A stretch of 64,000 bases of DNA from an uncultured bacterium (GTDB taxonomy: Bacteria > Omnitrophota > Gorgyraeia > Zapsychrales > Aceulaceae): assembly GCA_937930175.1 (NCBI GenBank), contig CALGLP010000022.1, positions 161,360-225,359 on the forward strand, written 5' to 3'. Within the stretch, counting starts at the first letter, position 1; each line of letters starts with the position of its first letter. The notes under the pieces are model-generated. The model was not told the DNA's origin and searched no databases. It worked only from the letters and a program-made list of their open reading frames with translations. Position numbers and translations under genes: made by a program. Of the stretch, positions 1 through 64,000 are shown piece after piece.

Positions 1-1070
1 AAGGCGCTATCCTTGATAATAATGGATCAGCGCTTAATATTGATTCTCTTTCAACAGAATTGATTGCTTTTAGGGGTATTGGCAGTGCTGATGCCCTTGA
101 GACAAGAACAAACATTCTGGATTTTAGGAATATCTCTTTGGGGAATGTTAATATTGATAATATGGTCAATACGCTTGGCGGGAACCTTCAGCTGGGCGAT
201 CTTTACGCCTGGAATACAGGATCTGGTAATATTACTGTCAGAGAACTTATTGGTAGCATGACAGCATTGGATGTCAGGGCGGATAATGGCTTTGTGGATC
301 TTTTTAGCGAGCAAAACATGTCGTTAAAGTCTGTTTTGGCAAATGGTTTGGTCAATATCGAGACGGCCAATGGAGATATTATTTTTGGCGGACCAGGCTT
401 TTCTACGGGAAGAGTTGAATCTTTAACGAGCGGGGTGAACTTATTGGCTGATAATGGATCGGTTCTTGTTCAAACGACACAAACCACACCACATATCATT
501 GCTAAGGGAGATTCTTATATCCGGACTCCGCATGGAAAAATTACTCCCACAGGAACACCCCTGGATGTAAATATTGACGGGAACCTTTATGTTGATCTGA
601 CAAATTCTCAGATTTCTAATGTTGTTAACGCGCCGATCCCTCCGCCGATGGATATTTTCGGGAATATGACTGGAATCGTGACGGGATCGATCACAATCCC
701 ATTTCTTTTAGGGACAAATAATCCGGCGCCTTTAACTCCGCCAGGCTATGTTTATTATAATGGAGTTCAGATATGGCCGCCCAAGATGATTGATTCGGGA
801 GAAAGAGAAAGAATATCGGCTTCCACAGAAAAGATCGAGAAGGCATATTGGGAAATATTAAATCCTTCGCGTTATGTTTCGGTGGATCCGGCAACGCGAA
901 CATTTTATCAATATCATCCGTTAGGGGAAACCGATGATAGCGCGTTTACAGGTATCAATTTAGACGCGGATGCTTATGAATTTATCGAAGAGAATATTAA
1001 TTTAAAGAAGGATTTGGATCCTTATTTTGGTTGGTTGGAAGATCAGAAAAAGGAAGAGGGTCAGAGCTAA
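1..1070 (+). CDS. C-terminal part of a large secreted repeat protein (adhesin or filamentous-hemagglutinin-like beta-helix repeats); 5' partial
   Basis: The frame is open from position 3 with no stop, so the ORF runs off the left edge. Gly/Asn/Ile-rich degenerate repeats (GNVNIDN, GNITV, ANGDIIFGG) are typical of beta-helical adhesins. Confidence 0.4.
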   Translation, partial: GAILDNNGSALNIDSLSTELIAFRGIGSADALETRTNILDFRNISLGNVNIDNMVNTLGGNLQLGDLYAWNTGSGNITVRELIGSMTALDVRADNGFVDLFSEQNMSLKSVLANGLVNIETANGDIIFGGPGFSTGRVESLTSGVNLLADNGSVLVQTTQTTPHIIAKGDSYIRTPHGKITPTGTPLDVNIDGNLYVDLTNSQISNVVNAPIPPPMDIFGNMTGIVTGSITIPFLLGTNNPAPLTPPGYVYYNGVQIWPPKMIDSGERERISASTEKIEKAYWEILNPSRYVSVDPATRTFYQYHPLGETDDSAFTGINLDADAYEFIEENINLKKDLDPYFGWLEDQKKEEGQS

Positions 1071-1225
1071 GTTTGGGATAAAATTTTACGAGTAGGTGTG
1101 ATTAACAAGCGGGAAACCCTGACGGGTTTCCCGTTTCTGATTTTTGAGTTGCAATTGCTTTTAGATACAGTAAGATAAAAGAAATTATTGTTTATTAAAT
1201 ATTCGTTCAAGGAGGGGTGGGTTCG

Positions 1226-1765
1226 ATGAAAAAACTTATGGTTGGTCTGTTGTGTCTTTTTCTTGTGGGGTGTCAAGCCAAAGAGAAGGCTAAGCCGGTG
1301 ATCAGTATTGACAATATCAAGGTGAGCCTTGAAGAATTTCAGAAGGCCTATCAAGCCTCTGCGTTTTCAAGAACATCGACGGAAGCTAAAAAGGAATTCC
1401 TGGATGTTTTTATTTCTAGAAAATTAATGCTGAAGGAAGCCGAACAAATGAGCTTGGATAAAGATCCAGACTTTTTAACGGATATTCAACTTTTCTGGGA
1501 GCAGTCTTTGTTAAAGCGTTTGTTGGCCAAGAAAACACAAGACCCTATTTTTCAATCTGCTGTGACGGAGCAAGAGATTCAAGATTTTTATGTCAAGCAT
1601 CAAGAGAAAGAATTTGTTGGACGCGACCTTGCTCAAGTGCATGAGCAGATCCAGATGATACTTTCTCGAGAGAAACAGCAGGCAAGTCTTCGAGATTGGA
1701 TTACCAAGCTCAAAGGGCAGGCTAATATCTCTATCGATTATCAGTCCTTGGGAATTTCCCCTTAA
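1226..1765 (+). CDS. Lipoprotein with SurA-N/PpiC-like chaperone domain
   Basis: RBS AAGGAGGGG upstream. Signal peptide ending in lipobox LFLVGC. Charged helical domain resembling the SurA N-terminal domain. Confidence 0.45.
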   Translation: MKKLMVGLLCLFLVGCQAKEKAKPVISIDNIKVSLEEFQKAYQASAFSRTSTEAKKEFLDVFISRKLMLKEAEQMSLDKDPDFLTDIQLFWEQSLLKRLLAKKTQDPIFQSAVTEQEIQDFYVKHQEKEFVGRDLAQVHEQIQMILSREKQQASLRDWITKLKGQANISIDYQSLGISP

Positions 1766-1781
1766 TCATTAGGAGGTTTAC

Positions 1782-2351
1782 ATGAAAGAATATCGACGAT
1801 CGCATTATTTTATTGATAAAACGTTTCAGACAAAATTTATTCTGACCTTTGGTTTAATTGTCTTTATCTCGTCAGCTTTAGCCATGGGATTGGTTCTATA
1901 TTTCTCAAGAGAATCCAATACCGTTGCCATCGAGAACACGCAGGTCGTGGTTAAGACAACCGCGGATTTTATTTTGCCGCTGATCTTCCAAACAATTTGC
2001 GTTGTGCTTATTTTTTCTTCGATTGCTTCCATCGCGTTGACGCTTTTATTTTCTCACAAGATTTCAGGTCCACTCGTGCGCTTGACTCAGGAAATTAATG
2101 GATTGAAAGCTGGGGACCTAACTCGCGGTTTTTCGACCCGCGGGACAGATCAGCTTCAGAAGTTTTCTCAGGGCCTTTTTGAGATGGCGGACGCCTTAAA
2201 GGGTCAGGTGATTGATCTTAAGGAGGATTATCAAAAGTTTCAAAGGTATTTGGAAGAAAAGAGCTTTTGTTTAAATCAAGGAAACAAAGAAGAGATTGTC
2301 AGGTTTCTTAAGGCCATCGAAGAAAAATTGTCTCACTTTAAGACATCCTAA
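1782..2351 (+). CDS. Membrane protein with HAMP domain
   Basis: RBS AGGAGG before the ATG. Two predicted TM helices followed by a HAMP-like segment (SGPLVRLTQEINGLKAGDLTRGF). Confidence 0.45.
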   Translation: MKEYRRSHYFIDKTFQTKFILTFGLIVFISSALAMGLVLYFSRESNTVAIENTQVVVKTTADFILPLIFQTICVVLIFSSIASIALTLLFSHKISGPLVRLTQEINGLKAGDLTRGFSTRGTDQLQKFSQGLFEMADALKGQVIDLKEDYQKFQRYLEEKSFCLNQGNKEEIVRFLKAIEEKLSHFKTS

Positions 2352-2354
2352 AGC

Positions 2355-2966
2355 ATGAGAGGTATTTCTTTGCGTCTTTTTCGATATCTTATTATTGTTT
2401 TGATCGTTTGTGTTCTTGCGATCGCATCGCCACAAAGGTGCTTGGCTCAGGAAGAAACGCGTATGATCGCGAGCGGGCAGTATTTTGATGTCTATGGATA
2501 CGCTGGCATCGACATCCCCTCTCTTTTGGCAGCCTTGGATTATCAATCGTTTTACCCGGGAAGCTCCCTTACTGGTGAGCGAGGGGATTTCAGCGCGATC
2601 CTTGCCAAAACGCTCGACGTCATTTATCTTGAGACCTCGGATATCCTAGATATTCATATTTACAGTTATCATGGGGCGATCCAATTTCTTCCTGATGTGT
2701 CCGCGGTGGATTCTATTTTTTATAAATATGCGGGACGCTCCATGCATGAGCGTTCGTTTTATTTTCATGAGAAAAATACCATCTATATTTCCGTACGCGA
2801 TCTAGAGCTAGGGGTTCTTGGCCATGAAATCGCGCATGCGATCATTTCGCACTATTTCGTTGTGCCACCACCGGTTAAGGTTCAAGAAGTGCTTTGTGGG
2901 TATGTTGACTTTAATCTGCGCAAAAGTCGCGGAAAGATCCTCCCTAAGAATAAGCATAAAGATTAA
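2355..2966 (+). CDS. Putative secreted Zn-metallopeptidase-like protein (HExxH)
   Basis: N-terminal signal peptide. HEIAH (HExxH) motif near the C-terminus. No fuller family assignment is possible by eye. Confidence 0.35.
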   Translation: MRGISLRLFRYLIIVLIVCVLAIASPQRCLAQEETRMIASGQYFDVYGYAGIDIPSLLAALDYQSFYPGSSLTGERGDFSAILAKTLDVIYLETSDILDIHIYSYHGAIQFLPDVSAVDSIFYKYAGRSMHERSFYFHEKNTIYISVRDLELGVLGHEIAHAIISHYFVVPPPVKVQEVLCGYVDFNLRKSRGKILPKNKHKD

Positions 2967-3063
2967 AAAGGCATTTTGCCAAGGAACAAGAGTTTTGCCA
3001 CCGTCTTCATTAAAACAATTTCAGAATCAGCTTACGATTCAAAGCCTTAAGGTTTTCCTCAAG

Positions 3064-3915
3064 ATGACGCAATTTTTGCCACGCGGCTGGGCACAGGCTC
3101 TTTTTGGTGTATTGACGCGCTTGGCCTATCTCGGCATCCGCAGTATTAAGCAAATCTGCCGGATAAATTTAAAATTTGTTTATGGAGAAACGAAAACCGC
3201 TCAGGAATATGAGTCGATGGTTAGGGCGTGCTTTGATAATATTCGACGCTGTATGATGGATTTGCTGTATTTTGTGGAGCGGCCCAAGGAACTTTTAAAG
3301 ATAGTGCGTATCCACCATGAAGAGAGGCTCCAGGAAGCGCTCCAGGCTCGTCAGGGCGTGATCGTCGTGACCGCCCATCTTAATAATTTTCCTCTGATGT
3401 TTGTTTCGCTTGTGGTGAAGGGGTATAAGGTCCATGTTATTATCCGCACCATGCGCGAAAAAGGTTTTAGCAAATTCATGTATGATTTATGCGCTTTGTG
3501 GAAGATCAACATGATTGAGACTCTTCCTAAAAAACATTTTATCAAAGAAACGTTTGGCGCTCTGCGTCGCAATGAACTGTTGTTTATCTTGCTCGATGAG
3601 GTTGTCCCAGAAGAGGAGGGCGTCAAGGTTCCTTTCTTGGGTTCGTATGTAACCCGTGCAACAGGGCCTTTGTTGTTTCAGGAGCGTCACGGATCCCCGA
3701 TCGTGCCCATGTTTATTACTCAAGAAAAGGATGGATCCTTTGATATCTTTATTGAAGAACCCCTTGTTCTCGAGCGTACAATGAGCCCTGAGGAAAATAC
3801 GCTTAAGAATATTACTAGCCTGACGATGATCATTGAATCGTTTGTTAAGAAATATCCTACCCAGTGGGGAGGATGGCTCAATAAACGATGGATTTCCTCG
3901 CGTGCCTTAGTCTAG
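3064..3915 (+). CDS. Lipid A biosynthesis acyltransferase (LpxL/HtrB-like, LPLAT family)
   Basis: Overall similarity to Kdo2-lipid IVA lauroyl/myristoyl transferases (membrane-anchor N-terminus, HLNNF region, C-terminal core). Start placed at ATG 3064 to avoid overlap with the preceding gene. The ORF-track start at 2818 is rejected. Confidence 0.55.
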   Translation: MTQFLPRGWAQALFGVLTRLAYLGIRSIKQICRINLKFVYGETKTAQEYESMVRACFDNIRRCMMDLLYFVERPKELLKIVRIHHEERLQEALQARQGVIVVTAHLNNFPLMFVSLVVKGYKVHVIIRTMREKGFSKFMYDLCALWKINMIETLPKKHFIKETFGALRRNELLFILLDEVVPEEEGVKVPFLGSYVTRATGPLLFQERHGSPIVPMFITQEKDGSFDIFIEEPLVLERTMSPEENTLKNITSLTMIIESFVKKYPTQWGGWLNKRWISSRALV

Positions 3916-3974
3916 CGCTGCATAAGGCCGTAAACCCGAGAGTGTAAGTCGTTAAACCTTCCCAGACAATTTAT

Positions 3975-4016
3975 TTGACAAAAAGGTGTTGGTCAGTATA
4001 ATGCACATATGTGCAT
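3975..4016 (+). promoter_or_regulatory. Near-consensus sigma70 promoter plus perfect 16-bp palindrome operator
   Basis: -35 TTGACA at 3975-3980, a 16-nt spacer, -10 TATAAT at 3997-4002. ATGCACATATGTGCAT at 4001-4016 lies immediately 3' of the -10. Confidence 0.6.
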
Positions 4017-4034
4017 AACTAATGGGGAGCAGCC

Positions 4035-4355
4035 GTGAGGCCAAAAAAGACACGATGGGTCAAATGTTGGCCAGGGGAGCGATGCTTCCGTCCTCAATGT
4101 AAACCTTTAAAGAAGCTTCAAGGTGTCAATCTTACCATTGATGAGTTTGAAGCAATCCGTCTTTCGGACCTAGAAAAATTACCTCAGACAAAAGTCGCTA
4201 AAAAGATGAGAGTTCATCGATCGACGATTTCGCGTATTCTTGAATCTGCGCACGAGAAGATCGCGGATGCCTTTGTTAATGTTAAGGCCGTAAGAATTGA
4301 AGGAGGATGTTGTAAGGTTGGGACAGGGATCTTGAGGAGCAAAAAGAGCACATAG
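4035..4355 (+). CDS. DUF134/UPF0251 family predicted DNA-binding protein
   Basis: GTG start after the RBS GGGGAG. N-terminal MRPKK..W..C motif and a C-terminal sigma-70 region-4-like HTH (QTKVAKKMRVHRSTISRILESA) are typical of DUF134. Confidence 0.65.
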   Translation: MRPKKTRWVKCWPGERCFRPQCKPLKKLQGVNLTIDEFEAIRLSDLEKLPQTKVAKKMRVHRSTISRILESAHEKIADAFVNVKAVRIEGGCCKVGTGILRSKKST

Positions 4356-4364
4356 GAGGGGAAC

Positions 4365-5528
4365 ATGCATAATAAAGAGCGTAATATTTCTAGTTTTGAA
4401 AAGTATTTAACGGTATGGGTCGTCGCGTGTATTGGCCTTGGGATTGTGATTGGAACATTTGTCCCGCAATTAGCCAAATATCTTGATAGCCTTGCGATTG
4501 ATGTCAATGGGGCTCCGGTTGTTTCTATTCCCATCGCTATTTGTTTGTTTTTTATGATGTATCCGATCATGGTCAAGATTGATTTTGGCGAAGTCGTTAA
4601 AGCCGGGAAATCTCCTAAGCCGGTATGGTTGACGCTTTTTGTGAATTGGGCAGTCAAGCCTTTTACCATGTATGCAATTGCTTATCTTTTTCTTGGGATT
4701 TTATTTAAAGGATTAATTGGAACCGAAGCTATGGATTTGGTGAAAATGCCACCAGGAGCTGATTGGGCTTTAGGTTCAACCCATGGATCGGGGACAGTTG
4801 TTCTAGAAAACGGGATGAAAATGCTTTCGGTTCCTTTGTGGCGCAGTTATTTCGCTGGGTGCATTTTACTTGGCATTGCGCCTTGTACGGCGATGGTTTT
4901 GGTGTGGGGATTTTTGGCTAAAGGAAATGATGGGCATACGTTAGTGATGGTTGCGATGAACTCCCTGACAATGCTTGTTTTGTATGGACCGCTGGGGGGA
5001 TTTCTTTTAGGTGTGGGACGCATGCCGGTTCCTTGGCAGGCGCTTGTTATCTCGATTGCCATTTATGTAGCGTTACCACTTGTGGCGGGATATCTTTCTC
5101 GAAAATGGATCATTGCAACCAAAGGAGAAAGTTGGTTTAATGAAAAGTTTTTGCATCTTCTCACGCCTGTTTCGATTGTTGCATTACTTTTTACTCTTGT
5201 TCTTTTATTCTCTTTTAAGGGAGAAATAATTCTTGTTAAGCCTTGGACGATCCTGTGGATCGCGATTCCGCTTTTTATTCAGACATGCTTGATCTTTGGC
5301 ATGACCTATTGGCTTGCGAAGAAGCTAAGGCTCAGCTATGAAGACGCGGCTCCATCGGCCATGGTGGGTGCGAGTAATCATTTTGAGGTCGCGATTGCGA
5401 CCGCAACGATGCTTTTTGGCCTTTCGTCCGGTGCGGCCCTGGCAACGGTCGTGGGCGTTTTGATTGAAGTCCCGGTTATGCTGATGCTCGTTAAGTTTTG
5501 TTTGCGCACGAAACAATGGTTTGCTTAG
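4365..5528 (+). CDS. acr3: Arsenite efflux transporter, ACR3 family
   Basis: [12 protein letters not shown] and [23 protein letters not shown] match ACR3 signature regions. The protein is about 10-TM. RBS GGAGGGG is upstream. Confidence 0.75.
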
Positions 5529-5560
5529 AGTTTGCCTTGACTAGAGGGGATATTTATTTT

Positions 5561-5600
5561 TATTGACAAAATAAGGAAAGTCGTGCATACTTGATTTGAG
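5561..5600 (+). promoter_or_regulatory. Candidate cspA promoter (TTATTGACAAAAT element)
   Basis: -35 TTGACA at 5565-5570. The same TTATTGACAAAAT string recurs upstream of the second csp gene near 34790. A long 5' UTR is typical of cold-shock genes. Confidence 0.45.
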
Positions 5601-5626
5601 TTCATAAGGGAAAAGAAGACTTAGGC

Positions 5627-5665
5627 CGGAAGGCAGTCAGGATTTGCCTTGCGGTTTTTTTGTTT
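5627..5665 (+). terminator. Stem-loop plus T-tract (ACR3 terminator or csp leader structure)
   Basis: AAGGCA...TGCCTT stem followed by GCGGTTTTTTTGTTTT. Confidence 0.35.
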
Positions 5666-5713
5666 TCGAGTATGCCATCATGACTCAAGTATTCTTGAAA
5701 GGAGGATAAACAT

Positions 5714-5914
5714 ATGGCAAAAGGAACTGTAAAATGGTTTAATAGTCAAAAAGGTTATGGCTTTATTGCGCCTGAATCTGGTAAAGATGTCTTCGTGCAT
5801 CATAGCGAAATTCAGGGTGATGGGTATAAATCTTTAGATGAAGGACAGGCTGTTGAGTTTGAAATCGCAGAGGGTCCTAAAGGCGAACAAGCCAAGAATG
5901 TAAGAAAAATATAA
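5714..5914 (+). CDS. cspA: Cold-shock protein CspA family
   Basis: [18 protein letters not shown] and [11 protein letters not shown] motifs. RBS AAAGGAGG. Confidence 0.95.
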
Positions 5915-5940
5915 AAATCAACGGTACGTTGTATTTTTAT

Positions 5941-5978
5941 GGGGCTGATGATCTTGTGATCATCAGCCCTTTTTCTTT
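5941..5978 (+). terminator. Rho-independent terminator of cspA
   Basis: GGCTGATGATC-TTGT-GATCATCAGCC perfect stem followed by CTTTTTCTTT. Confidence 0.8.
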
Positions 5979-6095
5979 GGGTGGGCCCTGCAGGGCCCGC
6001 TAACTAAATCCAGGGTGAAGTCTTTGTAGGCGAGAGCTCTCTTATTGGGAAGGTCATGTGGTATAATGACGTTGACTTGAAAAGAAAGGGAGGGA

Positions 6096-6791
6096 ATGAT
6101 GGTCTTAAAGAAATATTCGTCAAATATCGTGAAGTTGTTTATTATTGGGTTTTTGATTGCTGGTGTCTTTTACCTGGGATATCAGGTATATCATAAATAT
6201 GTTTATGAAAAGAAAATTTTAGAAGAGATGGTTAAAAGGCTTCAGGCGGATTCGCGCATTGCCGAAGTCATTGTGACAGATGTCGGTGTTGACGTGGCAA
6301 CTCAGCAGCAGATAACAACGATTAAATTTCTGGAATTTAATAGCCTTGGCCAACCTTTAGCGCCAAAATATTTTACCTTCATGGGTAATATTATTCAGTT
6401 TCAGTCCTTGGTTGTGCGCTTTGTGGATAAGTTTGTTACTTCCGGAGACGCTTTAAAGGGGAAAAGCATTGCACTGTTTTGGAAGGCTTTTGTCCTAGAT
6501 GGTGCACGTACGCAAGAGTATGTGATTACGCCTGTTCGCGAGATTCCCGCAGGGTACAAGATTGAAGGTGTGTCGAGCTCTTTTGAAGAAGAGATTTGGA
6601 GAGAATTTTGGGACTATGCGCTTTATAATAAAAAAGCATCAGTTAAGGGTATTAAGAATGCTCAAATTGAAGCGCCAGGAATGAAGTTTATTCCGGGTAT
6701 TATTTATACCCTCCGGATTGAGCATGATGGTGGGATCCGCATTGACACTGCTCCCATCCCAATGATTTTAAAAGGAGAGATTCTTCGTTAA
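6096..6791 (+). CDS. Hypothetical membrane-anchored protein
   Basis: Single N-terminal TM helix. No recognisable motifs. Confidence 0.4.
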   Translation: MMVLKKYSSNIVKLFIIGFLIAGVFYLGYQVYHKYVYEKKILEEMVKRLQADSRIAEVIVTDVGVDVATQQQITTIKFLEFNSLGQPLAPKYFTFMGNIIQFQSLVVRFVDKFVTSGDALKGKSIALFWKAFVLDGARTQEYVITPVREIPAGYKIEGVSSSFEEEIWREFWDYALYNKKASVKGIKNAQIEAPGMKFIPGIIYTLRIEHDGGIRIDTAPIPMILKGEILR

Positions 6792-6806
6792 GGCTTTTGA
6801 GGTTAG

Positions 6807-7727
6807 TTAGTTTTGATGATTAACCCAGAAGATAATCTTGTTTTTGAGATCTTGGTAGGTCTTTTGGTCAAATAATTTTGTAGCTAAATAAGTGTTTTCA
6901 AAGAAATCAACATTGTCTTCAGTTTTTCGAATGATCAAAACATATCGTCCAGAGTATTTAAATCGTCGGGTTGCTGTAATGGCAATCGCAAAATTTTTAT
7001 GATCAAACTTTCCATCTAGAGTTTCAACAGAAAGAAGAAGGATCCTGTCATTTTTAATCAGAATTGGTGTTCCACCGTCAATGGGGAGTGTGATGTCCTT
7101 GTCTTGATTTTCAATAAATTCGAGATTATCGCGGTTGCCATAAAAGAGATAATTATCAAAACTGTCGAGTGGTCCATACCGGGCAAAGGATGGATCCAGC
7201 AAGAATGTCTTAGTCGGATCAGTTTTGTCGTAGATCATCAGGATTATGTGGCTTGATTGAGGTTGGAGAAAGAATCCGGATTCGGCAACCTGGTGGAATT
7301 TAATGGCATATTGTGGTTCCAGCAGCGGCGCAATTTTTGTGTAGGTGTAGGATGCGAGCTCGCCGCAAAGGCCGTAGCGACCTTCTTCTAGGATGAGATT
7401 GCCATTTTTATCAAAGCGATGAATGTTGGTTAATTGCCATGTTTGAGTTGTAAAGTTAATCAGAAGATTGACCTCGTTGCGTAGTAGTGTCGGTAGACCT
7501 GAGTATTGCAGAGGGCTGATGATAGACATGATTTGACTGTATTGAGGAATACCATTGGTGGGTGGAGAAATGGTTTCTGTGACAGAGTCTTCTTGTTGCT
7601 TTCCGATTTGGTGAGCGAAAAAGAAAGCTGCTCCAATCGATAGGATGCTTATTATGGCAAGCAAAAGCGCAAGGATTTGATAGCTGCGAAGTTTATCTTT
7701 GAATAGGGAATGAAGGAAATGATGCAT
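6807..7727 (-). CDS. Hypothetical membrane-anchored protein
   Basis: N-terminal TM helix. A conserved-looking GLCGELAS segment gives a weak hint of a transglutaminase/papain-like Cys fold. Not assignable. Confidence 0.4.
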   Translation of the reverse strand: MHHFLHSLFKDKLRSYQILALLLAIISILSIGAAFFFAHQIGKQQEDSVTETISPPTNGIPQYSQIMSIISPLQYSGLPTLLRNEVNLLINFTTQTWQLTNIHRFDKNGNLILEEGRYGLCGELASYTYTKIAPLLEPQYAIKFHQVAESGFFLQPQSSHIILMIYDKTDPTKTFLLDPSFARYGPLDSFDNYLFYGNRDNLEFIENQDKDITLPIDGGTPILIKNDRILLLSVETLDGKFDHKNFAIAITATRRFKYSGRYVLIIRKTEDNVDFFENTYLATKLFDQKTYQDLKNKIIFWVNHQN

Positions 7728-7877
7728 AGGTTATTTACTAATTTATATGATCTAGAGGCAGAGTCAATCAAATTTTAGTCTAAATCATTTTGGAGGGGTT
7801 GGCGTAGAGCAGGGAGTTCTGTTCTTGAGTATAGCGCGGCCATTATGGTGATGCTTGAGCAAACTCAAAATAATTTC

Positions 7878-7915
7878 TTGACAATGATTATTACTGAGAT
7901 TATAATTATCTCAGT
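7878..7915 (+). promoter_or_regulatory. Sigma70 promoter with an inverted repeat straddling the -10 (putative Rrf2 operator)
   Basis: -35 TTGACA 7878-7883, 17-nt spacer, -10 TATAAT 7901-7906. Inverted repeat ACTGAGAT (7893-7900) / ATCTCAGT (7908-7915). Confidence 0.55.
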
Positions 7916-7923
7916 CAAAAGGG

Positions 7924-8346
7924 TTGCACATGAAAGTTTTAACCAAAAATACAGACTATGCTATTCGCGCGCTTCTTGAGCTTTCTTTTGAAGACGAGCA
8001 TTTTATCTCAGCTAAAGAAATTGCCCAGAAGCAGGATATTCCTTATGAATTCTTGCGTAAAATCCTTAATCGTCTCATTAGGGAAGGAATCGTGATCTCA
8101 AGAGAGGGAGGACTAGGTGGTTTTCAGCTCAACCTTGCTCCTACTAAAATTAAGCTGACAGATTTGATTAGAATTTTTCAAGGTGAAATTAAGCTTTCTG
8201 AGTGTATGTTTCGTAAAAAGATTTGTCCGAATCGGAAGCATTGCGTTTTGCGCCAGAATATCTTACACGTTGAGAAGAAAGTTATTGATGAATTTCGTTT
8301 GATCACTATTGGAAGTTTAAAAAATCAAATGATAGGTAAGAAATGA
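7924..8346 (+). CDS. Rrf2-family transcriptional regulator (NsrR/IscR-like, Fe-S binding)
   Basis: Rrf2 N-terminal HTH (TDYAIRALLELS). Three Cys with C-x7-C-x5-C spacing near the C-terminus. Stop overlaps the downstream start (ATGA). Confidence 0.8.
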   Translation: MHMKVLTKNTDYAIRALLELSFEDEHFISAKEIAQKQDIPYEFLRKILNRLIREGIVISREGGLGGFQLNLAPTKIKLTDLIRIFQGEIKLSECMFRKKICPNRKHCVLRQNILHVEKKVIDEFRLITIGSLKNQMIGKK

Positions 8347-9044
8347 AGCGTAATATTATTAAAATTAATGAAGAAAAATGTAATGGGTGTGGCCTTTGCA
8401 TTCCTAATTGTCCTGAAGGCGCGCTAAAGATCGTTGATGGTAAGATTAAACTCGTTAGTGAATCTCTCTGTGATGGTCTTGGAGCCTGTGTTGGTCGATG
8501 CCCGACAGGGGCTTTGATCGTGGAAGAGCGCGATGCTCAAGTTTTTGATGAAGCGCAGGCAAAGAAAAATATGGAAAAAGCAAGAGGGCAGCCTCCGCAG
8601 GGCATGGGTGGTTGTCCAGGCTCGATGGCTAGGCAATGGAATAAGCTAAAGGGGGATACTCAGGATGTTGTTGGAAGCTCTGCCTTAGCTCAATGGCCAG
8701 TACAGTTAAAGTTGCTTAATCCCCGTGCTCCGTATTTTCAAAATGCTGATTTGGTTATAGCGGCTGACTGTGTTCCTTTTAGTTATCCTCATTTTCACGC
8801 ACGGTTTCTTAAGGGAAAGATTTTAATTATTTTTTGTCCCAAGCTTGACCATGCTAATGAAGAATATATTGAGACATTGGTTGAAATCTTTAGAATAAAT
8901 ACCATTAAGTCTCTTACGGTTGTACACATGGAAGTTCCATGTTGTTCTGGAACCCTGCACATTATTGAAGAAGCATTAAAAGAGTCTGGGAAGAGTATAA
9001 TAATTAAAGATTATACAATTTCGCTACAGGGAGAAATTATATAA
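8343..9044 (+). CDS. 4Fe-4S dicluster ferredoxin-domain protein
   Basis: CNGCGLCIPNCP and CDGLGACVGRCP cluster motifs, plus a C-terminal Cys-containing domain. Translationally coupled to the Rrf2 gene and upstream of hcp. Confidence 0.6.
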   Translation: MKRNIIKINEEKCNGCGLCIPNCPEGALKIVDGKIKLVSESLCDGLGACVGRCPTGALIVEERDAQVFDEAQAKKNMEKARGQPPQGMGGCPGSMARQWNKLKGDTQDVVGSSALAQWPVQLKLLNPRAPYFQNADLVIAADCVPFSYPHFHARFLKGKILIIFCPKLDHANEEYIETLVEIFRINTIKSLTVVHMEVPCCSGTLHIIEEALKESGKSIIIKDYTISLQGEII

Positions 9045-9137
9045 AGGTAGCTCTGCCTAAAAGGTGGCGGAGTAAACTCTGACATAGAACTTGCAAGCAA
9101 TTCGTTTCGCAAGCTATGTCGTTATTGAAGGAGGGGG

Positions 9138-10781
9138 ATGATGAGCATGTTTTGTTATCAGTGCCAGGAAACAGCAAGAAATACAGGATGTTTGGTTAAG
9201 GGTGTTTGTGGCAAAGACGAGCGTGTATCCAATTTAATGGATCTGCTCATTTATGTTTTACAGGGTATCTCCGTCTCTGCTCAGGAACTTACGCAGCCAC
9301 TCGACCGTCGATACGGCTTTTTTGTTATTAAGTCTCTTTTTGCAACGATTACCAACGCAAATTTTGATGAAGAGCGCATCGTTGCTCTTATTAAAGAAGG
9401 CTTAGGGCTGCGCGAAGAGCTCAAAAAGAAATCAGCGTGTGGTTGTTGCGGCGGCAGCTGTGTTGACGCGCTCGCCTGGTCGGGAAACAGCAAGGAAGAC
9501 ATGCTTAAGAAAGCTGCAACGGTAAGCCCATTATCGTATAGTCAAAATGAAGATATCCGTTCCCTTAAGTCTTTGCTGCTTTATGGCATCAAGGGCGCAG
9601 CAGCTTATGCAGAACATGCTGCCGTTTTAGGTGCTTATGATGATGAAATCTTTACCTTTATGTTTAAGGCGTTAAGCGCGTTGACAAAGAATTTATCAGC
9701 AGATGATCTTACGGCTTTGGTTCTAGAAGCTGGAGCTGTATCGGTGAAGGCGATGGCCCTTTTAGATGGATCTAATACAAGCGCCTATGGCCATCCTGAA
9801 ATCACAAAGGTTAATATAGGCGTTCGCAAGAATCCAGGCATCTTGATTTCTGGCCATGATCTCAAAGACATGGAGGAGCTTTTAAAGCAAACAGAAGGTA
9901 CGGGTGTTGATGTTTATACTCATAGTGAAATGCTTCCATCCAATTATTATCCCGCTTTTAAAAAATACGCTCATCTTGTGGGAAATTATGGTGGTTCCTG
10001 GTGGCATCAAAATAAGGATTTCGAAACCTTTAACGGTCCCATTTTGATGACGACTAATTGTATTATTCCTGTTCAAGATTCTTACAAGGATAGAATTTTT
10101 ACAACTGGAATGGCGGGTTATCCAGGTGTTGTGCATATTGCTGATCGACTGCCTAGCGGTAAAAAAGATTTTTCAAAAATTATTGCTTTGGCCAAGACAT
10201 GTCCGCCACCGCAGGAAATCGAGATGGGAGAAATTGTTGGTGGGTTTGCCCATCACCAGGTTCTCGCGCTTGCGGATCAAGTGGTTGAGGCTGTTAAGAG
10301 TGGAAAGATTAAGCGCTTTGTCGTTATGGCTGGCTGTGATGGACGACAGGCATCGCGCAGGTATTTTACGGATGTTGCCAACGCGCTGCCACAAGATACC
10401 ATTATTTTAACAGCTGGATGCGCGAAGTATCGTTACAACAAACTTGCCTTAGGCGATATCGGTGGTATTCCGCGTGTTTTAGATGCAGGGCAGTGCAATG
10501 ATTCTTATTCTTTGGCTGTGATTGCGTTAAAATTAAAAGAAGTTTTTGGGGTCAAAGACGTTAACGATCTGCCGATCTCTTTTGATATTGCCTGGTATGA
10601 GCAAAAAGCGGTGTGTGTTCTGTTGGCCCTTTTGCATCTTGGTTTTAAAGGGATCCGCTTAGGCCCAACCCTGCCAGGATTTTTAACACCGGGTGTTATT
10701 AAAGTTTTGGTTGAGAATTTTAACATTAAACTTGGAAGCAATGTCCAGGCTGATGTTGAGGCCATGATGGCAGGGCAGTAG
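9138..10781 (+). CDS. hcp: Hybrid-cluster protein (hydroxylamine reductase)
   Basis: N-terminal [16 protein letters not shown] cubane motif. Length about 545 aa and conserved core. RBS GGAGGGGG. Confidence 0.9.
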
Positions 10782-10803
10782 ATCCAAGAAGGAGGTAGGT
10801 GAT

Positions 10804-11844
10804 ATGCAAAAAATCGCTTTTTTTGATACTAAGCCATATGATCAAAAATCGTTTGATGCAGTTAACCAAAGCCACGGTTTTCATATCACCTACTTTCCTT
10901 TGCATCTTAATGAGGGCACCGCGACTTTAGCTAAAGGGTTTGACGTGGTTTGCGCTTTTGTTAACGATACGATGAGTAAGGCGGTTATTAGAACACTTAA
11001 AGAGGGCGGTGTTCAGCTGATTGCCTTGCGATGCGCAGGATATAATAATGTGGATTTAAAAGAGGCTTATGGGAATCTTCATGTTGTGCGGGTTCCGGCG
11101 TATTCTCCCTATGCGGTTGCGGAACATGCGGTTGCTTTGATGATGGGTCTCAATCGCAAAACCCATCGTGCTTATGATCGTGTACGCGATGGCAATTTTT
11201 CCATTAATGGTCTCTTGGGTTTTGACATGCATGGCAAATGGGCAGGGGTCATTGGTGTTGGCAAGATCGGGAAATGTTTAGTTTCCATTCTTAAAGGTTT
11301 TGGCATGGATGTCATCGTTTATGATCAATTTGTCGATGAAGCCTTTGCCAAAGAGAGTGGCGTTCGCTATGTGAGCCTGGAGTCTTTATATGCACAATCA
11401 GATATTATTTCTCTTCATTGTCCTTTGACGCGAGAAACACAGCATATGATTAACGATCAAAGCATTGCTACCATGAAGCCTGGGGTGATGATAATTAATA
11501 CGGGTCGCGGCAAGTTAATCGACACGAAAGCTTTGATCAACGGTCTTAAGACTGGTCAGATTGGCTCTGCGGGATTAGACGTTTATGAAGAAGAAAGCGA
11601 ATACTTTTTTGAAGATTTCTCGTCTTCGGTCATTGGCGACGATGTCCTTGCGCGCTTATTAACCTTTCCTAATGTTTTAATTACATCTCATCAGGGTTTT
11701 TTTACGAAAGAGGCTTTAGGCAATATTGCTGCGACAACACTTGAGAATATTGTTGAGTTCTTCAAGGGTGGGTATTTGAAAAATGAAGTTTGTTATCGCT
11801 GTGAAAAAGAATGCCGCAAGCAAAAAAAACAGCGATGTTTTTAA
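10804..11844 (+). CDS. ldhA: D-lactate dehydrogenase (D-isomer-specific 2-hydroxyacid dehydrogenase)
   Basis: NAD-binding GVIGVGKIGK motif. Catalytic region MIINTGRG..LDVYEEE and HQGFFT. Carries an unusual 14-aa Cys/Lys-rich C-terminal tail. Confidence 0.85.
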   Translation: MQKIAFFDTKPYDQKSFDAVNQSHGFHITYFPLHLNEGTATLAKGFDVVCAFVNDTMSKAVIRTLKEGGVQLIALRCAGYNNVDLKEAYGNLHVVRVPAYSPYAVAEHAVALMMGLNRKTHRAYDRVRDGNFSINGLLGFDMHGKWAGVIGVGKIGKCLVSILKGFGMDVIVYDQFVDEAFAKESGVRYVSLESLYAQSDIISLHCPLTRETQHMINDQSIATMKPGVMIINTGRGKLIDTKALINGLKTGQIGSAGLDVYEEESEYFFEDFSSSVIGDDVLARLLTFPNVLITSHQGFFTKEALGNIAATTLENIVEFFKGGYLKNEVCYRCEKECRKQKKQRCF

Positions 11845-11931
11845 TTGTAGCGTGAAGCACGCTTGCGGTCTTGACAAAAGGCCAAGGTCTGTTAGGATGA
11901 AAGAAATTAATATTAAGGGAGGTGAGTGACC

Positions 11932-12021
11932 ATGGTCGTTAAGAAGAAAAAAGCAGTAAAAAAAGCACCAGCAAAAAGAAAAGCTAAGGCAAAGAAATCA
12001 AGATCTTGCTGCTGCTGTTAA
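11932..12021 (+). CDS. Small 29-aa Lys-rich peptide ending in CCCC (not in ORF track)
   Basis: RBS AAGGGAGG 7 nt before the ATG. Translation MVVKKKKAVKKAPAKRKAKAKKSRSCCCC. Followed by a strong intrinsic terminator. Confidence 0.35.
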   Translation: MVVKKKKAVKKAPAKRKAKAKKSRSCCCC

Positions 12022-12058
12022 TAGGGCGTAGTATGTTTTGGAAGTAATTGTAAACTTT

Positions 12059-12096
12059 AAGGCAGGATTTCTTAAAAGAAATCCTGCCTTTCTTGT
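12059..12096 (+). terminator. Rho-independent terminator
   Basis: GGCAGGATTTCTT/AAGAAATCCTGCC stem followed by TTTCTTG. Confidence 0.75.
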
Positions 12097-12165
12097 AGAC
12101 ATTTGTTTAAATATGTTTTGAAATCATCGATATGGCTGATAACATCGTTTTTTTGTGAGGGTGCG

Positions 12166-12687
12166 ATGATCTTATGGCAATTGTTTCTCGTTTTTTTTCG
12201 GATTGGGCTTTTTGCTTTTGGCGGTGCGTATTCTTTTCTGCCGCTTATTCAAAAAGATGTTGTTGAGCGTTATGCCTGGCTTACCAAGGAAGAATTCTTA
12301 GAAATTTTAGGTATTGTTAAGATATTTCCTGGCGCGATTTCGGTCAAGTTTGCAACGTATGTTGGGCAGAAAATGGCTGGAACTTGGGGGGCGATTGTTG
12401 CCAACCTTGCGAATCTTTTAGCTCCGGTTGTTCTGATTCTAATTGCGACCTATTTTTATAATACTTACAAAGAAGTGCCTCAGCTGAAGAATGCCTTTGC
12501 GATGATTCAGCTAGCTGTTTTCGCCATGATTGTTGCTGTTGCGTTTCAAACAGTTAAAATGACAGATTTGATTGTGTTGAAGAATTTTTTTGTGGTTGTG
12601 GTGGCATTTGTTTTGTTTTTTGTTTTTCATGTTCATCCTGCTTTTATTCTGCTTGGGGCAGGGCTAATCGGGGCATTGCTTGGATGA
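12166..12687 (+). CDS. chrA: Chromate transporter ChrA family (short single-domain form)
   Basis: FGGAYSFLPLIQ and FPGAISVKFATYVG match the CHR domain. Only one half-size unit is present. Confidence 0.65.
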   Translation: MILWQLFLVFFRIGLFAFGGAYSFLPLIQKDVVERYAWLTKEEFLEILGIVKIFPGAISVKFATYVGQKMAGTWGAIVANLANLLAPVVLILIATYFYNTYKEVPQLKNAFAMIQLAVFAMIVAVAFQTVKMTDLIVLKNFFVVVVAFVLFFVFHVHPAFILLGAGLIGALLG

Positions 12688-12769
12688 GAGCAGGGAGATA
12701 AAGGTTTTTCGCGGAACAAGAAAATCGTGCTATGATATAGTAAATTATTTAAACCACAAGGAGGATAAA

Positions 12770-13162
12770 ATGAGCTGTGAACGTTTTGAAATGTATCAGT
12801 GTTCTCAAGATCCAAAATGTCAGTGTTTGGCCCAGATGGTTCGTGGTTGTGGGGAAGAATGCGTAATGACTTGCTGTGGGGCTCCGATGACAAAGGTGCA
12901 ATTTAAAACGGCTGATCAGGGAAAAGAAAAACATGTTCCGGTTATTGAAAAGATCGCTGGGGGTGTCAAGGTTAAGATTGGTTCTGTTCCTCACCCTATG
13001 GAGCCAGATCACTATATTGAATTTATTGAACTTCGTACAGAAAATGAAGTTTATCGTAAGTATTTAAGCCCAGGCATGGCGCCTGAAGCGGTTTTTCAGA
13101 TTAACGCTGGCAACGTCAAGGCTGTTGAGTTTTGTAATAAGCATGGCCTTTGGATTTCTTAA
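12770..13162 (+). CDS. dfx: Desulfoferrodoxin (superoxide reductase, 2Fe-SOR)
   Basis: N-terminal Cys-rich desulforedoxin-like domain. C-terminal neelaredoxin domain with the EKHVPVIE motif. RBS AGGAGG. Confidence 0.85.
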   Translation: MSCERFEMYQCSQDPKCQCLAQMVRGCGEECVMTCCGAPMTKVQFKTADQGKEKHVPVIEKIAGGVKVKIGSVPHPMEPDHYIEFIELRTENEVYRKYLSPGMAPEAVFQINAGNVKAVEFCNKHGLWIS

Positions 13163-13195
13163 CCGGTGTCATAAAATTCTTAGAGGAGGTGCCCT

Positions 13196-13609
13196 ATGAA
13201 TACTTGGATAAAAAGAATTTCTGTCACACATGCTGGGTTAGGAGTTATGCTCTTGCGGCTTTTTCTTGGGTGGGTTTTTCTTAGTTCTGGCTGTGGAAAG
13301 CTTTTTGGCTGGTTTGACGGTTCTGGTATTCAAGGATTTTCTGGATTTTTAGAGAAAATTGGCATTGGCTTTCCTGTTTTTAATGCTTATTTAGTTGGCT
13401 GGGTTGAGCTTATTTGCGGTGTCTTGCTTTTGCTTGGTCTTTGGACGCGCCTTGCCGCGATCTTTATTATCATTGTCATGGTGGTTGCGGTTCTGAAGGT
13501 GCATCCTAACAATTTTAATTATCCTATAACTGTTCTTTTGAGTGCCCTTGCCCTGATTGAGGTTGGAAGCGGAGCCTTTTCGATCGATAGGCTTTTAGCC
13601 AGAAAATAA
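13196..13609 (+). CDS. DoxX family membrane protein
   Basis: RLFLGWVFLSSG..L and GWVELICGVLLLLGLWTRLAA are typical DoxX motifs. Four TM helices. Confidence 0.75.
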   Translation: MNTWIKRISVTHAGLGVMLLRLFLGWVFLSSGCGKLFGWFDGSGIQGFSGFLEKIGIGFPVFNAYLVGWVELICGVLLLLGLWTRLAAIFIIIVMVVAVLKVHPNNFNYPITVLLSALALIEVGSGAFSIDRLLARK

Positions 13610-13630
13610 TAAAACAGCTCAAGGCTTTCC

Positions 13631-14905
13631 GTGCAATCTTTAGTAAAAAATAGAATTTTCATTCTTGGCGGAGGATTTGGCGGCCTTTATACAGCTATGA
13701 GTCTTGAAAAGGCCTTACGCCAAGATCCTTCCATTGACATAACCCTTATTAGCCAAGACAATTTCTTTCTTTTTACGCCGATGTTGCATGAAGTTGTTTC
13801 GAGTAGTCAAGGTGGTATTGCTATTGCCAATCCTATTCGCAAGCTTTTAAGGCATGCCACTTTTATCCAATCCCGCGTCGATAAGGTTGACCTTCAGAAG
13901 AAAATTATTGTAACAACGAATTTCCAGGGAAGTAAAAAAGAGTATAGTTATGATCATGTTGTTTTTGCTTTAGGGCTTGCGCCGAACTTTTTTAATATTC
14001 CTGGATTATCCCAGAAAGCTTTAACAATGAAGTCTTTGCAGGACGGGATTCGTCTTCGTAATCGTCTTATTGCGTGTCTTGAAAAAGCCAACGGCGAGCC
14101 AGATCCCGAAGCTAAGAAAAGGCTTTTGACGTTTTTAGTCGCTGGCGGAGGATTTACAGGCGTTGAGATTTTGGGTGCCATGGATGATTTCTTAAGAGAA
14201 GCAATAAGGTACTATCCTTATGTTTCCAGCGAGGACTTAAGGATGATTTTAGTTCATCTTGGCGACGCTCTTGTGCCGGAGATGCCAAAGAATCTTGGGG
14301 CTTACGTGCAGGAGAAGTTTGAGCAACGTCATGTTAAAGTAAAGCTTAAATGTGGCGTTGTTGCTGTTGAAGGTGATAAAATTATGTTGAGCTCTGGGGA
14401 ACCAATTGTGGCAGAAACGCTTGTCTGGACAGCTGGGAACACAACGCAGCGAGTCGTTGAAACGCTTGCGCTTGAAAGAAAGCAGGGGCGTATCGTGGTC
14501 AATGAATATTTGGAGGTTCCTCAGTATTCTGGCGCTTGGGCTTTAGGAGATTGCGCGTATATTCTTGATCCTAAGGGACAAGGGGCTTATCCGCCAACTG
14601 CGCAGCATGCGATTCGTGAGGCAAAAGCCTTGGCTAAGAACATTGTTTTTGTGATCAAGGGGAAGTCTAAAATAGCTTTTTCGTTCAATGCCCTAGGGTC
14701 GCTTGCTAATTTTGGGCATCAGACTGGAGTTGCCGTGATCTTTGGTTTTAAGATGAAAGGGTTTCTTGCATGGTTGTTGTGGCGCGACGTGTATCTTTGG
14801 AAGCTTCCACGACTTGAAAAGAAAATACGTGTATGGTTGAATTGGATTATGTTATTATTTTTTAAAAGAGATACGATTCAATTTCTCAAGGAAGAGAATT
14901 CATGA
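13631..14905 (+). CDS. ndh: Type II NADH dehydrogenase (NDH-2) / FAD-dependent pyridine nucleotide-disulfide oxidoreductase
   Basis: Two dinucleotide-binding motifs (ILGGGFGGLY, VAGGGFTGVE). C-terminal membrane-anchoring helices. GTG start. Confidence 0.7.
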   Translation: MQSLVKNRIFILGGGFGGLYTAMSLEKALRQDPSIDITLISQDNFFLFTPMLHEVVSSSQGGIAIANPIRKLLRHATFIQSRVDKVDLQKKIIVTTNFQGSKKEYSYDHVVFALGLAPNFFNIPGLSQKALTMKSLQDGIRLRNRLIACLEKANGEPDPEAKKRLLTFLVAGGGFTGVEILGAMDDFLREAIRYYPYVSSEDLRMILVHLGDALVPEMPKNLGAYVQEKFEQRHVKVKLKCGVVAVEGDKIMLSSGEPIVAETLVWTAGNTTQRVVETLALERKQGRIVVNEYLEVPQYSGAWALGDCAYILDPKGQGAYPPTAQHAIREAKALAKNIVFVIKGKSKIAFSFNALGSLANFGHQTGVAVIFGFKMKGFLAWLLWRDVYLWKLPRLEKKIRVWLNWIMLLFFKRDTIQFLKEENS

Positions 14906-15798
14906 AGAAAATATGGATTTTTAGCATGGCGTTTCTTTTGATAGCCAATTGCCTTGCTTCTTCGTTTGACTGGAAAGCTGCTCATGATAAAGCTGACACC
15001 TTATCTCTTGCGCAGGCCATCAGCGAAAACGAGTCGGGTGAGCAATCTGCAGAAACTCTTTATACTTTGGGTCTTGTTTATCTTAATGAATACAAGCATC
15101 TTCACGCCAAAGATGTTTTTCTAAAGATCTTAGCTCTTGATCCTAATTTTTCTGAAGCCAAATGGGGCATAGCGGAATCCTTAAGACGAGAACATCGCTA
15201 CACGGAAAGCGTTCCAATGCTTGAGGCAATTATGAAGGCAAACCCTGATTTTTCTCCGGCCTATATCACGCTTGCGTATATTAAATATGTTCAAGGAAAG
15301 TTTAATGAAAGTGTTGTTTTGGCAGGCAAGGTTATCAATCATTCACAGAAGAATGTCGATAGGGCCAATTTTTTGCGTGCCCATGGGCTTTACGCCGGGG
15401 CGAAGGGCATGATCGCCCATTATGGAGGCCCATTATCGAAAGCGATTAATGGTTCAAGCGTTCTAAAGCATCTTAATATCATTCAGAAATTAGCTCCAAA
15501 TTCGGCGGTGGTTAATTTCGGCTTGGGGAGTTATTACATGCTAACTCCTGCTGCTTTTGGTCGGAATTTAGATAAGGCGAAAGAATATTTGGAGAAAACA
15601 ATTGCCGAGGACCCGCTTTTTCCGGATCCTTATGTACGCCTGGCGCAGATTTATAAGAAAACAGGTGATGAACAGAAGTATGAAGAAAATATGGTAAAGG
15701 CTTTAGCTCTTGATCCACAAAATGAGCTTGCTTTGGATATCAAGACCGGAGCCTGTAAATTTATTTGCTTAAGCCCAAAGGAAAAAGGTGATGAATAG
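14902..15798 (+). CDS. Secreted TPR-repeat protein
   Basis: Signal peptide and repeated 34-aa TPR-like units. Confidence 0.5.
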   Translation: MKKIWIFSMAFLLIANCLASSFDWKAAHDKADTLSLAQAISENESGEQSAETLYTLGLVYLNEYKHLHAKDVFLKILALDPNFSEAKWGIAESLRREHRYTESVPMLEAIMKANPDFSPAYITLAYIKYVQGKFNESVVLAGKVINHSQKNVDRANFLRAHGLYAGAKGMIAHYGGPLSKAINGSSVLKHLNIIQKLAPNSAVVNFGLGSYYMLTPAAFGRNLDKAKEYLEKTIAEDPLFPDPYVRLAQIYKKTGDEQKYEENMVKALALDPQNELALDIKTGACKFICLSPKEKGDE

Positions 15799-17245
15799 AG
15801 CAAGAAAGAAGATTGCAGTGGTTGGTGCTGGGGTTGGTGGACTTGCGACGGCGCTACGTTTGGCTCATCGGGGATGTGATGTTACCGTGTTTGAAAAACT
15901 TTCGCAGTGCGGCGGACGTAATCATATGCTTATTGACAAGAGTTTTAAATTTGATATGGGCCCATCTTTTGTTTTGATGCCAGATTTTTTTAAGGAGGTT
16001 TTTAGGGATTGCGGAAAACAAATTGAAGATTATTTGAATCTTAAGGTTTTGGATATCAATTATAAGATCTTTTATCCCGATCATCGCGTTTTGACTGTTT
16101 TTAAAGATTGCGATAAGACAAAAGAAGAAATTGAGAGCTTTGAAAAAGGAAGCGCGGCGGGTTTTGATAAGTTTATGAAGAAAACAGAAGGGTTTTTTAG
16201 TACCGTGGCGCCGCTTCTTTATCGCTGTTTCACGGTTAAGGATATTGCAAACCCTAAAAATTGGAGCTTACTTTTAACGTTGGAACCCTGGGCAACCTAT
16301 TGGGATCTTGCCAGAAGATTTTTTAAGACTGAAGAGCTTGCTTATGCTTTTACTTTTGAGGCGATGTTTATGGGTGTGTCGCCGTTTGAAGCCCCGGGAT
16401 TTTACAGTGTGATCACCTATGCGGACCATGTTCAGAAAATTGCTCATCCCATGGGGGGGATGTATGAAATTCCAAAAGCTTTGGAGCGTTTCGCACGAGA
16501 AAAGGGTGCCAGGTTTGTTTATGATGCGGAAGTCAAAGCGATTCAGTCCCAAGGCTCTCAGGTTGCGATCGTTGTTGACGCAGAAGAACAGCTATTTGAT
16601 AAGGTTGTTGTAAATGCGGATTATTGTTATGCGCAAAGTGATTTGCTCAAGCGTCCTCTTGCGGATTATCGTTATTCGTGTTCAGTCTTTTTGCTTTATT
16701 TAGGTTTAAAGGGAAAACTGAAGGGTTTGGATCATCACAATCTTTTCTTTGCCAATGATCTAAGAAAGAATTTGCGTGAAATCTTTGAGGAGAATCAAAC
16801 GCCCCAAGACCCTTCTTTTTATGTGCATGTTCCGACGGTGACTGATCCTTCCCTTGCGCCTGAGGGTAAAGATATTGCCTACATCCTTATTCCTGTTTCT
16901 AATCTGAAGGGTCTGCAGGAGCCGTTTAGCTGTGTTGAAGAGTCTTTAAAGAAGAATGTCTTTGAGCGAATGAACGCGGTTACAGGGCAAAGAATTGAGG
17001 ATATGATCGAGGTTGCACATGCCTTTTACCCTGAGGATTTCATCACCCGATACAATCTAAAATATGCCGCGACCTTTGGGCTCGCGCATAATTTGATGCA
17101 AAGCGCATTCTTTAGGCCAGGCAATCAAGATGCAAAAGATAAAAATATTTTTTATGTGGGGGCTAGTACTCAGCCGGGCGGGGGATTGCCTGTTGTGATC
17201 GCGGGGTCCAAGATCGTTGCGGACATGATCACCTCTGAAAGATAA
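15788..17245 (+). CDS. Phytoene/diapophytoene desaturase family oxidoreductase (CrtI/CrtN/CrtD-like)
   Basis: N-terminal FAD motif VVGAGVGGLA. C-terminal YVGASTQPGGGLPVV signature of the CrtI family. Confidence 0.7.
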   Translation: MMNRARKKIAVVGAGVGGLATALRLAHRGCDVTVFEKLSQCGGRNHMLIDKSFKFDMGPSFVLMPDFFKEVFRDCGKQIEDYLNLKVLDINYKIFYPDHRVLTVFKDCDKTKEEIESFEKGSAAGFDKFMKKTEGFFSTVAPLLYRCFTVKDIANPKNWSLLLTLEPWATYWDLARRFFKTEELAYAFTFEAMFMGVSPFEAPGFYSVITYADHVQKIAHPMGGMYEIPKALERFAREKGARFVYDAEVKAIQSQGSQVAIVVDAEEQLFDKVVVNADYCYAQSDLLKRPLADYRYSCSVFLLYLGLKGKLKGLDHHNLFFANDLRKNLREIFEENQTPQDPSFYVHVPTVTDPSLAPEGKDIAYILIPVSNLKGLQEPFSCVEESLKKNVFERMNAVTGQRIEDMIEVAHAFYPEDFITRYNLKYAATFGLAHNLMQSAFFRPGNQDAKDKNIFYVGASTQPGGGLPVVIAGSKIVADMITSER

Positions 17246-18104
17246 AAGATTTTCTCGTAAATCGGTATAAAAGATAAAACAGCGCTGGTATTCTTTCGAT
17301 CATTGGCACAAAGGCACGTTGACGGTATACATCGAAATTGTTTTCTTCTATTTTTTTTAGGATTTTCGCATAAAATTCTAGGATAAGAAATGTTACTAAT
17401 TGACAGCGGGGGTTTTTGATCAGCTTGATGCCTTGGCTGGCTTTCAAGAAGTAATCACGCGCTCTTTTGATCTGAAAGCGCATAAAATCTTTGAAATTCT
17501 TATCAACGTTTTTATTTGCAATATCGTTTTCGTCAATTTGGCATTGGCTCATTTCATCTTGCGGCAGATAAATGCGTCCTCGTGCAAAATCTTCCTGAAT
17601 GTCTCTTAAGATGTTTGTTAATTGAAGCGCAAGGCCTAAATCAACAGCGCACTGTTCTGCCTGAGCATCGTTGCTCTCAAAGATTTTTAGCATCATGAGT
17701 CCAATGACGCCAGCCACACGGTAGGAATATTGATAAAGCTCTTCAAACGTTTCATAGCGATCTTTCGTTAAATCCATGGACATCCCCTTGAGGAGTTCGT
17801 CAAAGTATGCTTTCGGTATTTGGTATTTTGTGACAGTTTCCCGGAAGGCGAGCAGGAGTGGTTTTTCGATGGGGTGAGGGCCAAAGGCTTGGTTAATTTG
17901 TTCTTGAATGTTTTCAAGTTCTTGTTGTTTTTGATCAAGGTTTAAATGCATGCTGTCGACTGATTCGTCGCTCAAGCGACAGAGCGCGTAGATCGCGTAA
18001 GCCGCCAAGCGTTTTTCGCGAGGCAGGAAAAGAGATGTTATATAAAAGGTATGCGCGTTGCGTTTTGTGATGGCTTGCGCTTTTTTAAAGCCTTGGTTTA
18101 TCAT
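17229..18104 (-). CDS. Squalene/phytoene synthase family (CrtB/CrtM/HpnD-like)
   Basis: Isoprenoid synthase regions YAxCRxxDDxVD-like (YALCRLSDESVD) and YxxxVAGVIG are present. Confidence 0.75.
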   Translation of the reverse strand: MINQGFKKAQAITKRNAHTFYITSLFLPREKRLAAYAIYALCRLSDESVDSMHLNLDQKQQELENIQEQINQAFGPHPIEKPLLLAFRETVTKYQIPKAYFDELLKGMSMDLTKDRYETFEELYQYSYRVAGVIGLMMLKIFESNDAQAEQCAVDLGLALQLTNILRDIQEDFARGRIYLPQDEMSQCQIDENDIANKNVDKNFKDFMRFQIKRARDYFLKASQGIKLIKNPRCQLVTFLILEFYAKILKKIEENNFDVYRQRAFVPMIERIPALFYLLYRFTRKSFIFQR

Positions 18105-18150
18105 GGCTTCATTGTATCAAAAATGCGCTTAATCCCAAGTAAAAATTGCC

Positions 18151-18876
18151 TTGAAGCGATCTGTGATTACGGATAGAATAAAAATAACAACTATGGTTAA
18201 GGGAACGTATCTTTTTATCAATTTTGCGATTATTTTTGTTCCGCTTCTTCTTTCTTTTGAGAAAAGAGTTTTCTTTTTTCATAAGTGGTTGAGGGTTTTC
18301 TTTGCCATTGCGATCGTTGGAAGTGTTTATGTTTTTTGGGACGTCTTGGCAACGAACTTGGGGCATTGGTGGTTTAACCCGCGATATGTTTTAGGCTTTA
18401 AGATAGGAATCCTTCCCTTTGAAGAAATCCTCTTTTTTGTTACCGCGCCTTTTAGTTGTTTGTTTATTTATGAAGTGATCAGCTTTTTTCATCAGGACAA
18501 ACCATTTGTTTTTAACCGGCGTATCATGAATCTTTTGATCGTGGCGGTTTTGAGCGCTGGATTTTTGTGTCTTGGGCGGGATTATACAGCGTTGAGCTTT
18601 TGGATGCTGGGACTTTTTCTTTTTATTGGCATGACGTATTTTCGTGCGATGATTGAGATGCAAAATGTTTGGATTTATTTAGGTATTTGTTACCTTCCTT
18701 TTTCTATTTTTAATGGTATTTTGACGAGTCTTCCGATCGTGTCTTATCATCCACGCGCGATTTTGGGCTTGCGCGTTGGCACGATCCCTGTAGAAGATTT
18801 TTTTTATAACCTTGCGTACTTGGGATTTATATTGATTGTTTACAAGGCTATTTACTTTCGAGGGAAGGGTCGATAA
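18151..18876 (+). CDS. Lycopene cyclase domain protein (fused CrtYcd-type)
   Basis: Two repeats each carrying the PxEE/D motif (LPFEEILFF, IPVEDFFY) within multi-TM halves. Confidence 0.6.
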   Translation: MKRSVITDRIKITTMVKGTYLFINFAIIFVPLLLSFEKRVFFFHKWLRVFFAIAIVGSVYVFWDVLATNLGHWWFNPRYVLGFKIGILPFEEILFFVTAPFSCLFIYEVISFFHQDKPFVFNRRIMNLLIVAVLSAGFLCLGRDYTALSFWMLGLFLFIGMTYFRAMIEMQNVWIYLGICYLPFSIFNGILTSLPIVSYHPRAILGLRVGTIPVEDFFYNLAYLGFILIVYKAIYFRGKGR

Positions 18877-18963
18877 GAAAGTATTTTTTTGTGTTGTTTA
18901 TGCTTTCTGAGCACGTTAATATATTTTTATTATTATTTTTAAAGTTTAAAAAAGGAGTTTATC

Positions 18964-20709
18964 ATGATCATTCAAGCTGTCAATCAAGGCATCGAGGATA
19001 TTCGTAAAAGAGGAAGCGGAGTGTTTCGTGAGGGGGCGCATCGCCTTCCCAATATTTCCTTGATGATGGCCGAAGGTGTTTTGAAGAATATCAAGGGCCT
19101 CAAAAAGCCTTTTGTTACAGTTATTAATTCCTATACCAATCAAATTCCTGGGCATGCGCATCTTGATGAGCTTGGGAAAGTTGTTAAGATGGAATTAGAA
19201 AAGCAAGGGGTCAATGTCTGGTATGCCAATATTGGTGGTGCGATCTGCGACGGGATCGCGATGGGGCATTTTGGCATGAAATATTCCCTTGCCTCCAGGG
19301 AACTCATTACGGATCAAATTGAAACAATTATTGGGGCCCATCCTTGTGACGCGTGGATTGGGATCGGCAATTGCGATAAGATCGTGCCGGGGATGTATAA
19401 CGCTATGGTTCGCGTGAATATTCCGGCGATTTATGTTTCAGGTGGGCCGATGTTGGCGGGGTCCAGAGGTACGGATTTGATTTCGATTTTTGAAGGTGTG
19501 GGAAAGTATAGTGCGGGTAACATGAGCCAGGGGGCGCTTGAGCGCTTGACATCATGTGCTTGCCCAAGCTTTGGAAGTTGTTCAGGAATGTTTACAGCAA
19601 ATTCGATGAATTGTTTAGGTGAGGTCTTGGGTTTTGCGCTTCCAGGTAATGGCACGATTACAGCGACTGTTGCCGTTTCGGGGAAACATCAATTTAAAAT
19701 TAATCCTAAGCGCATAGAGCTTGTTCGGCAAGCCGCGAGGCGTTTGCTCTTTTTATTGGAAAAAGATATTCGTCCTCTCGATATTCTAAAAAAGCATTCG
19801 ATCGACAATGCCTTTATTCTGGATATGGCCATGGGTGGGTCAACTAACACTGTCTTGCATGTTTTGGCCTTGGCGCATGAGGCAGGCATTCCTTATGATT
19901 TAAGACGGATTGAAGCGCTTTCAAAAACGACACCCAATGTTATTAAAATCTCACCTTCGCGCATGGATGTGCACCTTGAGGATGTTCATCGTATTGGCGG
20001 TATGGGAGCTATTTTGCGGTCCATTGTCGATGGGAGCAAGTCTGTGTTAAATTTAAAGGCGCAAACTGTCTACGGTACCTTGGGTGATTATGTTAAGAAA
20101 TCACCAAAGCCTGATGGAAAGATCTTGCGTACGGTCAAGAATGCTTTTTCTCAGGAAGGAGGTTTGCGCATTTTATTTGGCAATATCGCGCGCAAGGGTT
20201 CTGTGGTCAAGACCAGTGGTGTCGATAGCGATATGTTTGTTTTTTCTGGTCCTGCAAAGATTTTTGAATCTCAGGAAGAGGCCCTTTCTGGTATTCTGAA
20301 AGGAAAAGTGAAGAACGGGGATGTGGTGGTGATTCGCTATGAAGGTCCCAAGGGTGGCCCTGGCATGCAAGAGATGCTTTCTCCGACATCGGCTTTGAAG
20401 GGTGCAGGGATTCGGGCAGCCTTAATTACCGATGGCCGTTTCTCGGGAGGAACGCGTGGGCTTTGTATTGGTCATGTTTCGCCAGAGGCCGCAGCGGGCG
20501 GAGAGATTGCGATCCTAAAAAATGGCGATATCATTGACATCAATGCGCACAAAGGAACTCTTAGCGTTCGGCTTTCGTCTCGTGAAATCAATACACGTTT
20601 AAAGCGATTAAAACCTTTTCGATCCAAGGTGCGTGGCGGTTGGCTCAGGCGATATGCGAGCGTTGTGACTTCCGCAGATACAGGTGCTGTCTTAGTGAAC
20701 CCCTCATAA
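18964..20709 (+). CDS. ilvD: Dihydroxy-acid dehydratase
   Basis: [16 protein letters not shown] and SGGT motifs. Length 581 aa. RBS AAAGGAG. Confidence 0.9.
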
Positions 20710-20725
20710 CAAAGCGAGACTAAGT

Positions 20726-22042
20726 ATGAAAAAGAATTTTGTCCTTGATACCAATGTGCTGATCCATAATCCTCAGGCCTTGTATTCTTTCGCAGATAAT
20801 AATGTGATCATTCCTCTCATTGTGATCGAGGAGCTTGATCAATTTAAAACTAGTCCGGATAAAAAGGGGATGCATGCCAGGCAGGTTTTGCGTGAAGTTG
20901 ATTCTTTAATCAAGAAGGGGGCCTTGACGAAAGGTGCCAAGATGGCCAATGGTGGAACATTGATCATTTCTTTTGGTCCTAAGGAAGCCATTCCTGATAT
21001 GGATCCCAGTCTTGCCGATAATAAGATCTTAGCTGTAGCGTGGGATTTGCAGGTGAAGAAACAAATCGTTTTCTTTATTTCCAAAGATATTAATGCGCGT
21101 ATTAAGGCAGAAGCCTTGGGGATCAAGTCGGCCGATTATGAAAAAGAAAAGGTTGAGTATTCCAGCCTTTATACTGGCTGGCGTGAGATCAGCTTGCCGA
21201 AGGAGGACATTAATAAGATTTATGCTGACGGAAAGCTCAATGTTAAAGGTTATACCTTTCTAGAAAATGAGCATGTCCTGATTAAGGCTAACGACGATCC
21301 TTCCTCATCTGCGATTTGTCGGTATCAAGGTCAGGACAATACCTTTGTGCCGATTAAAAAAGAATTTTCTGCCATGGGGATTAAACCGTTAAATGTTGAG
21401 CAGCGTTTTGCTTTTGATCTTCTTTTAAATGATGACATCAAGCTTGTCACACTTGTAGGCCAGGCGGGGACGGGAAAGACCTTGATGGCGATTGCATGCG
21501 CGCTTTCCAAGGTGATGGAAAAAGAGTCTCCGTATGAGCGTGTTCTTGTGGCACGGCCAATTATTCCTATGGGCAAAGATATTGGTTACCTTCCTGGCAG
21601 CAAAGAAAAAAAGCTCTCTTACTGGATGCAGCCTATTTACGATAATCTTGAATATATTTTAAAGCGTTCTATTTCGGCGAATATCAATGGTTTGGTCACT
21701 AGTGATTTAACCGCTGAGCATCTGATGAGTTCGGATGTGATCGAAATTGAGGCTTTGACGTATATTCGTGGGCGAAGTATTCCTAATCAGTTTATGATCG
21801 TTGATGAGGCGCAGAATTTAACTCCGCATGAAGTCAAGACGATTGTTTCACGCGCCGGGGAGGGGACTAAGATTGTTTTAACTGGAGATCCGGGGCAAAT
21901 CGATAATCCGTATTTGGATGCCAATTCCAATGGTTTGGCCTATACGGTTGAGCGATTAAAGAAGTACAAGATTTTTGGTCATGTTTTGCTTGCTAAGAGT
22001 GAACGCTCGGAGCTTGCATCCCTTGCGGTGAATGAACTTTAA
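20726..22042 (+). CDS. PIN-domain + PhoH-like ATPase (PhoH2/YlaK family)
   Basis: N-terminal PIN (LDTNVLIH...VIEELD). Walker A GQAGTGKT and a DEAQN box in the PhoH domain. Confidence 0.85.
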   Translation: MKKNFVLDTNVLIHNPQALYSFADNNVIIPLIVIEELDQFKTSPDKKGMHARQVLREVDSLIKKGALTKGAKMANGGTLIISFGPKEAIPDMDPSLADNKILAVAWDLQVKKQIVFFISKDINARIKAEALGIKSADYEKEKVEYSSLYTGWREISLPKEDINKIYADGKLNVKGYTFLENEHVLIKANDDPSSSAICRYQGQDNTFVPIKKEFSAMGIKPLNVEQRFAFDLLLNDDIKLVTLVGQAGTGKTLMAIACALSKVMEKESPYERVLVARPIIPMGKDIGYLPGSKEKKLSYWMQPIYDNLEYILKRSISANINGLVTSDLTAEHLMSSDVIEIEALTYIRGRSIPNQFMIVDEAQNLTPHEVKTIVSRAGEGTKIVLTGDPGQIDNPYLDANSNGLAYTVERLKKYKIFGHVLLAKSERSELASLAVNEL

Positions 22043-22118
22043 TCTAGAAGAAAGTGTCTAGGAATCTCCTCGCGTTGCATGCTTGCGCGGAGTGGTTTTA
22101 CAAAAAGAATGTCAAACC

Positions 22119-22181
22119 AAAAAAGGATAGCTTTTTTAGCTATCCTTTTTTGTTGAGGCGCCCTGCAAAGCAGGGCGCCTC
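22119..22181. terminator. Two tandem hairpins acting as a bidirectional terminator between the convergent phoH-like and ferredoxin genes
   Basis: AAAAGGATAGC...GCTATCCTTTTTT, then GAGGCGCCCTG-CAAAG-CAGGGCGCCTC. T/A tracts flank both sides. Confidence 0.7.
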
Positions 22182-22203
22182 TATTTGAAAACAACAAGAA
22201 TTT

Positions 22204-22374
22204 TTATTCAGCGATGATGGCTTCTGTTGGGCAAACAGCTGCGCAAGCTCCGCAGTCAATGCATTTTTCCGCATCAATCTTGTAGATGGGTGTTCCTTCA
22301 TCGATGGCTTCTACGGGGCACTCCGGTTTACATGTTCCGCAGGCTGTACACTTGTTGGTAATCTTGTGGGTCAT
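22204..22374 (-). CDS. 2x[4Fe-4S] ferredoxin, 56 aa (missed by ORF track, under 60 aa)
   Basis: Translation MTHKITNKCTACGTCKPECPVEAIDEGTPIYKIDAEKCIDCGACAAVCPTEAIIAE with two CxxCxxCxxxCP motifs. AGGA-like RBS on the minus strand. Confidence 0.8.
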   Translation of the reverse strand: MTHKITNKCTACGTCKPECPVEAIDEGTPIYKIDAEKCIDCGACAAVCPTEAIIAE

Positions 22375-22717
22375 GAGTCACATCCTTTCGTTAATGAGTC
22401 CAACTGAGAATTATGGCTAGACGAAATGATTTTGAAAATGTTTACTTTCCTAAAGCTAGCTGCGTGTAAATTTGATAGTGATTTTAACATATTTTATTGA
22501 GATGTCAATCTTTCGAGAGGAGAAATTACTTAAAGGGGTTTTTCGTTCATTTTCATCAGAGATGTTTATTATTACTAATAAATAATATCACTTCATTTAA
22601 AAGTGCAGTATAATAAAGACACCATTTTTAATGTTTGCTCGAGGGTGCGTAGTTGTTGTGTTTGTTTATTTTTTGGTGTTCATGTTTTTTATTCAGCTTA
22701 TTTTTAGGAGCGTGTAG

Positions 22718-25700
22718 GTGAAGATTGGGACTCGTCTTATCTTAGGTTTTCTTATCATAGCCTTTTTCTTGGCGATTTTTGGCTATGCGGCGACAATGAT
22801 CAGTCGTCGTGCTCTAGAAAATGCTATTGGCGAAAGTACGGCAGTCTTAGCGCAAAATGCTTTAAGGGAAATTGATCGAAGTATTTTTAATAAAATAGAG
22901 CTTTTTGAAAGTTTCCTCAGCCGTTCTTCACTTCAAGATTTTTTAATTACCTCTAATCAGCATTTTTCTCAAATATCAAATCGCGACAAGGAGATTGCTC
23001 GCTTAGACGAGCAATGGCAATCCATTCCTGAGCGTGAGTTATCTCCTAGGATGCTAGAATTGTCAAATAATTCTTTAGCCAAAGAGCTCAAGGAAACGCA
23101 GAATTATTATGACAAGAAATATGGATATAAAATTATTGGAGAAATCTTTGTTACGAATCAATATGGCGCACTTGTTGCGCAGACTGGTCGCGCGAGTGAT
23201 TATAATCAGGCGGATGAACAATGGTGGCAGCAAGCAAAGGCTCAAGGCTTATTTGTTGAGGATGTTGCCTTGGACGAAAGCTCTGGGGTTTATGGAATTT
23301 CGTTATGTTTTAAGGTGAGGGATGCCCAAGAGCAGTTTATCGGGGTCATGAAGATCGTTCTTAATGTTCAAGAATTTGGCCGTATTTTGGAGTCTATCAA
23401 GGCTTCATCGATTTTTAATGATCGTAAAATTGCTCAGAAAGAGGTGAGTGACTCCAATCTTACATTGTTAACTCAAGATGGACGAATCATTTATTCAACG
23501 AACAAATATGTGTCGCTTGAAGAATGTCTTTGCTGGAAATCTTTTGTTAAAGGCCTTGTTTCTGGGAAGGGGTATCAGGGTCATGCGATTGTTCATCCGG
23601 TCATGTTTAGTGGTAGGCCGAGATTAATTGCCTATGCAAGATCGGAAGGTGTTGATAACTATCGAGGGCTAGGATGGATCGTTTTTTTTAATTATGATGC
23701 TGAGGATTTGTTTTTTTCTGTTGCTCAGCTGCGAGGCATTCTTTTTGTCCTTTCTTTTTTTCTAATCTTTTTGTCTTTAATCATATCTTTTTTTATTGCA
23801 AAATCGATTGCTAAGCCTTTAGGGGATCTTAAAGATGCCGCGCTTAAAATGGGTCAAGGTGATTTGGATGCGCGTGTTCATTTTTCCCTTAAAGATGAGA
23901 TCGGCATTTTAGGAGAAGCCCTTAATCAGATGGCTTTTAATTTAAAAAAAATCACAGCATCTCGTGATGATCTTAATCGTGAGATTGCCCAGAAAGAAAA
24001 GATTCAGAAGGAGCTTGAAACTCAGAAAGATGTGGCCCAACAGTATTTAGATATTGCTGGCGTGATGATCCTCGTTTTAGGAAAAGAAGGAGAGGTTGTG
24101 CTCGTTAATAGCCGTGCCTGTGAGATCTTAGGATATCCCAAAGATCAGATTTTAGGGAAGAATTGGTTTGATCATTTTCTGCCGCATAAGGCTGTTGCCC
24201 ATGTTAAGAGTGTTTACAACCGTTTGATGTCAGGAGAGGTGGACCTTTTTCAATATCATGAAAATCCGATTATTGATAAAAAAGGAGAAGAGCGAACGAT
24301 CATTTGGAGTAATGCTGTTTTAAGAGATGATCAAGGATCACCTATTGGCTGTTTATCGTCCGGTGAAGATGTGACGGATCGACGTAAAGCAGAAAAAGTC
24401 CTTTCCGTGCAGAGAGATTTGGCGATTTCTTTATCTTCGGCGGTTAATCTGAAAGAGGCTTGTGATAGTCTTTTAGGGGCATTGCTTAAATTTCAAGGGT
24501 TCGATTCTGGAGGAGTTTATGTTTTTGACCAAGTTAAGCAGAGGGGTATTCTTGTGAGTTCGTGTGGCTTGACGCCTGAATTTGTTGAAAATATCAAGTC
24601 TTTTGATTCTGATGCTTTAGAGGTCCAACTCATAAGGCAAGGGAAGCCCCTTTACGCGGATTGTAGTGAAGTTTTGCCAATTCTTGAAAAGGAAAGACGG
24701 GCGGAAGGCTTAACCGCAGGTGCGATTATTCCTATGATCGATCGAGGTTCATTCGTTGGAGCATTTTTTGTTGCTTCTCATTTCTTAAAAGATATTAATT
24801 TGACGCAGCGCCATGCTATCGAAATCCTTGCATCGTCTTTGGGGGGTATTATTGCCCGTCTGAAAGCTGAAGAAAGGCTTAAAGAAAGTGAATATTGTTT
24901 TCGCTCTATCGCAGAGCAGACCGGGCAATTGGTTTATGATTATGATATTGTAGGCAACTCTATCCAGTGGACGGGGGCAGTCGAAACCGTCACGGGATAT
25001 TCGTTGCAAGAATTTCGAGATAATCGCTATGGTGATTGGATCGAGCGTATTCATCCTGAGGACAGGCCAAGGGTTATGGAGCTTTTCAAGGAAACAATGC
25101 GTAAGGGTAGTTCGTATGATGCTGAGTATCGTTTTCAGCGCAAAGACCAGAGTTATATTTTTGTTGAGGAGCATGGCGCCTATTTTACGGATAAAGAGGG
25201 TCAGTCGTATCGCATGGTTGGGACGATCAGCAATATTAATGAACGCAAGCAAACGGAAGTGTTTATTCGTAAGAGCGAAGAGAAATATCGTGTTTTAGTT
25301 GAGAATGCTAATAGTGTTATTTTACGTCTTGATAAAAAAGGGCGAGCGACTTTTTTTAATGAATTTGCGCAGAAGTTTTTTGGCTTTCAAGAGGAGGAAG
25401 TTTTAGGCAGGAGTGTTATTGGGACCATTGTTCCGGCACAGGATGATGCGGGTCTTAATCTTGAGGCGATGATTGAGGATCTTTGTGCGCATCCTGAAAA
25501 ATATGCGTCTAATGAGAATCAGAATATTTGCAAGAATGGTCAGAAAGTTTGGATTGCCTGGAGCAATCGCGCGATTGTGACGGATCAAGGGGAAGATGAA
25601 ATTCTTTGCGTAGGAACAGATATTTCCGCGCGTAAAGTAGCTGAAGAGAAATTAAAGCTTATGTATAGTGATTTGCAAAAAATGCATTTGGATCTCAAGG

Positions 25701-26416
25701 AAGCCCAAAATCAGCTTTTGCAATCGGAAAAGATGTCCGCGATCGGCCAACTTTCCGCTGGGGTTGCGCATGAGGTTAAAAATCCTTTGGCTATTATCCT
25801 TTTAAGCGTTGCAGCCCTGGAGGTGCAGCTTAAAGATTTGAGCGAGGAAAATAAGCGGCATTTGAGGATGATCAGTAATGCTGCGGATCGTGCCAATAAG
25901 GTGATCGTTCAGCTGCTTAATTTTTCACGTTATACCGAAGTGAGCATCAAGCGAGAATCGCTGCATCCGATTCTGGACAATGTCATTTCGCTGGTCAAGA
26001 CAAGTTTTAAAGATAAGATGATCGAATTTCAGAAGGAGTTTATCAATCAAGATCTTTTTGTGGATGTTGACAAGATCTTGATTGAGCAGGCGTTTTTTAA
26101 TTTGATCGCTAACGCGATTGATGCGATGGGCAACAAGGGCAAGGTAACGGTCAAAACACAAGTGATCGAGCTTCTTGATAAGAAAAGAAAAGAGGTGATT
26201 GTGGTTGTTGAAGATACGGGGCCAGGAATTCCTGAGGATGTGCGCTTGAAGATCTTTGAACCATTTTTTACAACCAAAGAGCAGGGCAAGGGCACAGGCT
26301 TGGGTCTTAGTATGGTTTATACGATTTTGGATCGCCATAATGGGCGGATTTCTTTCGAAAGTGAGATAGGTCAAGGGACAAAATTCTTTGTAGGTCTTCC
26401 GTTATCTCAAGGCTAG
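22718..26416 (+). CDS. Large multidomain sensor histidine kinase (periplasmic sensor-TM-HAMP-PAS-GAF-PAS-PAS-HisKA-HATPase)
   Basis: H-box [23 protein letters not shown]-box [10 protein letters not shown] and G-boxes DTGPGI/GTGLGLS. Internal PAS/GAF-like segments. Single TM region near residue 340. Confidence 0.85.
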
Positions 26417-26436
26417 ACCTAGGCTAGAGAGTCGAC

Positions 26437-28200
26437 ATGTATTCAAAGATTCAACTTAAATTATTTATTCTCCTTCTTTTCCTGGTTTTATTTCTTGGGT
26501 CAGGTATTTTGTTTGTTAGCCAATCTCACCAAAGGCAAATTGTCGCCATTGCGGATGATCAGCAGAAGCAACTCCAGGTTTTTATTGATGATATTCTTAA
26601 TCTTAAAGGGCGATCACTTTATACAGTTGTTTTTGATTATACATATTGGGATGAAATGGTTGACTTTGTTAAAGATCCCTGGAATGAGGAGAAGATTCGT
26701 TGGGCGCGGGAGAATATGGGCGGGGCGTTAGCAACGTATAGCGTTCAGCATGCTTGGATTCTCAACAAAAAGAAGGAGCTTGTTTTTGACATTCATGAGC
26801 CAGGGGTTACACCTGTTTCCTTTCCTTTGTTCAGCACAGCATTCCCTAGTATTTTTAGCGGAGGTAATTTTGGACATTTTTATTTTTGGGATGAGGAAGG
26901 CTTGCTTGAGCTTCGCGGGGCAACGATTCATCCAGGGTCAGACATTGTCCGCAAGACACCGGCCCAGGGGTATTTTTTTGTTGCTCGTCGTTGGAATGCG
27001 ATATTCGTAGGTGAATTAGCGCACTTGCTTGGCGGAAAGGTAACTTTAGCGCCTCTTTCTGCTAATGTGTCAGTCAGCGATGCGAGGGATTCTAGCGCTA
27101 ATAAAATCTCTGATAAGATGTATTTTACGCGAGAGTTTAAGGATCTGGGTGGCAACCCGATTGCAGTTCTCACTGTTGAAAGGCCATTTATGTTGGCTGG
27201 TTATGCGGAGCAGTTTTCAAAAGGGTATCGTCGTTTTTATGCTGGGGTCTCGATTGCGTTTGTGATTGTCTTTTTTTTGTTTGGTTTTTTTTGGATTTCT
27301 ATGCCGCTAGCTAAGATTTCTCAGGCCTTGTACAGCGAGGATCAGGTTGCGTTAAAAAGGCTTTCAAGGAGTCATTCAGAGTTTGGGCGTATTTCAGAGC
27401 TCATCATTCGTTTTTTTAAACAAAAAGAAAAGTTATTAAAAGAAATTATTGAACGGCGTAGAACCCAGCGTAAGCTTAAAGATGCGCAGACGCAGCTTTT
27501 GCAGAGCGAGAAGATGGTCGCGGTGGGGCAATTGTCGTCGGGCATTGCCCATGAAATTCGCAATCCCTTGGCAAACATTGTCCTTGCCGTTGATTGTTTA
27601 CGCCAGGAAATTCCTGCTGCAAATGAATCTGTGAATCGGCAAATGGATATCATTCAGAAATCGGCTACGCGTGCCAATAAAGTTGTTGTGGAGCTTCTTA
27701 ATTTTGCCAGAGAGCGGCATCTTAACCTTGAGCAAATTTCATTTAATGTGATGATTGGTGAGACGCTTGACTTAGCGGAAAGCTACATTAAAGCAAAGAA
27801 AATCGCTATCCAAAAGAATTTTTATGCGGGAAAAGAAGTTTTTATCCATGCTGATCGGATTCTTGTTGAGCAGGCGTTGATCAACATCCTTTTTAATGCT
27901 GTGGATGCTATTGAAAGTCAGGGGATGATTACTATCAATACTTTTTTAAAAGGCGCTGGAGAAAGCAAGACGCAGGAGATTGTGGTTGAGATTGTTGATA
28001 CTGGACGAGGCATGACGTCAGAAATTCAAAAGAAGATTTTTGATCCTTTTTTTACAACTAAAGAGCTTGGTTTTGGAACAGGGTTGGGCTTGAGCAATGC
28101 GTATATGATTTTTCAGCGACACCAGGCAAGGGTACAAGTGAGAAGCGAGGCGGGCAAAGGAACAACCTTTGCGATTACGTTCCCTTGCCAGATGGGATAA
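26437..28200 (+). CDS. Sensor histidine kinase with periplasmic domain
   Basis: Two TM regions. H-box SEKMVAVGQLSSGIAHEIRNPL and G-box GFGTGLGLS. Confidence 0.8.
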   Translation: MYSKIQLKLFILLLFLVLFLGSGILFVSQSHQRQIVAIADDQQKQLQVFIDDILNLKGRSLYTVVFDYTYWDEMVDFVKDPWNEEKIRWARENMGGALATYSVQHAWILNKKKELVFDIHEPGVTPVSFPLFSTAFPSIFSGGNFGHFYFWDEEGLLELRGATIHPGSDIVRKTPAQGYFFVARRWNAIFVGELAHLLGGKVTLAPLSANVSVSDARDSSANKISDKMYFTREFKDLGGNPIAVLTVERPFMLAGYAEQFSKGYRRFYAGVSIAFVIVFFLFGFFWISMPLAKISQALYSEDQVALKRLSRSHSEFGRISELIIRFFKQKEKLLKEIIERRRTQRKLKDAQTQLLQSEKMVAVGQLSSGIAHEIRNPLANIVLAVDCLRQEIPAANESVNRQMDIIQKSATRANKVVVELLNFARERHLNLEQISFNVMIGETLDLAESYIKAKKIAIQKNFYAGKEVFIHADRILVEQALINILFNAVDAIESQGMITINTFLKGAGESKTQEIVVEIVDTGRGMTSEIQKKIFDPFFTTKELGFGTGLGLSNAYMIFQRHQARVQVRSEAGKGTTFAITFPCQMG

Positions 28201-28222
28201 GGTTAGTAAACCGGGAGAGTTT

Positions 28223-28690
28223 ATGGCAAAAAAGAAAGTTGTCATTATTGATGATGAAGAAGATTTTTGTTTTCTACTTTCAAAGCTTTTGGAGTCTAGC
28301 GGATATTTTGAAGTTTTCTTAGCCTATGATGGTGAGCGAGGGAAAAATCTTGTCCTTGAGCAAAAACCAGACCTTATCTTTTTAGATTATGTGATGCCAA
28401 AGATGAGGGGGGATGAAATTCTTACGATCTTTAAAAACGATGAACGCATCAAACGCATTCCTATTATTATGACGAGTGGTCTTGGGGAAGCTGCGTATGT
28501 GGCAAAGATTATTCAAAGGGATAAGGGTGATCATAGTTTGATCGGGCGATTGCCCCTTCCTCGTGACCTGAGCAGGGAAGAAGCTTTAAAGCTTAATCAA
28601 GAACTTGGAGTTGAGGCTTTTTTAGAAAAGCCTTTTTCTCGGCAAATGCTTTTTCAAGCGATAGAAAAGATTTTAGGAAATCTTTCTTGA
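28223..28690 (+). CDS. Stand-alone response-regulator receiver protein
   Basis: KKVVIIDDEED...LDYVMPKMRGDE receiver motifs with no output domain. Start placed at ATG 28223. Confidence 0.7.
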   Translation: MAKKKVVIIDDEEDFCFLLSKLLESSGYFEVFLAYDGERGKNLVLEQKPDLIFLDYVMPKMRGDEILTIFKNDERIKRIPIIMTSGLGEAAYVAKIIQRDKGDHSLIGRLPLPRDLSREEALKLNQELGVEAFLEKPFSRQMLFQAIEKILGNLS

Positions 28691-28832
28691 AGGCGCTCGA
28701 GGTGGCTTACGGAAGAAGGCCTTGGTTTAGCAGAAAAAAGACTTTTCAAAGCACAGGAATGCCGATATCATGAGTGGGGGTATTGATGAGATTGGTGGTT
28801 TGGGGTTATCTGATTCTTGAAAGGTTCAATAG

Positions 28833-29564
28833 ATGACGGATAAAAGAATTCAGCAAAGGGTGAAAGCTAATTTGATAGGACGCTTTAAAGCGGCCGAGGG
28901 GGCAGGTGATTATTGCGAGACAACGATTGTGAATGTGAGCCCTGAAGGGCTTGGTTTTTATTCGGAGAAAAAGCTTCAAGATGGCCAGGCGTTTAATCTT
29001 GAAGTCCAGCTTGATCAGGAAAAATGGATTAAACTCAGCGGCGTGGTGGCGTGGTCGAATCAAAAGAGCGCCTCGGATCCTTATCGTGTAGGCTTTAAGA
29101 TCGTTGCAACAGGCAGTGAAGATGAAAGAAATCTTCTTGATTTTTATTTTGAAAAGGTCGCGGAAGAAAAGAAGTTTAAGGGGAAGATTTTGGTCATTGA
29201 TGATGAAAAAGATTTGGTCACATTATTGTCGTTTCATTTGAGCCAGGCAGGGTATGAGGTTGTCGTGGCATTTGATGGAGAAGAGGGTTATCAGGCCTAT
29301 CAAGACCAAACGCCAGATTTGATTATTTTAGATCTCAAGATGCCTAGGCTCAATGGGTTTGAGGTTTGTCGCAAGATTCGTCGGGAGAAAAAAGACACGC
29401 AAATTCCTATTATTATGTTGACCGCACTTCAAGATGATGCGGATCGTTTAATTGGTAAAGTCGTCGGGGCCCAACGTTATATGACGAAGCCTTTTCAGGT
29501 TGAAGATCTTTTAAAAGAAGTTGAGTGGTTAATGCCCACAGATTTTTTTATGGATCCAGAATAA
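28833..29564 (+). CDS. PilZ-domain + receiver-domain fusion protein
   Basis: N-terminal QQRVKANL...DGQAF PilZ-like RxxxR / DxSxxG-type motifs. C-terminal REC (ILVIDDEKD...ILDLKMPRLNGFEV...K). Confidence 0.65.
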   Translation: MTDKRIQQRVKANLIGRFKAAEGAGDYCETTIVNVSPEGLGFYSEKKLQDGQAFNLEVQLDQEKWIKLSGVVAWSNQKSASDPYRVGFKIVATGSEDERNLLDFYFEKVAEEKKFKGKILVIDDEKDLVTLLSFHLSQAGYEVVVAFDGEEGYQAYQDQTPDLIILDLKMPRLNGFEVCRKIRREKKDTQIPIIMLTALQDDADRLIGKVVGAQRYMTKPFQVEDLLKEVEWLMPTDFFMDPE

Positions 29565-29621
29565 AAGGCTTGCTTTTGTTTTTGTTTTGTTTAAAATATT
29601 TTAAATAAATGAGGAGGAATT

Positions 29622-30119
29622 ATGTTAGCATTTTTTCTTTTGATTTTTGGTGTTATCATGCGCTTGATGGTTCATCCGGCGAACTTCACCCCTGTGTTGG
29701 CTCTTATTTTGTTTGGGGGAGTTTACTGCAACAAAAAGTATGCGTTGTTTTTGCCGCTTGCGCTCATGATGTTGACTGACGCTATTTTGGGTGTTCATGA
29801 TTTGATCTTTTTTACGTGGGGAAGTTTGATGCTGGTTGGCCTGATGGGTCTCTGGCTTAGAGAGCGTCATGATTGGCGGCATGTGGCCGGCGTAAGTTTA
29901 GCATCAGCTGTTTTATTTTATATCGCGACAAACCTTGGTGTATGGCTTTTGGGATATTATCCGATGAATCTCAAGGGACTGATTGATTGTTATGTCTTGG
30001 CTATTCCTTTTTTCCGAACAATGCTTGTGAGTACGCTGGTGTATAGTTTTGTATTTTTTGGTTTATATGAGCTTATTGCTTCGCGCATTAAAAAGACTCG
30101 TTACGCGTGTGTGCTCTAG
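29622..30119 (+). CDS. Hypothetical polytopic membrane protein
   Basis: Five predicted TM helices. RBS GAGGAGG. Confidence 0.4.
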   Translation: MLAFFLLIFGVIMRLMVHPANFTPVLALILFGGVYCNKKYALFLPLALMMLTDAILGVHDLIFFTWGSLMLVGLMGLWLRERHDWRHVAGVSLASAVLFYIATNLGVWLLGYYPMNLKGLIDCYVLAIPFFRTMLVSTLVYSFVFFGLYELIASRIKKTRYACVL

Positions 30120-30149
30120 ATGAATTTTTGTTCTTTTAATAGTTTTAGG

Positions 30150-30375
30150 CGCTCAAAGAAAAGTTGAGCTTAAGAGGGAAATTCGGTGCAAGGCAATATG
30201 GCCTTTAGTCCGAAGCAGTCCCGCTACTGTAGTCTCGGCAGAAATTGTCGGGAGAGCCAGAATGCCTGCCTAAAACCGGTGTTGATATGCTGCGCGAAAC
30301 AGCATAAAAACAAAACGTTGTGGATTTACAGGGTATGCTCCCAACTGATTTAATCGGTTGGGAGTTTTTTTGTTT
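30150..30375 (+). ncRNA. Cobalamin (B12) riboswitch with terminator-type expression platform
   Basis: AGAGGGAA..GGTG, B12-box-like GTCCCGCTACTGTAG and GGGAGAGCCAGAATGCCTGCC all match conserved cobalamin-aptamer elements. Downstream hairpin CTCCCAAC...GTTGGGAG plus T7 at 30339-30372 lies before the btuB-like start. Confidence 0.75.
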
Positions 30376-30430
30376 CGATGTGAAATGCATCGAAATACTC
30401 CGAGCAACAGGCGAGGAGATAGGAGTAGGA

Positions 30431-32449
30431 ATGCACAAGGGAAAGATTTTTTGTTGGGTCGTTATTTTTCTGGGGTGCGTAAGCGTCGTGTTTGCCCAAA
30501 GTCATAGCCTAGATTTAGGGGAGATTAGTATCCTTGCTACACGCACAGGCATGATGGTTTCGGATGTGAGCCAAGGATTGACGGTCATTACACAAGAGGA
30601 TATCCAAAAATCAACGGCGACTTCTTTGGTCGATGTGATTGCTGCGCAAAGCGGTATTTTTGTCACAAATTATACAGGAAATCCTAAGGGAGTCAAGGTG
30701 GACGTCCGTGGGTTTGGCGAAGCAAGCGTCTCTAACCTTCTTGTCTTGGTGGATGGCCGGCGTACAAATCAAGCGGATCTCTCTGGCGTAGATTGGGGAC
30801 AGCTTCATTTAGGAAGTGTTGAGCGTATTGAAATCCTTAAAGGCCCATCAACTGTTCTTTACGGTGATAATGCCACCGCAGGCGTTATTAATATTGTGAC
30901 AAAAAAAGGATATCAATCCAAAGAAGCGCCGATCAAGGTAGGGGTTGAAGGAGGCAGCTTTAATTATCAGAAGGCCTTTGTTTCAGCGCAAGGAACGGCC
31001 AAGACCGTTGATTATTTTTTTGATGTTGCGCATCAATCAAAGGATGGTTATCGCGTTAACAGTGATTATTGGGCTAATGATTTCTTGGGAAATATTAAGG
31101 CAAGCCTTACGGATCAATCCTCTGTTGATTTCTCAAGTGGTTATCATCGTGACCATTATGGTATGCCAGGCGCTCTTTTTGATTCAGATATTCTTACCCT
31201 TGGGCGAAGGGGTAGCAAATACCCGGAAGATCAGGGATGGACCTCGGATGTTTTTGTCAACGTGGATCCCAAGATCCTTTTTTCGATCAATGATCAGGAG
31301 GCAGAGCTTTCTGGGTTTATATCGTATCGTAAACGATTTAATAAATCTTTAAGCGTGTCACCGTTTGGGCGTTATGAAACAGCCCATGAAATTAATTCAT
31401 TTGAATGGCGTCCTAAGCTTTCCCTGGAGGGTTCGATGGGAGAATGGTGGAAAAATAATTTGACCACGGGGGTCGATTATTTTTATGCCGATGATCATGT
31501 GCGAAGCGGGAACCAGGCCTTGGCTCAAGATGTTGTTAGTATTGTTAAACAGACCTTGGGGGTTTATGCGCTAGAGCGCATGGAATACAAGGAAAGGTTT
31601 CTGGTTAATATCGGGGGTCGTGCGATCTGGGCGGATTATAATTTCGATCAGACCCAGGTTGTTGCTAACACCGAAGAAAAAAAGATAGCTGATGGCGCCC
31701 TGAATGCCGGGGTAGGATATAAATATGGCAAGAATTCTCAAGTGTATTTTGACTATGCCCGCGCTTTTCGTTTGCCTGCCACCGATGAGTATTATCAAAA
31801 CAAATACGAGAGTCTTTGGGGGAGCGGCGGAGGGCTCAATACGGATCTTAAACATCAGGTTTCGCATAATTATGAACTGGGGATACGTGATTTTTCTTTG
31901 CCTTGGCTTAAAACTGATATGAATTTATTTTTGATGGATGTTAAAAATGAGATTTATTATGATCCGATCACGTATAAAAATGCAAATTATAGCCCAATGA
32001 CGCGTCATTGGGGTTTTGAGCTTGAAGGCAAGGCGCAAGTTTTTAGGAATACGCTTGAGCCTTTTATCAATTGGACATGGCAGGATGCTTTTTTTAAAGG
32101 GGGAGAATATGGCGGACACAAGGTTCCTTTTGTGCCGCAGAACAAGATTTCTTCGGGTGTGAGTGTTAACGTTTGCCGTGACCTAAAGACAACTTTTTCG
32201 GTGAATTATGTTGGAAAAAGTTTTGCCATCAGCGATCAAGCCAATGCCCAGGCGAAATTGAATTCTTACGTGACTTTTGATTTTAAGATAGACTACAGCT
32301 ATAAAGGGGCCAAGATGTGGTTTGGCGTTAAGAATATGTTTGATTGCCATTATGAGGCTTATGGTGTATATTCCTCAGGCGCTGATAAGGTAGGGTTTTA
32401 TCCTGCGGAAGTGCGTAGCTTTCTGGCGGGGATGAGCTATGAATTTTAG
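30431..32449 (+). CDS. btuB: TonB-dependent outer-membrane receptor, BtuB-like (cobalamin uptake inferred from riboswitch)
   Basis: Signal peptide and plug-domain motifs (LTVITQEDI, VDGRRTNQ). C-terminal beta-barrel ending in ...SYEF. Start set at ATG 30431 downstream of the riboswitch terminator. Confidence 0.8.
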   Translation: MHKGKIFCWVVIFLGCVSVVFAQSHSLDLGEISILATRTGMMVSDVSQGLTVITQEDIQKSTATSLVDVIAAQSGIFVTNYTGNPKGVKVDVRGFGEASVSNLLVLVDGRRTNQADLSGVDWGQLHLGSVERIEILKGPSTVLYGDNATAGVINIVTKKGYQSKEAPIKVGVEGGSFNYQKAFVSAQGTAKTVDYFFDVAHQSKDGYRVNSDYWANDFLGNIKASLTDQSSVDFSSGYHRDHYGMPGALFDSDILTLGRRGSKYPEDQGWTSDVFVNVDPKILFSINDQEAELSGFISYRKRFNKSLSVSPFGRYETAHEINSFEWRPKLSLEGSMGEWWKNNLTTGVDYFYADDHVRSGNQALAQDVVSIVKQTLGVYALERMEYKERFLVNIGGRAIWADYNFDQTQVVANTEEKKIADGALNAGVGYKYGKNSQVYFDYARAFRLPATDEYYQNKYESLWGSGGGLNTDLKHQVSHNYELGIRDFSLPWLKTDMNLFLMDVKNEIYYDPITYKNANYSPMTRHWGFELEGKAQVFRNTLEPFINWTWQDAFFKGGEYGGHKVPFVPQNKISSGVSVNVCRDLKTTFSVNYVGKSFAISDQANAQAKLNSYVTFDFKIDYSYKGAKMWFGVKNMFDCHYEAYGVYSSGADKVGFYPAEVRSFLAGMSYEF

Positions 32450-32482
32450 AGTATTGTTAGAAAAAGGAGTGTCTTTTTTTGT

Positions 32483-32513
32483 GGGCTGCCTGATCCTCAG
32501 GCAGCCCTTTTTT
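32483..32513 (+). terminator. Rho-independent terminator
   Basis: GGGCTGCCTGA-TCC-TCAGGCAGCCC followed by TTTTTT. Confidence 0.85.
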
Positions 32514-32617
32514 AGTAATTTTTCTTTCAATTCCTCCGTTGCAAAAGTTTTCGAATTTGTTATAATGACTGCAACTTCATATCAAAAGTATATTTATTAA
32601 AGAAAGGTCACCTTCCC

Positions 32618-34726
32618 ATGTCACTTAAAGATCTCTTTCATTTTAATCAGAAGAATTCTTATGATCAAAATCACACCAAAGATCTAGGCGCTGTTTTTAA
32701 GCCTAAGGGGATTGCCGTTGTTGGTGCCTCGTCGAAGCCGGGTAAGGTCGGGTATCAGATCCTTAAGAATATTATTGATTGCGGCTATGAGGGCAATATT
32801 TATCCGGTTAATCCTAAGGATGAAGAAGTTTTAGGACGAAAAGCGTACAAAACGGTTGAGGAAATTCCTGGTGAGGTTGATACGGCGATCATTTCGATTC
32901 CAGCACCCTTGGTTATCCAAACGCTAGAAGGTTGTGCGCGTAAAGGTGTTAAAGGTGTTGCGGTGATCACCTCTGGCTTTGGCGAAGTTGGCAATATGGA
33001 TGAAGAGCTGCAGCTTAAGAAGATTGCGGATAAGCATAATATCGCGCTTTTAGGTCCGAACATGTTTGGTTATGTTTATACCCCTTCTAAACTTAACGCG
33101 AGTTTTGGCCCAGCTGATATTCGTCCTGGAAAGATCGCGTTTATTTCTCAAAGCGGCGCTTTGGCGATTTCGTTGATGGGCTGGACCGCCATGGAAAAAA
33201 TTGGCTTAGCATCGTTGGTCAATCTTGGCAACAAATCAGATATTGATGAGAAAGATCTGATCGATTATTTCAATAATGATGAAAATGTGGATGCTATCTT
33301 AATTTATATGGAAGGCATTAAAGAGGGTAGAAAGTTTCTAGAAACAGAGATTAAAAAGCCGGTTGTTATTTTAAAGGTGGGATCCTCTAATCGTGGCGCC
33401 AAAGCGGCTGCTTCGCATACGGGATCTTTGTCAGGATCAGATAAGATTTATGAAGGAGTTTTTAAACAATTAGGCCTTTTGCGAGCGAGTACGTTTACGC
33501 AGGCTTTTGATTGGGCCAGAGCTTTTTCTCTGCCGCTTCCTAAGGGTGATGAAACGATTATTATTACCAACGGCGGAGGCATTGGCGTTGCGACGACGGA
33601 CGAATGCGAAACTGCAGGGATGATTCTTCTTGATGATGCAGCCTGGCTTGAGGAAAAGTTTAGAAAAACCATGCCGGATTTTGGCAGCACAAAGAATCCT
33701 GTGGATATTACGGGGCAGGGAGGCGTTGTCGGTTATCGCGAGGCAACGAAAATCGCTTTTCATGAGGACAAGATTAAGTCCGTGATCATTCTTTATTGCG
33801 AAACGGCGGTGACTGATCCTATGGATATTGCGAAAGCGGTTCAAGAGGAATATAAGGCTGTCGGTCGCAATAAGCCTGTTGTTGTTGCCATGGTTGGTGG
33901 TCATCGCACACAGGAAGCTTTGCATTATCTTAATGATCATCATATTCCAGCTTTTACTGAGGTTAGCGAAGCCGTTTCTGCGCTCAAAGCCCTTTATAAG
34001 TGGAGAGAAATTTCAGGACGCAAGAAAGAGATCGCCAAGATTGATCCTGCGCCTCAAGAAGTGATCGACATCATTGATAAAATTAAAGCTGCGGGTCGAA
34101 CTATTTTGCTTGAGCATGAAGCGCGCAAGGTTCTTGAACTTTGTGGCGTTCCCACGCCCAAGTGGGGATTTGCCCGCAATATTGAAGAAGCTGTCGTGAA
34201 AGCCAAGGACATGTATCCTTTAGCGATGAAAATTGCTTCTCCAGAGATTATTCATAAGTCCGATGTCGGCGGGGTTGCTGTTAATATTCAGAGCGAAGAA
34301 CAGCTACGGACACAATTTGACAAAATGATGAACAAGGTTTCCGCAGCCGTTCCTGATGCCAATATCCTTGGGGTGAACTTGATCCAGATGATGAAGGGGA
34401 TTGAGTGTATCGTGGGTTTAAGTAATGATCCTCAATTTGGACCTGTGGTGATGTTTGGTTTAGGAGGTGTTTTTGTGGAGGCCTTAAAAGATGTATCTTT
34501 TCGTATTGTTCCGTTTGGTAAGATGGAGGCCGGGCGGCTTATCAATGATATTAAGACAGCAAAGATCCTTGATGGGTTTCGTGGGATTCAAGCGGATAAG
34601 GCATCAATTGTGCAGACGATTTACTCGATTCAGAAGCTGGCCCCGTTGGTCAAAGAAATTGACATCAATCCTCTTATTACGAACAAAGATGGAAGCTTTG
34701 CCGTCGATGCAAGGATTATTCTTTAG
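32618..34726 (+). CDS. acd: Acetate--CoA ligase (ADP-forming) / NDP-forming acyl-CoA synthetase, fused alpha-beta
   Basis: N-terminal CoA-binding GIAVVGAS..GKVG. Succinyl-CoA-synthetase-like flavodoxin domain. C-terminal ATP-grasp. Upstream promoter TTGCAA-17-TTATAAT. Confidence 0.85.
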   Translation: MSLKDLFHFNQKNSYDQNHTKDLGAVFKPKGIAVVGASSKPGKVGYQILKNIIDCGYEGNIYPVNPKDEEVLGRKAYKTVEEIPGEVDTAIISIPAPLVIQTLEGCARKGVKGVAVITSGFGEVGNMDEELQLKKIADKHNIALLGPNMFGYVYTPSKLNASFGPADIRPGKIAFISQSGALAISLMGWTAMEKIGLASLVNLGNKSDIDEKDLIDYFNNDENVDAILIYMEGIKEGRKFLETEIKKPVVILKVGSSNRGAKAAASHTGSLSGSDKIYEGVFKQLGLLRASTFTQAFDWARAFSLPLPKGDETIIITNGGGIGVATTDECETAGMILLDDAAWLEEKFRKTMPDFGSTKNPVDITGQGGVVGYREATKIAFHEDKIKSVIILYCETAVTDPMDIAKAVQEEYKAVGRNKPVVVAMVGGHRTQEALHYLNDHHIPAFTEVSEAVSALKALYKWREISGRKKEIAKIDPAPQEVIDIIDKIKAAGRTILLEHEARKVLELCGVPTPKWGFARNIEEAVVKAKDMYPLAMKIASPEIIHKSDVGGVAVNIQSEEQLRTQFDKMMNKVSAAVPDANILGVNLIQMMKGIECIVGLSNDPQFGPVVMFGLGGVFVEALKDVSFRIVPFGKMEAGRLINDIKTAKILDGFRGIQADKASIVQTIYSIQKLAPLVKEIDINPLITNKDGSFAVDARIIL

Positions 34727-34905
34727 CGTTTTGCTTGCTAGCTTTTGGGATGCAGCAGGGGCTTAAAAGAAGTGCTTTTTTCGAAGAATCTTTATTGACA
34801 AAATTTGTTTCGCAGGGTAATGTTATAAAAGGTTAAGTTTATCGAGAAGAAAAGACAGATTGTTCTTTGATTCTCAAAATCTTTTTAAAAAGGTAGGTAG
34901 TCAGA

Positions 34906-35108
34906 TGGTAAAAGGTAAAGTCAAGTGGTTTAATGCAAAAAAGGGTTATGGGTTTATTGCAGCGGATAGCGGTGAAGACGTGTTCGTTCACTTTAGCGAA
35001 ATTCAACAGGAGTCTGGGTATAAGGCACTTGATGAAGGCCAAGCCGTTGAATTTGAGATGGTTAATGATGATAAAGGACTTAAAGCTAAGAACGTTGTCA
35101 AGGCTTAA
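34906..35108 (+). CDS. Cold-shock protein CspA family
   Basis: [26 protein letters not shown]. Promoter TTGACA-17-TAATGT upstream. Confidence 0.9.
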
Positions 35109-35134
35109 AGCATATAGTAGGTGATAATCATAGA

Positions 35135-35170
35135 AAAAGGGCTAGCAGATTCTGCTAGCCCTTTTTCTTT
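35135..35170. terminator. Bidirectional rho-independent terminator (csp / hydA convergent)
   Basis: AAAAGGGCTAGCAGA/TCTGCTAGCCCTTTT perfect stem with A and T tracts on either side. Confidence 0.85.
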
Positions 35171-35190
35171 ATTTTAAGATTCTTTTATAG

Positions 35191-36963
35191 TTATTTTAAG
35201 TATGATTTTCGTGCAATGTAGCTGGTGTGGAGAAGGTGATGGGATTTTTCAGAAAGCGGTTTGCCAAGAAACTCATCGTAAAGTTTCTGGATATAAGGAT
35301 TGTCATGGCAGCAGCGCACTTTCTGGTCACGATCATCTTGATAAAGCCCTTGGGCGCGTTTGATGCGTAAGTCGTCGGTAACTCCGTAGGGTTGTCCGCC
35401 TCCGGCCACGCAACCTCCAGAGCAAGCCATTACTTCAATAAAATGATACGGCATGTCTTGGCCATTCTTTTTAGCCTCAAGAACTTTGTTCATCACGTAA
35501 CCAACATTTCCTAAGCCATGCGCAACCGCTACTTTGACTTGTGTGCCTTTGATGTTGATCGTTCCCTCCTTGACTCCTTGAAGTCCGCGGACCATGTCGA
35601 TCTCAACATTTTTTAAGTTTTCTTGGGTGATCATGTTGTAGGCTGTTCGCAGAGCTGCTTCCATAACGCCGCCCGTGGTCCCGAAGATGGTTCCACCGCC
35701 AGCATAATCTCCTAAGATGTGATCAGGCTCTTCATCGGGTAAATTTTTAAAGTCAATTCCCGCCTGGCGGATCATGCGCGCAAGTTCACGCGTTGTGAGG
35801 GACAAGTCGACATCTTGCTGTCCGGAAGAGAACATTTCTTTGGATCGTATAATCTCGAATTTCTTGGCCGTGCAAGGCATGATCGAGACAACGAAAATAC
35901 GTTTGGGATCAATTTTGTTTTTTTCAGCAAAATATGTCTTAGCAAGGGCTCCGACCATTTCGTGAGGCGATTTACACGAGGAGAAAAATTCAATAGCGCC
36001 GTGGATATACTTTTCCATAAAATCGACCCAGGATGGGCAGCAGCTTGTGATCAAGGGCAAGGGCCCTTTTTTGTGAACAAAGCGTTGAACAAACTCTGTG
36101 GCCTCTTCGATGATGGTAACATCGGCACCAAAGTTTGTATCAAAGACAGCTTTAAAGCCAAGTCGGCGTAGGACAGCGTAAAGTTTTTTGGTTAAATTGG
36201 TTCCAATCGGATAGCCAAAGCTTTCTCCAATAGCGACGCGAACCGCAGGTGCAATCTGTGCAACGCAATAATTGTTTTCATCACGTAGCTTCGCCCATGT
36301 TGATTCGGTTTGGTCGTATTCGAAGATAGCGCCGGTAGGGCAGTGGGCAGAGCATTGGCCGCAGCGAACACACGGCGAGTCTGCTAAATTGATGTTGGCG
36401 GTTTCGAGGTCTCCTGCAGGGGCAATGCGCATATGGATACCGCGTCCTAAGAATCCTAACGCCCAGACATCTTGAATTTGTTGACAGACTTCAACACAAC
36501 GGCCGCATTTGATACATTTGGCAGGTTCCAAGACGATGCTTTTTGTTGAGATATCTTTTGTTTTGTTCTTGATAACTTTCTCAAAAAGTTCTTCTTGGAT
36601 TGCAAAGTCTGCGGTGAGTTTTTGGAGTTCACAATAATAGCTTCGTCCGCACTGAAGACAATCGTTGGGATGGTTGGATAAAATAAGCTCCAGAACGGTT
36701 TTGCGGACTTCAACGATTTCCGGATCATGGGTGATGATCTCCATGCCATCTTCAAGCGTGGTACAGCAAGAACGGAGAAGTTTTTTAGAGCCTTTAATTT
36801 TGACAATACATAGGCCGCACGCCGCTGTGGCGGGAAGGTCCGGATGTTTACAGAGGGTGGGGATTCTGATGTGAGCTTGTTTTGCAGCATCGAGAATGCT
36901 CAAACCCGCTGGGACGCGAACATTTTTATCATTAATTTTAGCTTTGATTGTTTTTGCTTGCAT
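35191..36963 (-). CDS. hydA: [FeFe]-hydrogenase catalytic subunit (HydA/HndD-like, multimeric NAD(P)-linked type)
   Basis: H-cluster motifs TSCCPSW, MPCTAKKFE and EVMACSGGCVAGGGQP. N-terminal 2Fe-2S domain and two 4Fe-4S ferredoxin motifs. Confidence 0.9.
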   Translation of the reverse strand: MQAKTIKAKINDKNVRVPAGLSILDAAKQAHIRIPTLCKHPDLPATAACGLCIVKIKGSKKLLRSCCTTLEDGMEIITHDPEIVEVRKTVLELILSNHPNDCLQCGRSYYCELQKLTADFAIQEELFEKVIKNKTKDISTKSIVLEPAKCIKCGRCVEVCQQIQDVWALGFLGRGIHMRIAPAGDLETANINLADSPCVRCGQCSAHCPTGAIFEYDQTESTWAKLRDENNYCVAQIAPAVRVAIGESFGYPIGTNLTKKLYAVLRRLGFKAVFDTNFGADVTIIEEATEFVQRFVHKKGPLPLITSCCPSWVDFMEKYIHGAIEFFSSCKSPHEMVGALAKTYFAEKNKIDPKRIFVVSIMPCTAKKFEIIRSKEMFSSGQQDVDLSLTTRELARMIRQAGIDFKNLPDEEPDHILGDYAGGGTIFGTTGGVMEAALRTAYNMITQENLKNVEIDMVRGLQGVKEGTINIKGTQVKVAVAHGLGNVGYVMNKVLEAKKNGQDMPYHFIEVMACSGGCVAGGGQPYGVTDDLRIKRAQGLYQDDRDQKVRCCHDNPYIQKLYDEFLGKPLSEKSHHLLHTSYIARKSYLK

Positions 36964-36965
36964 GA

Positions 36966-38762
36966 TTAACCTCGTGTGATCGCTTTAAATTTACATCGTT
37001 CGAAACATAGGCCGCATTTGATACATTTGGTGTGATCAATGAGATAGCCTTTTTCGCGGTCTCCGGAGATGGCTCCCACAGGGCATGCCTTGGCACAAAG
37101 ACCGCATTTAATACATTTTTCTATGAGAATGTCGAATTTGAGTAAATGACTACATTTGTGGGCGCGGCATTTATGATTTTGAATGTGCTCGGTATATTCC
37201 TCTGTAAAATATTTCATCGTTGATAAAACAGGGTTGCTTGCCGTTTGCCCTAGGCCGCATAGCGATGCCTTTTGCATGGCCTGGGATATCCTTGAAAGTT
37301 TATCAAGGTGGTCCATGGATCCATTGCCGTTGGTGATTTTTTCAAGGAGATGAAGCAGCTGATAGCCTCCAATGCGGCAGGGTGCGCATTTGCCACAAGA
37401 TTCATCAACAGAAAATTGTAAATAAAACTTTGTAATGTCCACAATACAATCATCTTCATCCATGACGATCATGCCGCCAGATCCCATCATCGAGCCAATG
37501 GCAATTAGGTTGTCATAATCGATGGGGGTGTCTAAGAATTGCGCGGGGATGACGCCTCCTGAAGGGCCTCCGGTTTGTGCAGCTTTGAATTGTTTGCCAT
37601 CTTTGATCCCGCCACCGATATCAAAGATGATCTCTCGCAGGGTTGTTCCCATGGGGACTTCGATAAGGCCAGAGTTGTTGATTTTTCCTGTTAAGGCAAA
37701 GACCTTTGTGCCTTTTGACTTTTCGGTCCCTATTTTAGCAAACCATGCGGCACCTCTTAAGATGATGACGGGGATGTTGGCCCAGGTCTCAACATTATTG
37801 ATAACAGTTGGTTTACCCCAAAGTCCTTTGACCGCAGGAAAAGGAGGTCGAGGCCGTGGCATGCCACGTTCACCTTCAAGAGAGGCTAAGAGCGCTGTTT
37901 CTTCGCCGCAAACAAAGGCGCCAGCTCCTAATCGGATTTCAATGTCAAAGCTAAAGGAACTTCCTAAGAGATTTTCACCTAAGAGTCCATAATCACGGGC
38001 TTGCGCTATGGCGATGTTGAGTCGCTCGATGGCGAGCGGGTATTCTGCGCGAATATAAATAAAGCCTTTGTTGGCATTAACCGCATAACCGGCAATGGTC
38101 ATTGCTTCGAGGATGGAGTGGGGGTCACCTTCAAGCGTGCTTCTGTCCATATAGGCTCCAGGATCGCCTTCGTCCGCGTTGCAGACAATATATTTGATGT
38201 CGCTAGGAGCTTTTTTTGTGAATGACCATTTCATGCCTGTTGGGAATCCTGCGCCACCGCGTCCGCGTAGGCCTGATTTGGTGACTTCCTCAATGACTTG
38301 GTCAGGGGTCATCTCAAAGAGGACTTTTTCAAGCGCCTTGTAGCCATCGCGGGCAATGTATTCATCGATTTTTTCAGGATCGATCACGCCGCAGTTTCTT
38401 AAGACAATGCGAAATTGTTTTTGATAGAAATCGATATTGGCCACGTCGGTCATAGGGTGGCGGCCTTTGTCGTCTTTGGGGTTGTACAAAAGACGCTTGA
38501 CCATTCGTCCTTTAATAATGTTTTCTTCGATGATCTCGCGAACATCTTCAGGCTTGAGTCGCACATAAAAGGCATTGTCGGGTAAGACTTTAACAATGGG
38601 TCCTTGTTCGCAAAAGCCAAAACAACCTGTTTTAACAACTTGGACATCATTTTCAAGCTGATGGTCTTTGATTTCTTTCATGAAATGATCATGGATTTCG
38701 CGCGAGCGACTTGATTCGCAGGCCGTTCCAGAACAAATAAGAATATAATGTTTATAGGGCAT
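36966..38762 (-). CDS. hydB: NuoF-like NAD(P)H-binding flavoprotein subunit (HydB/HndC)
   Basis: N-terminal thioredoxin-like 2Fe-2S. NuoF FMN/NADH motifs (GRGGAGFPTG, ADEGDPGA). SLBB and C-terminal 2x4Fe-4S (CIKCGLC...). Confidence 0.9.
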   Translation of the reverse strand: MPYKHYILICSGTACESSRSREIHDHFMKEIKDHQLENDVQVVKTGCFGFCEQGPIVKVLPDNAFYVRLKPEDVREIIEENIIKGRMVKRLLYNPKDDKGRHPMTDVANIDFYQKQFRIVLRNCGVIDPEKIDEYIARDGYKALEKVLFEMTPDQVIEEVTKSGLRGRGGAGFPTGMKWSFTKKAPSDIKYIVCNADEGDPGAYMDRSTLEGDPHSILEAMTIAGYAVNANKGFIYIRAEYPLAIERLNIAIAQARDYGLLGENLLGSSFSFDIEIRLGAGAFVCGEETALLASLEGERGMPRPRPPFPAVKGLWGKPTVINNVETWANIPVIILRGAAWFAKIGTEKSKGTKVFALTGKINNSGLIEVPMGTTLREIIFDIGGGIKDGKQFKAAQTGGPSGGVIPAQFLDTPIDYDNLIAIGSMMGSGGMIVMDEDDCIVDITKFYLQFSVDESCGKCAPCRIGGYQLLHLLEKITNGNGSMDHLDKLSRISQAMQKASLCGLGQTASNPVLSTMKYFTEEYTEHIQNHKCRAHKCSHLLKFDILIEKCIKCGLCAKACPVGAISGDREKGYLIDHTKCIKCGLCFERCKFKAITRG

Positions 38763-38772
38763 AAAAACCTCG

Positions 38773-39162
38773 TTAATGTTTTACAATGTCAATAGAAGGT
38801 TTGTCTTGAATATGATCATCGAGTAGCGCTTTGTCGATAATATGTTTCTGGATAATCTTACGCGCAGTATCTTCTGTGACGTTTCCATAGAGAGTCGTTG
38901 GCATGTCGGGCATGAAGATCTCAACGGTCGGCTCAACATTGCAATTGCCCATACAGCCGGTTTGTTTAACCGCAATATTCTTAAGGTTACGTTTGTTGAG
39001 TTCATCGATGAAGGCATTTAAGGTTTTTTTGGCTCCTGCAGCAATTCCGCAAGTTCCCATGCCAACCACGATACGGGTATCTTGTTGGCTATCGCGCTTG
39101 TCCATGTCTATTTTGAGCGATTCGCGCATTTTTCGTAAATCATCAAGAGTAAGTTTGCTCAT
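38773..39162 (-). CDS. Small thioredoxin-like 2Fe-2S ferredoxin subunit (HndB/HydD-like)
   Basis: GMGTCGIAAGA...GCMGNCNVEP cluster-binding pattern. Sits between the ATPase and NuoF-like genes. Confidence 0.7.
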   Translation of the reverse strand: MSKLTLDDLRKMRESLKIDMDKRDSQQDTRIVVGMGTCGIAAGAKKTLNAFIDELNKRNLKNIAVKQTGCMGNCNVEPTVEIFMPDMPTTLYGNVTEDTARKIIQKHIIDKALLDDHIQDKPSIDIVKH

Positions 39163-39171
39163 AGTTATCTC

Positions 39172-39714
39172 CTAGAGATTGATAATGTCTTGTTCTAAGC
39201 TAATGAGATATTTCTGGGCTAGCATTAAGTTGCCAGCGCGAGAGAGATCTCCGAGTGTTTTTTTCAAATCATTACGAACAATAGTATATTTTTGTTCGCC
39301 GTATGATCGGTTGATGACCAATTCATGATTGCCATCAAAGATCATTAACTGCAACATTGTCTGCGGTACGTCGCCAAGCGGGGGAGTATCCACATGGGAT
39401 TTATGAAACGTAAAGGAAACTGATGTTCCAAAATCTTTTTCAGATCGAATATCCCAGGTGCCGCAACCCTGTTCTACGGCTTGCGCTAAGAACGATAATC
39501 CAAGGCCTTGCGTGCGTTTATGTTTTTTGCCATTGGTTATAAAAGGATCTTGCGCCTTGGCTAAGGTTTTGGGATCCATGCCTTTACCATTATCTGCGAC
39601 CAGAAACTTATATTTTTCCTTTGTTTCGATGACATCAACAACAATGAGCGTCGCTTCGGATTCAATAGAGTTTTGAACAATGTCGCTTAAAAAGTCACAG
39701 AGCGTTAAATGCAT
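39172..39714 (-). CDS. Histidine-kinase-like ATPase (HATPase_c only) associated with hydrogenase operon
   Basis: N-box-like IVQNSIES, DNGKGMD, GLGLS G-boxes. No HisKA or receiver domain. Confidence 0.65.
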   Translation of the reverse strand: MHLTLCDFLSDIVQNSIESEATLIVVDVIETKEKYKFLVADNGKGMDPKTLAKAQDPFITNGKKHKRTQGLGLSFLAQAVEQGCGTWDIRSEKDFGTSVSFTFHKSHVDTPPLGDVPQTMLQLMIFDGNHELVINRSYGEQKYTIVRNDLKKTLGDLSRAGNLMLAQKYLISLEQDIINL

Positions 39715-39716
39715 TG

Positions 39717-40189
39717 CTAATACTTAGAAAGAATTTCTGGAAGTTGGCTTTTGAGAAGCTTTCCGTAGACGGTTCCGTTGATGGACATGACGGGAGCGAG
39801 TCCACAGCAGCCTAAGCAGCGTACAGCTTCAACCGAAAATTTTCCATCCGGGGTCATATCATTGAGGCCTACTCCTAAGATGGTTTCAAGCTCTTTGATG
39901 ATGTCTTCGCCGCCCTTAAGATAACAGGCTGTTCCCATGCAAACGGCAATAATGTTTTTTCCTCGTTTTTCTAATTTAAAGTAATGATAAAAAGTAATCA
40001 CGCCATAAATTTTGGCGAGAGGAACATCGAGAACTTCGGCGAGTTTGAAAGCAACATTGCGAGGAATAAAGCCATATTCTTCTTGGGCCTTGTGTAAGAT
40101 CATGATGAGATTGCCGGGCTTGTCTTTCCATTGAGCAATATAATCTAAAAGCCCAGGTGTGAGTTCAAGATTTTTGATCGTTTCCATTT
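39717..40189 (-). CDS. hydC: NuoE-like 2Fe-2S subunit (HydC/HndA)
   Basis: CMGTACYLKGGE...CLGCCGLAPV thioredoxin-like 2Fe-2S motifs. GGAGGA RBS on the minus strand. Start at ATG 40189. Confidence 0.85.
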
Positions 40190-40348
40190 TAAATCCTCCA
40201 GTGAGAAGCTTAAGAATAGGGCAAATTATAAAGGAAAGAGGGGAACTAATCAAGAGAAATCTTTTGTTACTATGAGAACTTTTAATTTGACATATTGATA
40301 TCTTATGTTACTATTGTGACATAAAAATAGAGAAAGGAGAGTGTTATT

Positions 40349-41011
40349 GTGACTGAAAGCAAGGAATTGATATCACGATTGCTCAAATATAAGAATGTTT
40401 TAACAAATTTCAAAAAACTTGGGATGGTCAAGATCTTTTCGGACAATCTTGGGGATGCTACGGGGTTGTCCTCGTCGCAGGTGCGTAAGGATTTTAGCGC
40501 CCTCAAGATCACCGGCAATAAGCGTGGCGGTTATGATGTTGATCATTTGGTTGTGCGGCTTAATCAAATCTTAGTTGGTGACCGTAAGCAGAAGGTGATC
40601 GTGGTCGGTTGTGGCAATATTGGCCGTGCCTTGATTGAATATAACGGATTTCATTGCGAGAGTCTAAAAATCGTTGCGGGGTTTGATATTAGCAAAGGGA
40701 AATGGGATCCTGAGGCTAAGGTGCCGATCTATCCATTAGAAAAAATGGAAGAGTATGTTAAGAAGAATCAGATCAAGGTTGGCGTTGTTGCTGTCCCTGA
40801 GAATGAGGCATCTTCGGTTTGCGACAAGATGATCGCCGCAGGTATTAAGGGTATTTTAAATTTTGCACGTGTTTATATTCGCGAGACCGAAGGGGCTGTG
40901 GTGGATACGGTTAACATTGAGCTCAAGATCGAGAATTTGTTTTATTTCGCCAATGCCCTAACCAAAGAACATGATTATTCTAAGATTAAGAGGCAACTCC
41001 ATGAAGATTGA
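40349..41011 (+). CDS. rex: Redox-sensing transcriptional repressor Rex
   Basis: Winged-helix N-terminus (ISRLLKYKNVL...ATGLSSSQVRKDFS) and Rossmann VIVVGCGNIGRAL. GTG start after AAGGAGAG. Confidence 0.85.
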   Translation: MTESKELISRLLKYKNVLTNFKKLGMVKIFSDNLGDATGLSSSQVRKDFSALKITGNKRGGYDVDHLVVRLNQILVGDRKQKVIVVGCGNIGRALIEYNGFHCESLKIVAGFDISKGKWDPEAKVPIYPLEKMEEYVKKNQIKVGVVAVPENEASSVCDKMIAAGIKGILNFARVYIRETEGAVVDTVNIELKIENLFYFANALTKEHDYSKIKRQLHED

Positions 41012-41342
41012 TCAACTTATCAAAGCATTAGATTGTGAGGTGGTGCACCGCCGCAAAGAAACAGGCGTTAAAGATCTCAAGCATTTTGTTGTTTCGGATC
41101 TTATGAGCGATGTCCTTCTTGTCGATGGCGATGTGGATCTTTTGATCACGTCGTTAGCGACAACGCAGGCGATACGCACCGCTGATATCGTAAGTGCGAT
41201 TGGCGTTATTGTTGTTAATGGCAAGGCGGTAACCGCGGATATGAAAGTTTCTGCCAAAGAGCTTGATGTCACGTTGCTGAAGACAAAGCTATCTTCTTTT
41301 GAGGTTTGCGGCACCATTCATCATCTGAAAGGACAAGAGTGA
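41001..41342 (+). CDS. DRTGG domain protein
   Basis: Small protein with a DRTGG-like core (LLITSLATTQAIRTADIVSAIGVIVVNGK). Confidence 0.55.
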   Translation: MKIDQLIKALDCEVVHRRKETGVKDLKHFVVSDLMSDVLLVDGDVDLLITSLATTQAIRTADIVSAIGVIVVNGKAVTADMKVSAKELDVTLLKTKLSSFEVCGTIHHLKGQE

Positions 41343-42283
41343 TGACGGATAAAGGCATTCCGATCAAGATGGAAGAATCGACATCGTTGATCTTGGACTT
41401 GATCTATCAACTCAAGATTAAAGATGTCATGACTCGCAATCTGGTCATTGCTTCTCCTGAGGATTCCTTGGATCATATTAAGACATTAATGAAGCAAAGA
41501 AATGTTACCGGTATTCCGATTGTGAAGAAAGATCGGCTTTTGGGTATCTTGAGTATTGATGATATTTTTAAGGCTTTAGATAGTGGCTATATGCAAGAGC
41601 TTGCAGAAAAGCATATGTCTAAGAAGCTTGTCATGCTCGAAGAGGACATGCCGCTTGCCTTTGCGATTTCTTATTTTGATAAATTTAAGTATGGTCGTTT
41701 TCCTGTGGTTGATAAAAACAATCTTTTGGTAGGGATGATCACGAGCCGTGATATTAATGTTGGACTTTTGATGGCCATCAACAAAGAAGTTGCGCGCATG
41801 GAAGAACTTTTGGCCCAGACGACTCCTGTTGATGCGCATCATATTCGCAAGATGTTCCGTATCCGTAAGTATGATTTTGAACATGCCGGGAACGCGTCAA
41901 ATCGGATTAAAAAGCTTCTTGTGGAGCGTAAGTTGGATCCCAAAGATATTCGACGTGTTGCGGTCGCGATGTATGAGCTCGAGATTAACATTGCTGTCCA
42001 TTCTGACGGAGGAACATTGACGGTGATCATTGATCAAGATCATGCGGAGATTACTGCCAAGGACTCAGCGCCTGGGATCGAACATCCGGAACTCGCGCTT
42101 CAGGAAGGATATTCAACAGCCAACGAATGGATTAAGTCTTTGGGTTTTGGGGCCGGCATGGGGTTAGCCAATATTCGTCGTGTTTCCGATAGTTTTGATT
42201 TTCAGTCGGCGCTTGGCAAGGGAACGACCGTTCGAGCGGTTATTCATTTTAAACGAAAGGAAGAGAAAAGCCATGACCATTAG
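41342..42283 (+). CDS. CBS-pair + histidine-kinase-like ATPase (anti-sigma-factor-type Ser kinase fold)
   Basis: Two CBS motifs (VMTRNLVIASPED, PVVDKNNLLVGMITSRDI). C-terminal HATPase (GFGAGMGLANI, GKGTTV). Confidence 0.65.
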   Translation: MTDKGIPIKMEESTSLILDLIYQLKIKDVMTRNLVIASPEDSLDHIKTLMKQRNVTGIPIVKKDRLLGILSIDDIFKALDSGYMQELAEKHMSKKLVMLEEDMPLAFAISYFDKFKYGRFPVVDKNNLLVGMITSRDINVGLLMAINKEVARMEELLAQTTPVDAHHIRKMFRIRKYDFEHAGNASNRIKKLLVERKLDPKDIRRVAVAMYELEINIAVHSDGGTLTVIIDQDHAEITAKDSAPGIEHPELALQEGYSTANEWIKSLGFGAGMGLANIRRVSDSFDFQSALGKGTTVRAVIHFKRKEEKSHDH

Positions 42284-42608
42284 TGAGATGACAAAGCTTA
42301 CAGAACTTACGCTTGTGCAGAAGGAATTTGAGGATGGTGTGATTTCCGGAGGATACACATCTGATCTTTTGAGCGATGTGATCGCCAATGCTGAGGCGAA
42401 TAATATCTTGATCACAATCCAAGCGCATATTAACACCGTAGCCGTATCAAAATTGGTTGGGATTCGTGCTATTGTTATTGCTAATCATAGAGAAGTTCCT
42501 ATTGATATGGTGGAAGCGGCTCAAAAAGAAAAGATTGCCCTTTTTTCATCAACGCTTAGCCAGTTCTCCTTGTCTGTCTTGATTGGCAAGCATATCCATA
42601 AACAATGA
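42273..42608 (+). CDS. DRTGG domain protein (second copy)
   Basis: ILITIQAHINTVAVSKLVGIRAIVIANHREVPIDMVEAAQKEKIALF. Start overlaps the preceding stop. Confidence 0.55.
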   Translation: MTISEMTKLTELTLVQKEFEDGVISGGYTSDLLSDVIANAEANNILITIQAHINTVAVSKLVGIRAIVIANHREVPIDMVEAAQKEKIALFSSTLSQFSLSVLIGKHIHKQ

Positions 42609-43327
42609 TGCGCATAAAAGCGGATCTCCATATCCATTCGACAGTTTCACCTTGTGCTACTCTTTTGATGTCGCCGAAGAATATTGTTAGCGTTGCGAAG
42701 GCCAAGGGATTGTCTCTTGTGGCCCTGACCGACCATAATTGTACGCGCAATTGTCCTGCATTTTTTTCGTTGTGCAAACGTGAAAATTTATTTTGCTTGG
42801 GCGGGGCTGAAGTGACAACCGTTGAGGAATGTCATGTCCTTTGCCTTTTTGATAATCTCAAGATTATTATGGAATTTGGCCAGTACGTCGAATCCCGCTT
42901 GCCTGATGTGCCTAATCAAAGAGATCTTTTTGGTGATCAGGTTTATGTCAATGACCAGGAGGAGATCTTAGGTTCTGTGGAAAAGTATCTGGGTAATGCC
43001 ACCAGTATTAGCGTCTCTGAGCTTTGTAGGGCTGTGCATGAGCGAGGTGGTATTATTATTCCTGCGCATGTGGATCGTCCTGTTTTTGGAATGATCGCCC
43101 AATTAGGCTTTATTCCGCAGGAGCCTTTTGACGCCCTTGAGATCTATCGAAATAATAAGAGTGCCGCTATTGGCGCAGAAGAAAAGTATCCTCTTATTTC
43201 TAATTCGGATTCGCATATGCCAGATGAAGTTGGTTGTGTTTATACGGCAATGGAGATGCCGGAGATATCCTTTATCAATTTGAAAGAGGCATTGAAGCGT
43301 GGGGCAGTTTTTATTGAGCGGGGATAG
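42605..43327 (+). CDS. PHP-domain metal-dependent phosphoesterase
   Basis: ADLHIHST...ALTDHN...PAHVDRP His/Asp motifs of the PHP family. Confidence 0.75.
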   Translation: MMRIKADLHIHSTVSPCATLLMSPKNIVSVAKAKGLSLVALTDHNCTRNCPAFFSLCKRENLFCLGGAEVTTVEECHVLCLFDNLKIIMEFGQYVESRLPDVPNQRDLFGDQVYVNDQEEILGSVEKYLGNATSISVSELCRAVHERGGIIIPAHVDRPVFGMIAQLGFIPQEPFDALEIYRNNKSAAIGAEEKYPLISNSDSHMPDEVGCVYTAMEMPEISFINLKEALKRGAVFIERG

Positions 43328-43506
43328 CGGTCTTTAGCAAAGAGCAAGAATTACGACTAGATAGTTAAGACTTAAAAAACATTTTTGATTTCTAGTATTT
43401 TGTGTATAATATTTTAATTGATCGAGACAAGGTATTGCATTTTTTAACGAGCAAGGGGTGTGGGGTTGAATAAAGATGATTTTATTTTTTGGTTAAAGAA
43501 ACATGT

Positions 43507-43542
43507 GCCGGCTTACCATGAAAGGTGAGCCGGTTTTATTTT
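43507..43542 (+). terminator. Intrinsic terminator/attenuator ending 23 nt before the nuoE-like start codon
   Basis: GCCGGCTTACC-ATGAAA-GGTGAGCCGG stem followed by TTTTATTTT. RBS AAAAAGGAGG and GTG 43566 follow directly. Confidence 0.6.
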
Positions 43543-43565
43543 ATGGATTTTAAAAAGGAGGCGTT

Positions 43566-44129
43566 GTGAAGCAAATAAGCCAAGGTTTGTCAAAAGATCA
43601 GCCTGTTGGTTCCTGTTGTTGTGGTGAGTTCTCCGAACCAGAAATGTTAAAACGTCTCGATGAGATTATTGATACGTATAAGTCTGCGGATGGGGCCTTG
43701 ATCCCGATCTTGCAAACAGCTCAAAATTTATTTGGATATCTTCCGAAAAATATTTTGCGTCGGATTGGCGAACGATTGCGGATCCCGTATAGTCAAGTCG
43801 CTGGCGTTGTGTCGTTTTATTCTTTTTTCTCAACAAATCCTCGGGGTAAGAATTTAGTGCGTGTGTGTCTGGGAACCGCGTGCTATGTGCGTGGAGGCAA
43901 GGAGGTTTTGTCAACGATGCAAAAAACCCTTGGCATTAATGTTGGTGAAACAACAGCTGATAAAATGTTTTCGCTGGAGGTTGGGCGTTGTTTTGGTGCC
44001 TGTGGTTTGGCGCCTGTTGTGATGATCAACGAGGATGTTCATCAGCGGGTTAAGCCAGCAAAGATAAAAGAACTTCTAAGCTTTTATCGTGAGGCAAAGT
44101 CACAGACACAGGAGGCCGCCGCATGTTAA
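43566..44129 (+). CDS. hydC: NuoE-like 2Fe-2S subunit (HydC/HndA), second locus
   Basis: CLGTACYVRGG...CFGACGLAPV. Confidence 0.85.
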   Translation: MKQISQGLSKDQPVGSCCCGEFSEPEMLKRLDEIIDTYKSADGALIPILQTAQNLFGYLPKNILRRIGERLRIPYSQVAGVVSFYSFFSTNPRGKNLVRVCLGTACYVRGGKEVLSTMQKTLGINVGETTADKMFSLEVGRCFGACGLAPVVMINEDVHQRVKPAKIKELLSFYREAKSQTQEAAAC

Positions 44130-47100
44130 CTGACAAGATTTTATCCTTGAAAGATTTAAATCGTATCAAAGATGCTGCGGTTGCGGAAAAGGTCAAACGT
44201 AGTATTTATAAAGAGGTTTTGATCTGTGCTGGGGGAGGATGTATTGCTAGCGGTTCGCTGCAGATTAAGAAACGCTTGGAAGAGAAGATTGAGAAGAATG
44301 GAGTTGTCATCGATATTGTCGAGACAGGATGTTTAGGTCCTTGCGCTAAGGGGCCTGTGATGGTCGTAAACCCTGGGCATGTCTTTTATGAGAATGTTAC
44401 CCTTGATGATGTTGATCAAATTTTTGAGGAACATCTTTTTAAGGGGAAAATTGTTGAGCGGCTTTTGCATCGCAATTTTGAAACGAATAAACCTGTTTCT
44501 GACATCAAGGATGTTGATTTTTTTAAACGACAAACAAAAATTGTTTTGCGGAATTGCGGAACGATCGATCCTCAGAATATTGTTGATTATATTCGCGTGG
44601 ATGGATATCAGGCTTTGGCCAAGGCTTTGACGATGATGTCGGCTGATCAGATTATTGATGAGGTTAAAAAGTCAGGGCTCCGCGGCCGTGGAGGAGCAGG
44701 GTTTTCTACTGGAATGAAATGGGAATTTACACGTAAAGCGCCCGGCAGTGTTAAATACGCGATTTGCAACGCGGATGAAGGAGATCCTGGGGCTTTCATG
44801 AATCGAAGCGTTCTTGAGGGAGATCCTCATAGCGTGATCGAAGGGATGATGATCGCGGGTTTTGCGATTGGGGCTAAACAAGGATTTGTTTATGTGCGGG
44901 CGGAGTATCCGTTGGCGGTTTCACGATTGATGAAGGCGATCGAGCAGGCTCGGGCGTGTGGCCTTTTAGGAAAAAATATTCTTGGAACGGATTTTTCATT
45001 TGATTTGGATATCCGCATGGGTTCTGGGGCGTTTGTGTGCGGAGAAGAAACTGCTTTGATGGCATCATTGGAGGGAAAGCGTGGAGAGCCGCGTCCGCGT
45101 CCACCTTTTCCAGCTATTAAAGGACTTTGGGGTAAGCCGAGCTTGCTCAATAACGTTGAGACATATGTTAATGTGCCGATCATTCTCCTTAAAGGGGCCG
45201 ATTGGTTTGCGTCGATGGGAACGGAAAAAAGCAAGGGAACCAAGGTGTTTGCCTTAGCAGGGGCTGTGAACAATACAGGGCTTGTGGAGGTTCCTATTGG
45301 GACGTCGCTTGGGGAGTTAATTTATGATATTGGCGGTGGGATCAAAAATGGAAAAGAATTTAAGGCCGCTCAAATTGGAGGGCCCTCGGGAGGCTGTATC
45401 CCTAAGCAACATCTTAATGTTCCATTGGACTACGACACGCTTGTTGAGTTGGGCGCTATCATGGGATCAGGCGGGCTCATTGTGATGGATGATGATTCGT
45501 GTATTGTGGATGTGGCGCGTTTTTTTCTTGAATTTGTGCAAGATGAATCGTGCGGAAAATGTGTGCCGTGTCGTGTTGGGTCAAAACGGATGCTTGAGAT
45601 CCTTGAGAAAATTTGTAAAGGAGAAGGTAAACCAGAGCATATTAAGAAATTGCTTGAATTGGGTGAAGGAATAAAAGATGCTTCGCTTTGTGGGTTAGGC
45701 TATACCTCGGCTAATCCTGTGCGTTCAACCTTGCGTCATTTTCCTAAAGAATATGAAGAGCATATTCGTGATAAACATTGTGAGGCTGGGGTTTGCCCTG
45801 ATCTCGTGCGGGCCCCGTGCCAGAGCGCTTGCCCAGCCGGTGTTGACATTCCAGGTTTTATTGCTTTAACAGGGGAAGAACGCTACGCGGAAGCGCTCAA
45901 GCTTCATCGTGAACGCAATCCTTTTGCGGCTGTGTGCGCAAGAGTTTGTTTTCACACTTGCGAGGATAAATGTCGCCGCGCTACGCTCGATACATCGGTT
46001 TCGATTCGTGGGATCAAGCGTTTTATGGTGGACCAAGAGATTGTCGTCCAAATCCCGGAGATTCATCATAACGAGGCAAATGCTAAGAGAAAGATCGCGA
46101 TTGTTGGGGCGGGGCCTGCCGGACTGTCTTGTGCGTATTTTCTTGCGCGCTTAGGTTATCGTCCTACGGTTTTTGAGAAAGAAATGCGTCCTGGAGGGAT
46201 GCTTGTTCAAACTATTCCTGCGTATCGTTTGCCACGAGAAACCTTAGCCCGTGAAATCCGCATGATTGAGCAGCTTGGTGTTGAAATTGAAACCGGAAAG
46301 GCGCTGGGACGTGATTTTACGATTGATTCGTTAAAGAAGCATGGTTATGAGGCGATCTTTATTGCCGTAGGAGCTCCGGAAAGTGTGCGCCTTGGGCTTG
46401 ACGGCGAAGCCTCGGGAGGGGTTGTTGATGCCCTTGATTTTTTAAGAACTTATAATATCAGGGGATCTGTTCCTGTGGGTAAGAAAGTTGTTGTTGTAGG
46501 AGGTGGGAATGCCGCGATTGATGCCTCGCGGAGCGCGTTGCGTTTAGGGGCCCAAGAAGTGACGGTTGTTTATCGTCGTAGTCAAAATGAAATGCCAGCG
46601 TACGCGGAAGAAGTGGACGAGGCTTTGCATGAAGGTGTCAAGATCTTGCCTTTAACTCACCCTATCGAGATCAAAAAGGATAAGGATGGGAAAGTCTGTG
46701 GATTAAAGTGTATTCACATGAAGCTTGGGGATTTTGATCAGACAGGGCGACGACGCCCAACCGCGAACGCGGAAGATGTTTTCGATATGGAAACGGATCA
46801 AGTGATTGTTGCGATTGGACAGAAAATGGATGTTAAAAAGCTTCTTGATGGGGTAACGATGAAGCTTTCAGAGAGAAATTTTATTTATGCGGATCCGGTT
46901 TTAGGAAAAACTTCGGTGGAGGGAATTTTTGCCGGAGGGGATGCCACGACGGGTCCTTCCTCAGTTGTGATGGCGATTTCTTCAGGAGAACATGCGGCAG
47001 TTGGGATTGATCAATATTTGACCGGAGAAGAACATGCATTTTGGCGTGTGCAGAAAGCTGTTAAGGTTGATTTTGATCCCGATGCGGACCCTGCTCCATA

Positions 47101-47260
47101 TCCGCGAGATCCGTTGCGATTGATTGATGTGGCGCGTCGCAAACATAATTTTGATGAAGTTGAACAATCGTGGAATGAAGGCGTAGCTAGGCGGCAAGCC
47201 AAGCGATGTTTGCGCTGCGATTATGGAAAATGTTTAGATGAGAAAGGGGGTAAGGCGTAA
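44123..47260 (+). CDS. hydB: NuoF-like flavoprotein subunit (HydB) fused to a C-terminal GltD/NfnB-like NAD(P)H:FAD oxidoreductase domain
   Basis: The N-terminal 600 aa are collinear with the first-locus HydB (GRGGAGFSTG, ADEGDPGA, 4Fe-4S motifs). The C-terminal 440 aa carry the GltD-type Cys motifs, IVGAGPAGL and a second VVVGGGNAA dinucleotide fold. Confidence 0.85.
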   Translation: MLTDKILSLKDLNRIKDAAVAEKVKRSIYKEVLICAGGGCIASGSLQIKKRLEEKIEKNGVVIDIVETGCLGPCAKGPVMVVNPGHVFYENVTLDDVDQIFEEHLFKGKIVERLLHRNFETNKPVSDIKDVDFFKRQTKIVLRNCGTIDPQNIVDYIRVDGYQALAKALTMMSADQIIDEVKKSGLRGRGGAGFSTGMKWEFTRKAPGSVKYAICNADEGDPGAFMNRSVLEGDPHSVIEGMMIAGFAIGAKQGFVYVRAEYPLAVSRLMKAIEQARACGLLGKNILGTDFSFDLDIRMGSGAFVCGEETALMASLEGKRGEPRPRPPFPAIKGLWGKPSLLNNVETYVNVPIILLKGADWFASMGTEKSKGTKVFALAGAVNNTGLVEVPIGTSLGELIYDIGGGIKNGKEFKAAQIGGPSGGCIPKQHLNVPLDYDTLVELGAIMGSGGLIVMDDDSCIVDVARFFLEFVQDESCGKCVPCRVGSKRMLEILEKICKGEGKPEHIKKLLELGEGIKDASLCGLGYTSANPVRSTLRHFPKEYEEHIRDKHCEAGVCPDLVRAPCQSACPAGVDIPGFIALTGEERYAEALKLHRERNPFAAVCARVCFHTCEDKCRRATLDTSVSIRGIKRFMVDQEIVVQIPEIHHNEANAKRKIAIVGAGPAGLSCAYFLARLGYRPTVFEKEMRPGGMLVQTIPAYRLPRETLAREIRMIEQLGVEIETGKALGRDFTIDSLKKHGYEAIFIAVGAPESVRLGLDGEASGGVVDALDFLRTYNIRGSVPVGKKVVVVGGGNAAIDASRSALRLGAQEVTVVYRRSQNEMPAYAEEVDEALHEGVKILPLTHPIEIKKDKDGKVCGLKCIHMKLGDFDQTGRRRPTANAEDVFDMETDQVIVAIGQKMDVKKLLDGVTMKLSERNFIYADPVLGKTSVEGIFAGGDATTGPSSVVMAISSGEHAAVGIDQYLTGEEHAFWRVQKAVKVDFDPDADPAPYPRDPLRLIDVARRKHNFDEVEQSWNEGVARRQAKRCLRCDYGKCLDEKGGKA

Positions 47261-49038
47261 TGGTGAAGTTAACAATTGATCGTAACATGGTCGAAGTTCC
47301 CCCTGAGATGACGATTTTGCAGGCCGCGCGACAAATGGGCATTATTATTCCTACGTTGTGTTATCTAGAAGGTAAGGATCCTATTGGTGCCTGTCGGGTG
47401 TGCGTTGTTGAGGTGCAAGGTGGTCGTAATTTGGTATCATCTTGTTCAACGCCTGTTGCGGAAGGCATGGTTGTTTTTACCAATAGCCCCCGTGTTCGTA
47501 GAGCTCGTAAATTAGTTGTTGAGCTTCTTTTGAGTGAGCATGAAGGAGATTGTCAAATTTGTGACCGCAGTGAGGATTGCGAATTAAAATCCTTGGCTTA
47601 TAGCTTAGGAATTCGCGAGCCGCATTATGAGGGTGAAAAGCCAGAAAGGTTTTTGGATGTAAGTTCTTCCGCGCTTGTTCGAGATTCTGGCAAGTGCATA
47701 AAATGTCGTCGCTGTGTTACGGTTTGCAACGAAATTCAACACGTGGGAGCCCTTTTTCCTCAGAATCGTGGATATAAAACATTGATCGGACCTGCGTTTG
47801 CTCTAGGCCTTGAAGATGTACCTTGCGTTCAATGTGGGCAGTGTGCAGCGGTTTGTCCTGTGGGCGCGATCATTGAGAAAAGCCATGTGGATATGGTTTG
47901 GGCAGCGCTTGAGGACAAGACTAAACATGTCGTTGTGCAAACCGCTCCCGCGATTCGTGCGGCGCTAGGGGAGTGTTTTGATTATCCACCAGGAACTCTT
48001 GTGACAGGAAAAATGATCACCGCGCTTCGTCTTATGGGATTTGATGCGGTTTTTGATACTAATTTTGCGGCGGATTTGACGATCATGGAAGAAGGCACAG
48101 AGCTTTTGTTGCGTCTTAAAAAGGCGCTCGTTGAAAAACAACCCGTGGCCTTGCCTCAATTTTCAAGTTGTTCGCCGGGATGGATCAAGTTTACCGAATA
48201 TTTTTATCCAGAGTTTCTGCCGAATCTATCTTCTTGTAAGTCACCGCAACAAATGTTTGGCGCGATCGCGAAGACGTTTTATGCGCAAAAGAAGGGCTTG
48301 CGTCCTGAAGATATTGTTGTTGTGTCGGTTATGCCGTGTACGGCGAAAAAGTTTGAATCCAGCCGTCCTGAGATGAATAGTAGCGGCGTCAGAGACGTGG
48401 ATTATGTTTTGACAACACGCGAATTAGGTCAGATGATCACGGCGGCCGGTATTCATTTTACAGCGTTAGAAGACGGACAGACGGATTCGCCTCTTGGGCT
48501 TTCGTCGGGTGCCGCGGATATTTTTGCTAATAGCGGTGGGGTTATGGAGGCGGCTATCCGTACGGCTTACGAGATCGTGACAGGTCGTGAGCTTCCACTT
48601 GTAAATCTTCATGTTGAACCTTTGGCAGGGCTAAAGGGAATTAAAGAAGCAGCCCTTAAGCTTGAGCAGGTTCTTCCGGCGTGGTCTTTTTTAGAAGGTG
48701 TTGAATTAAAAGTCGCCGTCGCGCATAGCTTATCCAATGCCGCGGCCTTGCTTGATCTCATCAAGGCGGGTCAGGCCCATTATCATTTTGTTGAGGTCAT
48801 GACATGTCCTGGGGGATGTATTGGTGGAGGAGGCCAGCCGCGATTTACAACTGATGAAGTCCGTCGGGCGCGCATCAATGCGATCTACAAGGAAGACGAA
48901 GGCAAGGCAATGCGCAAATCCCATGACAATCCGGACGTAAAAAAGCTCTATGCAGAGTTTTTGACTGATGGCCCTTGTGGTCATCAAAGCCATAAGCTTT
49001 TGCATACGCATTATGTTGACCGTGGGGATAAAATTTGA
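47260..49038 (+). CDS. hydA: [FeFe]-hydrogenase catalytic subunit, second locus, with variant L1 motif
   Basis: MPCTAKKFE and EVMTCPGGCIGGGGQP are conserved. L1 reads FSSCSPGW instead of TSCCPxW. N-terminal 2Fe-2S plus ferredoxin domains. ATG overlaps the hydB stop. Confidence 0.9.
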   Translation: MVKLTIDRNMVEVPPEMTILQAARQMGIIIPTLCYLEGKDPIGACRVCVVEVQGGRNLVSSCSTPVAEGMVVFTNSPRVRRARKLVVELLLSEHEGDCQICDRSEDCELKSLAYSLGIREPHYEGEKPERFLDVSSSALVRDSGKCIKCRRCVTVCNEIQHVGALFPQNRGYKTLIGPAFALGLEDVPCVQCGQCAAVCPVGAIIEKSHVDMVWAALEDKTKHVVVQTAPAIRAALGECFDYPPGTLVTGKMITALRLMGFDAVFDTNFAADLTIMEEGTELLLRLKKALVEKQPVALPQFSSCSPGWIKFTEYFYPEFLPNLSSCKSPQQMFGAIAKTFYAQKKGLRPEDIVVVSVMPCTAKKFESSRPEMNSSGVRDVDYVLTTRELGQMITAAGIHFTALEDGQTDSPLGLSSGAADIFANSGGVMEAAIRTAYEIVTGRELPLVNLHVEPLAGLKGIKEAALKLEQVLPAWSFLEGVELKVAVAHSLSNAAALLDLIKAGQAHYHFVEVMTCPGGCIGGGGQPRFTTDEVRRARINAIYKEDEGKAMRKSHDNPDVKKLYAEFLTDGPCGHQSHKLLHTHYVDRGDKI

Positions 49039-49097
49039 TAGATTAGCGTAGCTATTGGGGAATGTTTTTTTAACGTTGGTAATCAGGAGGACAAGCG

Positions 49098-49442
49098 ATG
49101 GCATATGATCCAAAAGCGATTCTAAAGAATTTTAATAAATGCATGACCGATATCCGCAAGGCTGTGCCGTCGGAATATGACGCATTTATGCAAGAAAAAG
49201 AGATTATTTTAAAGTCAAATCGTCTTCCTGAGAAAACAAAATGGTTGTTATTGTTGGTTTCGAGCGTAAGTCAAAAATGTCCTGTTTGTTTGACGCGCGC
49301 GGTGACGCACTGTCTCAAGCAGGGATGGACAAAAAAGGAAATGCTTGAAGCGTGTATGGTCGCGGTTTTGGTTGGTGGCGCAAGCACTATGACCTATGTG
49401 ACGATGGTTGATCAGGCGATTGATGAGTTGACGAAAGGCTAA
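49098..49442 (+). CDS. Carboxymuconolactone decarboxylase / AhpD-like family protein
   Basis: CPVCLTRAVTHC (CxxC...H) core typical of the AhpD-like fold. RBS AGGAGG. Confidence 0.6.
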   Translation: MAYDPKAILKNFNKCMTDIRKAVPSEYDAFMQEKEIILKSNRLPEKTKWLLLLVSSVSQKCPVCLTRAVTHCLKQGWTKKEMLEACMVAVLVGGASTMTYVTMVDQAIDELTKG

Positions 49443-49567
49443 GAAATATTTGGTGCTCTTTCTGATAGCATAATTCGTTACATTGACCTACGGACAAGGG
49501 GCGTCAAAGCCCTGTGGCTAAGGGATCAACTCGCAGCAAATATTTGTTGGTGAGTTGTGTTTTTTAG

Positions 49568-49610
49568 AATCCCGGGTTTCCGTTAACAGGCAATCCGGGA
49601 TTTTTATTTT
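49568..49610 (+). terminator. Intrinsic terminator/attenuator ending 18 nt before the hydrogenase-maturation operon start
   Basis: AATCCCGG...CCGGGATT stem with a 19-nt loop followed by TTTTTATTTT. RBS GGAG and ATG 49629 follow. Confidence 0.55.
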
Positions 49611-49628
49611 ATTGATAGGAGAAATATA

Positions 49629-49877
49629 ATGAAAAATCGTTTAGGTTTTATTGGGATTATTATTCATGATCGGGATAAGAGTGCTGAAAAGGTTAATCAT
49701 ATTTTGCATCAGCACGCCAAAATGTTCGTCGGGCGCATGGGTATTCCGTACAAGGAAAAGAATGTGGGTGTTATTACCTTGATTGTCGATGCGGATACGG
49801 ATGACATTGGCGCCCTTACGGGCCGACTTGGCGAGATTGAAGGTGTTTCTGTTAAATCAGCGTTAGTTAAAGAATAG
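49629..49877 (+). CDS. Putative iron-only hydrogenase system regulator (TM1266-like small ACT-type protein)
   Basis: About 80-aa protein at the head of a hydEFG cluster. Sequence and context match the TM1266-like family. Confidence 0.6.
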   Translation: MKNRLGFIGIIIHDRDKSAEKVNHILHQHAKMFVGRMGIPYKEKNVGVITLIVDADTDDIGALTGRLGEIEGVSVKSALVKE

Positions 49878-49888
49878 AAAAGGTACAA

Positions 49889-58274: not shown

Positions 58275-60794
58275 ATGTTAAAGAAATTGATTACTTTTTC
58301 TCTTCATCGTCCGCGCGCCATTATGTGGGTCACGCTTGTGTGTGTTGGGCTTGCCCTGATGCAGTATCCAAAAATGAAAGTGGATACAGATCCCGAAAAC
58401 ATGCTTCCCGAAAATGCCCCGGTGCGTGTTTTTCATCGGGACATCAAGAAAGAATTTTCTGTCTACGACATGGTGGTTGTGGGGATAGTTAATCATAAAA
58501 ATGCAGAAGGTGTTTTTAATGTCAAAACATTGACAAAGATTTACAACATTACCGAGGAGATCAAGGGAATCAAGGGCGTGATCGCAGGGGAAATTTATTC
58601 TCTGTCAACGAAAGACAATGTTCAGCAAGGAGGCGTCGGGGAGGTTCGCTTTAATTGGCTCATGCCAAGTCCTCCGCAGACACAGCAAGAGGCCTTGGAG
58701 ATCCGTGATCAGGCGCAAAATAATCCTATGTTTTACGGAACAGTTGTTTCCGAAGACGGTAAGGCGCTGTGTTTGTATATTCCCGTAGAGCGTAAGAATT
58801 TAAGCTATGGTGTTGTGCAAGCCATTAAGAAGATCGTGGCCAAGTATCCTGGTGAAGAAGAGTTTCATTTTACAGGATTACCCGTGGCCAATGATCAATT
58901 TGGTGTTGAAATGTTTAAGCAGATGGCGATTTCAGCGCCGCTTGCTGGGCTGGTTATCTTCCTTTTGTTATGGTTTTTCTTTAAGTCTGTAATTTTAATT
59001 GTGGCACCTATGTTGATCGCTATGGCGACGGTGATTATCACCATGGGGCTTTTGATCGGGTTTGGTTTTCCTGTGCACATCATGAGCTCGATGATCCCGA
59101 TTTTCTTGATGCCAATTGCTGTTTTAGATTCGGTTCATGTGTTGAGTGATTTTTTTGAGAAGTATCCTTTATATAATGATCGGCGAAAAACGATCTCAGC
59201 GGTCATGGAAGAATTGTTTTTCTCTATGCTCTATACCTCACTGACAACTTTTGCTGGTTTCTTCTCTTTGTCCTTTACGCCTATTCCGCCGGTTCAGGTT
59301 TTTGGAATCGCGGTGGCGATCGGCGTGGCGATCGCGTGGGTCTTGACCATGACCTTTATTCCAGCTTACATCATGTTGATGAATTCCAAGATCTTTGCCA
59401 ATTTCCATTCTTCGGCGGATCAGGAAAAAAGTCCTTATTTGGATAAGGTTTTGGGTTTTATTCGACGTGTTGTTTCTAGACATTTTAGGCTCGTGCTCAT
59501 CGTGACCGTGTTTTTTGTGGGTGCCGCTTTTTATGGGATTAGCCGCATTCAGGTCAATGACAATCCGGTGCGATGGTTTGAAGCGAAGCATCCGATTCGC
59601 GTCGCGGATCGTATTTTAAACAAACATTTTGCAGGAACCTATGAGTCGTATTTGGTTTTTGAAGCTAAGGATCAGCAACGAGAGATCTTTATTGAGCCGC
59701 AGATGTTACGTTATGTCGAGGGCTTGCAGAAAGCAATGCTCACAACAGGTTTGGTTGGGAAAACAACGTCTTTAGCGGATGTCGTCAAAAAGATTTACTA
59801 TGAGCTTTTGGGGGGTGATAAAGTCAACAATGTTGTTCCGCCAACGAAGCAAGCGGTTGCGCAGTGCTTGATTTCGTTTGAAAATTCTCATAAGCCTGAT
59901 GACCTTTGGCATATGACAACACCCGATTATTCAAAAATCAATATTTGGGTTCAATTAAGGAGTGGGGACAATAAAAATATGCAAAAGGTTGCCCAGCATG
60001 TCGCACAATACATCAAAAGCAATCCTCCGCCGATGGACGTTACCTTTAACTGGGCAGGTTTGACGTATATCAATGTTATTTGGCAGAACAACATGGTTGG
60101 TGGCATGCTGAACAACTTTCTAGGAAGCTTTATGATCGTTTTGTTCATGATGCTCTTTTTGTTTCGTTCGCCGATCAAGGCCTTGATCTCCATGATCCCC
60201 TTGACGGTCACGATCCTTTTTATTTATAGCCTTCTTGGTTTCTTTGGTAAAGATTATGATATGCCCGTAGCTGTTTTGTCGGCGCTGACCCTGGGGCTTT
60301 CCGTGGACTTTGCCATTCACTATATCCAGAGGGTTAATGATGTTAATGCCCAGAAGAACGACTGGCGCACATCAACCGAAGAGATGTTTGAAGGCCCTGG
60401 TCGTGCGATTATTCGTAACGCCTTAGTGGTGGCGATTGGATTTTTGCCGCTTTTATTCGCACCGTTGGTGCCGTATAAAACAGTTGGGTTTTTTATGTTC
60501 ACGATCATGGCATTTTCTAGCGTGGCAACGCTTTTTATCTTGCCTGCGATTGTTTATTGGAAGCCGCAGTGGGTTTTTGAACAACAAGGGAAGGGCGTTA
60601 CATGTCGATGTAGCAGTTGTCTGCTTGTCGCTTTTTTCGTTGCTTGTGCTGTGGCGTATGTCCTCTTGGGATATACACCGCTGGGGTGGAAATTGACAAC
60701 ATGGTTGAGTATTTTTGTGATCGTTCTTTCTGCTGGGTTATGCCATTTAGCATCAAAAAGAAGAATCTGTTTAAATCAAGGAGGTCAGAAATGA
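58275..60794 (+). CDS. MMPL/RND-superfamily exporter (predicted lipid exporter)
   Basis: Twelve TM helices in two 6-TM bundles, each followed by a large periplasmic loop. SSD-like region. Confidence 0.75.
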   Translation: MLKKLITFSLHRPRAIMWVTLVCVGLALMQYPKMKVDTDPENMLPENAPVRVFHRDIKKEFSVYDMVVVGIVNHKNAEGVFNVKTLTKIYNITEEIKGIKGVIAGEIYSLSTKDNVQQGGVGEVRFNWLMPSPPQTQQEALEIRDQAQNNPMFYGTVVSEDGKALCLYIPVERKNLSYGVVQAIKKIVAKYPGEEEFHFTGLPVANDQFGVEMFKQMAISAPLAGLVIFLLLWFFFKSVILIVAPMLIAMATVIITMGLLIGFGFPVHIMSSMIPIFLMPIAVLDSVHVLSDFFEKYPLYNDRRKTISAVMEELFFSMLYTSLTTFAGFFSLSFTPIPPVQVFGIAVAIGVAIAWVLTMTFIPAYIMLMNSKIFANFHSSADQEKSPYLDKVLGFIRRVVSRHFRLVLIVTVFFVGAAFYGISRIQVNDNPVRWFEAKHPIRVADRILNKHFAGTYESYLVFEAKDQQREIFIEPQMLRYVEGLQKAMLTTGLVGKTTSLADVVKKIYYELLGGDKVNNVVPPTKQAVAQCLISFENSHKPDDLWHMTTPDYSKINIWVQLRSGDNKNMQKVAQHVAQYIKSNPPPMDVTFNWAGLTYINVIWQNNMVGGMLNNFLGSFMIVLFMMLFLFRSPIKALISMIPLTVTILFIYSLLGFFGKDYDMPVAVLSALTLGLSVDFAIHYIQRVNDVNAQKNDWRTSTEEMFEGPGRAIIRNALVVAIGFLPLLFAPLVPYKTVGFFMFTIMAFSSVATLFILPAIVYWKPQWVFEQQGKGVTCRCSSCLLVAFFVACAVAYVLLGYTPLGWKLTTWLSIFVIVLSAGLCHLASKRRICLNQGGQK

Positions 60795-61570
60795 AACGAT
60801 TAGGCGTCGCTGTTTTCTTGTTTTTGATGTTGGTATCGCCGGTTTCTGCTCAAACGGTTGATGAAATTATTAATAAAGCGAATCTGGCTGCCTATTATGC
60901 GGGGCAAAGCGGCCAGTCGGATGTTGTGATGACCATTACGGATGCGCAGGGTCGTCAGCGCACGCGAGAGTTCCGCATCTTGCGGCTAAATGTGAAAGAA
61001 GGCGCGGAGCAAAAATTTTATGTTTATTTTAAGCGCCCGACGGATGTGGAGCGCATGGTGTATATGGTATGGAAAAATATCGGCAAGGATGATGACCGAT
61101 GGCTTTATTTGCCAGCCTTAGATTTGGTCAAGCGTATTGCCGCGAGCGACAAGCGTTCAAGTTTTGCGGGGTCCCATTTTGTTTATGAAGATGTGTCTGG
61201 TCGGGGTGTGACTGCGGATACCCATGAGCTTCTTGGGGAAGAGGGGAATCTTTACAAAATAAAAAATATGCCCAAAGATACCAAGGGTGTCGATTTCGCC
61301 TATTACCTTGTATGGATCGATAAAAATAATTTTCTACCGATGAAGGCTGAATACTATAATACCGGTGGAAAGCTTGTGCGCACGGTTGAGGCTCTGGAGA
61401 TCAAAGATATTCAAGGTTATCCGACAGCGATAAAATCAAAAGCAGTTGACCTTGAGCGCAAGGGCGAAACTGTCATTGATTTTACTAATGTTGTTTATGA
61501 TGCCGGGCTTGAGGATAGTATTTTTACTGAGCGCTATTTGCGTCAACCCCCAACCCAATGGATCAAATAA
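60791..61570 (+). CDS. LolA-like outer-membrane lipoprotein-sorting family protein
   Basis: Signal peptide. ATG overlaps the MMPL stop (ATGA). Resembles the family that typically pairs with MMPL exporters. Confidence 0.55.
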   Translation: MKRLGVAVFLFLMLVSPVSAQTVDEIINKANLAAYYAGQSGQSDVVMTITDAQGRQRTREFRILRLNVKEGAEQKFYVYFKRPTDVERMVYMVWKNIGKDDDRWLYLPALDLVKRIAASDKRSSFAGSHFVYEDVSGRGVTADTHELLGEEGNLYKIKNMPKDTKGVDFAYYLVWIDKNNFLPMKAEYYNTGGKLVRTVEALEIKDIQGYPTAIKSKAVDLERKGETVIDFTNVVYDAGLEDSIFTERYLRQPPTQWIK

Positions 61571-61571
61571 G

Positions 61572-62843
61572 ATGAAACGTATTTTCCTTATCTTTCTGCT
61601 TGTTATGTCGCTATCCTCTGCGGCGCAGGCTGGTTTTTCTGGCCTACATGGGTTTATTGAAAACGACGTCGGGATCAAGTTGAGCGATGACACCACCAAG
61701 CGCGACAACTACAATATGTTTGAACAGCGCTTGCAGCTGAAGTCCAATTATTACGCGCAAGGCGAAAGCTATTGGGCGCGCAAGGGAATGGTGGTGAATT
61801 TTCGCGGTGATTTTACCGTGGATGAATACTACAGCGGAAAGACGGATTTTGATCTTCGTGAATTCAATACATCCTTGAGCCCTTTTCGCTCTATGGATCT
61901 TAAAGTGGGCCGCCAAGTTTTAACATGGGGGACAGGGGACTATCTTTTTATTAATGATATGTTCCCTAAAGATTACGAGTCGTTTTTTATTGGTCGCGAC
62001 GATGAGTATCTTAAGAAGCCCTCGGATGCTGTAAAGGCTTCGTTTTATCCAAAATTTGCGAATATCGATCTTATTGCGATTCCGTCTTTTACGCCCAACA
62101 CCATCGCCACCGGGGATCGGCTATCATTTTTTGATAGCTTCCAAGGCGGCATTGCTGGCACCAATTCCGACCGTCATATTATTGAACCACCATTTCAGAT
62201 GTCCAATAATGAATATGCCCTGCGCGCATATCGCAATTTTGGCAGCAATGAAGCCGCTTTTTATTATTTCCATGGCTTTGATAAGAATCCTCGTAGTTAC
62301 AAGAATGAAGCCGAGCGCCAACTTTATTACCAACCCCTTGATGTTTACGGCGCAAGCCTTCAGGGGCCCTTTGCCAAGGGGATTGGCAATCTTGAGCTTG
62401 GCTATGGCCGCTCGCGTGACGATGCCAATGGTACCAATCGGATGGTGGAGAATTCGTGGTTAAAAATGATGGGAGGGTACAGCAAAGACCTTGGCAATGA
62501 CTTGAGAGTGGGTTTCCAATATCTAGTCGAAGAGCGACTGAACCAGGGCGCCTATGAGGACCATCTTTTGCCCAATGATTATCGCTGGGATGAGTTTCGT
62601 CATGTCCTCACCAACCGCCTCACCAAATTATTTAAGAATCAAACGGTCAACGTGACCTTGTTTACTTTTTATTCTCCGTCGGATAAGGATGGATACGTGC
62701 GGCCGTCGGTGAGCTATGATATGACCGATCAGTGGAAGGTGACCCTTGGTGCGAGCTTGCCCTGGGGCGAAGATGACCACACCGAATTTGGCCAGATGAA
62801 GCGCAACAAAAACGTGTACTTACGGGTACGGTATAGTTTTTAA
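61572..62843 (+). CDS. Outer-membrane beta-barrel protein (DUF1302-like porin partner of MMPL systems)
   Basis: Signal peptide. Alternating amphipathic strands. C-terminal ...VRYSF aromatic terminus. Confidence 0.5.
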   Translation: MKRIFLIFLLVMSLSSAAQAGFSGLHGFIENDVGIKLSDDTTKRDNYNMFEQRLQLKSNYYAQGESYWARKGMVVNFRGDFTVDEYYSGKTDFDLREFNTSLSPFRSMDLKVGRQVLTWGTGDYLFINDMFPKDYESFFIGRDDEYLKKPSDAVKASFYPKFANIDLIAIPSFTPNTIATGDRLSFFDSFQGGIAGTNSDRHIIEPPFQMSNNEYALRAYRNFGSNEAAFYYFHGFDKNPRSYKNEAERQLYYQPLDVYGASLQGPFAKGIGNLELGYGRSRDDANGTNRMVENSWLKMMGGYSKDLGNDLRVGFQYLVEERLNQGAYEDHLLPNDYRWDEFRHVLTNRLTKLFKNQTVNVTLFTFYSPSDKDGYVRPSVSYDMTDQWKVTLGASLPWGEDDHTEFGQMKRNKNVYLRVRYSF

Positions 62844-62883
62844 CTTGCTCCTTTTGATAAGGAGATCAACGAAAGGATCGACG

Positions 62884-63063
62884 ATGGAAAGGATCTTACG
62901 CGGTATCGCAGGTGTCTTTATTTTGATCAGCTTAGCCTTGGCGGTTTGGGTTGACAGCCGATGGTTGTGGTTTACAGCTTTTGTTGGTGCTAATCTTTTG
63001 CAGTCAGCATTTACCAATTGGTGCCCCATGATAACTATTTTAAAGAAATGTGGTGTTAAATAA
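62884..63063 (+). CDS. DUF2892 (YgaP-like) small membrane protein
   Basis: GANLLQSAFTNWCPM motif typical of DUF2892. Confidence 0.6.
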   Translation: MERILRGIAGVFILISLALAVWVDSRWLWFTAFVGANLLQSAFTNWCPMITILKKCGVK

Positions 63064-63200
63064 GTTTAGGTTGGGATGATTTGATAGCCGATGTCTCAAG
63101 CCCCTTGTGATATTAATTGCGAGGGGTTTTTATTTGTGTTAGATTGGATGGCGAGAGATAGATTTACAAGATAAAACATTTAATACAAAGGAGGAAGAGG

Positions 63201-64000
63201 ATGAATATTCTTTATTTGGTTATCGCGGGTGCGGTTGTTATCTTTTTTATGGGCATCAGGATCGTTCGTCCGACGCATCGCGGACTTGTCGAGCGATTTG
63301 GTAAGTACAGCCGTTTTGCTAATCCGGGTTTTAACTGGATCATTCCCGTTGTTGAAGTTGTTTACCAGGTCAATGTTACTGAGCAAATGGTGGATGCGGA
63401 ACCCCAGGAAATTATTACCAATGACAACTTGAACGCCAAGGTTGACGCGCAGGTTTATTTCAAAGTGAAGGCGGATGAAACGAGTGTCAAGAGCTGCCAA
63501 TACAATGTGAATAATTATCAGTGGCAGATCGTGAATTTAGCAAGGACTACTTTAAGAAATATTATCGGTACGCTGACTTTAAAGTCCGCCAATAGTGAAC
63601 GCGGCAAGATCAACGCCGAGCTGCATCGCACGCTGTGTGACGAAACAGCGAGCTGGGGCCTGGAAATTGTCCGTACAGAGCTCAAAGAGATCGATCCGCC
63701 CAAGGACGTTCAAGAAACGATGAATAAGGTTGTGAAGGCCGAGAATGAGAAGATTGCCGCCATTGATTTTGCTACAGCGACAGAGACAGCCGCGGATGGT
63801 CAGAAGCGCGCCGAGATCAAAAAGGCTGAAGGCATCAAGCAGGCGCGTATTCTTGAGGCCGAAGGCGAAGCCGCAGCCATTAAGCTCGTGAATGAAGCTG
63901 CAGAAAATTATTTTGTGGGTAATGCGCAAGTTTTGAGAAAGCTTGAAGCCGTTGAAAAGTCCTTGCAACATAATGCCAAGATCGTTGTTCCTGCTAACAC
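63201..64000 (+). CDS. SPFH/band-7 (stomatin/prohibitin-like) membrane protein, 3' partial (absent from ORF track)
   Basis: RBS GGAGGAAGAGG. N-terminal TM helix then an SPFH core (PTHRGLVERFGKY...NLNAKVDAQVYFKV...WGLEIVRTELKEIDPP). The ORF runs off the window end. Confidence 0.8.
   Translation, partial: MNILYLVIAGAVVIFFMGIRIVRPTHRGLVERFGKYSRFANPGFNWIIPVVEVVYQVNVTEQMVDAEPQEIITNDNLNAKVDAQVYFKVKADETSVKSCQYNVNNYQWQIVNLARTTLRNIIGTLTLKSANSERGKINAELHRTLCDETASWGLEIVRTELKEIDPPKDVQETMNKVVKAENEKIAAIDFATATETAADGQKRAEIKKAEGIKQARILEAEGEAAAIKLVNEAAENYFVGNAQVLRKLEAVEKSLQHNAKIVVPAN

Follow-up and report, generated by a model that had tools for sequence, protein, structure and literature searches.

DUF134 proteins appear to replace ArsR as the self-regulating switch of ars operons across uncultured Omnitrophota

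The stretch of DNA analysed here (hereafter the window) is 64 kb long and comes from an uncultured member of the Omnitrophota. It contains a consensus promoter followed by two genes on the same strand, and the features of this locus are listed below with the evidence for each.

3975-3980, + strand: -35 hexamer TTGACA (sequence scan; same place in related loci)
3997-4002, + strand: -10 hexamer TATAAT, after a spacer of 16 nt (sequence scan; related loci)
3999-4018, no strand assigned: predicted DUF134 operator, the 20-mer TAATGCACATATGTGCATAA (conservation; co-variation with residue 63 of the protein)
4024-4029, + strand: Shine-Dalgarno-like GGGGAG, 5 nt upstream of the DUF134 GTG start
4035-4355, + strand: DUF134/UPF0251 gene, 106 aa, predicted autorepressor and metalloid sensor (PF02001, alignments, AF2 model)
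4365-5528, + strand: ACR3 arsenite efflux permease gene, 387 aa (TIGR00832, Pfam SBF)

Between positions 3000 and 7000, TTGACA-16-TATAAT was alone in matching the promoter consensus at 12 of 12 positions. The first-pass annotation had described this promoter as followed directly by a perfect 16-bp palindrome. Both elements are where it placed them and the palindrome (ATGCACATATGTGCAT, 4001-4016) is indeed perfect, but it overlaps the -10 hexamer by two bases (4001-4002) instead of following it, and the symmetric element that is conserved is not the 16-mer but the 20-mer at 3999-4018, whose opening four bases are the final four of the -10 hexamer. The half-sites ATGCAC and GTGCAT have their centres ∼10 bp apart, and the element as a whole takes in both the -10 hexamer and, at ∼4009, the predicted start of transcription. 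No second ATGCACATATGTGCAT site was found in the 64-kb window when 3 mismatches were tolerated, and the operator pattern ATGMAC-N4-GTKCAT has a single occurrence there. With the regulator gene first, the resistance gene next and a putative operator in the promoter, the arrangement is that of a repressor-controlled ars operon. MerR-type activators, by comparison, have their dyad inside an over-long -35/-10 spacer of 19-20 bp, whereas here the spacer is 16 nt, the operator overlaps or follows the -10 hexamer, and no MerR domain was matched by the protein.

The second gene had been read as an ACR3 pump, and this identification held, since the translation scores above the curated cut-off of the TIGR00832 ACR3 equivalog (379.2 versus 282.8 bits) and also matches Pfam SBF. 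It contains the Cys motif P-C-T-A-M-V and the segment SNHFEVAIA, which includes the Glu of N-H-F-E; in studies of CgAcr3 the membrane Cys and the Glu of these two motifs were reportedly required for transport. The ACR3 start lies 9 nt beyond the DUF134 stop and is preceded by GGAGGGG, no terminator was found between the two genes, and they are presumably co-transcribed. The same DUF134-ACR3 pair was seen in other samples and in four of the related loci examined below (L001, L006, L018 and L020).

A Pfam search confirmed that the first gene, which uses a GTG start codon, encodes a member of the DUF134 DNA-binding family, with a match of 69.3 bits to PF02001 (cut-off 27) over residues 2-92; the NCBIfam model PRK04217 gave 53.9 bits, under its equivalog cut-off of 115. 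All residues found to be invariant from conservation in 118 and 150 family sequences are present (P13, P20, E37, E39, R42, L43, T64, R67 and IEGG 88-91). The helix-turn-helix (HTH) is formed by helices at residues 51-58 and 62-81, with H61-R62-S63-T64-I65-S66-R67 as the recognition motif. The AF2 model has a pLDDT of 82.5, with moderate confidence in the C-terminal segment that carries C92-C93 (block pLDDT 59). In fold searches the HTH core resembled sigma-70 region 4 and the DNA-binding domain of DeoR. Foldseek matches in the PDB were to HTH cores only, none of them at E ≤ 1e-3, and a PDB sequence search returned the DeoR HTH alone (E = 0.2). The window protein matched neither of the ArsR/SmtB winged-helix models, HTH_5 and HTH_20, in Pfam or NCBIfam, and ArsR was absent from its fold-search results.

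The closest solved HTH belongs to DeoR of Bacillus subtilis, whose DNA-binding domain is seen bound to its operator in 7bhy (36% identity, rmsd 0.6 Å, 39 residues). In DeoR, R34 and R39 of the motif SR34-P35-TVSR39 make base contacts, the TTGAACA half-sites of the palindromic operator are separated by about one turn of DNA, and a beta-linker after the HTH helps dimerisation (PMC11229326). In the DUF134 protein the aligned counterparts of R34, P35 and R39 are R62, residue 63 and R67, and DeoR (SorC family; 7bhy, 8r7y) and DUF134 have the recognition motif SR-P-T-x-SR in common. The match is confined to the HTH core of 39 residues and does not extend to membership of the SorC/DeoR family: DeoR is a tetramer with a sugar-phosphate effector domain of ∼250 aa, whereas the DUF134 protein, at 106 aa, has no such domain.

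For comparison we assembled 80 Omnitrophota genome loci, 79 of which were informative for downstream genes. A DUF134 homolog leads an ars operon, defined here as a downstream run on the same strand with one or more ars genes, in 78 of these 79, and the cargo of the operons comprises ArsP, ArsM, ArsE/F/G-like proteins, ACR3 and ArsC. Directly downstream of DUF134 comes a gene for an ArsP_1-family permease (53 loci), ACR3 (14), ArsM (5) or ArsC (3); ArsF (2), a thioredoxin-like protein (1) and one other product (1) account for the rest. ArsM, ArsG, ArsF, the MTH895/ArsE thioredoxin and ACR3 all score above their curated model cut-offs, whereas ArsC is the top match yet stays under its own. ACR3 lies within 4 kb of DUF134 in 43 of the 80 loci. 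The first-pass annotation had agreed in advance to give up its proposal if the DUF134-acr3 adjacency were not recurrent; these counts show that it is. Its suggestion that DUF134 stands at the ACR3 operon in place of ArsR was likewise supported: tblastn with an E. coli ArsR query gave no match in the window, and across the 80 loci an ArsR-like ORF, a divergent one, occurs nearby only in L002. Neither ArsD nor ArsA was seen in the ars-linked loci. Across the uncultured Omnitrophota, DUF134 appears to replace ArsR as the self-regulating switch of ars operons.

The predicted operator is conserved along with this gene order. Its consensus, TTATG(C/A)AC-N4-GT(G/T)CATAA, is present in one copy in nearly every locus, at the -10/+1 region of the DUF134 promoter, and in 78 of the 80 loci a gap of 9-20 nt separates the 20-mer TTATGNAC-N4-GTNCATAA from the start codon of DUF134, the exceptions being L074, where the operator is 92 nt upstream, and L008, where the left half has decayed. 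A single exact ATGMAC-N4-GTKCAT is present in each of 66 loci, with no further copy at any other place in the loci (∼500 kb). Of 79 related loci, 73 have a -35/-10 pair with 8-12 of 12 matches in the corresponding position, and 68 of the 73 agree with the consensus at 10-12 positions. The -10 hexamer overlaps the operator in 28 loci (the GCAC clade, as in the window) and ends 2 nt before it in 37.

The one variable base of the half-site follows residue 63 of the recognition helix. Ser63 goes with GCAC/GTGC (29 loci, plus one half-switched operator) and Pro63 with GAAC/GTTC (49 loci, plus one with G for A in the left half-site), and none of the 80 loci contradicts the rule. The co-variation is partly phylogenetic, with ∼3 independent events behind it; a tree built with the helix masked gave at least 3 independent switches of residue 63 and operator. 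Specificity must depend on more than residue 63, as generic DUF134 proteins with Pro63 also occur with GAGC operators. By cross-genome comparison we take the palindrome to be functional, and its proposed connection with the DUF134 protein found computational support in the single copy per locus at the DUF134 promoter, the co-variation with residue 63 and the sister palindromes of the wider family.

That wider family, DUF134/UPF0251, has ∼3000 clusters at 50% identity. As a control we used 80 generic DUF134 loci, those closest to one representative, a sample that is taxonomically narrow with many short contigs; they were scanned for with an alignment of 12 sequences, the broad alignment of 84 representatives being too diverse for a metagenome scan. 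None of the 80 generic loci contained ACR3 or showed linkage to an ars operon, and the neighbouring genes encode NifX-like domain proteins instead. Generic DUF134 and the ars clade have the PF02001 domain and the own-promoter grammar TTATGNNC-N4-GNNCATAA in common: the generic proteins have the recognition helix VSRQTFGRI, and 53 of 79 of their loci carry TTATG(A/G)GC-ATAT-GC(T/C)CATAA at the promoter of the DUF134 gene itself. They differ in placing this operator in the -35/-10 spacer rather than at -10/+1, in usually being longer, with C-terminal tails of which many are Cys-rich and zinc-ribbon-like, and in lacking C17, C22, C92 and C93.

These four cysteines are near-invariant in the ars clade, and the window protein has C11 as well. 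Among 81 locus sequences C92-C93 is invariant, and C17 or C22 is lost singly but the two never together; among 180 further cluster representatives, C11 is present in 179, C17 in 174, C22 in 165, C92 in 174 and C93 in 178. The same four positions in 150 representatives of the wider family hold Y/F, G, N/P/S/T and Y/F/V. One divergent member, P0124, keeps only the CC pair, with the same operator half-site upstream and a MIP channel gene downstream; aquaglyceroporins permeable to As(OH)3 belong to the MIP family. A homolog search from P0124 returned the same Omnitrophota clade and no separate clade with the Cys pair only. The idea of arsenite sensing, which the first-pass annotation had put forward, is supported in that the four ars-clade cysteines give the predicted sensor a concrete basis.

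The operon logic that we infer for DUF134 is that of ArsR. ArsR of the E. coli R773 and chromosomal ars operons is a small autoregulated repressor encoded by the first gene of its operon, with a dyad operator over the promoter, and is induced by As(III)/Sb(III) on cysteine thiolates. Family and fold are unrelated, DUF134 matching PF02001 and sigma-70-region-4-type HTH models, and the ArsR metal site ELCVCDLC is absent from the DUF134 protein. In AfArsR (Acidithiobacillus ferrooxidans) and CgArsR (Corynebacterium glutamicum), the As(III) site is reportedly a vicinal Cys-Cys plus a third Cys outside the DNA-binding helix, such sites having evolved by convergence at different positions, and C92-C93 with C17/C22 of DUF134 match this pattern; those two proteins remain ArsR/SmtB winged-helix proteins, whereas here the cysteines would be grafted onto a DUF134 scaffold. 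ArsD of R773 is a second trans-acting ars regulator that is not an ArsR, and a metallochaperone, whose vicinal cysteine pairs bind As(III), but it has a thioredoxin-like fold with no HTH and works beside ArsR, not in its place.

On balance we favour, as probable, the reading that DUF134 is the autoregulated repressor of the DUF134-acr3 operon, released by an arsenical at the cysteine site, and that it fills the role held by ArsR in most bacteria. Considered separately, binding to the operator at 3999-4018 with autoregulation of the operon is highly likely on the comparative evidence, and a cysteine-bound arsenical is reasonably likely to be the inducer. DUF134 would bind as a homodimer, placing two sigma-70-region-4-like HTH units in successive major grooves of TAATGCAC-ATAT-GTGCATAA, and would repress rather than activate, the bound protein blocking RNA polymerase because the operator overlaps the -10 hexamer and transcription start of a promoter of consensus strength. 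Trivalent arsenic entering the cell as As(III), and possibly also Sb(III) or methylarsenite, would be held by thiolates of the vicinal C92-C93 and of C17 and/or C22, on the N- and C-terminal beta-strands to either side of the HTH. Binding would alter DUF134 and release it from the DNA, allowing production of both the regulator and the ACR3 pump.

A set of four or five conserved cysteines is as able to coordinate Zn or an Fe-S cluster as it is As(III), and DUF134 might be an autorepressor in which the cysteines serve such a structural purpose, sense thiol or redox stress, or have no part in a ligand-independent feedback. The generic family's link to NifX-like metallocluster carriers and its zinc-ribbon-like tails suggest that a metal-cluster theme may run in the family. 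We nevertheless regard this as unlikely, since the four cysteines occur only in the clade that heads ars operons and are missing from the generic family, and since the genes downstream are arsenic-specific in 78 of 79 loci. The pattern of loss at C17 and C22 is more readily reconciled with a three-coordinate site that has one ligand to spare than with a fixed structural site of four, and a vicinal pair with a third Cys is the As(III) solution known from AfArsR and CgArsR.

The mechanism could also be the same with an organoarsenical, either methylarsenite or a trivalent aromatic arsenical, as inducer and not inorganic As(III)/Sb(III). The prominence of the ArsP_1-family permease as the commonest gene after DUF134 points this way, as do the frequent ArsM and ArsE/F/G-like proteins annotated for organoarsenical handling and the status of the CC pair as the sole invariant cysteine element. 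ArsR variants with two Cys that are selective for MAs(III) are known. Given how often the operons include ArsP and ArsM, methylarsenite is as plausible an inducer as As(III)/Sb(III). Restriction to organoarsenicals is rather improbable, however, because ACR3, a pump for As(III)/Sb(III), is the only or first cargo in the window and in 13 other loci, and because ACR3-only and ArsP-first operons share one cysteine set.

The commoner operator variant, TGAACATATGTTCA, holds a perfect GAAC-N4-GTTC core, which resembles the core of the Gram-positive SOS (Cheo) box, and the site might belong to a LexA-type repressor or another global regulator with DUF134 as a passenger. This is very improbable: such a regulator would be expected at several SOS genes, but there is a single site per locus, solely before DUF134, across the 64-kb window and the ∼500 kb of loci, and the core in the window is GCAC/GTGC rather than GAAC. 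The variable base tracks a residue of the DUF134 helix itself, generic DUF134 genes of other lineages have their own matching variant, and the nearest solved HTH, with the same SRPT motif, binds TTGAAC half-sites.

A role for the palindrome as a hairpin in the 5' leader RNA, affecting stability, translation or attenuation, is scarcely credible, and so is its origin by chance. The C-to-A and G-to-T changes would also be compensatory in an RNA stem, but with transcription starting at ∼4009, as standard promoter geometry predicts, the left arm would lie outside the RNA; folded from that start, the leader proved less stable than its shuffled counterparts (z = +1.46), sequence and not just pairing is conserved in the arms while the central 4 nt vary, and single-arm changes in L027, L055 and L073 break the pairing. 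A search of the promoter and leader against Rfam gave no family match, and we rejected the RNA-element reading on this ground and on the predicted lack of leader structure. As for chance, perfect 16-bp palindromes are not rare in the window (6 observed versus 1.4 expected), at least one arose in 69% of first-order Markov simulations, and we dropped rarity as an argument because such a palindrome is not exceptional on its own; chance is ruled out by the conservation of sequence and position in nearly all of the 80 related loci.

We found no earlier description of DUF134 as an ars regulator in the searchable literature outside subscription journals. Titles and abstracts on DUF134/UPF0251/COG1342 contained nothing relevant, and the literature on Omnitrophota and arsenic and on ArsEFG, ArsP or novel regulators yielded no earlier description either. 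Taking the generic and the ars-linked branches together, we lean towards viewing DUF134/UPF0251 as an unrecognised family of autoregulated HTH repressors with one operator grammar, in which helix residues 61-66 would set half-site specificity. The Omnitrophota branch would then be a new structural class of metalloid sensor, with an As(III) or organoarsenical site made of C92-C93 and C17/C22 on the beta-strands flanking the HTH, that has displaced ArsR phylum-wide.

If correct, this would be the first concrete, testable function for DUF134/UPF0251, accompanied by a predicted operator and by part of a code for protein-DNA recognition. To our knowledge nearly all characterised ars repressors belong to ArsR/SmtB, and a non-ArsR scaffold would join the short list of arsenic-sensing transcription factors, as well as providing a further case of As(III) sites that arose through convergent gain of cysteines. 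The Omnitrophota are uncultured, yet the regulatory unit could be tested wholly in E. coli or in vitro, and the 106-aa repressor, 20-bp operator and consensus promoter make up a candidate arsenic biosensor unit orthogonal to ArsR. With arsR as the marker gene, a metagenomic survey of arsenic cycling would overlook the DUF134 operons of the Omnitrophota.

The promoter, the palindrome and the gene pair occupy the following positions in the window.

3975-3980: -35 hexamer TTGACA, read from the sequence
3997-4002: -10 hexamer TATAAT, 16-nt spacer from the -35
4001-4016: perfect palindrome ATGCACATATGTGCAT
4035-4355, forward strand: DUF134 ORF with a GTG start preceded by GGGGAG (PF02001, 69.3 bits against a cut-off of 27)
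4365-5528: ACR3 arsenite pump ORF (TIGR00832, 379 bits against a cut-off of 283)

The first-pass annotation had the palindrome immediately following the promoter, upstream of DUF134 and ACR3 genes. The profile matches bear out both gene assignments, and promoter and palindrome are both present, but they do not stand in immediate succession, since the palindrome overlaps the -10 hexamer by 2 bases. TTGACA-16-TATAAT was the single 12/12 promoter match in the 4 kb scanned, and the two ORFs are 9 nt apart. The DUF134 ORF also gave weaker profile matches to sigma-70 region 4 and HTH domains; for each of ArsR/SmtB, SorC and MerR a defining domain was tested and found to be lacking from this DUF134 member. 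ATGCACATATGTGCAT is unique within the window, even at 3 mismatches. Perfect 16-bp palindromes as such are not rare in the window (6 observed against ~1.4 expected, with at least one in 69% of first-order Markov simulations), so that function has to be argued from comparative evidence. The others are GGGCCCTGCAGGGCCC (5983-5998), TTTAAAATATTTTAAA (29590-29605), CAATGACGCGTCATTG (31995-32010), GATTATCCGGATAATC (52293-52308) and GATCAAGGCCTTGATC (60173-60188), the one at 29590 being directly followed by an apparent Shine-Dalgarno sequence and a start codon.

The window ACR3 (4365-5528) has 387 amino acids against 327 positions in the family profile, with an insertion of ~45-50 residues at about residues 110-160. 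Judged by length, this is apparently common to its 77-89% identical relatives (loci L001, L006, L018, L020 and L047) and is absent from the other DUF134-linked ACR3 clades. Downstream, a promoter-like TTGACA-17-CATACT (5563-5591) precedes a cold-shock protein gene (5714-5914), whose long leader matched the Rfam cspA thermoregulator below threshold (RF01766, 33.8 bits; gathering score 78) and contains a terminator-like hairpin (5630-5650) that may also end the DUF134-acr3 transcript. From ORF translations alone, 7924-10781 apparently holds three serial genes, encoding an apparent Rrf2-like regulator (7924-8346), a Cys-rich ferredoxin-like protein (8343-9044) and a 547-aa protein resembling hybrid-cluster protein (9138-10781).

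We consider ArsR-like regulatory logic on an unrelated scaffold the most likely reading of the DUF134-acr3 operon. A DUF134 dimer on 3999-4018 would repress its own consensus-strength promoter, a trivalent arsenical bound to clade-specific thiolates would make DUF134 leave the operator, and this release would allow joint expression of the regulator and ACR3. Taken as a whole, a DUF134 autorepressor released by a trivalent arsenical and co-expressing ACR3 is a fairly likely model.

The window DUF134 protein has more than 1500 relatives. Identity is 73-88% for the closest ones, most of which, if their source is named, come from Candidatus Omnitrophota; the same DUF134-ACR3 pair was found, identical, in several independent samples. 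A scan of one genome per species gave 80 loci with homologs of 61-91% identity, most of them labelled as Omnitrophota MAGs. We called and clustered the ORFs of these loci and named the recurrent clusters with curated models.

Recurrent arsenic-related families in the 80 ars-linked DUF134 loci
ArsP_1-family permease (PF03773): 60 loci
MTH895/ArsE-family thioredoxin-like protein: 43 loci
ACR3, two clades, both TIGR00832 (more distant clade 459 bits): 42-43 loci
ArsG-family permease (285 bits against a cut-off of 200): 41 loci
ArsF-family protein: 40 loci
Arsenite methyltransferase ArsM (365 bits against a cut-off of 263): 33 loci
LMW-phosphatase-type ArsC-like protein (best match, below the curated cut-off): 15-17 loci

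The DUF134 gene was always on the same strand as the ars genes and upstream of them, and the first gene after it encoded ArsP (53 loci), ACR3 (14), ArsM (5), ArsC (3), ArsF (2), the thioredoxin-like protein (1) or another protein (1). At least one ars gene followed in the same-strand run in 78 of 79 informative loci, whereas the control set, 80 metagenome loci of generic DUF134 proteins, contained no ars operon linked to a DUF134 gene. The DUF134-ars adjacency is therefore recurrent, for this clade specifically. ACR3 was found in none of the 80 control loci; one had an ArsP-family gene ~2.5 kb away with an ArsR-like match directly upstream of that gene, two had ArsC-like genes upstream, and two gave weak methyltransferase matches. 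The usual neighbour there was a ~130-aa protein with a NifX-like domain, typically after the DUF134 gene.

An ArsR-like ORF occurred in 1 of the 80 ars-linked loci, L002 (3408-3638, minus strand; 36% identity to E. coli ArsR over 78 aa), where it lies directly upstream of the DUF134 promoter and is divergently oriented, so that double control may occur. In four loci (L032, L038, L045 and L050) the DUF134-headed operon has a ZitB-like cation-diffusion-facilitator transporter gene (TIGR01297) between those for ArsP and ArsM, as at 5485-6375 of L032. Some MAGs carry two or three ars operons (L004 and L007 in JAHILY01; L028, L054 and L080 in JAZDPX01), each having a DUF134 gene and an operator copy to itself; as the half-sites are identical, the paralogous repressors would be expected to cross-talk.

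There are two main alternatives. In one, the true inducer would be an organoarsenical, methylarsenite or an aromatic arsenical, in view of the frequency of ArsP, ArsM and ArsE/F/G-like genes in these operons. The other concerns the cysteines of the window protein (positions 11, 17, 22, 92 and 93), which might instead hold Zn or an Fe-S cluster, or sense redox state. C92-C93 (motif IEGGCC) was invariant in 81 locus sequences, and C17 and C22 were each occasionally lost but never both; among 180 further clade cluster representatives, C11 was kept in 179, C17 in 174, C22 in 165, C92 in 174 and C93 in 178. By contrast, 150 wider-family representatives have Y/F at position 17, G at 22 (124/150), N/P/S/T at 92 and Y/F/V at 93. 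Four cysteines, on predicted strands flanking the HTH, thus appear to have been acquired specifically in the ars-linked branch. AfArsR and CgArsR reportedly have independently evolved As(III) sites consisting of a vicinal pair and a third thiolate. Arsenical sensing by the DUF134 cysteines is, in our judgement, likely. The divergent homolog P0124 (contig L165, 1-1001) keeps the CC pair and lacks C17 and C22; the right half of a GCAC-type operator, ACATATGTGCATAA, stands before its gene at the contig edge, and a MIP-family channel gene follows in place of ACR3 or ArsP. The MIP family includes aquaglyceroporins that conduct As(OH)3.

The palindrome lies within a 20-mer, TTATGNAC-N4-GTNCATAA, and 78 of the 80 ars-linked loci have a match to it 9-20 nt ahead of the DUF134 start codon; in the exceptions the operator lies 92 nt upstream (L074) or its left half has decayed (L008). 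Exact ATGMAC-N4-GTKCAT occurs once in the window and once in each of 66 loci, with no copy elsewhere in the loci. Sequence is conserved in the arms but neither in the flanking intergenic DNA nor at the four central positions. Half-site centres are ~10 bp apart, as expected if a dimer contacts the DNA in two successive major grooves. A single arm position changes symmetrically between GCAC/GTGC, the form in the window, and GAAC/GTTC, and it does so in step with residue 63, which opens the predicted recognition helix: Ser63 accompanies C/G operators in 29 loci and Pro63 accompanies A/T operators in 49. In L027 a half-switched operator accompanies Ser63, and at one Pro63 locus the left half-site carries G for A. 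No case among the 80 loci contradicted the rule. A neighbour-joining tree with the helix masked indicated at least three independent switches, one being the L056/L060/L072 group, all of whose nearest relatives have Pro63/GAAC. Since Pro63 with Gly66 pairs with GAGC in the generic set, residue 63 is not the sole determinant. Comparative sequence evidence thus marks the palindrome as a conserved putative operator tied to the DUF134 protein. GAAC-N4-GTTC resembles the Gram-positive LexA box, a reading outweighed by the single site per locus, the helix co-variation and the GCAC variant in the window.

A sigma-70-type promoter was present directly upstream in 73 of 79 loci, 68 of the 73 agreeing with the consensus at 10-12 of 12 positions. 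In 28 loci, including the window's clade, the -10 hexamer runs into the 20-mer and shares its first four bases, and in 37 it ends 2 nt before the 20-mer; the predicted operator therefore spans both the -10 hexamer and the start site, which is the position of a repressor rather than of a MerR-like or class I/II activator. With the -10 at 3997-4002, transcription should start near 4009, the palindrome centre, leaving the left arm untranscribed. An RNA hairpin is argued against by that arm, the unstructured predicted leader (z = +1.46), the lack of any Rfam family match in the promoter/leader region and the pairing-breaking single-arm changes in loci L027, L055 and L073.

No solved DUF134 structure was found. 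An AF2 model from 118 sequences (pLDDT 82.5, pTM 0.71) showed an HTH of three helices (35-46, 51-58 and 62-81) with short strands on either side (7-9, 16-18, 30-33, 85-88 and 93-95), the C-terminal segment having moderate confidence only. Foldseek matched the HTH core only, best to the DNA-binding domain of B. subtilis DeoR on its operator (7bhy, 36% identity, rmsd 0.6 Å) and next to ECF sigma-factor region 4 domains. The DNA target of DeoR is the palindrome ATTGAACAAAATTTCAAT, whose TTGAACA half-sites are separated by about one turn of DNA; within the DeoR motif S-R34-P35-T-V-S-R39, R34 and R39 make base contacts (PMC11229326). R34, P35 and R39 align with R62, residue 63 and R67 of the DUF134 protein; a homologous HTH of solved structure that carries the Pro63-type motif thus reads the same TGAAC core as the Pro63-type DUF134 operators. 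Binding of the operator by DUF134, with autoregulation, is in our judgement very probable.

The helix of generic DUF134 proteins reads VSRQTFGRI. In 53 of 79 of their loci the gene's own promoter contains a sister palindrome, TTATG(A/G)GC-ATAT-GC(T/C)CATAA, between the TTGACA -35 and the TATAAT -10 (for example L081 near 245-275 and L090 near 3950-3985). Binding to a shared operator grammar at their own promoters therefore seems to be a family-wide trait of DUF134 proteins. In the searchable literature, the titles and abstracts on DUF134, UPF0251 or COG1342 carried no link to arsenic or regulation, and the literature searched, with most subscription journals outside its coverage, held no prior description of the system. 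The autorepressed ars operon circuit is classical; the sensor family, its operator and the cysteine site appear not to have been described before. An operator can also be predicted from these results for the DUF134 family as a whole, and the sister palindromes suggest family-wide autoregulation.

Follow-up and report, generated by a model that had tools for sequence, protein, structure and literature searches.

A Conserved Micro-Gene for a Lysine-Rich Peptide with a Terminal Cysteine Cluster, Located Downstream of a D-Lactate Dehydrogenase Gene in Omnitrophota

Introduction

Nucleoid proteins rich in Lys, Ala and Pro include those with histone H1 C-terminal tails, the chlamydial proteins Hc1 and Hc2, and mycobacterial HupB with its C-terminal PAKKA repeats. 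The Lys/Ala/Pro repeats of the H1 tails and of the HupB C-terminus bind DNA, and H1-like proteins are known in Chlamydiae, i.e., within the PVC group. Mammalian protamine P1 is very short and extremely basic, and its cysteines cross-link neighbouring molecules, via disulfides or Zn, once these are on DNA. Adjacent cysteines occur in metallothioneins and in Cox17 (CCxC), and vicinal-Cys tails for metal or redox chemistry in SlyD, HspA, MerA (C-terminal CC) and insect thioredoxin reductase (SCCS). Short reading frames with cysteine runs were described in mycobacteria: the Cys sORFs Ms5788A and Rv2334A are leaderless, constitutively transcribed, unannotated and cysteine-responsive (Canestrari et al., bioRxiv 10.1101/834739).

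The window analyzed in this work is a 64,000-nt stretch of DNA from an uncultured bacterium of the phylum Omnitrophota (contig CALGLP010000022.1). Its preliminary description, made from the sequence alone, pointed to a 29-codon reading frame downstream of a D-lactate dehydrogenase (LDH) gene, which encodes a Lys-rich peptide ending in four cysteines, a combination of polycation and terminal polycysteine with no described bacterial counterpart.

Structure and Expression Signals of the Micro-Gene

The micro-ORF, as read from the sequence, occupies positions 11932..12021 of the forward strand and comprises 29 codons and a stop, its product being MVVKKKKAVKKAPAKRKAKAKKSRSCCCC. It starts with ATG at 11932 and ends with TAA at 12019-12021, preceded by four Cys codons (12007-12018). 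The Shine-Dalgarno (SD) sequence AAGGGAGG is located on the same strand at 11915..11922, 9 nt ahead of the ATG, and a predicted intrinsic terminator follows at 12060..12097 (+), consisting of a 13-bp stem (12060-12072/12077-12089) with a 4-nt loop and the tail TTTCTTGT. In the promoter and terminator scan this terminator fell under the threshold owing to its interrupted T-run; the hairpin was found by folding, and its stem is conserved in relatives. All components of the well-formed mini-gene of the preliminary description, i.e., the ribosome-binding site, the ATG and the terminator, are therefore present in the sequence. The promoter was missing from that description and was added by the follow-up: a candidate of σ70 type was recognized by consensus scan at 11871..11898 (+; 10 of 12 matches, TG present), with the -35 element TTGACA at 11871-11876, a 16-nt spacer and the extended -10 element TG-T-TAGGAT at 11890-11898.

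The next gene in the window is chrA (12166-12687). A weaker promoter-like site, TTGAAA-16 nt-TG-A-TAACAT (9 of 12 consensus matches, TG present), which is a consensus match only, precedes it at 12118..12145 (+) and suggests that the downstream genes of the window apparently do not rely on read-through. With its own predicted promoter and strong terminator, the micro-gene is, as judged from these signals, a monocistronic transcription unit of about 190 nt, which is probably highly expressed.

Conservation of the Micro-Gene among Relatives

At least nine distinct variants of the micro-peptide, 27-30 aa in length, were found (that of the window and eight further ones). Eight of them are encoded downstream of hcp-ldh on Omnitrophota-type contigs, and one on a Planctomycetota-like contig of 54% GC in an unrelated context. 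Promoter, SD, ORF and terminator recur together in the further variants. The start ATG, SD, frame and stop are kept in all nine, and since the ORFs measure 84, 90 or 93 nt, every indel is a multiple of three. The best-conserved feature of the micro-ORF is the C-terminal Cys run, as each variant ends in consecutive cysteines (CCCC, CCCR, CCSCR or CCCCS).

The expression signals are conserved as well. CTTGACAA together with a -10 hexamer T-A-n-n-A-T is found in 8/8 Omnitrophota-type loci, while the TG extension of the -10 element was detected by the scan in the window, L002 and L086 but not in L083. Across the micro-gene loci the predicted promoter lies 34-50 nt before the ATG, leaving a leader of 27-45 nt, and the SD (AAGGAGG or AAGGGGGTGA) keeps an equal distance from the ATG in all relatives. 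The terminator hairpin, with a stem of 12-19 bp and its onset 22-38 nt past the stop in the nine loci, is conserved, and in six loci 4 of 14 pairs carry compensatory changes; the scan itself called it in L002 and L086.

The micro-ORF is the sole frame open in all nine loci. Over the whole ORF pS ranged within 0.3-1.2 and pN within 0.06-0.35, pN being lower than pS in every informative pair, and for the Lys-rich body alone pN/pS was 0.15-0.82 in 35/35 informative pairs, these values being rough because peptides of so low a complexity cannot be aligned without some ambiguity. On the 54% GC contig most Lys residues are encoded by AAG instead of AAA, which points to conservation at the level of protein and not of a DNA A-tract. 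By these measures the amino-acid sequence of the micro-peptide is under selection.

The nine variants, 257 residues in total, are built of only 11 amino-acid types (39% K, 17% A) and lack D, E, N, Q, H, F, Y, W and L, i.e., acidic residues, aromatic residues and Leu. Their net charge is +11 to +16, and an A-K-K-A-P-A-K-K stretch is present. Each variant bears a single terminal cluster of 3-4 Cys (10-14% Cys) and has 3-5 Cys in its 27-30 residues.

The preliminary description left it undecided whether the ORF represents a real micro-protein or a chance frame in a K-rich spacer. Composition alone does not prove a gene: six-frame translation gave three CCCC runs in the window and eight in 584 kb of related loci, such runs being not rare because of GCTGCTGC repeats, and the evidence is consequently that of conservation. 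A chance ORF was rejected, as other K-rich short ORFs are almost absent from the window and about 90 related loci; the conserved frame, the excess of pS over pN and the single open frame in nine loci favour a micro-protein candidate. Loss of the ORF, of its ribosome-binding site or of the frame in orthologous loci had been named in advance as the observation that would speak against a gene, and all three are kept. Judged by this comparison of sequences, the micro-ORF is a real gene and not a chance ORF.

The statement that no known bacterial family has this architecture holds as well. The micro-peptides matched nothing in Pfam, NCBIfam and PDB even at E≤10; Rfam gave nothing relevant over positions 9000-15000 at E≤1. 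Of the two large protein searches, phmmer with a 31-aa version starting at GTG returned 0 matches among 1.84 billion representatives, as did a profile of the nine variants, padded with X, among 5.8 billion proteins at E≤10, although long K-rich proteins probably flooded the 8000 candidates of the profile search. Exact look-ups of the nine variants in a 15-billion-protein collection found none of them, the peptide being too short to be listed in protein databases; protein-level search is hence blind to this family and its negatives are uninformative on distribution. In three loci the gene callers had picked wrong overlapping frames at the micro-gene. The locus illustrates cleanly how a bacterial gene that is conserved and probably highly expressed can be absent from all protein resources.

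At the level of DNA, a pattern scan of metagenomes gave at least 120 matches. Among those listed, at least three are true members, of which L175 was an addition to the variants known before, and the rest are chance matches. The same pattern gave 36 matches in viral contigs, none of them both K-rich and in frame. Extension of the search through relatives of the protein with an FHA domain encoded beside the L175 micro-gene showed that the 14-kb contig of an identical FHA protein has the micro-gene; it was not found in L253, whose FHA protein is a 63% relative. Nor was the micro-gene found beside the LDH of somewhat more distant relatives; its distribution therefore looks patchy, but these genomes could have it at another place.

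Lactate Dehydrogenase and Gene Neighbourhood

The upstream neighbour of the micro-gene (10804..11844, +) encodes a D-lactate/D-2-hydroxyacid dehydrogenase of 346 aa, as follows from NCBIfam and PDB matches (5z21: E 2e-118 over residues 3-329). Its catalytic and NAD-binding 2-Hacid_dh domains are intact and it is similar over the full length to characterised D-LDHs, in agreement with the LdhA type. The protein ends in ...NEVCYRCEKECRKQKKQRCF, which was initially regarded as an atypical extension. Alignment revealed instead a subfamily motif conserved across many phyla: the 17-residue C-x2-C-x3-7-C-x6-8-C-[FW], here CYRCEKECRKQKKQRCF (C330, C333, C337, C345, F346; 11791..11841, +). Its four Cys are invariant in an alignment of 49 sequences, and it is present in 120 of the 121 best homologues and in all but a few of the 80 genome loci; AF2 pLDDT across the tail is ~77-79. 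The LdhA-type D-LDHs with solved structures (5z21, 5z20, 5z1z, 4cuj) share the full-length core but stop at about ...NEV, without the tail. A large multi-phylum D-LDH subfamily thus bears an uncharacterised four-Cys C-terminal motif which is not in any solved structure.

The tail and the micro-peptide were considered as a functional pair, and this was rejected: about 75 loci have the tail and lack the micro-gene, which leaves the link implied by the preliminary description unsupported. As far as the distribution of both sequences tells, the LDH tail is independent of the micro-gene.

The LDH gene is the last in the string Rrf2 / Fe-S protein / hcp / ldh, and the Omnitrophota loci have the cluster Rrf2 / Fe-S / hcp / ldh ... 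dfx / doxX / ndh2. Such a cluster is typical of the O2/NO-stress gear of anaerobes and fits a thiol or redox role of the peptide. The gene that follows the micro-gene varies: chrA in the window, DUF748/AsmA in L084 and L081, and dfx in L002, L083 and L086. In all 8 Omnitrophota-type loci same-strand genes lie 60-215 nt downstream. In L175/L251 the micro-gene is convergent with the FHA-domain gene, so that nothing lies downstream. The micro-gene is hence independent of any one neighbouring gene. Gene context is weak evidence here, given the micro-gene's own promoter and terminator, and the FHA context is unrelated to stress. The operator of the Rrf2 operon (ACTGrGA-N9-TCyCAGT) was sought in the micro-gene promoter and is absent from it, therefore co-regulation with hcp is unsupported.

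Possible Function of the Peptide and Alternative Explanations

We infer the function of the micro-protein from the features described above, and likewise that it is translated in vivo, whether DNA or RNA is its partner, and what chemistry takes place at its cysteines. The reading that we favour, with moderate confidence, is that of a stand-alone, trans-acting gene, whose product would be a disordered polycation that binds polyanions and whose clustered thiols would serve to bind metal or to cross-link by redox chemistry. The peptide of 27-30 residues would be cytoplasmic and intrinsically disordered; its Lys-rich body would hold it on polyanions, DNA in the first place and possibly RNA or ribosomes, with the Cys cluster at the extreme C-terminus as the reactive end. 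This cluster may bind a soft metal or Fe, shared among several peptides, or may form vicinal or inter-peptide disulfides upon oxidation; either reaction would cross-link bound peptides and put thiols right on the polyanion. Putative metal binding by the peptide, an idea of the preliminary description as well, is plausible. The family, structure and protein searches gave no homologue in support of the proposed partner or chemistry. If the gene is trans-acting, it would represent a new way for small anaerobes to put thiols or metals on nucleic acids.

A bolder proposal, which we consider unlikely, is that of a protamine-like "cationic thiol" of anaerobic PVC-group bacteria, whose polylysine body would coat DNA and whose CCCC would serve as a nucleoid-localised redox/metal switch. 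Under O2, NO or metal the nucleoid would then be cross-linked and compacted, or radicals at DNA would be chemically repaired and scavenged, the peptide acting alongside superoxide reductase and the hybrid-cluster protein. If true, the peptide would represent a new class of nucleoid-associated stress proteins in bacteria, with a gene invisible to annotation pipelines.

The main rival of the trans-acting gene, although unlikely in our estimation, is a polycysteine leader or attenuator, in which the strong promoter would drive a short sensory ORF. A shortage of Cys-tRNA (e.g., with oxidised thiols) would halt the ribosome at its four Cys codons and alter termination or translation so as to let chrA or dfx-doxX-ndh be expressed, the peptide being a by-product. 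The best-conserved feature of the ORF, a run of 3-4 C-terminal Cys codons, is the hallmark of the mycobacterial cysteine-responsive sORFs (bioRxiv 10.1101/834739), a terminator follows the ORF, and the same-strand genes are close behind it. Moreover, in three or four loci (L084, L086 and perhaps L081) no convincing promoter was seen in the stretch that separates the terminator of the micro-gene from the same-strand gene after it, which keeps a cis-regulatory role alive; polycysteine ribosome-stalling sensors would then extend beyond Actinobacteria and be tied to oxidative-stress genes. Against this explanation speak the absence of an antiterminator, the variable downstream genes, none of which serves cysteine or sulfur metabolism, and the one convergent context, where there is nothing to regulate. 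The hairpin was predicted in the minimum-energy fold with or without a ribosome mask on the Cys codons (9/9 loci), its onset lies beyond the reach of a terminating ribosome, and folding of the nine loci paired the Cys region with none of the downstream RBSs. Candidate promoters for the downstream genes occur in the window, L002/L003/L088 and L092; the ORF, with its strong SD and a leader, is not leaderless; and the Lys-rich body shows purifying as well as compositional selection, of which a mere sensor ORF has no need.

Other explanations assign a different product to the locus. A ribosome-associated or otherwise RNA-bound micro-protein, i.e., a lineage-specific small basic peptide of ribosomal type with its Cys in a metal site, appears improbable: a peptide so small and so extremely basic, with no hydrophobic core and with strong expression signals that look constitutive, would suit it, and the known tiny ribosomal proteins bTHX, bS22 and bL37 are comparable in size and charge, but the peptide resembles no ribosomal protein family, its neighbourhood is not related to ribosomes or translation, and its distribution is patchy-looking. 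Still less probable is a small RNA as the functional product, with the ORF incidental or marginally translated. A short unit with its own promoter and strong terminator has the classic layout of an sRNA; against this stand the perfect SD at ideal spacing, the conserved ATG and stop, the indels in multiples of three, pN below pS, an amino-acid sequence kept through the AAA to AAG codon shift, the empty Rfam search, and folding, in which the terminator is the only conserved structure. Export or modification of the peptide, be it as a RiPP precursor, as a cationic antimicrobial or, according to the membrane-targeting or acylation idea of the preliminary description, as a lipid-anchored polybasic tail, is very improbable, even if the peptide is short, cationic and Cys-containing and its DoxX neighbour scored 72 bits, below the cutoff of 80, on the model of HvfX ("Cu-binding RiPP maturation"). 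Neither a signal peptide nor a division into leader and core is visible, hydrophobic residues are too few for a membrane-active amphipathic helix, and no maturation enzyme, protease or exporter gene (radical-SAM, YcaO, lanthipeptide, MNIO/DUF692, peptidase or ABC-exporter) adjoins the micro-gene in any of the three neighbourhood types; we also know of no bacterial S-acyl or prenyl transferase system for C-terminal cysteines.

Comparison with Known Systems

With the mycobacterial polycysteine sORFs the micro-gene shares an unannotated short ORF with consecutive C-terminal Cys codons, a constitutive-looking, robust transcription (predicted here from the signals) and a position 5' of same-strand genes at most loci. 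In contrast to those leaderless frames, it is led by an SD at 9 nt from the ATG and, judging by the predicted transcription start, by an untranslated leader; it has its own strong terminator with no RBS-sequestering or antiterminator pairing found, and its polybasic body is under purifying selection. The mycobacterial type involves an RNA duplex that keeps downstream genes silent until a ribosome halted at the Cys codons opens it, whereas the predicted terminator of the micro-gene is the same with and without the ribosome mask. Whereas the mycobacterial frames head cysteine/sulfur operons, it precedes chrA, DUF748/AsmA, dfx-doxX-ndh2 or nothing. Leaders of the trpL/hisL type depend on mutually exclusive terminator and antiterminator and have their regulatory codons in segment 1, while the micro-gene has a terminator but no competing structure. 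RiPP precursors have maturation genes adjacent, and this gene has none, DoxX being below the HvfX cutoff and lacking an MNIO partner.

The cysteine cluster resembles metallothioneins, Cox17 and the vicinal-Cys tails in that a flexible terminus carries adjacent Cys with Lys or Ser on either side; in particular, KKSCCSCC of human MT-2 is close to KKSCCSCR, the C-terminus of the L081 variant. However, metallothioneins are Cys-dense, with CxC/CC/CxxC repeated along the chain and metal-thiolate clusters, whereas the micro-peptide has one terminal cluster on a polycation, and tails of the SlyD/HspA/MerA kind sit on folded enzymes, unlike this cluster. The body, in turn, resembles H1 tails, Hc1/Hc2 and HupB: it is K/A/P-rich, acid-free and presumably disordered, has the AKKAPAKK motif, and occurs in the PVC group. 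The micro-peptide nevertheless amounts to only about one or two repeat units in its 27-30 residues, shows no detectable homology to those proteins, and bears a terminal Cys cluster which they do not have. Finally, protamine P1 is eukaryotic, Arg-rich, with dispersed Cys and without evolutionary relation to the micro-peptide, which is Lys-rich and carries its cysteines at the terminus.

Genomic Context and Signals of the Micro-Gene

The micro-gene was read directly from the sequence as a plus-strand ORF of 29 codons, MVVKKKKAVKKAPAKRKAKAKKSRSCCCC, at positions 11932-12021. It is preceded on the same strand by the genes of an Rrf2 regulator (7924-8346) and an Fe-S protein, hcp (9138-10781) and the D-lactate dehydrogenase (LDH) gene (10804-11844), and followed by a lone half-size chrA (12166-12687, plus strand), the desulfoferrodoxin gene dfx and doxX, beyond which ndh2, a TPR protein gene and carotenoid genes lie on the plus strand. 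Among the loci listed by the genome scan with the LDH, the closest relatives are Omnitrophota MAGs.

The chrA product (173 aa) belongs to the chromate-transporter family; its partner half is absent, and its gene shows a few-base overlap with the dfx reading frame. Among the related loci (L-numbers), chrA occurs in only some: in L084 it is preceded by a DUF748/AsmA gene, whereas L002, L083 and L086 lack it. In the desulfoferrodoxin (12770-13162; 5442-5834 in L002), the N-terminal domain, MYQCSQDPKCQCLAQMVRGCGEECVMTCCGAPM, is unusually rich in Cys, with extra cysteines that are kept in relatives; the protein scores 132 bits against TIGR00320, under the cutoff of 146.9. Against the HvfX ‘Cu-binding RiPP maturation’ model, DoxX (13196-13609) scored 72 bits, short of the threshold of 80, and no MNIO/DUF692 partner gene is nearby. 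The carotenoid-type set adjoining the stress cluster (15788-18876) comprises a phytoene-desaturase-like amine oxidase, a phytoene/squalene synthase encoded on the minus strand and a lycopene cyclase; the Omnitrophota genome carrying it appears to be anaerobic.

The well-formed mini-gene of the preliminary description, with its RBS, ATG and terminator, was found in full in the window sequence, together with a strong promoter. The plus-strand Shine-Dalgarno (SD) sequence AAGGGAGG (11915-11922) lies 9 nt 5' of the ATG; a GTG at 11926 was ruled out as the start, the SD being too near. Scanning revealed a near-consensus sigma-70 promoter (10 of 12 matches) on the plus strand, with TTGACA at 11871-11876, a 16-nt spacer and TG-n-TAGGAT ending at 11898. 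Folding yielded a 13-bp plus-strand terminator hairpin (12060-12072/12077-12089) followed by TTTCTTGT; in the window this terminator falls under the threshold of the scan because its T-run is interrupted. A further small hairpin, AGCGTG-AAG-CACGCT (11849-11866), directly follows the LDH stop codon just 5' of the micro-gene -35 element; it is confined to the window and was not seen in relatives.

CTTGACAA is kept in all eight Omnitrophota-type loci, followed after 16-18 nt by a -10 hexamer of the form T-A-n-n-A-T, and so are the strong SD and a terminator hairpin of 12-19 bp; by the scan, the TG extension is present in the window, L002 and L086 and missing from L083. Six loci have hairpins that can be aligned, and 4 of the 14 pairs in these show compensatory changes, while the L002/L003 stem is unrelated to the others and of equal strength. 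Judged by these signals, the micro-gene is a predicted transcription unit of its own. The Rrf2 / Fe-S / hcp / ldh operon has a promoter in which a conserved palindrome, ACTGrGA-N9-TCyCAGT, overlaps the -10 element (window 7880-7915, ACTGAGATTATAATTATCTCAGT; L002 1150-1185; L086 360-400); this inverted repeat is probably the Rrf2 auto-operator. Since it was not found in the micro-gene promoter, the micro-gene seems to be expressed constitutively and not under joint control with hcp.

Conservation and Coding Potential

By itself, the CCCC run is weak evidence: six-frame translation gave three such runs in the window and eight in 584 kb of related loci, and relatives were therefore examined for conservation. 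The genome scan with the LDH supplied at least 80 loci, and the contigs on which the closest LDH homologues are encoded were added to them. Every contig with syntenic hcp-ldh ... dfx and an LDH at least ~79% identical has a lookalike gene 3' of the LDH gene, encoding MATKAKKTAKKAPAKKSCKTKKVRSCCCC (L001/L084/L085), MATKTKKRAKKAPAKKSGKTKKMRSCCCC (L086/L087), MATKKKAKKAPVKKSCKTKKSRSCCCC (L092), MATKKKAKKAPAKKRSTVKKMKSCCCC (L083), MATKAKKAAKKKVAKKSRKTAKKSCCSCR (L081/L082), MATKKKAKKTAKKKVVKKVAKKRKAKCCCR (L002) or MATKKKAKKTAKKKIVKKVAKKRKAKCCCR (L003/L088/L089). Next to the LDH gene it was not found in L090, L091, L093, L094 or L004-L080; in L091 the LDH is 79% identical and the gene order is different. 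Short K-rich ORFs are otherwise almost lacking in all compared sequences. In L090, a 481-aa LDH homologue (P0011, 474-1919) lacks the four-cysteine tail and has part of its NAD-binding region duplicated; it may have arisen as an artefact of assembly or fusion.

A degenerate DNA pattern, M-A-T-K ... C-C-C-x-stop, run on metagenome contigs gave at least 120 matches; among those listed were two variants already known and one new, in an unrelated setting (MATKKKPAKKAPAKKKAAKKKGCCCCS; L175, also L251/L252), the single one of these matches to be a member beyond the Omnitrophota synteny. On this contig of 54% GC the micro-gene and an FHA-domain gene converge; relatives of the FHA-domain gene bear the name Planctomycetota. 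The preliminary description had left open a real micro-protein or a chance ORF in a K-rich spacer; as orthologous loci keep the ORF, its frame and the strong SD, comparison of the sequences indicates a conserved micro-ORF and not a chance one.

The ORF is 84, 90 or 93 nt long across variants, so that every indel is a multiple of three, and of the six frames only its own is open in all nine variants. By Nei-Gojobori counting, pS over the whole ORF is 0.3-1.2 and pN 0.06-0.35; the dN/dS check proposed earlier gave 0.06-0.64 in pairs where computable, and in the Lys-rich body (Met and Cys block left out) pN/pS is 0.15-0.82, below 1 in 35 of 35 informative pairs, these ratios being indicative only, as the sequences are few and related and their low complexity makes the alignments arbitrary in part. 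The peptides (net charge +11 to +16) use 11 amino-acid types in 257 residues, with D, E, N, Q, H, F, Y, W and L all missing. In the high-GC member, L175, most lysines are AAG and not AAA, and the constraint therefore acts on the protein and not on an A-rich DNA tract. Taken together, a real translated gene is very likely.

Pfam, NCBIfam, PDB and Rfam gave no match. A phmmer search of 1.84 billion representatives and a profile of nine sequences run on 5.8 billion proteins returned nothing, and none of the nine peptides was present in a 15-billion-protein collection. The lack of matches is due to the short length of the peptides and not to rarity. Gene callers got the frame right in L081 only, and calls overlap it in the wrong frame in L083 (2592-2690), L092 (2047-2148) and L175 (1646-1801, minus strand), as exemplified by the public call VIDHGDKEKSKKSTGKKKIYRKENEILLLLLI, where the true 27-aa ORF is uncalled.

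The Four-Cysteine Tail of the LDH

The LDH extension, initially regarded as atypical, proved to be the local form, CYRCEKECRKQKKQRCF, of a conserved motif, NE[IV]-C-Y-x-C-x3-7-C-x6-8-C-[FW], usually placed at the extreme C-terminus (window 11791-11841). It occurs in 120 of the 121 best homologues and in essentially all of the 80 genome loci listed (L001-L080), from Omnitrophota, Planctomycetota, Spirochaetota, Neomarinimicrobiota, Fibrobacterota and others, and its four cysteines are invariant in a 49-sequence alignment. Solved D-LDHs end at about NEV without the motif, whereas the window LDH extends beyond. By sequence, D-lactate dehydrogenases of the LdhA type that end in this tail form a large subfamily spread over many phyla. 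The motif is probably a metal site; the AlphaFold (AF2) model of the tail (pLDDT ~77-79, moderate confidence; little regular secondary structure) would fit, without proving, a small metal-stabilised knuckle. Most tail carriers have no micro-gene, and the tail and the Cys-ending peptide, mentioned together in the preliminary description, are therefore independent features.

Possible Function of the Micro-Protein

Among described systems, the polycysteine sORF attenuators of mycobacteria come nearest. Their ORF, transcribed constitutively and missing from annotation, has a run of Cys at the C-terminus; ribosomes that stall there under cysteine limitation open a structure by which downstream cysteine-metabolism genes are otherwise blocked (bioRxiv 10.1101/834739). 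The micro-ORF shares the C-terminal Cys run, same-strand genes lie downstream in all Omnitrophota-type loci, and no promoter was found between the terminator and the following gene in L084 and L086. Unlike its mycobacterial counterpart, however, it is SD-led and not leaderless, and the gene downstream, which differs among loci (chrA, DUF748/AsmA, dfx), is never a cysteine gene. Plausible promoters for that gene are present in the window, L002/L003/L088 and L092, and the micro-gene of L175/L251 has nothing downstream of it. From the stop codon to the start of the hairpin there are 22-38 nt. When the loci were folded with the Cys codons either free or covered by a ribosome footprint, the minimum-energy structure retained the terminator in nine of nine, and neither an antiterminator nor an RBS-sequestering pairing was seen. 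Considering also that the peptide body is under selection, a leader or attenuator of the downstream genes seems improbable, and it is rather likely that the micro-protein acts in trans.

The micro-gene fell outside every named family whose membership criteria were tested; depending on the reading, it would be akin either to polycysteine sORFs or to small, basic proteins that bind nucleic acids. Its product would be a disordered cytoplasmic polycation, as it lacks a signal peptide and its hydrophobic residues are too few to make a membrane-active helix. Lys/Ala/Pro repeats of H1 tails and mycobacterial HupB bind DNA, and the AKKAPAKK stretch resembles them; DNA, or else RNA or ribosomes, would therefore be the expected binding partner of the peptide. 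At its C-terminus, three to four vicinal thiols after K/R-S/A/G form a cluster that resembles flexible metal/redox tails such as metallothionein KKSCCSCC, Cox17 CCxC, the MerA C-terminal CC and SCCS of insect thioredoxin reductase. One ion would be poorly wrapped by four adjacent cysteines, and clusters shared between peptides, or inter-peptide disulfides, would be the natural outcome. The O2/NO-stress neighbourhood in Omnitrophota fits such cross-linking without proving it. We tentatively propose, from composition and context, this specific combination of nucleic-acid binding and thiol clustering, which is possible rather than probable: a polyanion-bound peptide would be cross-linked by metal or oxidation, much as protamine is on sperm DNA, where cross-linking is likewise metal- or oxidation-dependent.

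Follow-up and report, generated by a model that had tools for sequence, protein, structure and literature searches.

Bacteria of the Candidatus Omnitrophota carry a conserved gene cluster whose core probably encodes a pathway to C40 cyclic carotenes. The window, a stretch of 64,000 nucleotides (64 kb) from an uncultured bacterium, belongs to a fermentative, [FeFe]-hydrogenase-rich genome of this phylum and holds a CrtI-family desaturase, a CrtB-like synthase and a fused lycopene cyclase side by side, preceded by genes for an exported TPR-solenoid protein, a type II NADH:quinone oxidoreductase (NDH-2) family flavoprotein and a DoxX-family protein (Table 1). The chemistry is ordinary and the setting unusual, namely an uncultured, mostly anaerobic phylum in which the carotenoid genes are linked to quinone-handling genes. 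Carotenoids are not mentioned in the Omnitrophota surveys checked, and the cluster is apparently undescribed so far.

In the proposed pathway, the synthase would convert two geranylgeranyl diphosphates (GGPP) to phytoene, to which the FAD-dependent desaturase would add conjugated double bonds, yielding neurosporene or lycopene. The membrane-embedded CrtYcd-type cyclase would then act by acid–base catalysis at one or both ends to give gamma- and/or beta-carotene. The electron acceptor of the desaturase would be a membrane quinone, or traces of O2 where available, with the quinone pool set up or maintained by the linked quinone genes, and the carotene may serve as a membrane-protective or membrane-stabilising lipid in an oxygen-sensitive fermenter exposed to oxic interfaces.

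Table 1. Features of the carotenoid gene region in the window
Feature	Coordinates	Strand	Details
Desulfoferrodoxin (Dfx, superoxide reductase)	12680..13162	+	TIGR00320 132 bits (below the 147 cutoff); PF01880 74 bits
DoxX-family small membrane protein	13196..13609	+	137 aa; PF07681 88 bits
Type II NADH:quinone oxidoreductase (NDH-2) family flavoprotein	13631..14905	+	424 aa
Exported TPR-solenoid protein	14902..15798	+	298 aa; between NDH-2 and desaturase
CrtI-family FAD-dependent carotene desaturase	15788..17245	+	485 aa; gene caller start is ATG 15791
Phytoene-type head-to-head prenyl-diphosphate synthase, CrtB-like	17229..18104	-	291 aa
Divergent intergenic region, crtB versus cyclase	18105..18192	.	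promoter-like hexamers on both strands
Fused CrtYc-CrtYd-type lycopene cyclase	18193..18876	+	227 aa from ATG 18193

A preliminary description of this DNA had placed the trio at 15788–18876; all three open reading frames are found there, and curated models bear out their families. The desaturase scores 409 bits against the TIGR02734 crtI_fam model (cutoff 238), is covered by Pfam Amino_oxidase over residues 17–471 and matches the CrtI structure 4DGK at 211 bits in a PDB search. Its more than 120 homologues share 59–83% identity, with a mean column identity of 72%, and all those with a name are Omnitrophota. In a neighbour-joining (NJ) tree it falls into its own Omnitrophota clade (100%), apart from CrtD/CrtP (96%) and HpnE (100%), which places this Omnitrophota-specific clade with CrtI/CrtN in the ‘first desaturase’ half of the family. 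The synthase gene is convergent with that of the desaturase, their 3′ ends overlapping by 17 nt; its product matches PF00494 SQS_PSY at 270 bits, retains both catalytic DxxxD motifs (DESVD and DIQED) and likewise forms an Omnitrophota clade (95–100% bootstrap, NJ tree), separate from the reference sequences labelled HpnC and HpnD.

The cyclase contains two PF18916/TIGR03462 lycopene-cyclase domains (104 bits, cutoff 39) and about seven hydrophobic segments by hydropathy. The motifs pointed out in the preliminary description, LPFEE (P75/E77/E78) and IPVED (P199/E201/D202), are present and invariant across 18 homologues. The mechanically called frame (18151–18876, + strand) opens with a TTG at 18151, but the true start is probably ATG 18193, since the 227-aa form is 100% identical to the database protein P0001 and a −35/−10-like site lies at 18151–18179. 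This site (TTGAAG-17-TAGAAT) and its counterpart on the minus strand at 18138–18111 (TTGGGA-16-TACAAT, with TG) are matches to the consensus only. Of about 170 related loci, most keep the three genes adjacent, which is far beyond chance.

The linkage extends beyond the trio. In a co-occurrence census of 23 metagenome loci with the desaturase, the cyclase was present in all 23 and CrtB in 22, while the exported TPR protein with a C-terminal CxFxC motif was found in 20, IspH and a short-chain prenyl synthase (PPS) in 19 each, the NDH-2-family flavoprotein in 16 and DoxX in 12, the last count being limited by flank length. A MenA-like UbiA prenyltransferase was present in 16 loci. The linkage holds in two different gene orders, in both of which DoxX adjoins the NDH-2-family gene. 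Phe and Met at positions −5/−4 before the DDxxD FARM motif, found in 30 of 34 of the clustered PPS sequences, are read as a short-chain signature. None of the genes for GGPP synthase, IspH or UbiA lies in the 64-kb window, so that the substrate supply of this particular genome is not seen.

Of the accessory genes, the one encoding the TPR protein has the tightest linkage to the trio, with an overlap of 4 nt at the NDH-2 stop and one of 11 nt at the desaturase start. The N-terminus of the protein resembles a signal peptide and its C-terminal part carries an invariant C-x-[FY]-x-C motif (here CKFIC), both features being kept in 42 of 42 distinct homologues, and the family is confined to Omnitrophota among its top 120 matches. 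Its AF2 model (pLDDT 93) finds structure matches to the generic TPR fold only. This gene had been missing from the preliminary description. The NDH-2-family protein shows Pyr_redox_2 (142 bits) and NDH2_C membrane-anchor (35 bits) domains and aligns over its full length to NDH-2 structures, including 4NWZ (157 bits), the Staphylococcus aureus enzyme and yeast Ndi1; the commoner type in relatives, about 25% identical to that of the window, is colinear with it and also matches 4NWZ best. The hydropathy profile of DoxX has four hydrophobic segments. That the trio sits beside NDH-2, DoxX and Dfx was the most informative remark of the earlier reading, and the first two turn out to be conserved partners in both gene orders. 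Dfx adjoins the cluster in L008, L009 and L098–L102 and in 2 of the 23 census loci; it is context limited to the window's own sub-lineage and no core member of the cluster.

The chain length of the product was weighed against two alternatives, since the preliminary description had allowed for either a cyclic carotenoid or a modified squalene-derived lipid. A C30 route, in which a CrtM-like dehydrosqualene synthase acts on FPP and a CrtN-like desaturase makes diapocarotenoids, or in which the two enzymes form a squalene-modifying pair, is disfavoured and appears quite unlikely. It draws on the NJ trees, where CrtM is the weak neighbour of the synthase (38%) and CrtN lies near the desaturase (17–37%), but these nodes are without support, deep nodes lying below 40% for both enzymes. 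Among solved structures the synthase matches CrtM entries best, at 95–106 bits, a comparison that cannot discriminate as the PDB matches included no bona fide C40 CrtB. The missing GGPP synthase in the window would also fit FPP as substrate. Against this, Ser occupies the CrtM-F26 position in five of five clade synthases, a site that holds S/A/S/T in labelled C40 CrtB references, F in CrtM, and F or M in HpnD; the F26A substitution is known to shift product size (PMC4510654). The C30 reading is further disfavoured by the single synthase gene, the GGPPS-like short-chain prenyl synthase in the clusters of relatives, the absence of CrtP, aldehyde dehydrogenase, glycosyltransferase (GT) and acyltransferase genes that mark labelled C30 clusters, and the lycopene-cyclase-domain protein that always accompanies the desaturase. 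No cyclised natural C30 carotenoid is known. Cyclisation has been tied to C40 (PMC9907078), and of the two earlier suggestions the cyclic carotenoid is the favoured one.

HpnCDE-type squalene synthesis, with the synthase as HpnD or HpnC and the flavoprotein as HpnE feeding a squalene-derived lipid, seems improbable in the extreme and was rejected. HpnD is nominally the top NCBIfam match of the synthase, but its 236 bits lie below the 278.6 cutoff and level with cyanobacterial CrtB (233), HpnC following at 178. The route requires two SQS_PSY enzymes, but the window and all relatives have a single one; the flavoprotein matches HpnE at only 46 bits over its N-terminal FAD-binding residues 9–59, far from its crtI_fam score, and is split from HpnE at 100% bootstrap. 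No squalene-hopene cyclase lies nearby. The phylogenetic check suggested at the outset came out against an HpnCDE placement, and the cyclase is a bona fide two-domain PF18916 protein. Use of beta-carotene as a retinal precursor for a rhodopsin is very unlikely too. Haloarchaea and acI Actinobacteria do use CrtYcd-type cyclases to feed retinal synthesis, but neither rhodopsin, heliorhodopsin nor Blh/Brp was found in the scanned window ORFs or within ±8–10 kb in annotated relatives, and Blh cleavage of carotene requires O2.

The window encodes two HydABC-type [FeFe]-hydrogenase clusters, HydE/F/G maturases, Rex, ADP-forming acetyl-CoA synthetase, Hcp and Dfx, with no terminal oxidase among the ORFs scanned, 64 kb being too little to prove strict anaerobiosis; the earlier view of an anaerobic genome thus stands as to its fermentative, hydrogenase-rich character, and its strictness goes further than the window allows. 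That desaturases need an oxidant, also raised there, is true and yet no paradox, since purified CrtI, inactive under N2, works when quinones replace O2 as acceptor (PMC3382138). Weighing against the main reading, an obligate anaerobe whose crtMN genes are functional formed no carotenoid when oxygen was strictly excluded (PMC11611032), and quinone biosynthesis is reported to be patchy across Omnitrophota (PMC10066038). That NDH-2 and DoxX specifically serve quinone coupling, as gene linkage suggests, is put forward tentatively; NDH-2 reduces quinone and alone would not regenerate the oxidised acceptor for the desaturase, and no quinol oxidase is found in the cluster.

Possible rather than expected is a pathway that runs on O2 only, in which the desaturase uses O2 directly, carotene forms only on oxygen exposure, the genes lie silent or serve no purpose in strict anoxia, and the quinone genes constitute an FSP1-like system regenerating a radical-trapping quinol alongside the carotene. 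The acceptor properties of CrtI, the Dfx and Hcp neighbours in the window's lineage, the homology of NDH-2-family proteins to FSP1 (the Thermoplasmatota partner being closest to it) and the occurrence of Dfx-bearing Omnitrophota at oxic–anoxic interfaces (PMC8542988) are consistent with it, but Omnitrophota terpene clusters of unspecified type reportedly show expression in the anoxic and euxinic waters of Cariaco; it is in any case a variant of the cyclic C40 pathway rather than its opposite. It is somewhat more doubtful that, with the trio real, NDH-2, DoxX, TPR and Dfx form an unrelated oxidative-stress or redox module whose linkage has no functional meaning. The confinement of Dfx and Hcp adjacency (the latter in 1 of 23 loci) to the window's sub-lineage, the absence of NDH-2 in L008/L100, the low identity of the two NDH-2 types, the lack of an obvious service of quinone reduction to a desaturase needing oxidised quinone and a TPR fold that gives no clue to function are in its favour. 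However, the linkage of TPR, NDH-2-family and DoxX genes survives divergence to ~60% desaturase identity and a rearrangement by which they came to lie upstream instead of downstream of crtI, NDH-2, TPR and crtI are joined in the window by overlapping reading frames, and the TPR family was found solely in Omnitrophota, beside crt genes, among the homologues examined. In Thermoplasmatota clusters, moreover, UbiA and an FSP1-like quinone reductase adjoin cyclase-CrtI-CrtB, an independent parallel to the Omnitrophota cluster.

Among the closest known likenesses of the cyclic C40 pathway are the CrtB-CrtI-CrtYcd clusters described from Actinobacteria, Archaea and Bacteroidetes (Klassen 2010, PMC2889829) and their equivalents in Ignavibacteria, WOR-3, Thermoplasmatota and Bathyarchaeota. 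In these the same three families are adjacent and the cyclase, 37–46% identical, is likewise a two-domain or two-gene enzyme with PxE(E/D) motifs. Identity of the Omnitrophota synthase and desaturase to their counterparts there is only about 30%, both form separate clades, and TPR, NDH-2-family, DoxX, IspH, PPS and MenA-like genes take the place of tailoring genes, with no CrtD, CruF, GT or acyltransferase in the cluster. The thermozeaxanthin cluster of Thermus thermophilus pTT27 (CrtB, a fused lycopene-cyclase-domain protein, P450, GT, acyltransferase and CrtI) also pairs a fused two-domain PF18916 cyclase with CrtB and CrtI, yielding a bicyclic C40 carotene, but its cyclase is very distant (37 bits, similarity at the domain level only), and its host is aerobic, with O2-dependent tailoring enzymes and without quinone genes. 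Staphylococcal CrtM/CrtN and HpnCDE + CrtN/CrtP C30 clusters (PMC9907078) share the two protein superfamilies and differ in having Phe at F26 and the C30 tailoring enzymes, whereas Omnitrophota have Ser, a cyclase and one synthase gene. The plant and cyanobacterial PDS-PQ-PTOX system (discussed in PMC3382138) resembles the proposed scheme in that a carotene desaturase relies on a membrane quinone pool, and it shares with animal FSP1/AIFM2, whose resulting quinol is a lipid-radical trap, an NDH-2-superfamily NAD(P)H:quinone reductase that works on this pool; the Omnitrophota desaturase is CrtI-type rather than PDS-type, and its coupling is suggested by gene linkage. A genome of this kind is not alone in having carotenoid genes, since CrtI and CrtB occur with the same cyclase family in many uncultured lineages, some typical of anoxic habitats.

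The carotenoid trio proposed in the preliminary description, a CrtI/CrtN-like desaturase, a phytoene/squalene synthase and a fused lycopene cyclase, was recovered exactly at 15788-18876, with the desulfoferrodoxin (Dfx), DoxX and NDH-2 genes listed as its neighbours lying on its upstream side and on the same strand. A gene for a TPR protein, previously unmentioned, is also found upstream of the trio on this strand, and its ORF shares 4 nt with the end of the NDH-2 gene and 11 nt with the beginning of the desaturase gene. The synthase and desaturase genes are convergent and share 17 nt at their 3' ends. The cyclase most likely starts at the ATG at 18193 and measures 227 aa; a database protein matches this form identically, and 18151-18179 is taken up by a promoter-like site. 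Promoter calls are weak, the count in the promoter/terminator scan (26) being modestly above the shuffled background (16.4 +/- 4.6), and the tRNA and Rfam scans of the window returned nothing bearing on the carotenoid cluster.

Coordinates of the features discussed, in the window and in related loci from other genomes or metagenomes (L-numbers)
Stretch	Feature	Coordinates	Strand	Details
Window	ORFs without Pfam family	60-2966 and 6096-7727		six, 182-336 aa
Window	Dfx	12680-13162	+	
Window	DoxX	13196-13609	+	
Window	NDH-2	13631-14905	+	
Window	TPR protein	14902-15798	+	
Window	Desaturase	15788-17245	+	485 aa, TIGR02734
Window	Synthase	17229-18104	-	291 aa, PF00494 270 bits
Window	Cyclase ORF	18151-18876	+	two lycopene-cyclase domains, PF18916 / TIGR03462
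Window	Cobalamin riboswitch	30130-30287	+	57 bits (cutoff 31.5)
Window	TonB-dependent receptor	30320-32449	+	
Window	NuoF/HydB-like fusion	44123-47260	+	1045 aa
Window	CoA-disulfide-reductase-like protein	56217-57926	+	Pyr_redox_2/Pyr_redox_dim, C-terminal rhodanese fusion
L004	Protein without family	2977-4566		529 aa
L005	ORF without Pfam match	7441-8004		~187 aa
L038	Thermoplasmatota cluster	6182-12151		UbiA(-), FSP1/AIFM2-like flavoprotein, CrtZ-like FA_hydroxylase, then cyclase, CrtI, CrtB
L178	Protein without family and PNPOx-like flavoprotein	14286-15359		134 aa (protein without family)

The desaturase is recognized by the CrtI-family model at 409 bits (cutoff 238) over residues 10-484, shows full-length similarity to 4DGK, the solved structure of CrtI from Pantoea (211 bits), and carries an FAD-binding GxGxxG motif in which G13, A14, G15 and G18 are invariant among 15 homologues; it lies under the cutoff of all CrtI-family subfamily equivalog models. 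The synthase has the squalene/phytoene-synthase fold, and its DESVD and DIQED motifs are both intact and align with the Asp-rich motifs of the references. It scores 233, 166 and 142 against curated CrtB equivalog models with cutoffs of 550, 500 and 480, 178 bits against HpnC (cutoff 250) and 236 bits against HpnD (cutoff 278.6), the last score being about equal to that for cyanobacterial CrtB (233). Bootstrapped neighbour-joining trees were built with reference synthases and desaturases drawn from annotated plasmids: CrtB and CrtI of Pantoea, Paracoccus and Thermus, the Halarchaeum bacterioruberin genes, CrtM, CrtN and CrtP of Staphylococcus xylosus, HpnC, HpnD and HpnE of Cupriavidus, and two squalene-route C30 clusters (Palleronia and Azospirillum). 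This set is without cyanobacterial, Chlorobi, heliobacterial and planctomycete sequences, and neighbour joining does not settle the deep placement of either enzyme. Together with its relatives from four Omnitrophota genomes, the desaturase forms a clade of its own (100%), split from HpnE at 100% bootstrap and placed within the CrtI/CrtN half of the family, apart from the CrtD/CrtP half (96%), with just 17-37% support for its sister group. The synthase and its relatives likewise group by themselves (95-100%), apart from the labelled HpnC and HpnD, from the CrtB references of proteobacteria, Thermus and haloarchaea and from the CrtB clades that go with cyclases of the window's family in other phyla, with a weak (38%) lean to CrtM. 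As to the question posed earlier of whether the pair belongs with CrtB, CrtM or HpnD and with CrtI, CrtN or HpnE, both enzymes stand apart from the Hpn references, and neither falls inside a named reference clade.

The window cyclase is, from its domain composition, of the CrtYcd type and is predicted to cyclize lycopene, with two domain matches (104 bits, cutoff 39) and about seven hydrophobic segments. The LPFEE and IPVED motifs attributed to it are indeed present as PxE(E/D) motifs, with no change of their Pro, Glu and Glu/Asp in any of 18 homologues. In some relatives the cyclase is encoded by split genes of 102 and 98 aa, and the key node of the cyclase tree, on which a fusion of split Omnitrophota genes versus a transfer from other phyla depends, has 7% support. 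The family comprises a monocyclase as well as bicyclases and C50 cyclases (PMC2889829); no mention of the cyclase motif was found in the Phycomyces carRA paper. With each species represented by a single genome, a scan gave at least 578 cyclase relatives, hosted by Thermoplasmatota, Bathyarchaeota, Ignavibacteria, WOR-3, Spirochaetota, Binatia, Omnitrophota and others, which nearly always adjoin a CrtI and a CrtB, so that carotenoid genes are widespread among uncultured lineages, some of them typical of anoxic habitats. The CrtI and CrtB of the other cyclase-bearing genomes are ~30% identical to the window's pair, and the pair of the window type was found in Omnitrophota only.

Within the phylum, a metagenome scan with the Omnitrophota desaturase profile yielded 80 loci at 57-85% identity, and gene partners were counted in the 23 that extend at least 7.5 kb downstream: the cyclase (23/23), CrtB (22/23), the TPR protein (20/23), IspH and a prenyl synthase (19/23 each), an NDH-2-family flavoprotein (16/23) and DoxX (12/23, a count limited by flank length). 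The dominant order, checked gene by gene in locus L153, is crtI, ispH(-), crtB(-), crtYc, crtYd, TPR, PPS(-), NDH-2-like and DoxX, where PPS is a short-chain prenyl-diphosphate synthase. The sub-lineage of the window has the order Dfx, DoxX, NDH-2, TPR, crtI, crtB(-), fused cyclase, IlvD and PhoH2, with neither ispH nor PPS nearby. The TPR, NDH-2-family and DoxX genes thus stay linked to the crt genes through a rearrangement and ~40% sequence divergence, and it is mainly from this persistence that a functional linkage is argued.

Other gene arrangements accompany these. Two other Omnitrophota genomes (L020 and L037) hold a different carotenoid cluster instead, with a CrtI and a CrtB that fall in the Ignavibacteria/Bacteroidota type at 100% bootstrap, which gives the phylum at least two evolutionarily distinct carotenoid clusters. 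The small ORF of L005 lies between crtB and the cyclase and is conserved in WOR-3, Ignavibacteria and Bacteroidota-type clusters, its place being a crtB-cyclase gap of ~600-800 nt in L010, L013, L016, L019 and others. In L178, the protein without family and the PNPOx-like flavoprotein are encoded between the NDH-2-like gene and DoxX, and the L004 protein is encoded between Pyr_redox_2 and crtI.

The HpnCDE squalene route requires two SQS_PSY genes. It is excluded for this cluster because the HpnE model TIGR03467 matches the desaturase at residues 9-59 only, the FAD-binding N-terminus (46.6 bits, cutoff 283), the HpnD score of the synthase is below its cutoff, and the SQS_PSY gene is single, no second one being found in the window or in the relatives' loci. 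A C50 pathway through a UbiA-type lycopene elongase is not indicated, since the UbiA of the relatives is closest to MenA models (124 bits, under the cutoff) and unlike the haloarchaeal elongase type; it scores 29 bits against the elongase-type gene of Halarchaeum, which matches different models (NF009516, 397 bits), and the window has no UbiA gene. As the phylogeny had no power to settle C30 versus C40, chain-length determinants were examined. At the position of CrtM Phe26, the window synthase and all four of its clade relatives have Ser, the references having S, A, S and T in CrtB, F in CrtM and F or M in HpnD. The PPS encoded in most relatives' clusters has F and M at -5 and -4 ahead of DDxxD in 30 of 34 cases, a signature that we take to be archaeal type-I GGPP-synthase-like, and no C30 tailoring gene of the labelled C30 clusters was found in the Omnitrophota cluster. 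A small residue in place of CrtM Phe26 is a known size-shifting change (PMC4510654), and carotenoid cyclisation is a C40/C50 trait (PMC9907078). From the Ser, the intact Asp-rich motifs, the cyclase standing beside the desaturase in all 23 informative loci, the PPS signature and the lack of C30 tailoring genes, we infer a C40 carotene route, in which GGPP would be converted to phytoene, then to lycopene or neurosporene and finally to gamma- or beta-carotene.

The window flavoprotein belongs by its matches to the NDH-2 family and is predicted to perform NADH-dependent quinone reduction: it aligns with 4NWZ at 157 bits (residues 6-382) and with Ndi1 over residues 6-416, and it reaches 35 bits for NDH2_C (cutoff 27.7). 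Among 27 homologues, 26 have at least two GxGxxG motifs and 2 have a strict AxQxAxQ-type quinone motif. The protein is ~25% identical to the common type of the clusters and colinear with it, both being closest to solved NDH-2 enzymes; the gene is missing in one sub-lineage (L008/L100). A UbiA gene occurs in 16 census loci, and one complete Omnitrophota genome (1.82 Mb) has a UbiA-family gene flanked by those for the prenyl synthase and the NDH-2-like protein, with a PNPOx-like flavoprotein and DoxX beyond. Six Thermoplasmatota loci carry UbiA, a CrtZ-like hydroxylase and a flavoprotein directly upstream of cyclase-CrtI-CrtB, and the best solved relatives of this flavoprotein are FSP1/AIFM2 (116 bits), FSP1 being an NAD(P)H:quinone reductase. 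An archaeal FSP1 homologue is thereby set inside a carotenoid cluster, in the arrangement tabulated for L038 and also seen in L018, L030, L045, L057 and L066.

Purified CrtI has no activity under nitrogen, and quinones, including menaquinone, substitute for O2; whether CrtI couples to a redox chain in vivo is a question raised by the same authors (PMC3382138). Under strict anoxia, no carotenoid was made by an obligate anaerobe whose crtM and crtN are functional (PMC11611032). Read most economically, the desaturase of the Omnitrophota cluster would rely on a membrane quinone or trace O2 as acceptor, and the cluster-linked genes would make and service that quinone. The direction of electron flow is the weak point of such a coupling, because NDH-2 enzymes reduce quinone and an NDH-2 would hence not regenerate the acceptor. 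The chemistry is fitted at least as well by an FSP1-like role, in which the NDH-2-family enzyme would regenerate a radical-trapping quinol beside an antioxidant carotene; such a role also agrees with the Dfx and Hcp neighbours and with a report of Omnitrophota bearing Dfx from oxic-anoxic interfaces (PMC8542988). Sequence data cannot separate a service as electron partner from an FSP1-like one. A more ambitious proposal, which we consider rather unlikely, is a self-contained O2-independent system, in which the MenA-like enzyme and PPS would supply a dedicated prenyl-naphthoquinone. This quinone, together with the NDH-2-family protein and DoxX, would act as the electron partner of the CrtI-type desaturase, or form with the carotene an FSP1-like quinol-regenerating antioxidant pair, and the phylum-specific exported TPR/CxFxC protein would handle the hydrophobic product within the periplasm. 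If true, a CrtI-type desaturase would for the first time have a set of in vivo redox partners defined genetically, and this in obligately fermentative nanobacteria. A literature search for DoxX and NDH-2 together found no paper, and one on Omnitrophota respiration returned off-target mycobacterial papers only.

The 42 distinct homologues of the TPR protein all share a conserved DW(K)xLHExAD stretch, with an N-terminus resembling a signal peptide and, C-terminally, an invariant C-x-[FY]-x-C, and the best 120 relatives in the database are all at least 48% identical, the named ones being from Omnitrophota. Its AlphaFold model (pLDDT 93) is an all-helical TPR solenoid. The TatT label (TPAT TRAP component) that PGAP gives to some homologues is unsupported, since the Foldseek PDB top 50 contains generic TPR solenoids and no TatT; PF16811 reaches 23 bits (cutoff 26.5), and no TRAP transporter genes were found in the annotated loci. 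A periplasmic partner or carrier of the hydrophobic product is our guess for this new Omnitrophota-specific exported family, whose sole known context is carotenoid genes.

By itself the trio is not novel in kind, as each enzyme belongs to a known family with the expected chemistry. What appears new is the whole, that is, the distinct synthase and desaturase clades, the strong conservation within the phylum and the accessory set of TPR/CxFxC, NDH-2-family, DoxX and MenA-like genes, which seems not to have been reported for any carotenoid cluster in the searchable literature, where the cluster itself is not described either. The words carotenoid, terpene, phytoene and lycopene are absent from both of the most comprehensive genome surveys of Omnitrophota, and a Cariaco Basin study goes no further than to note Omnitrophota 'terpene' clusters of a generic kind, with expression in anoxic water. 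The phylum as a whole, uncultured and made up mostly of anaerobic nanobacteria, retains a strongly conserved carotenoid pathway, and Omnitrophota may hence supply carotenes, and eventually carotane biomarkers, to anoxic waters and sediments. The pathway is unsurprising, and it is the linkage that gives a way into the question of where CrtI-type desaturases pass their electrons when oxygen is absent: the identity of this acceptor in vivo has stayed open ever since the CrtI biochemistry published in 2012, and the quinone-reductase and prenyl-quinone genes that adjoin the desaturase in Omnitrophota and, independently, in Thermoplasmatota form a concrete, testable gene set. Should the accessory genes prove unrelated, what is left is an ordinary carotenoid cluster whose host is unusual.

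All searched proteins have nearest relatives labelled Candidatus Omnitrophota, the closest named genome being Candidatus Aceula meridiana. The anaerobic setting described earlier is borne out by two HydABC-type [FeFe]-hydrogenase clusters, HydE/F/G maturases, Hcp and desulfoferrodoxin; Rex and an ADP-forming acetyl-CoA synthetase are also encoded, and no oxidase was found among the ORFs scanned in the 64-kb window. The remainder of the window is typical for a fermentative anaerobe; strict anaerobiosis cannot be read from 64 kb. In the second [FeFe]-hydrogenase cluster, the NuoF/HydB-like subunit fuses 2Fe-2S thioredoxin-like, Complex1_51K, NADH_4Fe-4S and Fer4_20 domains with a full Pyr_redox_2 (GltD/NfnB-like), which suggests that the enzyme is a bifurcating hydrogenase of a non-canonical type that has a second nucleotide site. 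The CoA-disulfide-reductase-like protein is an unrelated second Pyr_redox_2 protein of the window. The cobalamin riboswitch lies directly 5' of the TonB-dependent receptor gene, which presumably serves B12/corrinoid uptake. The six consecutive or near-consecutive ORFs near the start of the window match no Pfam family at E<=1e-5. GC skew is above zero in all 2-kb bins of 1-64000, the cumulative skew climbs monotonically to 5.7 and the long ORFs are nearly all on the plus strand, a pattern consistent with a single leading-strand replichore segment.

Follow-up and report, generated by a model that had tools for sequence, protein, structure and literature searches.

EMSA has shown that in Caldicellulosiruptor the redox-sensing repressor Rex controls its own gene and represses hydG and [FeFe]-hydrogenase genes (PMC6391272), and the Rex regulons of C. 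bescii and C. saccharolyticus have been described (PMC6391272, citing Bielen 2013 and Ravcheev 2012). The published Rex consensus has N4, not N6, between its two 7-mers (TTGTGAA-N4-TTCACAA; PMC6391272). The Rex sites of T. ethanolicus and T. saccharolyticum (Thermoanaerobacter and Thermoanaerobacterium) follow the form ATTGTTA-N6-TAACAAT, with T at the fifth position, and such sites are predicted upstream of hydrogenase clusters and a PHP-domain gene (PMC5886521). Among the enzymes themselves, the bifurcating HydABC hydrogenases of Thermotoga maritima (7p5h), Acetobacterium woodii (7q4v/8a5e) and Thermoanaerobacter kivui (8a6t) have NuoE-like, NuoF-like and HydA subunits, and the Stn/NfnABC transhydrogenases (Nfn-Bfu; 8oh5, 9bov, 9n5u; PMC7483475, PMC10482914) have no H-cluster and carry an NADPH-oxidising GltD-like domain on their NuoG-like subunit. 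An enlarged HydB with a GltD domain has been noted in a trimeric hydrogenase cluster of Vallitalea guaymasensis L81 (PMC6163223), and hydrogenases with the motif TSCSPGW have been noted in Melainabacteria ACD20 (PMC3787301). Both are genome-annotation remarks, neither of which connects the HydB-GltD fusion with the change in the first H-cluster motif (L1), or either of these with Rex, and the papers found describe no biochemistry.

Here we analysed a 64-kb stretch of DNA (the window) from an uncultured Omnitrophota bacterium, in which rex is wedged between two [FeFe]-hydrogenase operons. As in Caldicellulosiruptor (PMC6391272), the regulator belongs to the NADH-sensing Rex family and the predicted palindromic operator of 18-20 bp is sited in a promoter region. 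Unlike in Caldicellulosiruptor, rex lies between two Hyd operons and is predicted to be co-transcribed with four regulator-like genes, and the strong box is on the rex promoter only; a matrix scan of the window detected no box near hydG, hydE or hydF. As in Thermoanaerobacter and Thermoanaerobacterium, the predicted operator has T at the fifth position, a form shared by three relatives (L001, L002 and L003) and, but for one change, by the window. The genomic arrangement differs, however, and so do the outer bases, as the Thermoanaerobacter/Thermoanaerobacterium sites have TT/AA flanks whereas the Omnitrophota boxes have A/T flanks and C/G or T/A inner positions.

Gene organization of the locus

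Pfam and NCBIfam searches, together with independent gene calls on identical contigs, yielded the map in Table 1 and agree with the gene content and order that a first-pass annotation, made from the sequence alone, had given for both loci. On the minus strand, the hyd1 operon (HydC1-HATPase-2Fe2S-HydB1-HydA1) diverges from rex; on the plus strand, rex is followed by genes for a DRTGG-like, a CBS-HATPase, a second DRTGG-like and a PHP protein and then, after a 238-bp spacer, by hydC2, hydB2 (a NuoF-GltD fusion) and hydA2. Because overlaps of 1-11 nt connect the genes from rex through PHP, we take these genes to form one operon. The intergenic region common to hyd1 and rex spans 161 bp, the ATG of hydC1 being one codon inside the boundary at 40190 that had been proposed.

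Table 1. Features of the rex-hydrogenase locus (positions counted from the first nucleotide of the window)
Feature	Position	Strand	Basis
Likely bidirectional terminator; 17-bp-stem GC-rich hairpin flanked by A-run and T-run; closes csp (+) and hyd1 operon (-)	35132-35168		
HydA1, [FeFe]-hydrogenase catalytic subunit	35191-36963	-	Pfam, NCBIfam
HydB1, NuoF-like	36966-38762	-	Pfam
Small thioredoxin-like 2Fe-2S protein (HydD-like)	38773-39162	-	Pfam, NCBIfam
Stand-alone histidine-kinase-like ATPase (HATPase_c) inside hyd1 operon	39172-39714	-	Pfam, NCBIfam
HydC1, NuoE-like 2Fe-2S subunit; ATG at 40187, GGAGG ribosome-binding site upstream	39717-40187	-	
hyd1 promoter	40225-40253	-	
Distal Rex-type box	40264-40281		
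rex promoter	40287-40314	+	
Proximal Rex-type box	40305-40322		
Rex, redox-sensing repressor	40349-41011	+	Pfam, NCBIfam, structure alignment
DRTGG-like small protein; 11-nt overlap with rex end	41001-41342	+	
Two CBS domains and SpoIIAB/RsbW-type HATPase_c_2	41342-42283	+	Pfam, NCBIfam
Second DRTGG-like protein, paralogue of first	42273-42608	+	
PHP-family phosphoesterase	42605-43327	+	Pfam, NCBIfam
hyd2 promoter-like block, conserved	43373-43410	+	
Intrinsic-terminator-like hairpin, hyd2 leader	43507-43545	+	
HydC2, NuoE-like subunit	43566-44129	+	Pfam
HydB2, NuoF and GltD fusion, 1045 aa	44123-47260	+	Pfam, NCBIfam
HydA2, [FeFe]-hydrogenase catalytic subunit	47260-49038	+	Pfam, NCBIfam

Rex and a predicted operator on the rex promoter

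The Rex protein scores 214.8 bits against the NCBIfam Rex equivalog NF003996 (cutoff 138), contains over its full length the Pfam domains PF06971 (winged-helix N terminus) and PF02629 (Rossmann C terminus), and aligns end to end through residues 7-202 with the Rex structures 3keo and 2vt2. In the alignment with solved Rex structures the recognition-helix motif VRKDFS is kept, GCGNIG at residues 87-92 corresponds to the dinucleotide-binding GxGxxG, and FD at residues 112-113 aligns with the FD of 3keo and 2vt2, which contains the NAD(H)-selecting acidic residue after beta-2. On these alignments, the gene is a genuine orthologue of rex.

The near-palindrome ATGTTACTATTGTGACAT, which the first-pass annotation had likened to a pair of degenerate Rex half-sites, exists but sits 8 nt from the 40297-40314 given for it, and contains the full Rex core TGTNA-N6-TNACA at 40306-40321. 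In the rex promoter, which consists of TTGACA, a 16-nt spacer and TACTAT, with a TG upstream of the -10, this proximal box overlaps both the -10 and the +1. When the window was scanned with a Rex matrix trained solely on rex upstream regions from other phyla, a candidate operator was found in the rex/hyd1 intergenic region, as had been suggested: positions 40304-40323 rank first among about 64,000 (12.76 bits, hereafter 12.8). The core itself occurs twice in the window, the other copy being intragenic, and 0.77 full 8/8 cores are expected per 64 kb. About 0.001 matches at the score of the box are expected per 161-bp intergenic region; since 30% of random 64-kb sequences reach 12.8 bits somewhere, the significance of the box rests on its a-priori location and its conservation.

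When gapped palindromes were counted without bias in the DNA upstream of 46 non-redundant rex genes of other phyla, TGTGA-N6-TCACA came first (28/46), and the full 8/8 core is present in 45 of 54 rex upstream regions. The T-variant core TGTTA-N6-TAACA fits the published Thermoanaerobacter Rex motif ATTGTTANNNNNNTAACAAT (PMC5886521), and, at one mismatch, the proximal box is the sole intergenic match in the window. The box lies at the low end of the training-site scores (mostly 14-21 bits) and deviates from the textbook consensus at positions 1, 7, 12 and 18; a canonical TTGTGAA-N6-TTCACAA is not present, as had already been remarked. Further, because the box partly coincides with the -10 hexamer, some of its conservation is due to the promoter. 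Overall, the palindrome is a credible predicted Rex operator, and its place at the rex promoter's -10 and +1 indicates that the most direct target would be rex together with the four co-operonic regulator-like genes.

By analogy with what is known of other Rex proteins, a Rex dimer bound to the proximal box at low NADH/NAD+ would occlude RNA polymerase and repress the rex-DRTGG-like-CBS-HATPase-DRTGG-like-PHP operon, and at high NADH would release the box. In our preferred reading, Rex probably represses its own five-gene operon, with control of hyd1 possible and hyd2 under no recognisable Rex operator.

A conserved terminator-like hairpin in the hyd2 leader

The first-pass annotation had also named the spacer upstream of hydC2 (43328-43565) as a place to look for Rex operators. 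The matrix scan gave no Rex-type site there (best score, -1.9 bits), and no 8/8 Rex core was found upstream of hydC2 in the 70 loci searched. Instead, the spacer contains a promoter-like block with an A-tract and a perfect TATAAT at 43405-43410; its -35 is weak (TTTTGA, 43383-43388, 16-nt spacer), and a better-looking TTGATT lies just 14 nt away. Downstream, the terminator-like hairpin GCCGGCTTACC-ATGAAA-GGTGAGCCGGT, followed by TTTTATTTT, ends ∼20 nt before the start of hydC2. Ten pairs are conserved, and three of these ten vary with pairing kept, one of them with both sides changed, and the pair-preserving changes run from C-G to U-A/U-G. The single-sequence fold of the leader has z = -2.1.

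Transcripts of hyd2, whether from its own promoter-like block or from rex read-through, would have to pass this conserved terminator, and hyd2 expression is therefore most likely set there by some signal and not directly by Rex. One possible, although tentative, form of such control is attenuation by a signal other than Rex or NADH, with a protein or metabolite acting on the ∼100-nt leader, possibly in connection with the CBS-kinase and PHP proteins, and with Rex acting only indirectly through those regulators. Consistent with this, five Omnitrophota sequences share the hairpin and U-run at the same place in an otherwise divergent leader, the stretch from the U-run to the ribosome-binding site is too short to accommodate a promoter, unrelated terminator-like hairpins are present in the hydC2 leaders of two further loci (L085 and L096), and the regulator genes co-operonic with rex are conserved beside Hyd genes in Spirochaetes and other lineages. 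However, RNAalifold on the five leader sequences, from three independent lineages, returned the terminator alone and no conserved antiterminator or aptamer fold, and the leader has no Rfam match; four of the five sequences encode a leader peptide that ends inside the hairpin, but the closest relative, L001, lacks it. Moreover, none of the four regulator-like proteins has an RNA-binding domain recognisable by Pfam or NCBIfam, and the hairpin may do no more than end transcription of the rex operon. In the hydC2 leader of a further locus, L071, a terminator-like hairpin was seen by eye that the hairpin scan did not report.

A second box between the divergent promoters

The hyd1 promoter comprises TTGATT (40253-40248), a 17-nt spacer and TATAAT (40230-40225), and both hexamers are invariant in four relatives. 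The hyd1 and rex promoters are of the sigma-70 type and stand back to back. A second, distal Rex-type box, TTGTTACTATGAGAACTT, is upstream of both -35 elements, by 10 bp for hyd1 and 5 bp for rex, and is 41 bp, or about four helical turns, from the proximal one. The distal box is degenerate in the window (5.5 bits), but L002 and L003 have perfect palindromes at this position (TTGTTAT-N4-ATAACA, 16-18 bits). The relatives retain both box positions, each having at least one strong box (10-18 bits), at a position that varies by lineage: the proximal position scores 17.0 bits in L001 and 10.1 bits in L056, and the distal position scores 16.3 bits in L002 and 18.1 bits in L003. In each relative the best matrix match of the whole locus falls in this same intergenic region. 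Judged from these scores, the strong box turns over between two positions that are themselves fixed. In Spirochaetes, loci that share the divergent layout have a single strong box ∼54 nt from rex and ∼190 nt from hydC, which suggests autoregulation rather than control of hyd1.

As the weak distal box is just upstream of the hyd1 -35, Rex control of hyd1 is possible: placed between the two -35 elements, the box could, if occupied cooperatively, extend repression to hydC1-HATPase-fd-hydB1-hydA1, a step that is uncertain. A wider version, in which Rex represses both operons directly and together, acting on hyd1 at the divergent promoter and on hyd2 as the far end of a long transcript running from rex to hydA2, seems unlikely to us, although several observations favour it. 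Across lineages, rex is repeatedly linked to both hydrogenase types and in several arrangements, being so in the window, L002 and L003, in tandem (rex-hyd1-hyd2) in L059/L060 and with rex immediately before hydC2 in L085 and L115; boxes on the same face of the helix could bind Rex cooperatively; and Caldicellulosiruptor Rex represses Hyd genes (PMC6391272). Strong Rex-like boxes lie directly upstream of hydC2 in L061 (16.2 bits), L062 (15.1 bits) and L063 (17.0 bits), so that Rex control of the HydB-GltD enzyme type appears to exist elsewhere and could persist here via read-through. Joint repression is opposed by the low score of the distal box in the window, by the core hyd1 promoter, which no box overlaps, and, for hyd2, by the 238-bp spacer with its conserved TATAAT block and strong conserved terminator and no Rex site, which together leave direct Rex control of both enzymes unsupported. 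Of the NADH-responsive control of both hydrogenases put forward in the first-pass annotation, what stands is a predicted operator by rex that would serve at most one hydrogenase, hyd1; joint control was an inference: nothing in the sequence makes it necessary, and in the case of hyd2 the sequence speaks in part against it.

The E. coli CRP consensus core is the same as TGTGA-N6-TCACA. That the palindrome is a CRP/FNR-family operator, or promoter sequence (-10 and start) with incidental dyad symmetry, is nevertheless very doubtful: its core matches the CRP type, its flanks are A...T (ATGT...ACAT) and not the Rex-consensus TT...AA, its left half overlaps a -10 that is conserved anyway and its score is within reach of random windows, but rex is the only gene common to the 54 loci where the motif recurs, the ATGT...ACAT variant is common upstream of rex in those loci, the right half-site is outside the -10 yet kept in all relatives, L001 has a perfect 7-4-7 palindrome and those of L002 and L003 occupy the other position, where no -10 is near, and no cNMP-binding or Crp-type gene is among the annotated ORFs of the window.

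The two hydrogenases and the regulator-like module

Rex control of this kind is already well known, and the sequence would support direct control of at most one hydrogenase; of more interest than the Rex site are the uncharacterised HydB-GltD hydrogenase with its TSCSP H-cluster motif, the leader terminator and the conserved kinase/phosphatase-like module. As the first-pass annotation had held, the Pfam domains identify two paralogous HydABC-type hydrogenases that differ in the modules on the NuoF-like subunit. Like the bifurcating enzymes, both loci encode all three core subunits, including HydA with its H-cluster domain, and the best matches in the PDB have E-values of 1e-172 to 1e-230. HydA1 and HydA2 score 778 and 863 bits on NF040763 (cutoff 765 bits).

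We compared the H-cluster motifs with the canonical L1 TSCCPxW, L2 MPCxxKxxE and L3 ExMxCxxGCxxG. Those of HydA1 are canonical (TSCCPSW, MPCTAKKFE and EVMACSGGCVAG). HydA2 has a complete Fe_hyd_lg_C domain, a small-subunit domain and intact L2 and L3, but its L1 departs from the canonical form (SSCSPGW), with Ser aligned to the Cys directly before Pro in the algal enzyme (FTSCCPGW). The N-terminal 2Fe-2S and C-terminal 2x[4Fe-4S] domains of HydB, which are used to separate bifurcating from non-bifurcating enzymes, are both present in HydB1 (2Fe-2S_thioredx at 4-80, Fer4 at 548-594), and with its full cluster complement and HydD-like 2Fe-2S protein hyd1 resembles bifurcating HydABC. In contrast, hyd2 departs from that type in L1 and in HydB2, which keeps the N-terminal 2Fe-2S domain but has Fer4_20 and Pyr_redox_2 in place of the C-terminal 2x[4Fe-4S]; its NuoF-like core extends to about residue 564, and fused to this core is a GltD/NfnB-like FAD/NAD(P)H domain (about 563-1033). 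The latter, over residues 563-1033, aligns with the GltD-like domain of StnC/NfnA (E about 1e-95 to 1e-111), and the N-terminal half aligns with StnB/NfnB. Unlike in Stn/Nfn-Bfu, the GltD-like domain is here on the NuoF-like subunit and a full H-domain is present. The hyd2 locus shares its HydB-GltD fusion with V. guaymasensis L81 and its L1 substitution with ACD20.

It is conceivable, although we consider it a long shot, that the four uncharacterised regulator-like proteins of the rex operon and the hyd1 HATPase make up a nucleotide-sensing module of the partner-switching type that serves specifically HydABC hydrogenases across several phyla, that the Rex box is no more than the outer control layer, and that in this lineage the module or another factor gates the leader terminator of an uncharacterised hydrogenase class with a GltD/NADPH-fused HydB and Ser for Cys in the first H-cluster motif. 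The first DRTGG-like protein is itself below Pfam's threshold, and the second, 26% identical to it, has no Pfam match of its own. The CBS-CBS-HATPase protein is named in the sources solely as an anti-sigma-factor-like Ser/Thr kinase.

Gene organization of the two hydrogenase operons

Scans against Pfam and NCBIfam bore out the gene map of the first-pass annotation, and an independent gene caller returned identical gene boundaries on contigs of identical sequence. The minus-strand operon (hyd1) encodes HydA1, HydB1, HydC1 and the small 2Fe-2S protein, a full HydABC complement with canonical H-cluster motifs. The plus-strand operon (hyd2), encoding HydC2, HydB2 and HydA2, is followed 3' of HydA2 by a CMD-family gene, a lyase gene and those of the maturases HydF, HydG and HydE. 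Because neighbouring genes from rex to the PHP gene overlap by 1–11 nt each, they form one operon. Among public sequences, the nearest relatives are MAGs of Candidatus Omnitrophota (Rex identity 80–89%), in which the entire arrangement is syntenic.

Genes and regulatory elements of the hydrogenase region, in window coordinates
Feature	Position	Strand	Basis or remark
HydA1	35191-36963	minus	Pfam/NCBIfam
HydB1/NuoF-like	36966-38762	minus	Pfam/NCBIfam
Small thioredoxin-like 2Fe-2S protein	38773-39162	minus	Pfam/NCBIfam
Stand-alone HATPase_c protein	39172-39714	minus	Pfam/NCBIfam
HydC1/NuoE-like	39717-40187	minus	Pfam/NCBIfam
GCTTAAGAAT element	40208-40217		ATTCTTAAGC on hyd1 strand
hyd1 promoter (predicted)	TTGATT 40253-40248; TATAAT 40230-40225	minus	17-nt spacer
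Distal box	40264-40281		TTGTTACTATGAGAACTT
rex promoter (predicted)	TTGACA 40287-40292; TACTAT 40309-40314	plus	16-nt spacer
Proximal box	40305-40322		ATGTTACTATTGTGACAT
rex	40349-41011	plus	Pfam/NCBIfam
DRTGG-like protein	41001-41342	plus	Pfam/NCBIfam
CBS-CBS-HATPase_c_2 protein	41342-42283	plus	Pfam/NCBIfam
DRTGG-like paralogue	42273-42608	plus	26% identity to the first DRTGG-like protein; without a Pfam match of its own
PHP phosphoesterase	42605-43327	plus	Pfam/NCBIfam
hyd2 TATAAT	43405-43410		Promoter call tentative
hyd2 leader hairpin	43507-43545		GCCGGCTTACC/GGTGAGCCGGT, then TTTTATTTT
HydC2	43566-44129	plus	238-bp spacer separates it from the PHP gene
HydB2 (1045 aa)	44123-47260	plus	Pfam/NCBIfam
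HydA2	47260-49038	plus	Pfam/NCBIfam

A candidate Rex operator on the rex promoter

The Rex protein scores 214.8 bits against the NCBIfam Rex equivalog (cutoff, 138). Full-length alignment with Rex crystal structures shows that the recognition-helix motif (VRKDFS), GCGNIG and an FD residue pair are conserved. NADH-dependent release of DNA would be expected from its family.

The near-palindrome previously noted between rex and hyd1 does exist but lies 8 nt from the position it had been given, and at its true site (the proximal box) it contains the complete Rex core, TGTNA-N6-TNACA. This core occurs twice in the whole window, and the other copy lies within an MMPL-family coding region. So that the site was not judged by a preset consensus, 54 loci encoding Rex relatives were fetched, and a 20-nt palindromic matrix was trained solely on rex-upstream sites from non-Omnitrophota phyla. 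When every 5-mer gapped palindrome was counted without bias across 46 non-redundant non-Omnitrophota rex upstream regions, TGTGA-N6-TCACA ranked first (28/46) and ATGTG-N8-CACAT second; the latter indicates that the A...T flanks of the window site are a common natural variant. A full 8/8 core lay upstream of rex in 45 of these 54 loci (chance expectation, 0.77 per 64 kb).

The matrix scan agreed with the earlier placing of a Rex-type site in the rex/hyd1 intergenic region: positions 40304–40323 gave the highest score in the window, 12.76 bits. In first-order Markov simulations, a score of at least 12.76 bits was expected ∼0.001 times per 161-bp region, and 30% of the random 64-kb sequences contained such a score at some position; because of the latter figure, the case rests on location and conservation and not on the score alone. 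Compared with the published Thermoanaerobacter Rex motif ATTGTTANNNNNNTAACAAT (PMC5886521), the proximal box has one core mismatch, and it is the sole intergenic one among six such matches in the window. Overall, the results indicate that the proximal box is quite probably a functional Rex operator that autoregulates the rex operon.

Other searches and matches were set aside. A search with the consensus TTGTNAANNNNTTNACAA allowing 3 mismatches gave 91 matches against ∼60 expected and missed the proximal box, which has 4 mismatches to it, at flank positions; because this search was unspecific and overlooked the site, the core pattern and the trained matrix were adopted. The matrix matches at 57549, 55388 and 58518 lie within coding regions and were taken to reflect chance or other elements. 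The fourth-best match, ATTGTTCTTTGATTCTCAAA at 34859–34878 (10.5 bits), 5' of the cold-shock gene csp, is conserved in the relative L002 except that its TGT core reads CGT, and it therefore probably represents an element of the csp 5' UTR, not a Rex site. No CRP/FNR-type gene was seen within the window.

Two boxes and two back-to-back promoters

Alignment of the intergenic region with those of four relatives sharing the arrangement (L001, L002, L003 and L056) revealed the distal box, 41 bp upstream of the proximal box. In the window, the proximal and distal boxes score 12.8 and 5.5 bits, respectively. The proximal box is a perfect palindrome in L001 (ATGTTAC-TATT-GTAACAT, 17.0 bits) and scores 10.1 bits in L056, the distal box being weak in both; in L002 and L003, the proximal box scores 6.3 bits, and the distal box is a perfect palindrome, TTGTTAT-N4-ATAACA (16.3 and 18.1 bits, respectively). 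In every relative, the best matrix match of the whole fetched locus fell in the rex/hyd1 intergenic region. Retention of at least one strong box during decay of the other is what would be expected if selection acted on a genuine operator pair.

The rex and hyd1 promoters stand back to back in this region, and both hyd1 hexamers are invariant in the relatives. The proximal box spans the rex −10 element and start site, and the classical site of a repressor is over the −10 element and start. Between the two −35 elements sits the distal box, 10 bp away from the −35 of hyd1. A dozen Spirochaete loci with divergent rex/hydC genes usually hold a single strong box, placed ∼54 nt ahead of rex and ∼190 nt from hydC, and because this box is near rex and far from hydC, rex autoregulation is the most consistent comparative signal. 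Since the region is short and both boxes occupy the same face of the helix, repression of hyd1 is plausible here, and we tentatively consider direct repression of hyd1 by Rex in the window a possibility. The GCTTAAGAAT element covers roughly positions +1 to +11 of the predicted hyd1 transcript. It is unchanged in the four relatives while the adjoining 5' UTR diverges, and could act as an additional operator or as an RNA element.

Rex control of hydrogenases is already known. In Caldicellulosiruptor, Rex was shown experimentally to repress [FeFe]-hydrogenase genes, hydG and rex itself (PMC6391272), and such repression was predicted widely in Firmicutes and Thermotogae (Ravcheev 2012, as cited in PMC6391272); in T. 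saccharolyticum, Rex sites were predicted 5' of hfs, ech, hydG and a PHP-domain gene (PMC5886521). A literature search found no prior description of a Rex-hydrogenase arrangement in Omnitrophota. For fermentative hydrogenases, control by Rex is established in Firmicutes and Thermotogae; the occurrence of this regulatory logic in Omnitrophota, which are uncultured and partly ultra-small, and in Spirochaetota widens its range, and the divergent rex-hydC pair with its box would be a simple marker for predicting when such organisms dispose of reductant by venting H2. In practical terms the finding is of modest value; the HydB-GltD hydrogenase and the regulator-like gene set described below are more useful leads.

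The hyd2 leader carries a predicted intrinsic terminator and no Rex box

The first-pass annotation had proposed that Rex, responding to NADH/NAD+, governs both hydrogenases jointly. This proposal is only partly supported. In the second intergenic region, 43328–43565, 5' of hydC2, the matrix found no Rex-type site (best score, −1.9 bits). The candidate TAGTTAAGACTTAAAAAA in this region was rejected because of 3 mismatches, core positions included, and a negative matrix score. Of 70 metagenomic regions lying 5' of hydC2, none held the full core. Strong Rex-like boxes do occur 5' of hydC2 in other lineages (16.2, 15.1 and 17.0 bits in L061, L062 and L063, respectively), and thus Rex control of the hyd2 enzyme type exists elsewhere; in the window, direct control of hyd2 by Rex is unlikely. 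Two further arrangements were seen, each in one lineage: L062–L065 share a conserved asymmetric box, TTGTTC-N6-TTTCACAA, directly 3' of the hydC2 promoter −10, and in L059/L060 (1–10500), rex is arranged in tandem with hyd1 and hyd2 on a single strand, hydC2 beginning 58 nt after hydA1.

Within the window clade, the hyd2 spacer has a conserved block consisting of an A-tract and a perfect TATAAT. A canonical sigma-70 promoter was rejected, as TTGATT is just 14 nt from TATAAT and an alternative −35 with 16-nt spacing matches at 3/6 positions; the promoter call is tentative because of this poor −35. The leader hairpin, which has the form of an intrinsic terminator, lies ∼100 nt 3' of the TATAAT block and stops ∼20 nt before the hydC2 start codon. 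Five sequences keep it, with changes that preserve pairing, while the remaining leader diverges. All transcripts to hydC2 must cross this leader terminator. The leader had no Rfam match at the gathering or a relaxed threshold, and no conserved antiterminator or alternative fold was found in it. Leader-peptide attenuation is unsupported: an ORF ending inside the hairpin is present in the window, L056, L002 and L003 but absent in L001, and resemblance among the peptides is confined to the part translated from the conserved hairpin. Different terminator-like hairpins occur in the hydC2 leaders of L085 and L096; in that of L071, a hairpin was seen by eye, though not reported by the terminator-type hairpin scan.

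A variant hydrogenase and a recurrent gene set

HydB2 matches HydB/BfuB subunits over its N-terminal half and the GltD-like NADPH domain of StnC/NfnA over its C-terminal half (563–1033); the protein carries GAGPAG and GGGNAA dinucleotide motifs. HydB-GltD fusions are common among the fetched metagenome loci, and one has been remarked on in Vallitalea guaymasensis (PMC6163223). HydA2 has SSCSPGW in place of the family TSCCPxW (window 48148–48168, residues about 297–303), so that Ser substitutes for the second Cys. By CpI and CrHydA1 numbering, we take the replaced Cys to be a [4Fe-4S] ligand of the H-cluster. TSCSPGW or SSCSPGW was found in 30/30 HydA2-type loci examined (including L002, L003, L057, L058, L060 and L063), and both Cys residues were kept, as TSCCP or TTCCP, in all 17 HydA1-type loci examined. 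The sole mention found in a literature search is a TSCSPGW-type substitution noted once in Melainabacteria (PMC3787301). The HydB-GltD hydrogenase with the variant motif is widespread and would couple H2 to the pools of both NAD(H) and NADP(H).

The DRTGG-like, CBS-pair/SpoIIAB-type HATPase, second DRTGG-like and PHP phosphoesterase genes (41001–43327) form a recurrent set, and the stand-alone HATPase inside the Hyd operon recurs along with it. In Omnitrophota, Spirochaetota and further lineages (L005–L012, L017–L019 and L080–L107), the set adjoins HydABC genes. The literature and family libraries searched give no function for it, and the literature search returned no relevant description of DRTGG proteins near hydrogenases. 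The CBS-HATPase family has >3,500 members with generic names only, and solved structures close to the CBS-HATPase, PHP and HATPase proteins gave generic domain matches alone.

Other features of the window

A cobalamin riboswitch (30130–30287; Rfam RF00174, 57.4 bits) lies immediately 5' of a TonB-dependent receptor gene (30320–32449). A perfect 9-4-9 inverted repeat, TCGTTATAT-CGTA-ATATAACGA (55300–55321), is found just 3' of a TTGACA hexamer (region 55288–55321) and 5' of a thioredoxin/DUF302/CoA-disulfide-reductase-like-rhodanese cluster; it probably serves as the operator of a thiol or redox regulator. An ArsR-like ORF was seen by eye near 57983–58259, after the thioredoxin/DUF302 cluster. 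Finally, a cluster at 7924–10781 encodes an Rrf2-family regulator, a 2x[4Fe-4S] protein and a hybrid-cluster (prismane) protein, and 3' of it lie a desulfoferrodoxin-domain gene (12680–13162) and an NDH-2-like gene (13631–14905); taken together, these genes point to an island for oxidative or nitrosative stress that lies upstream of the hydrogenase region.
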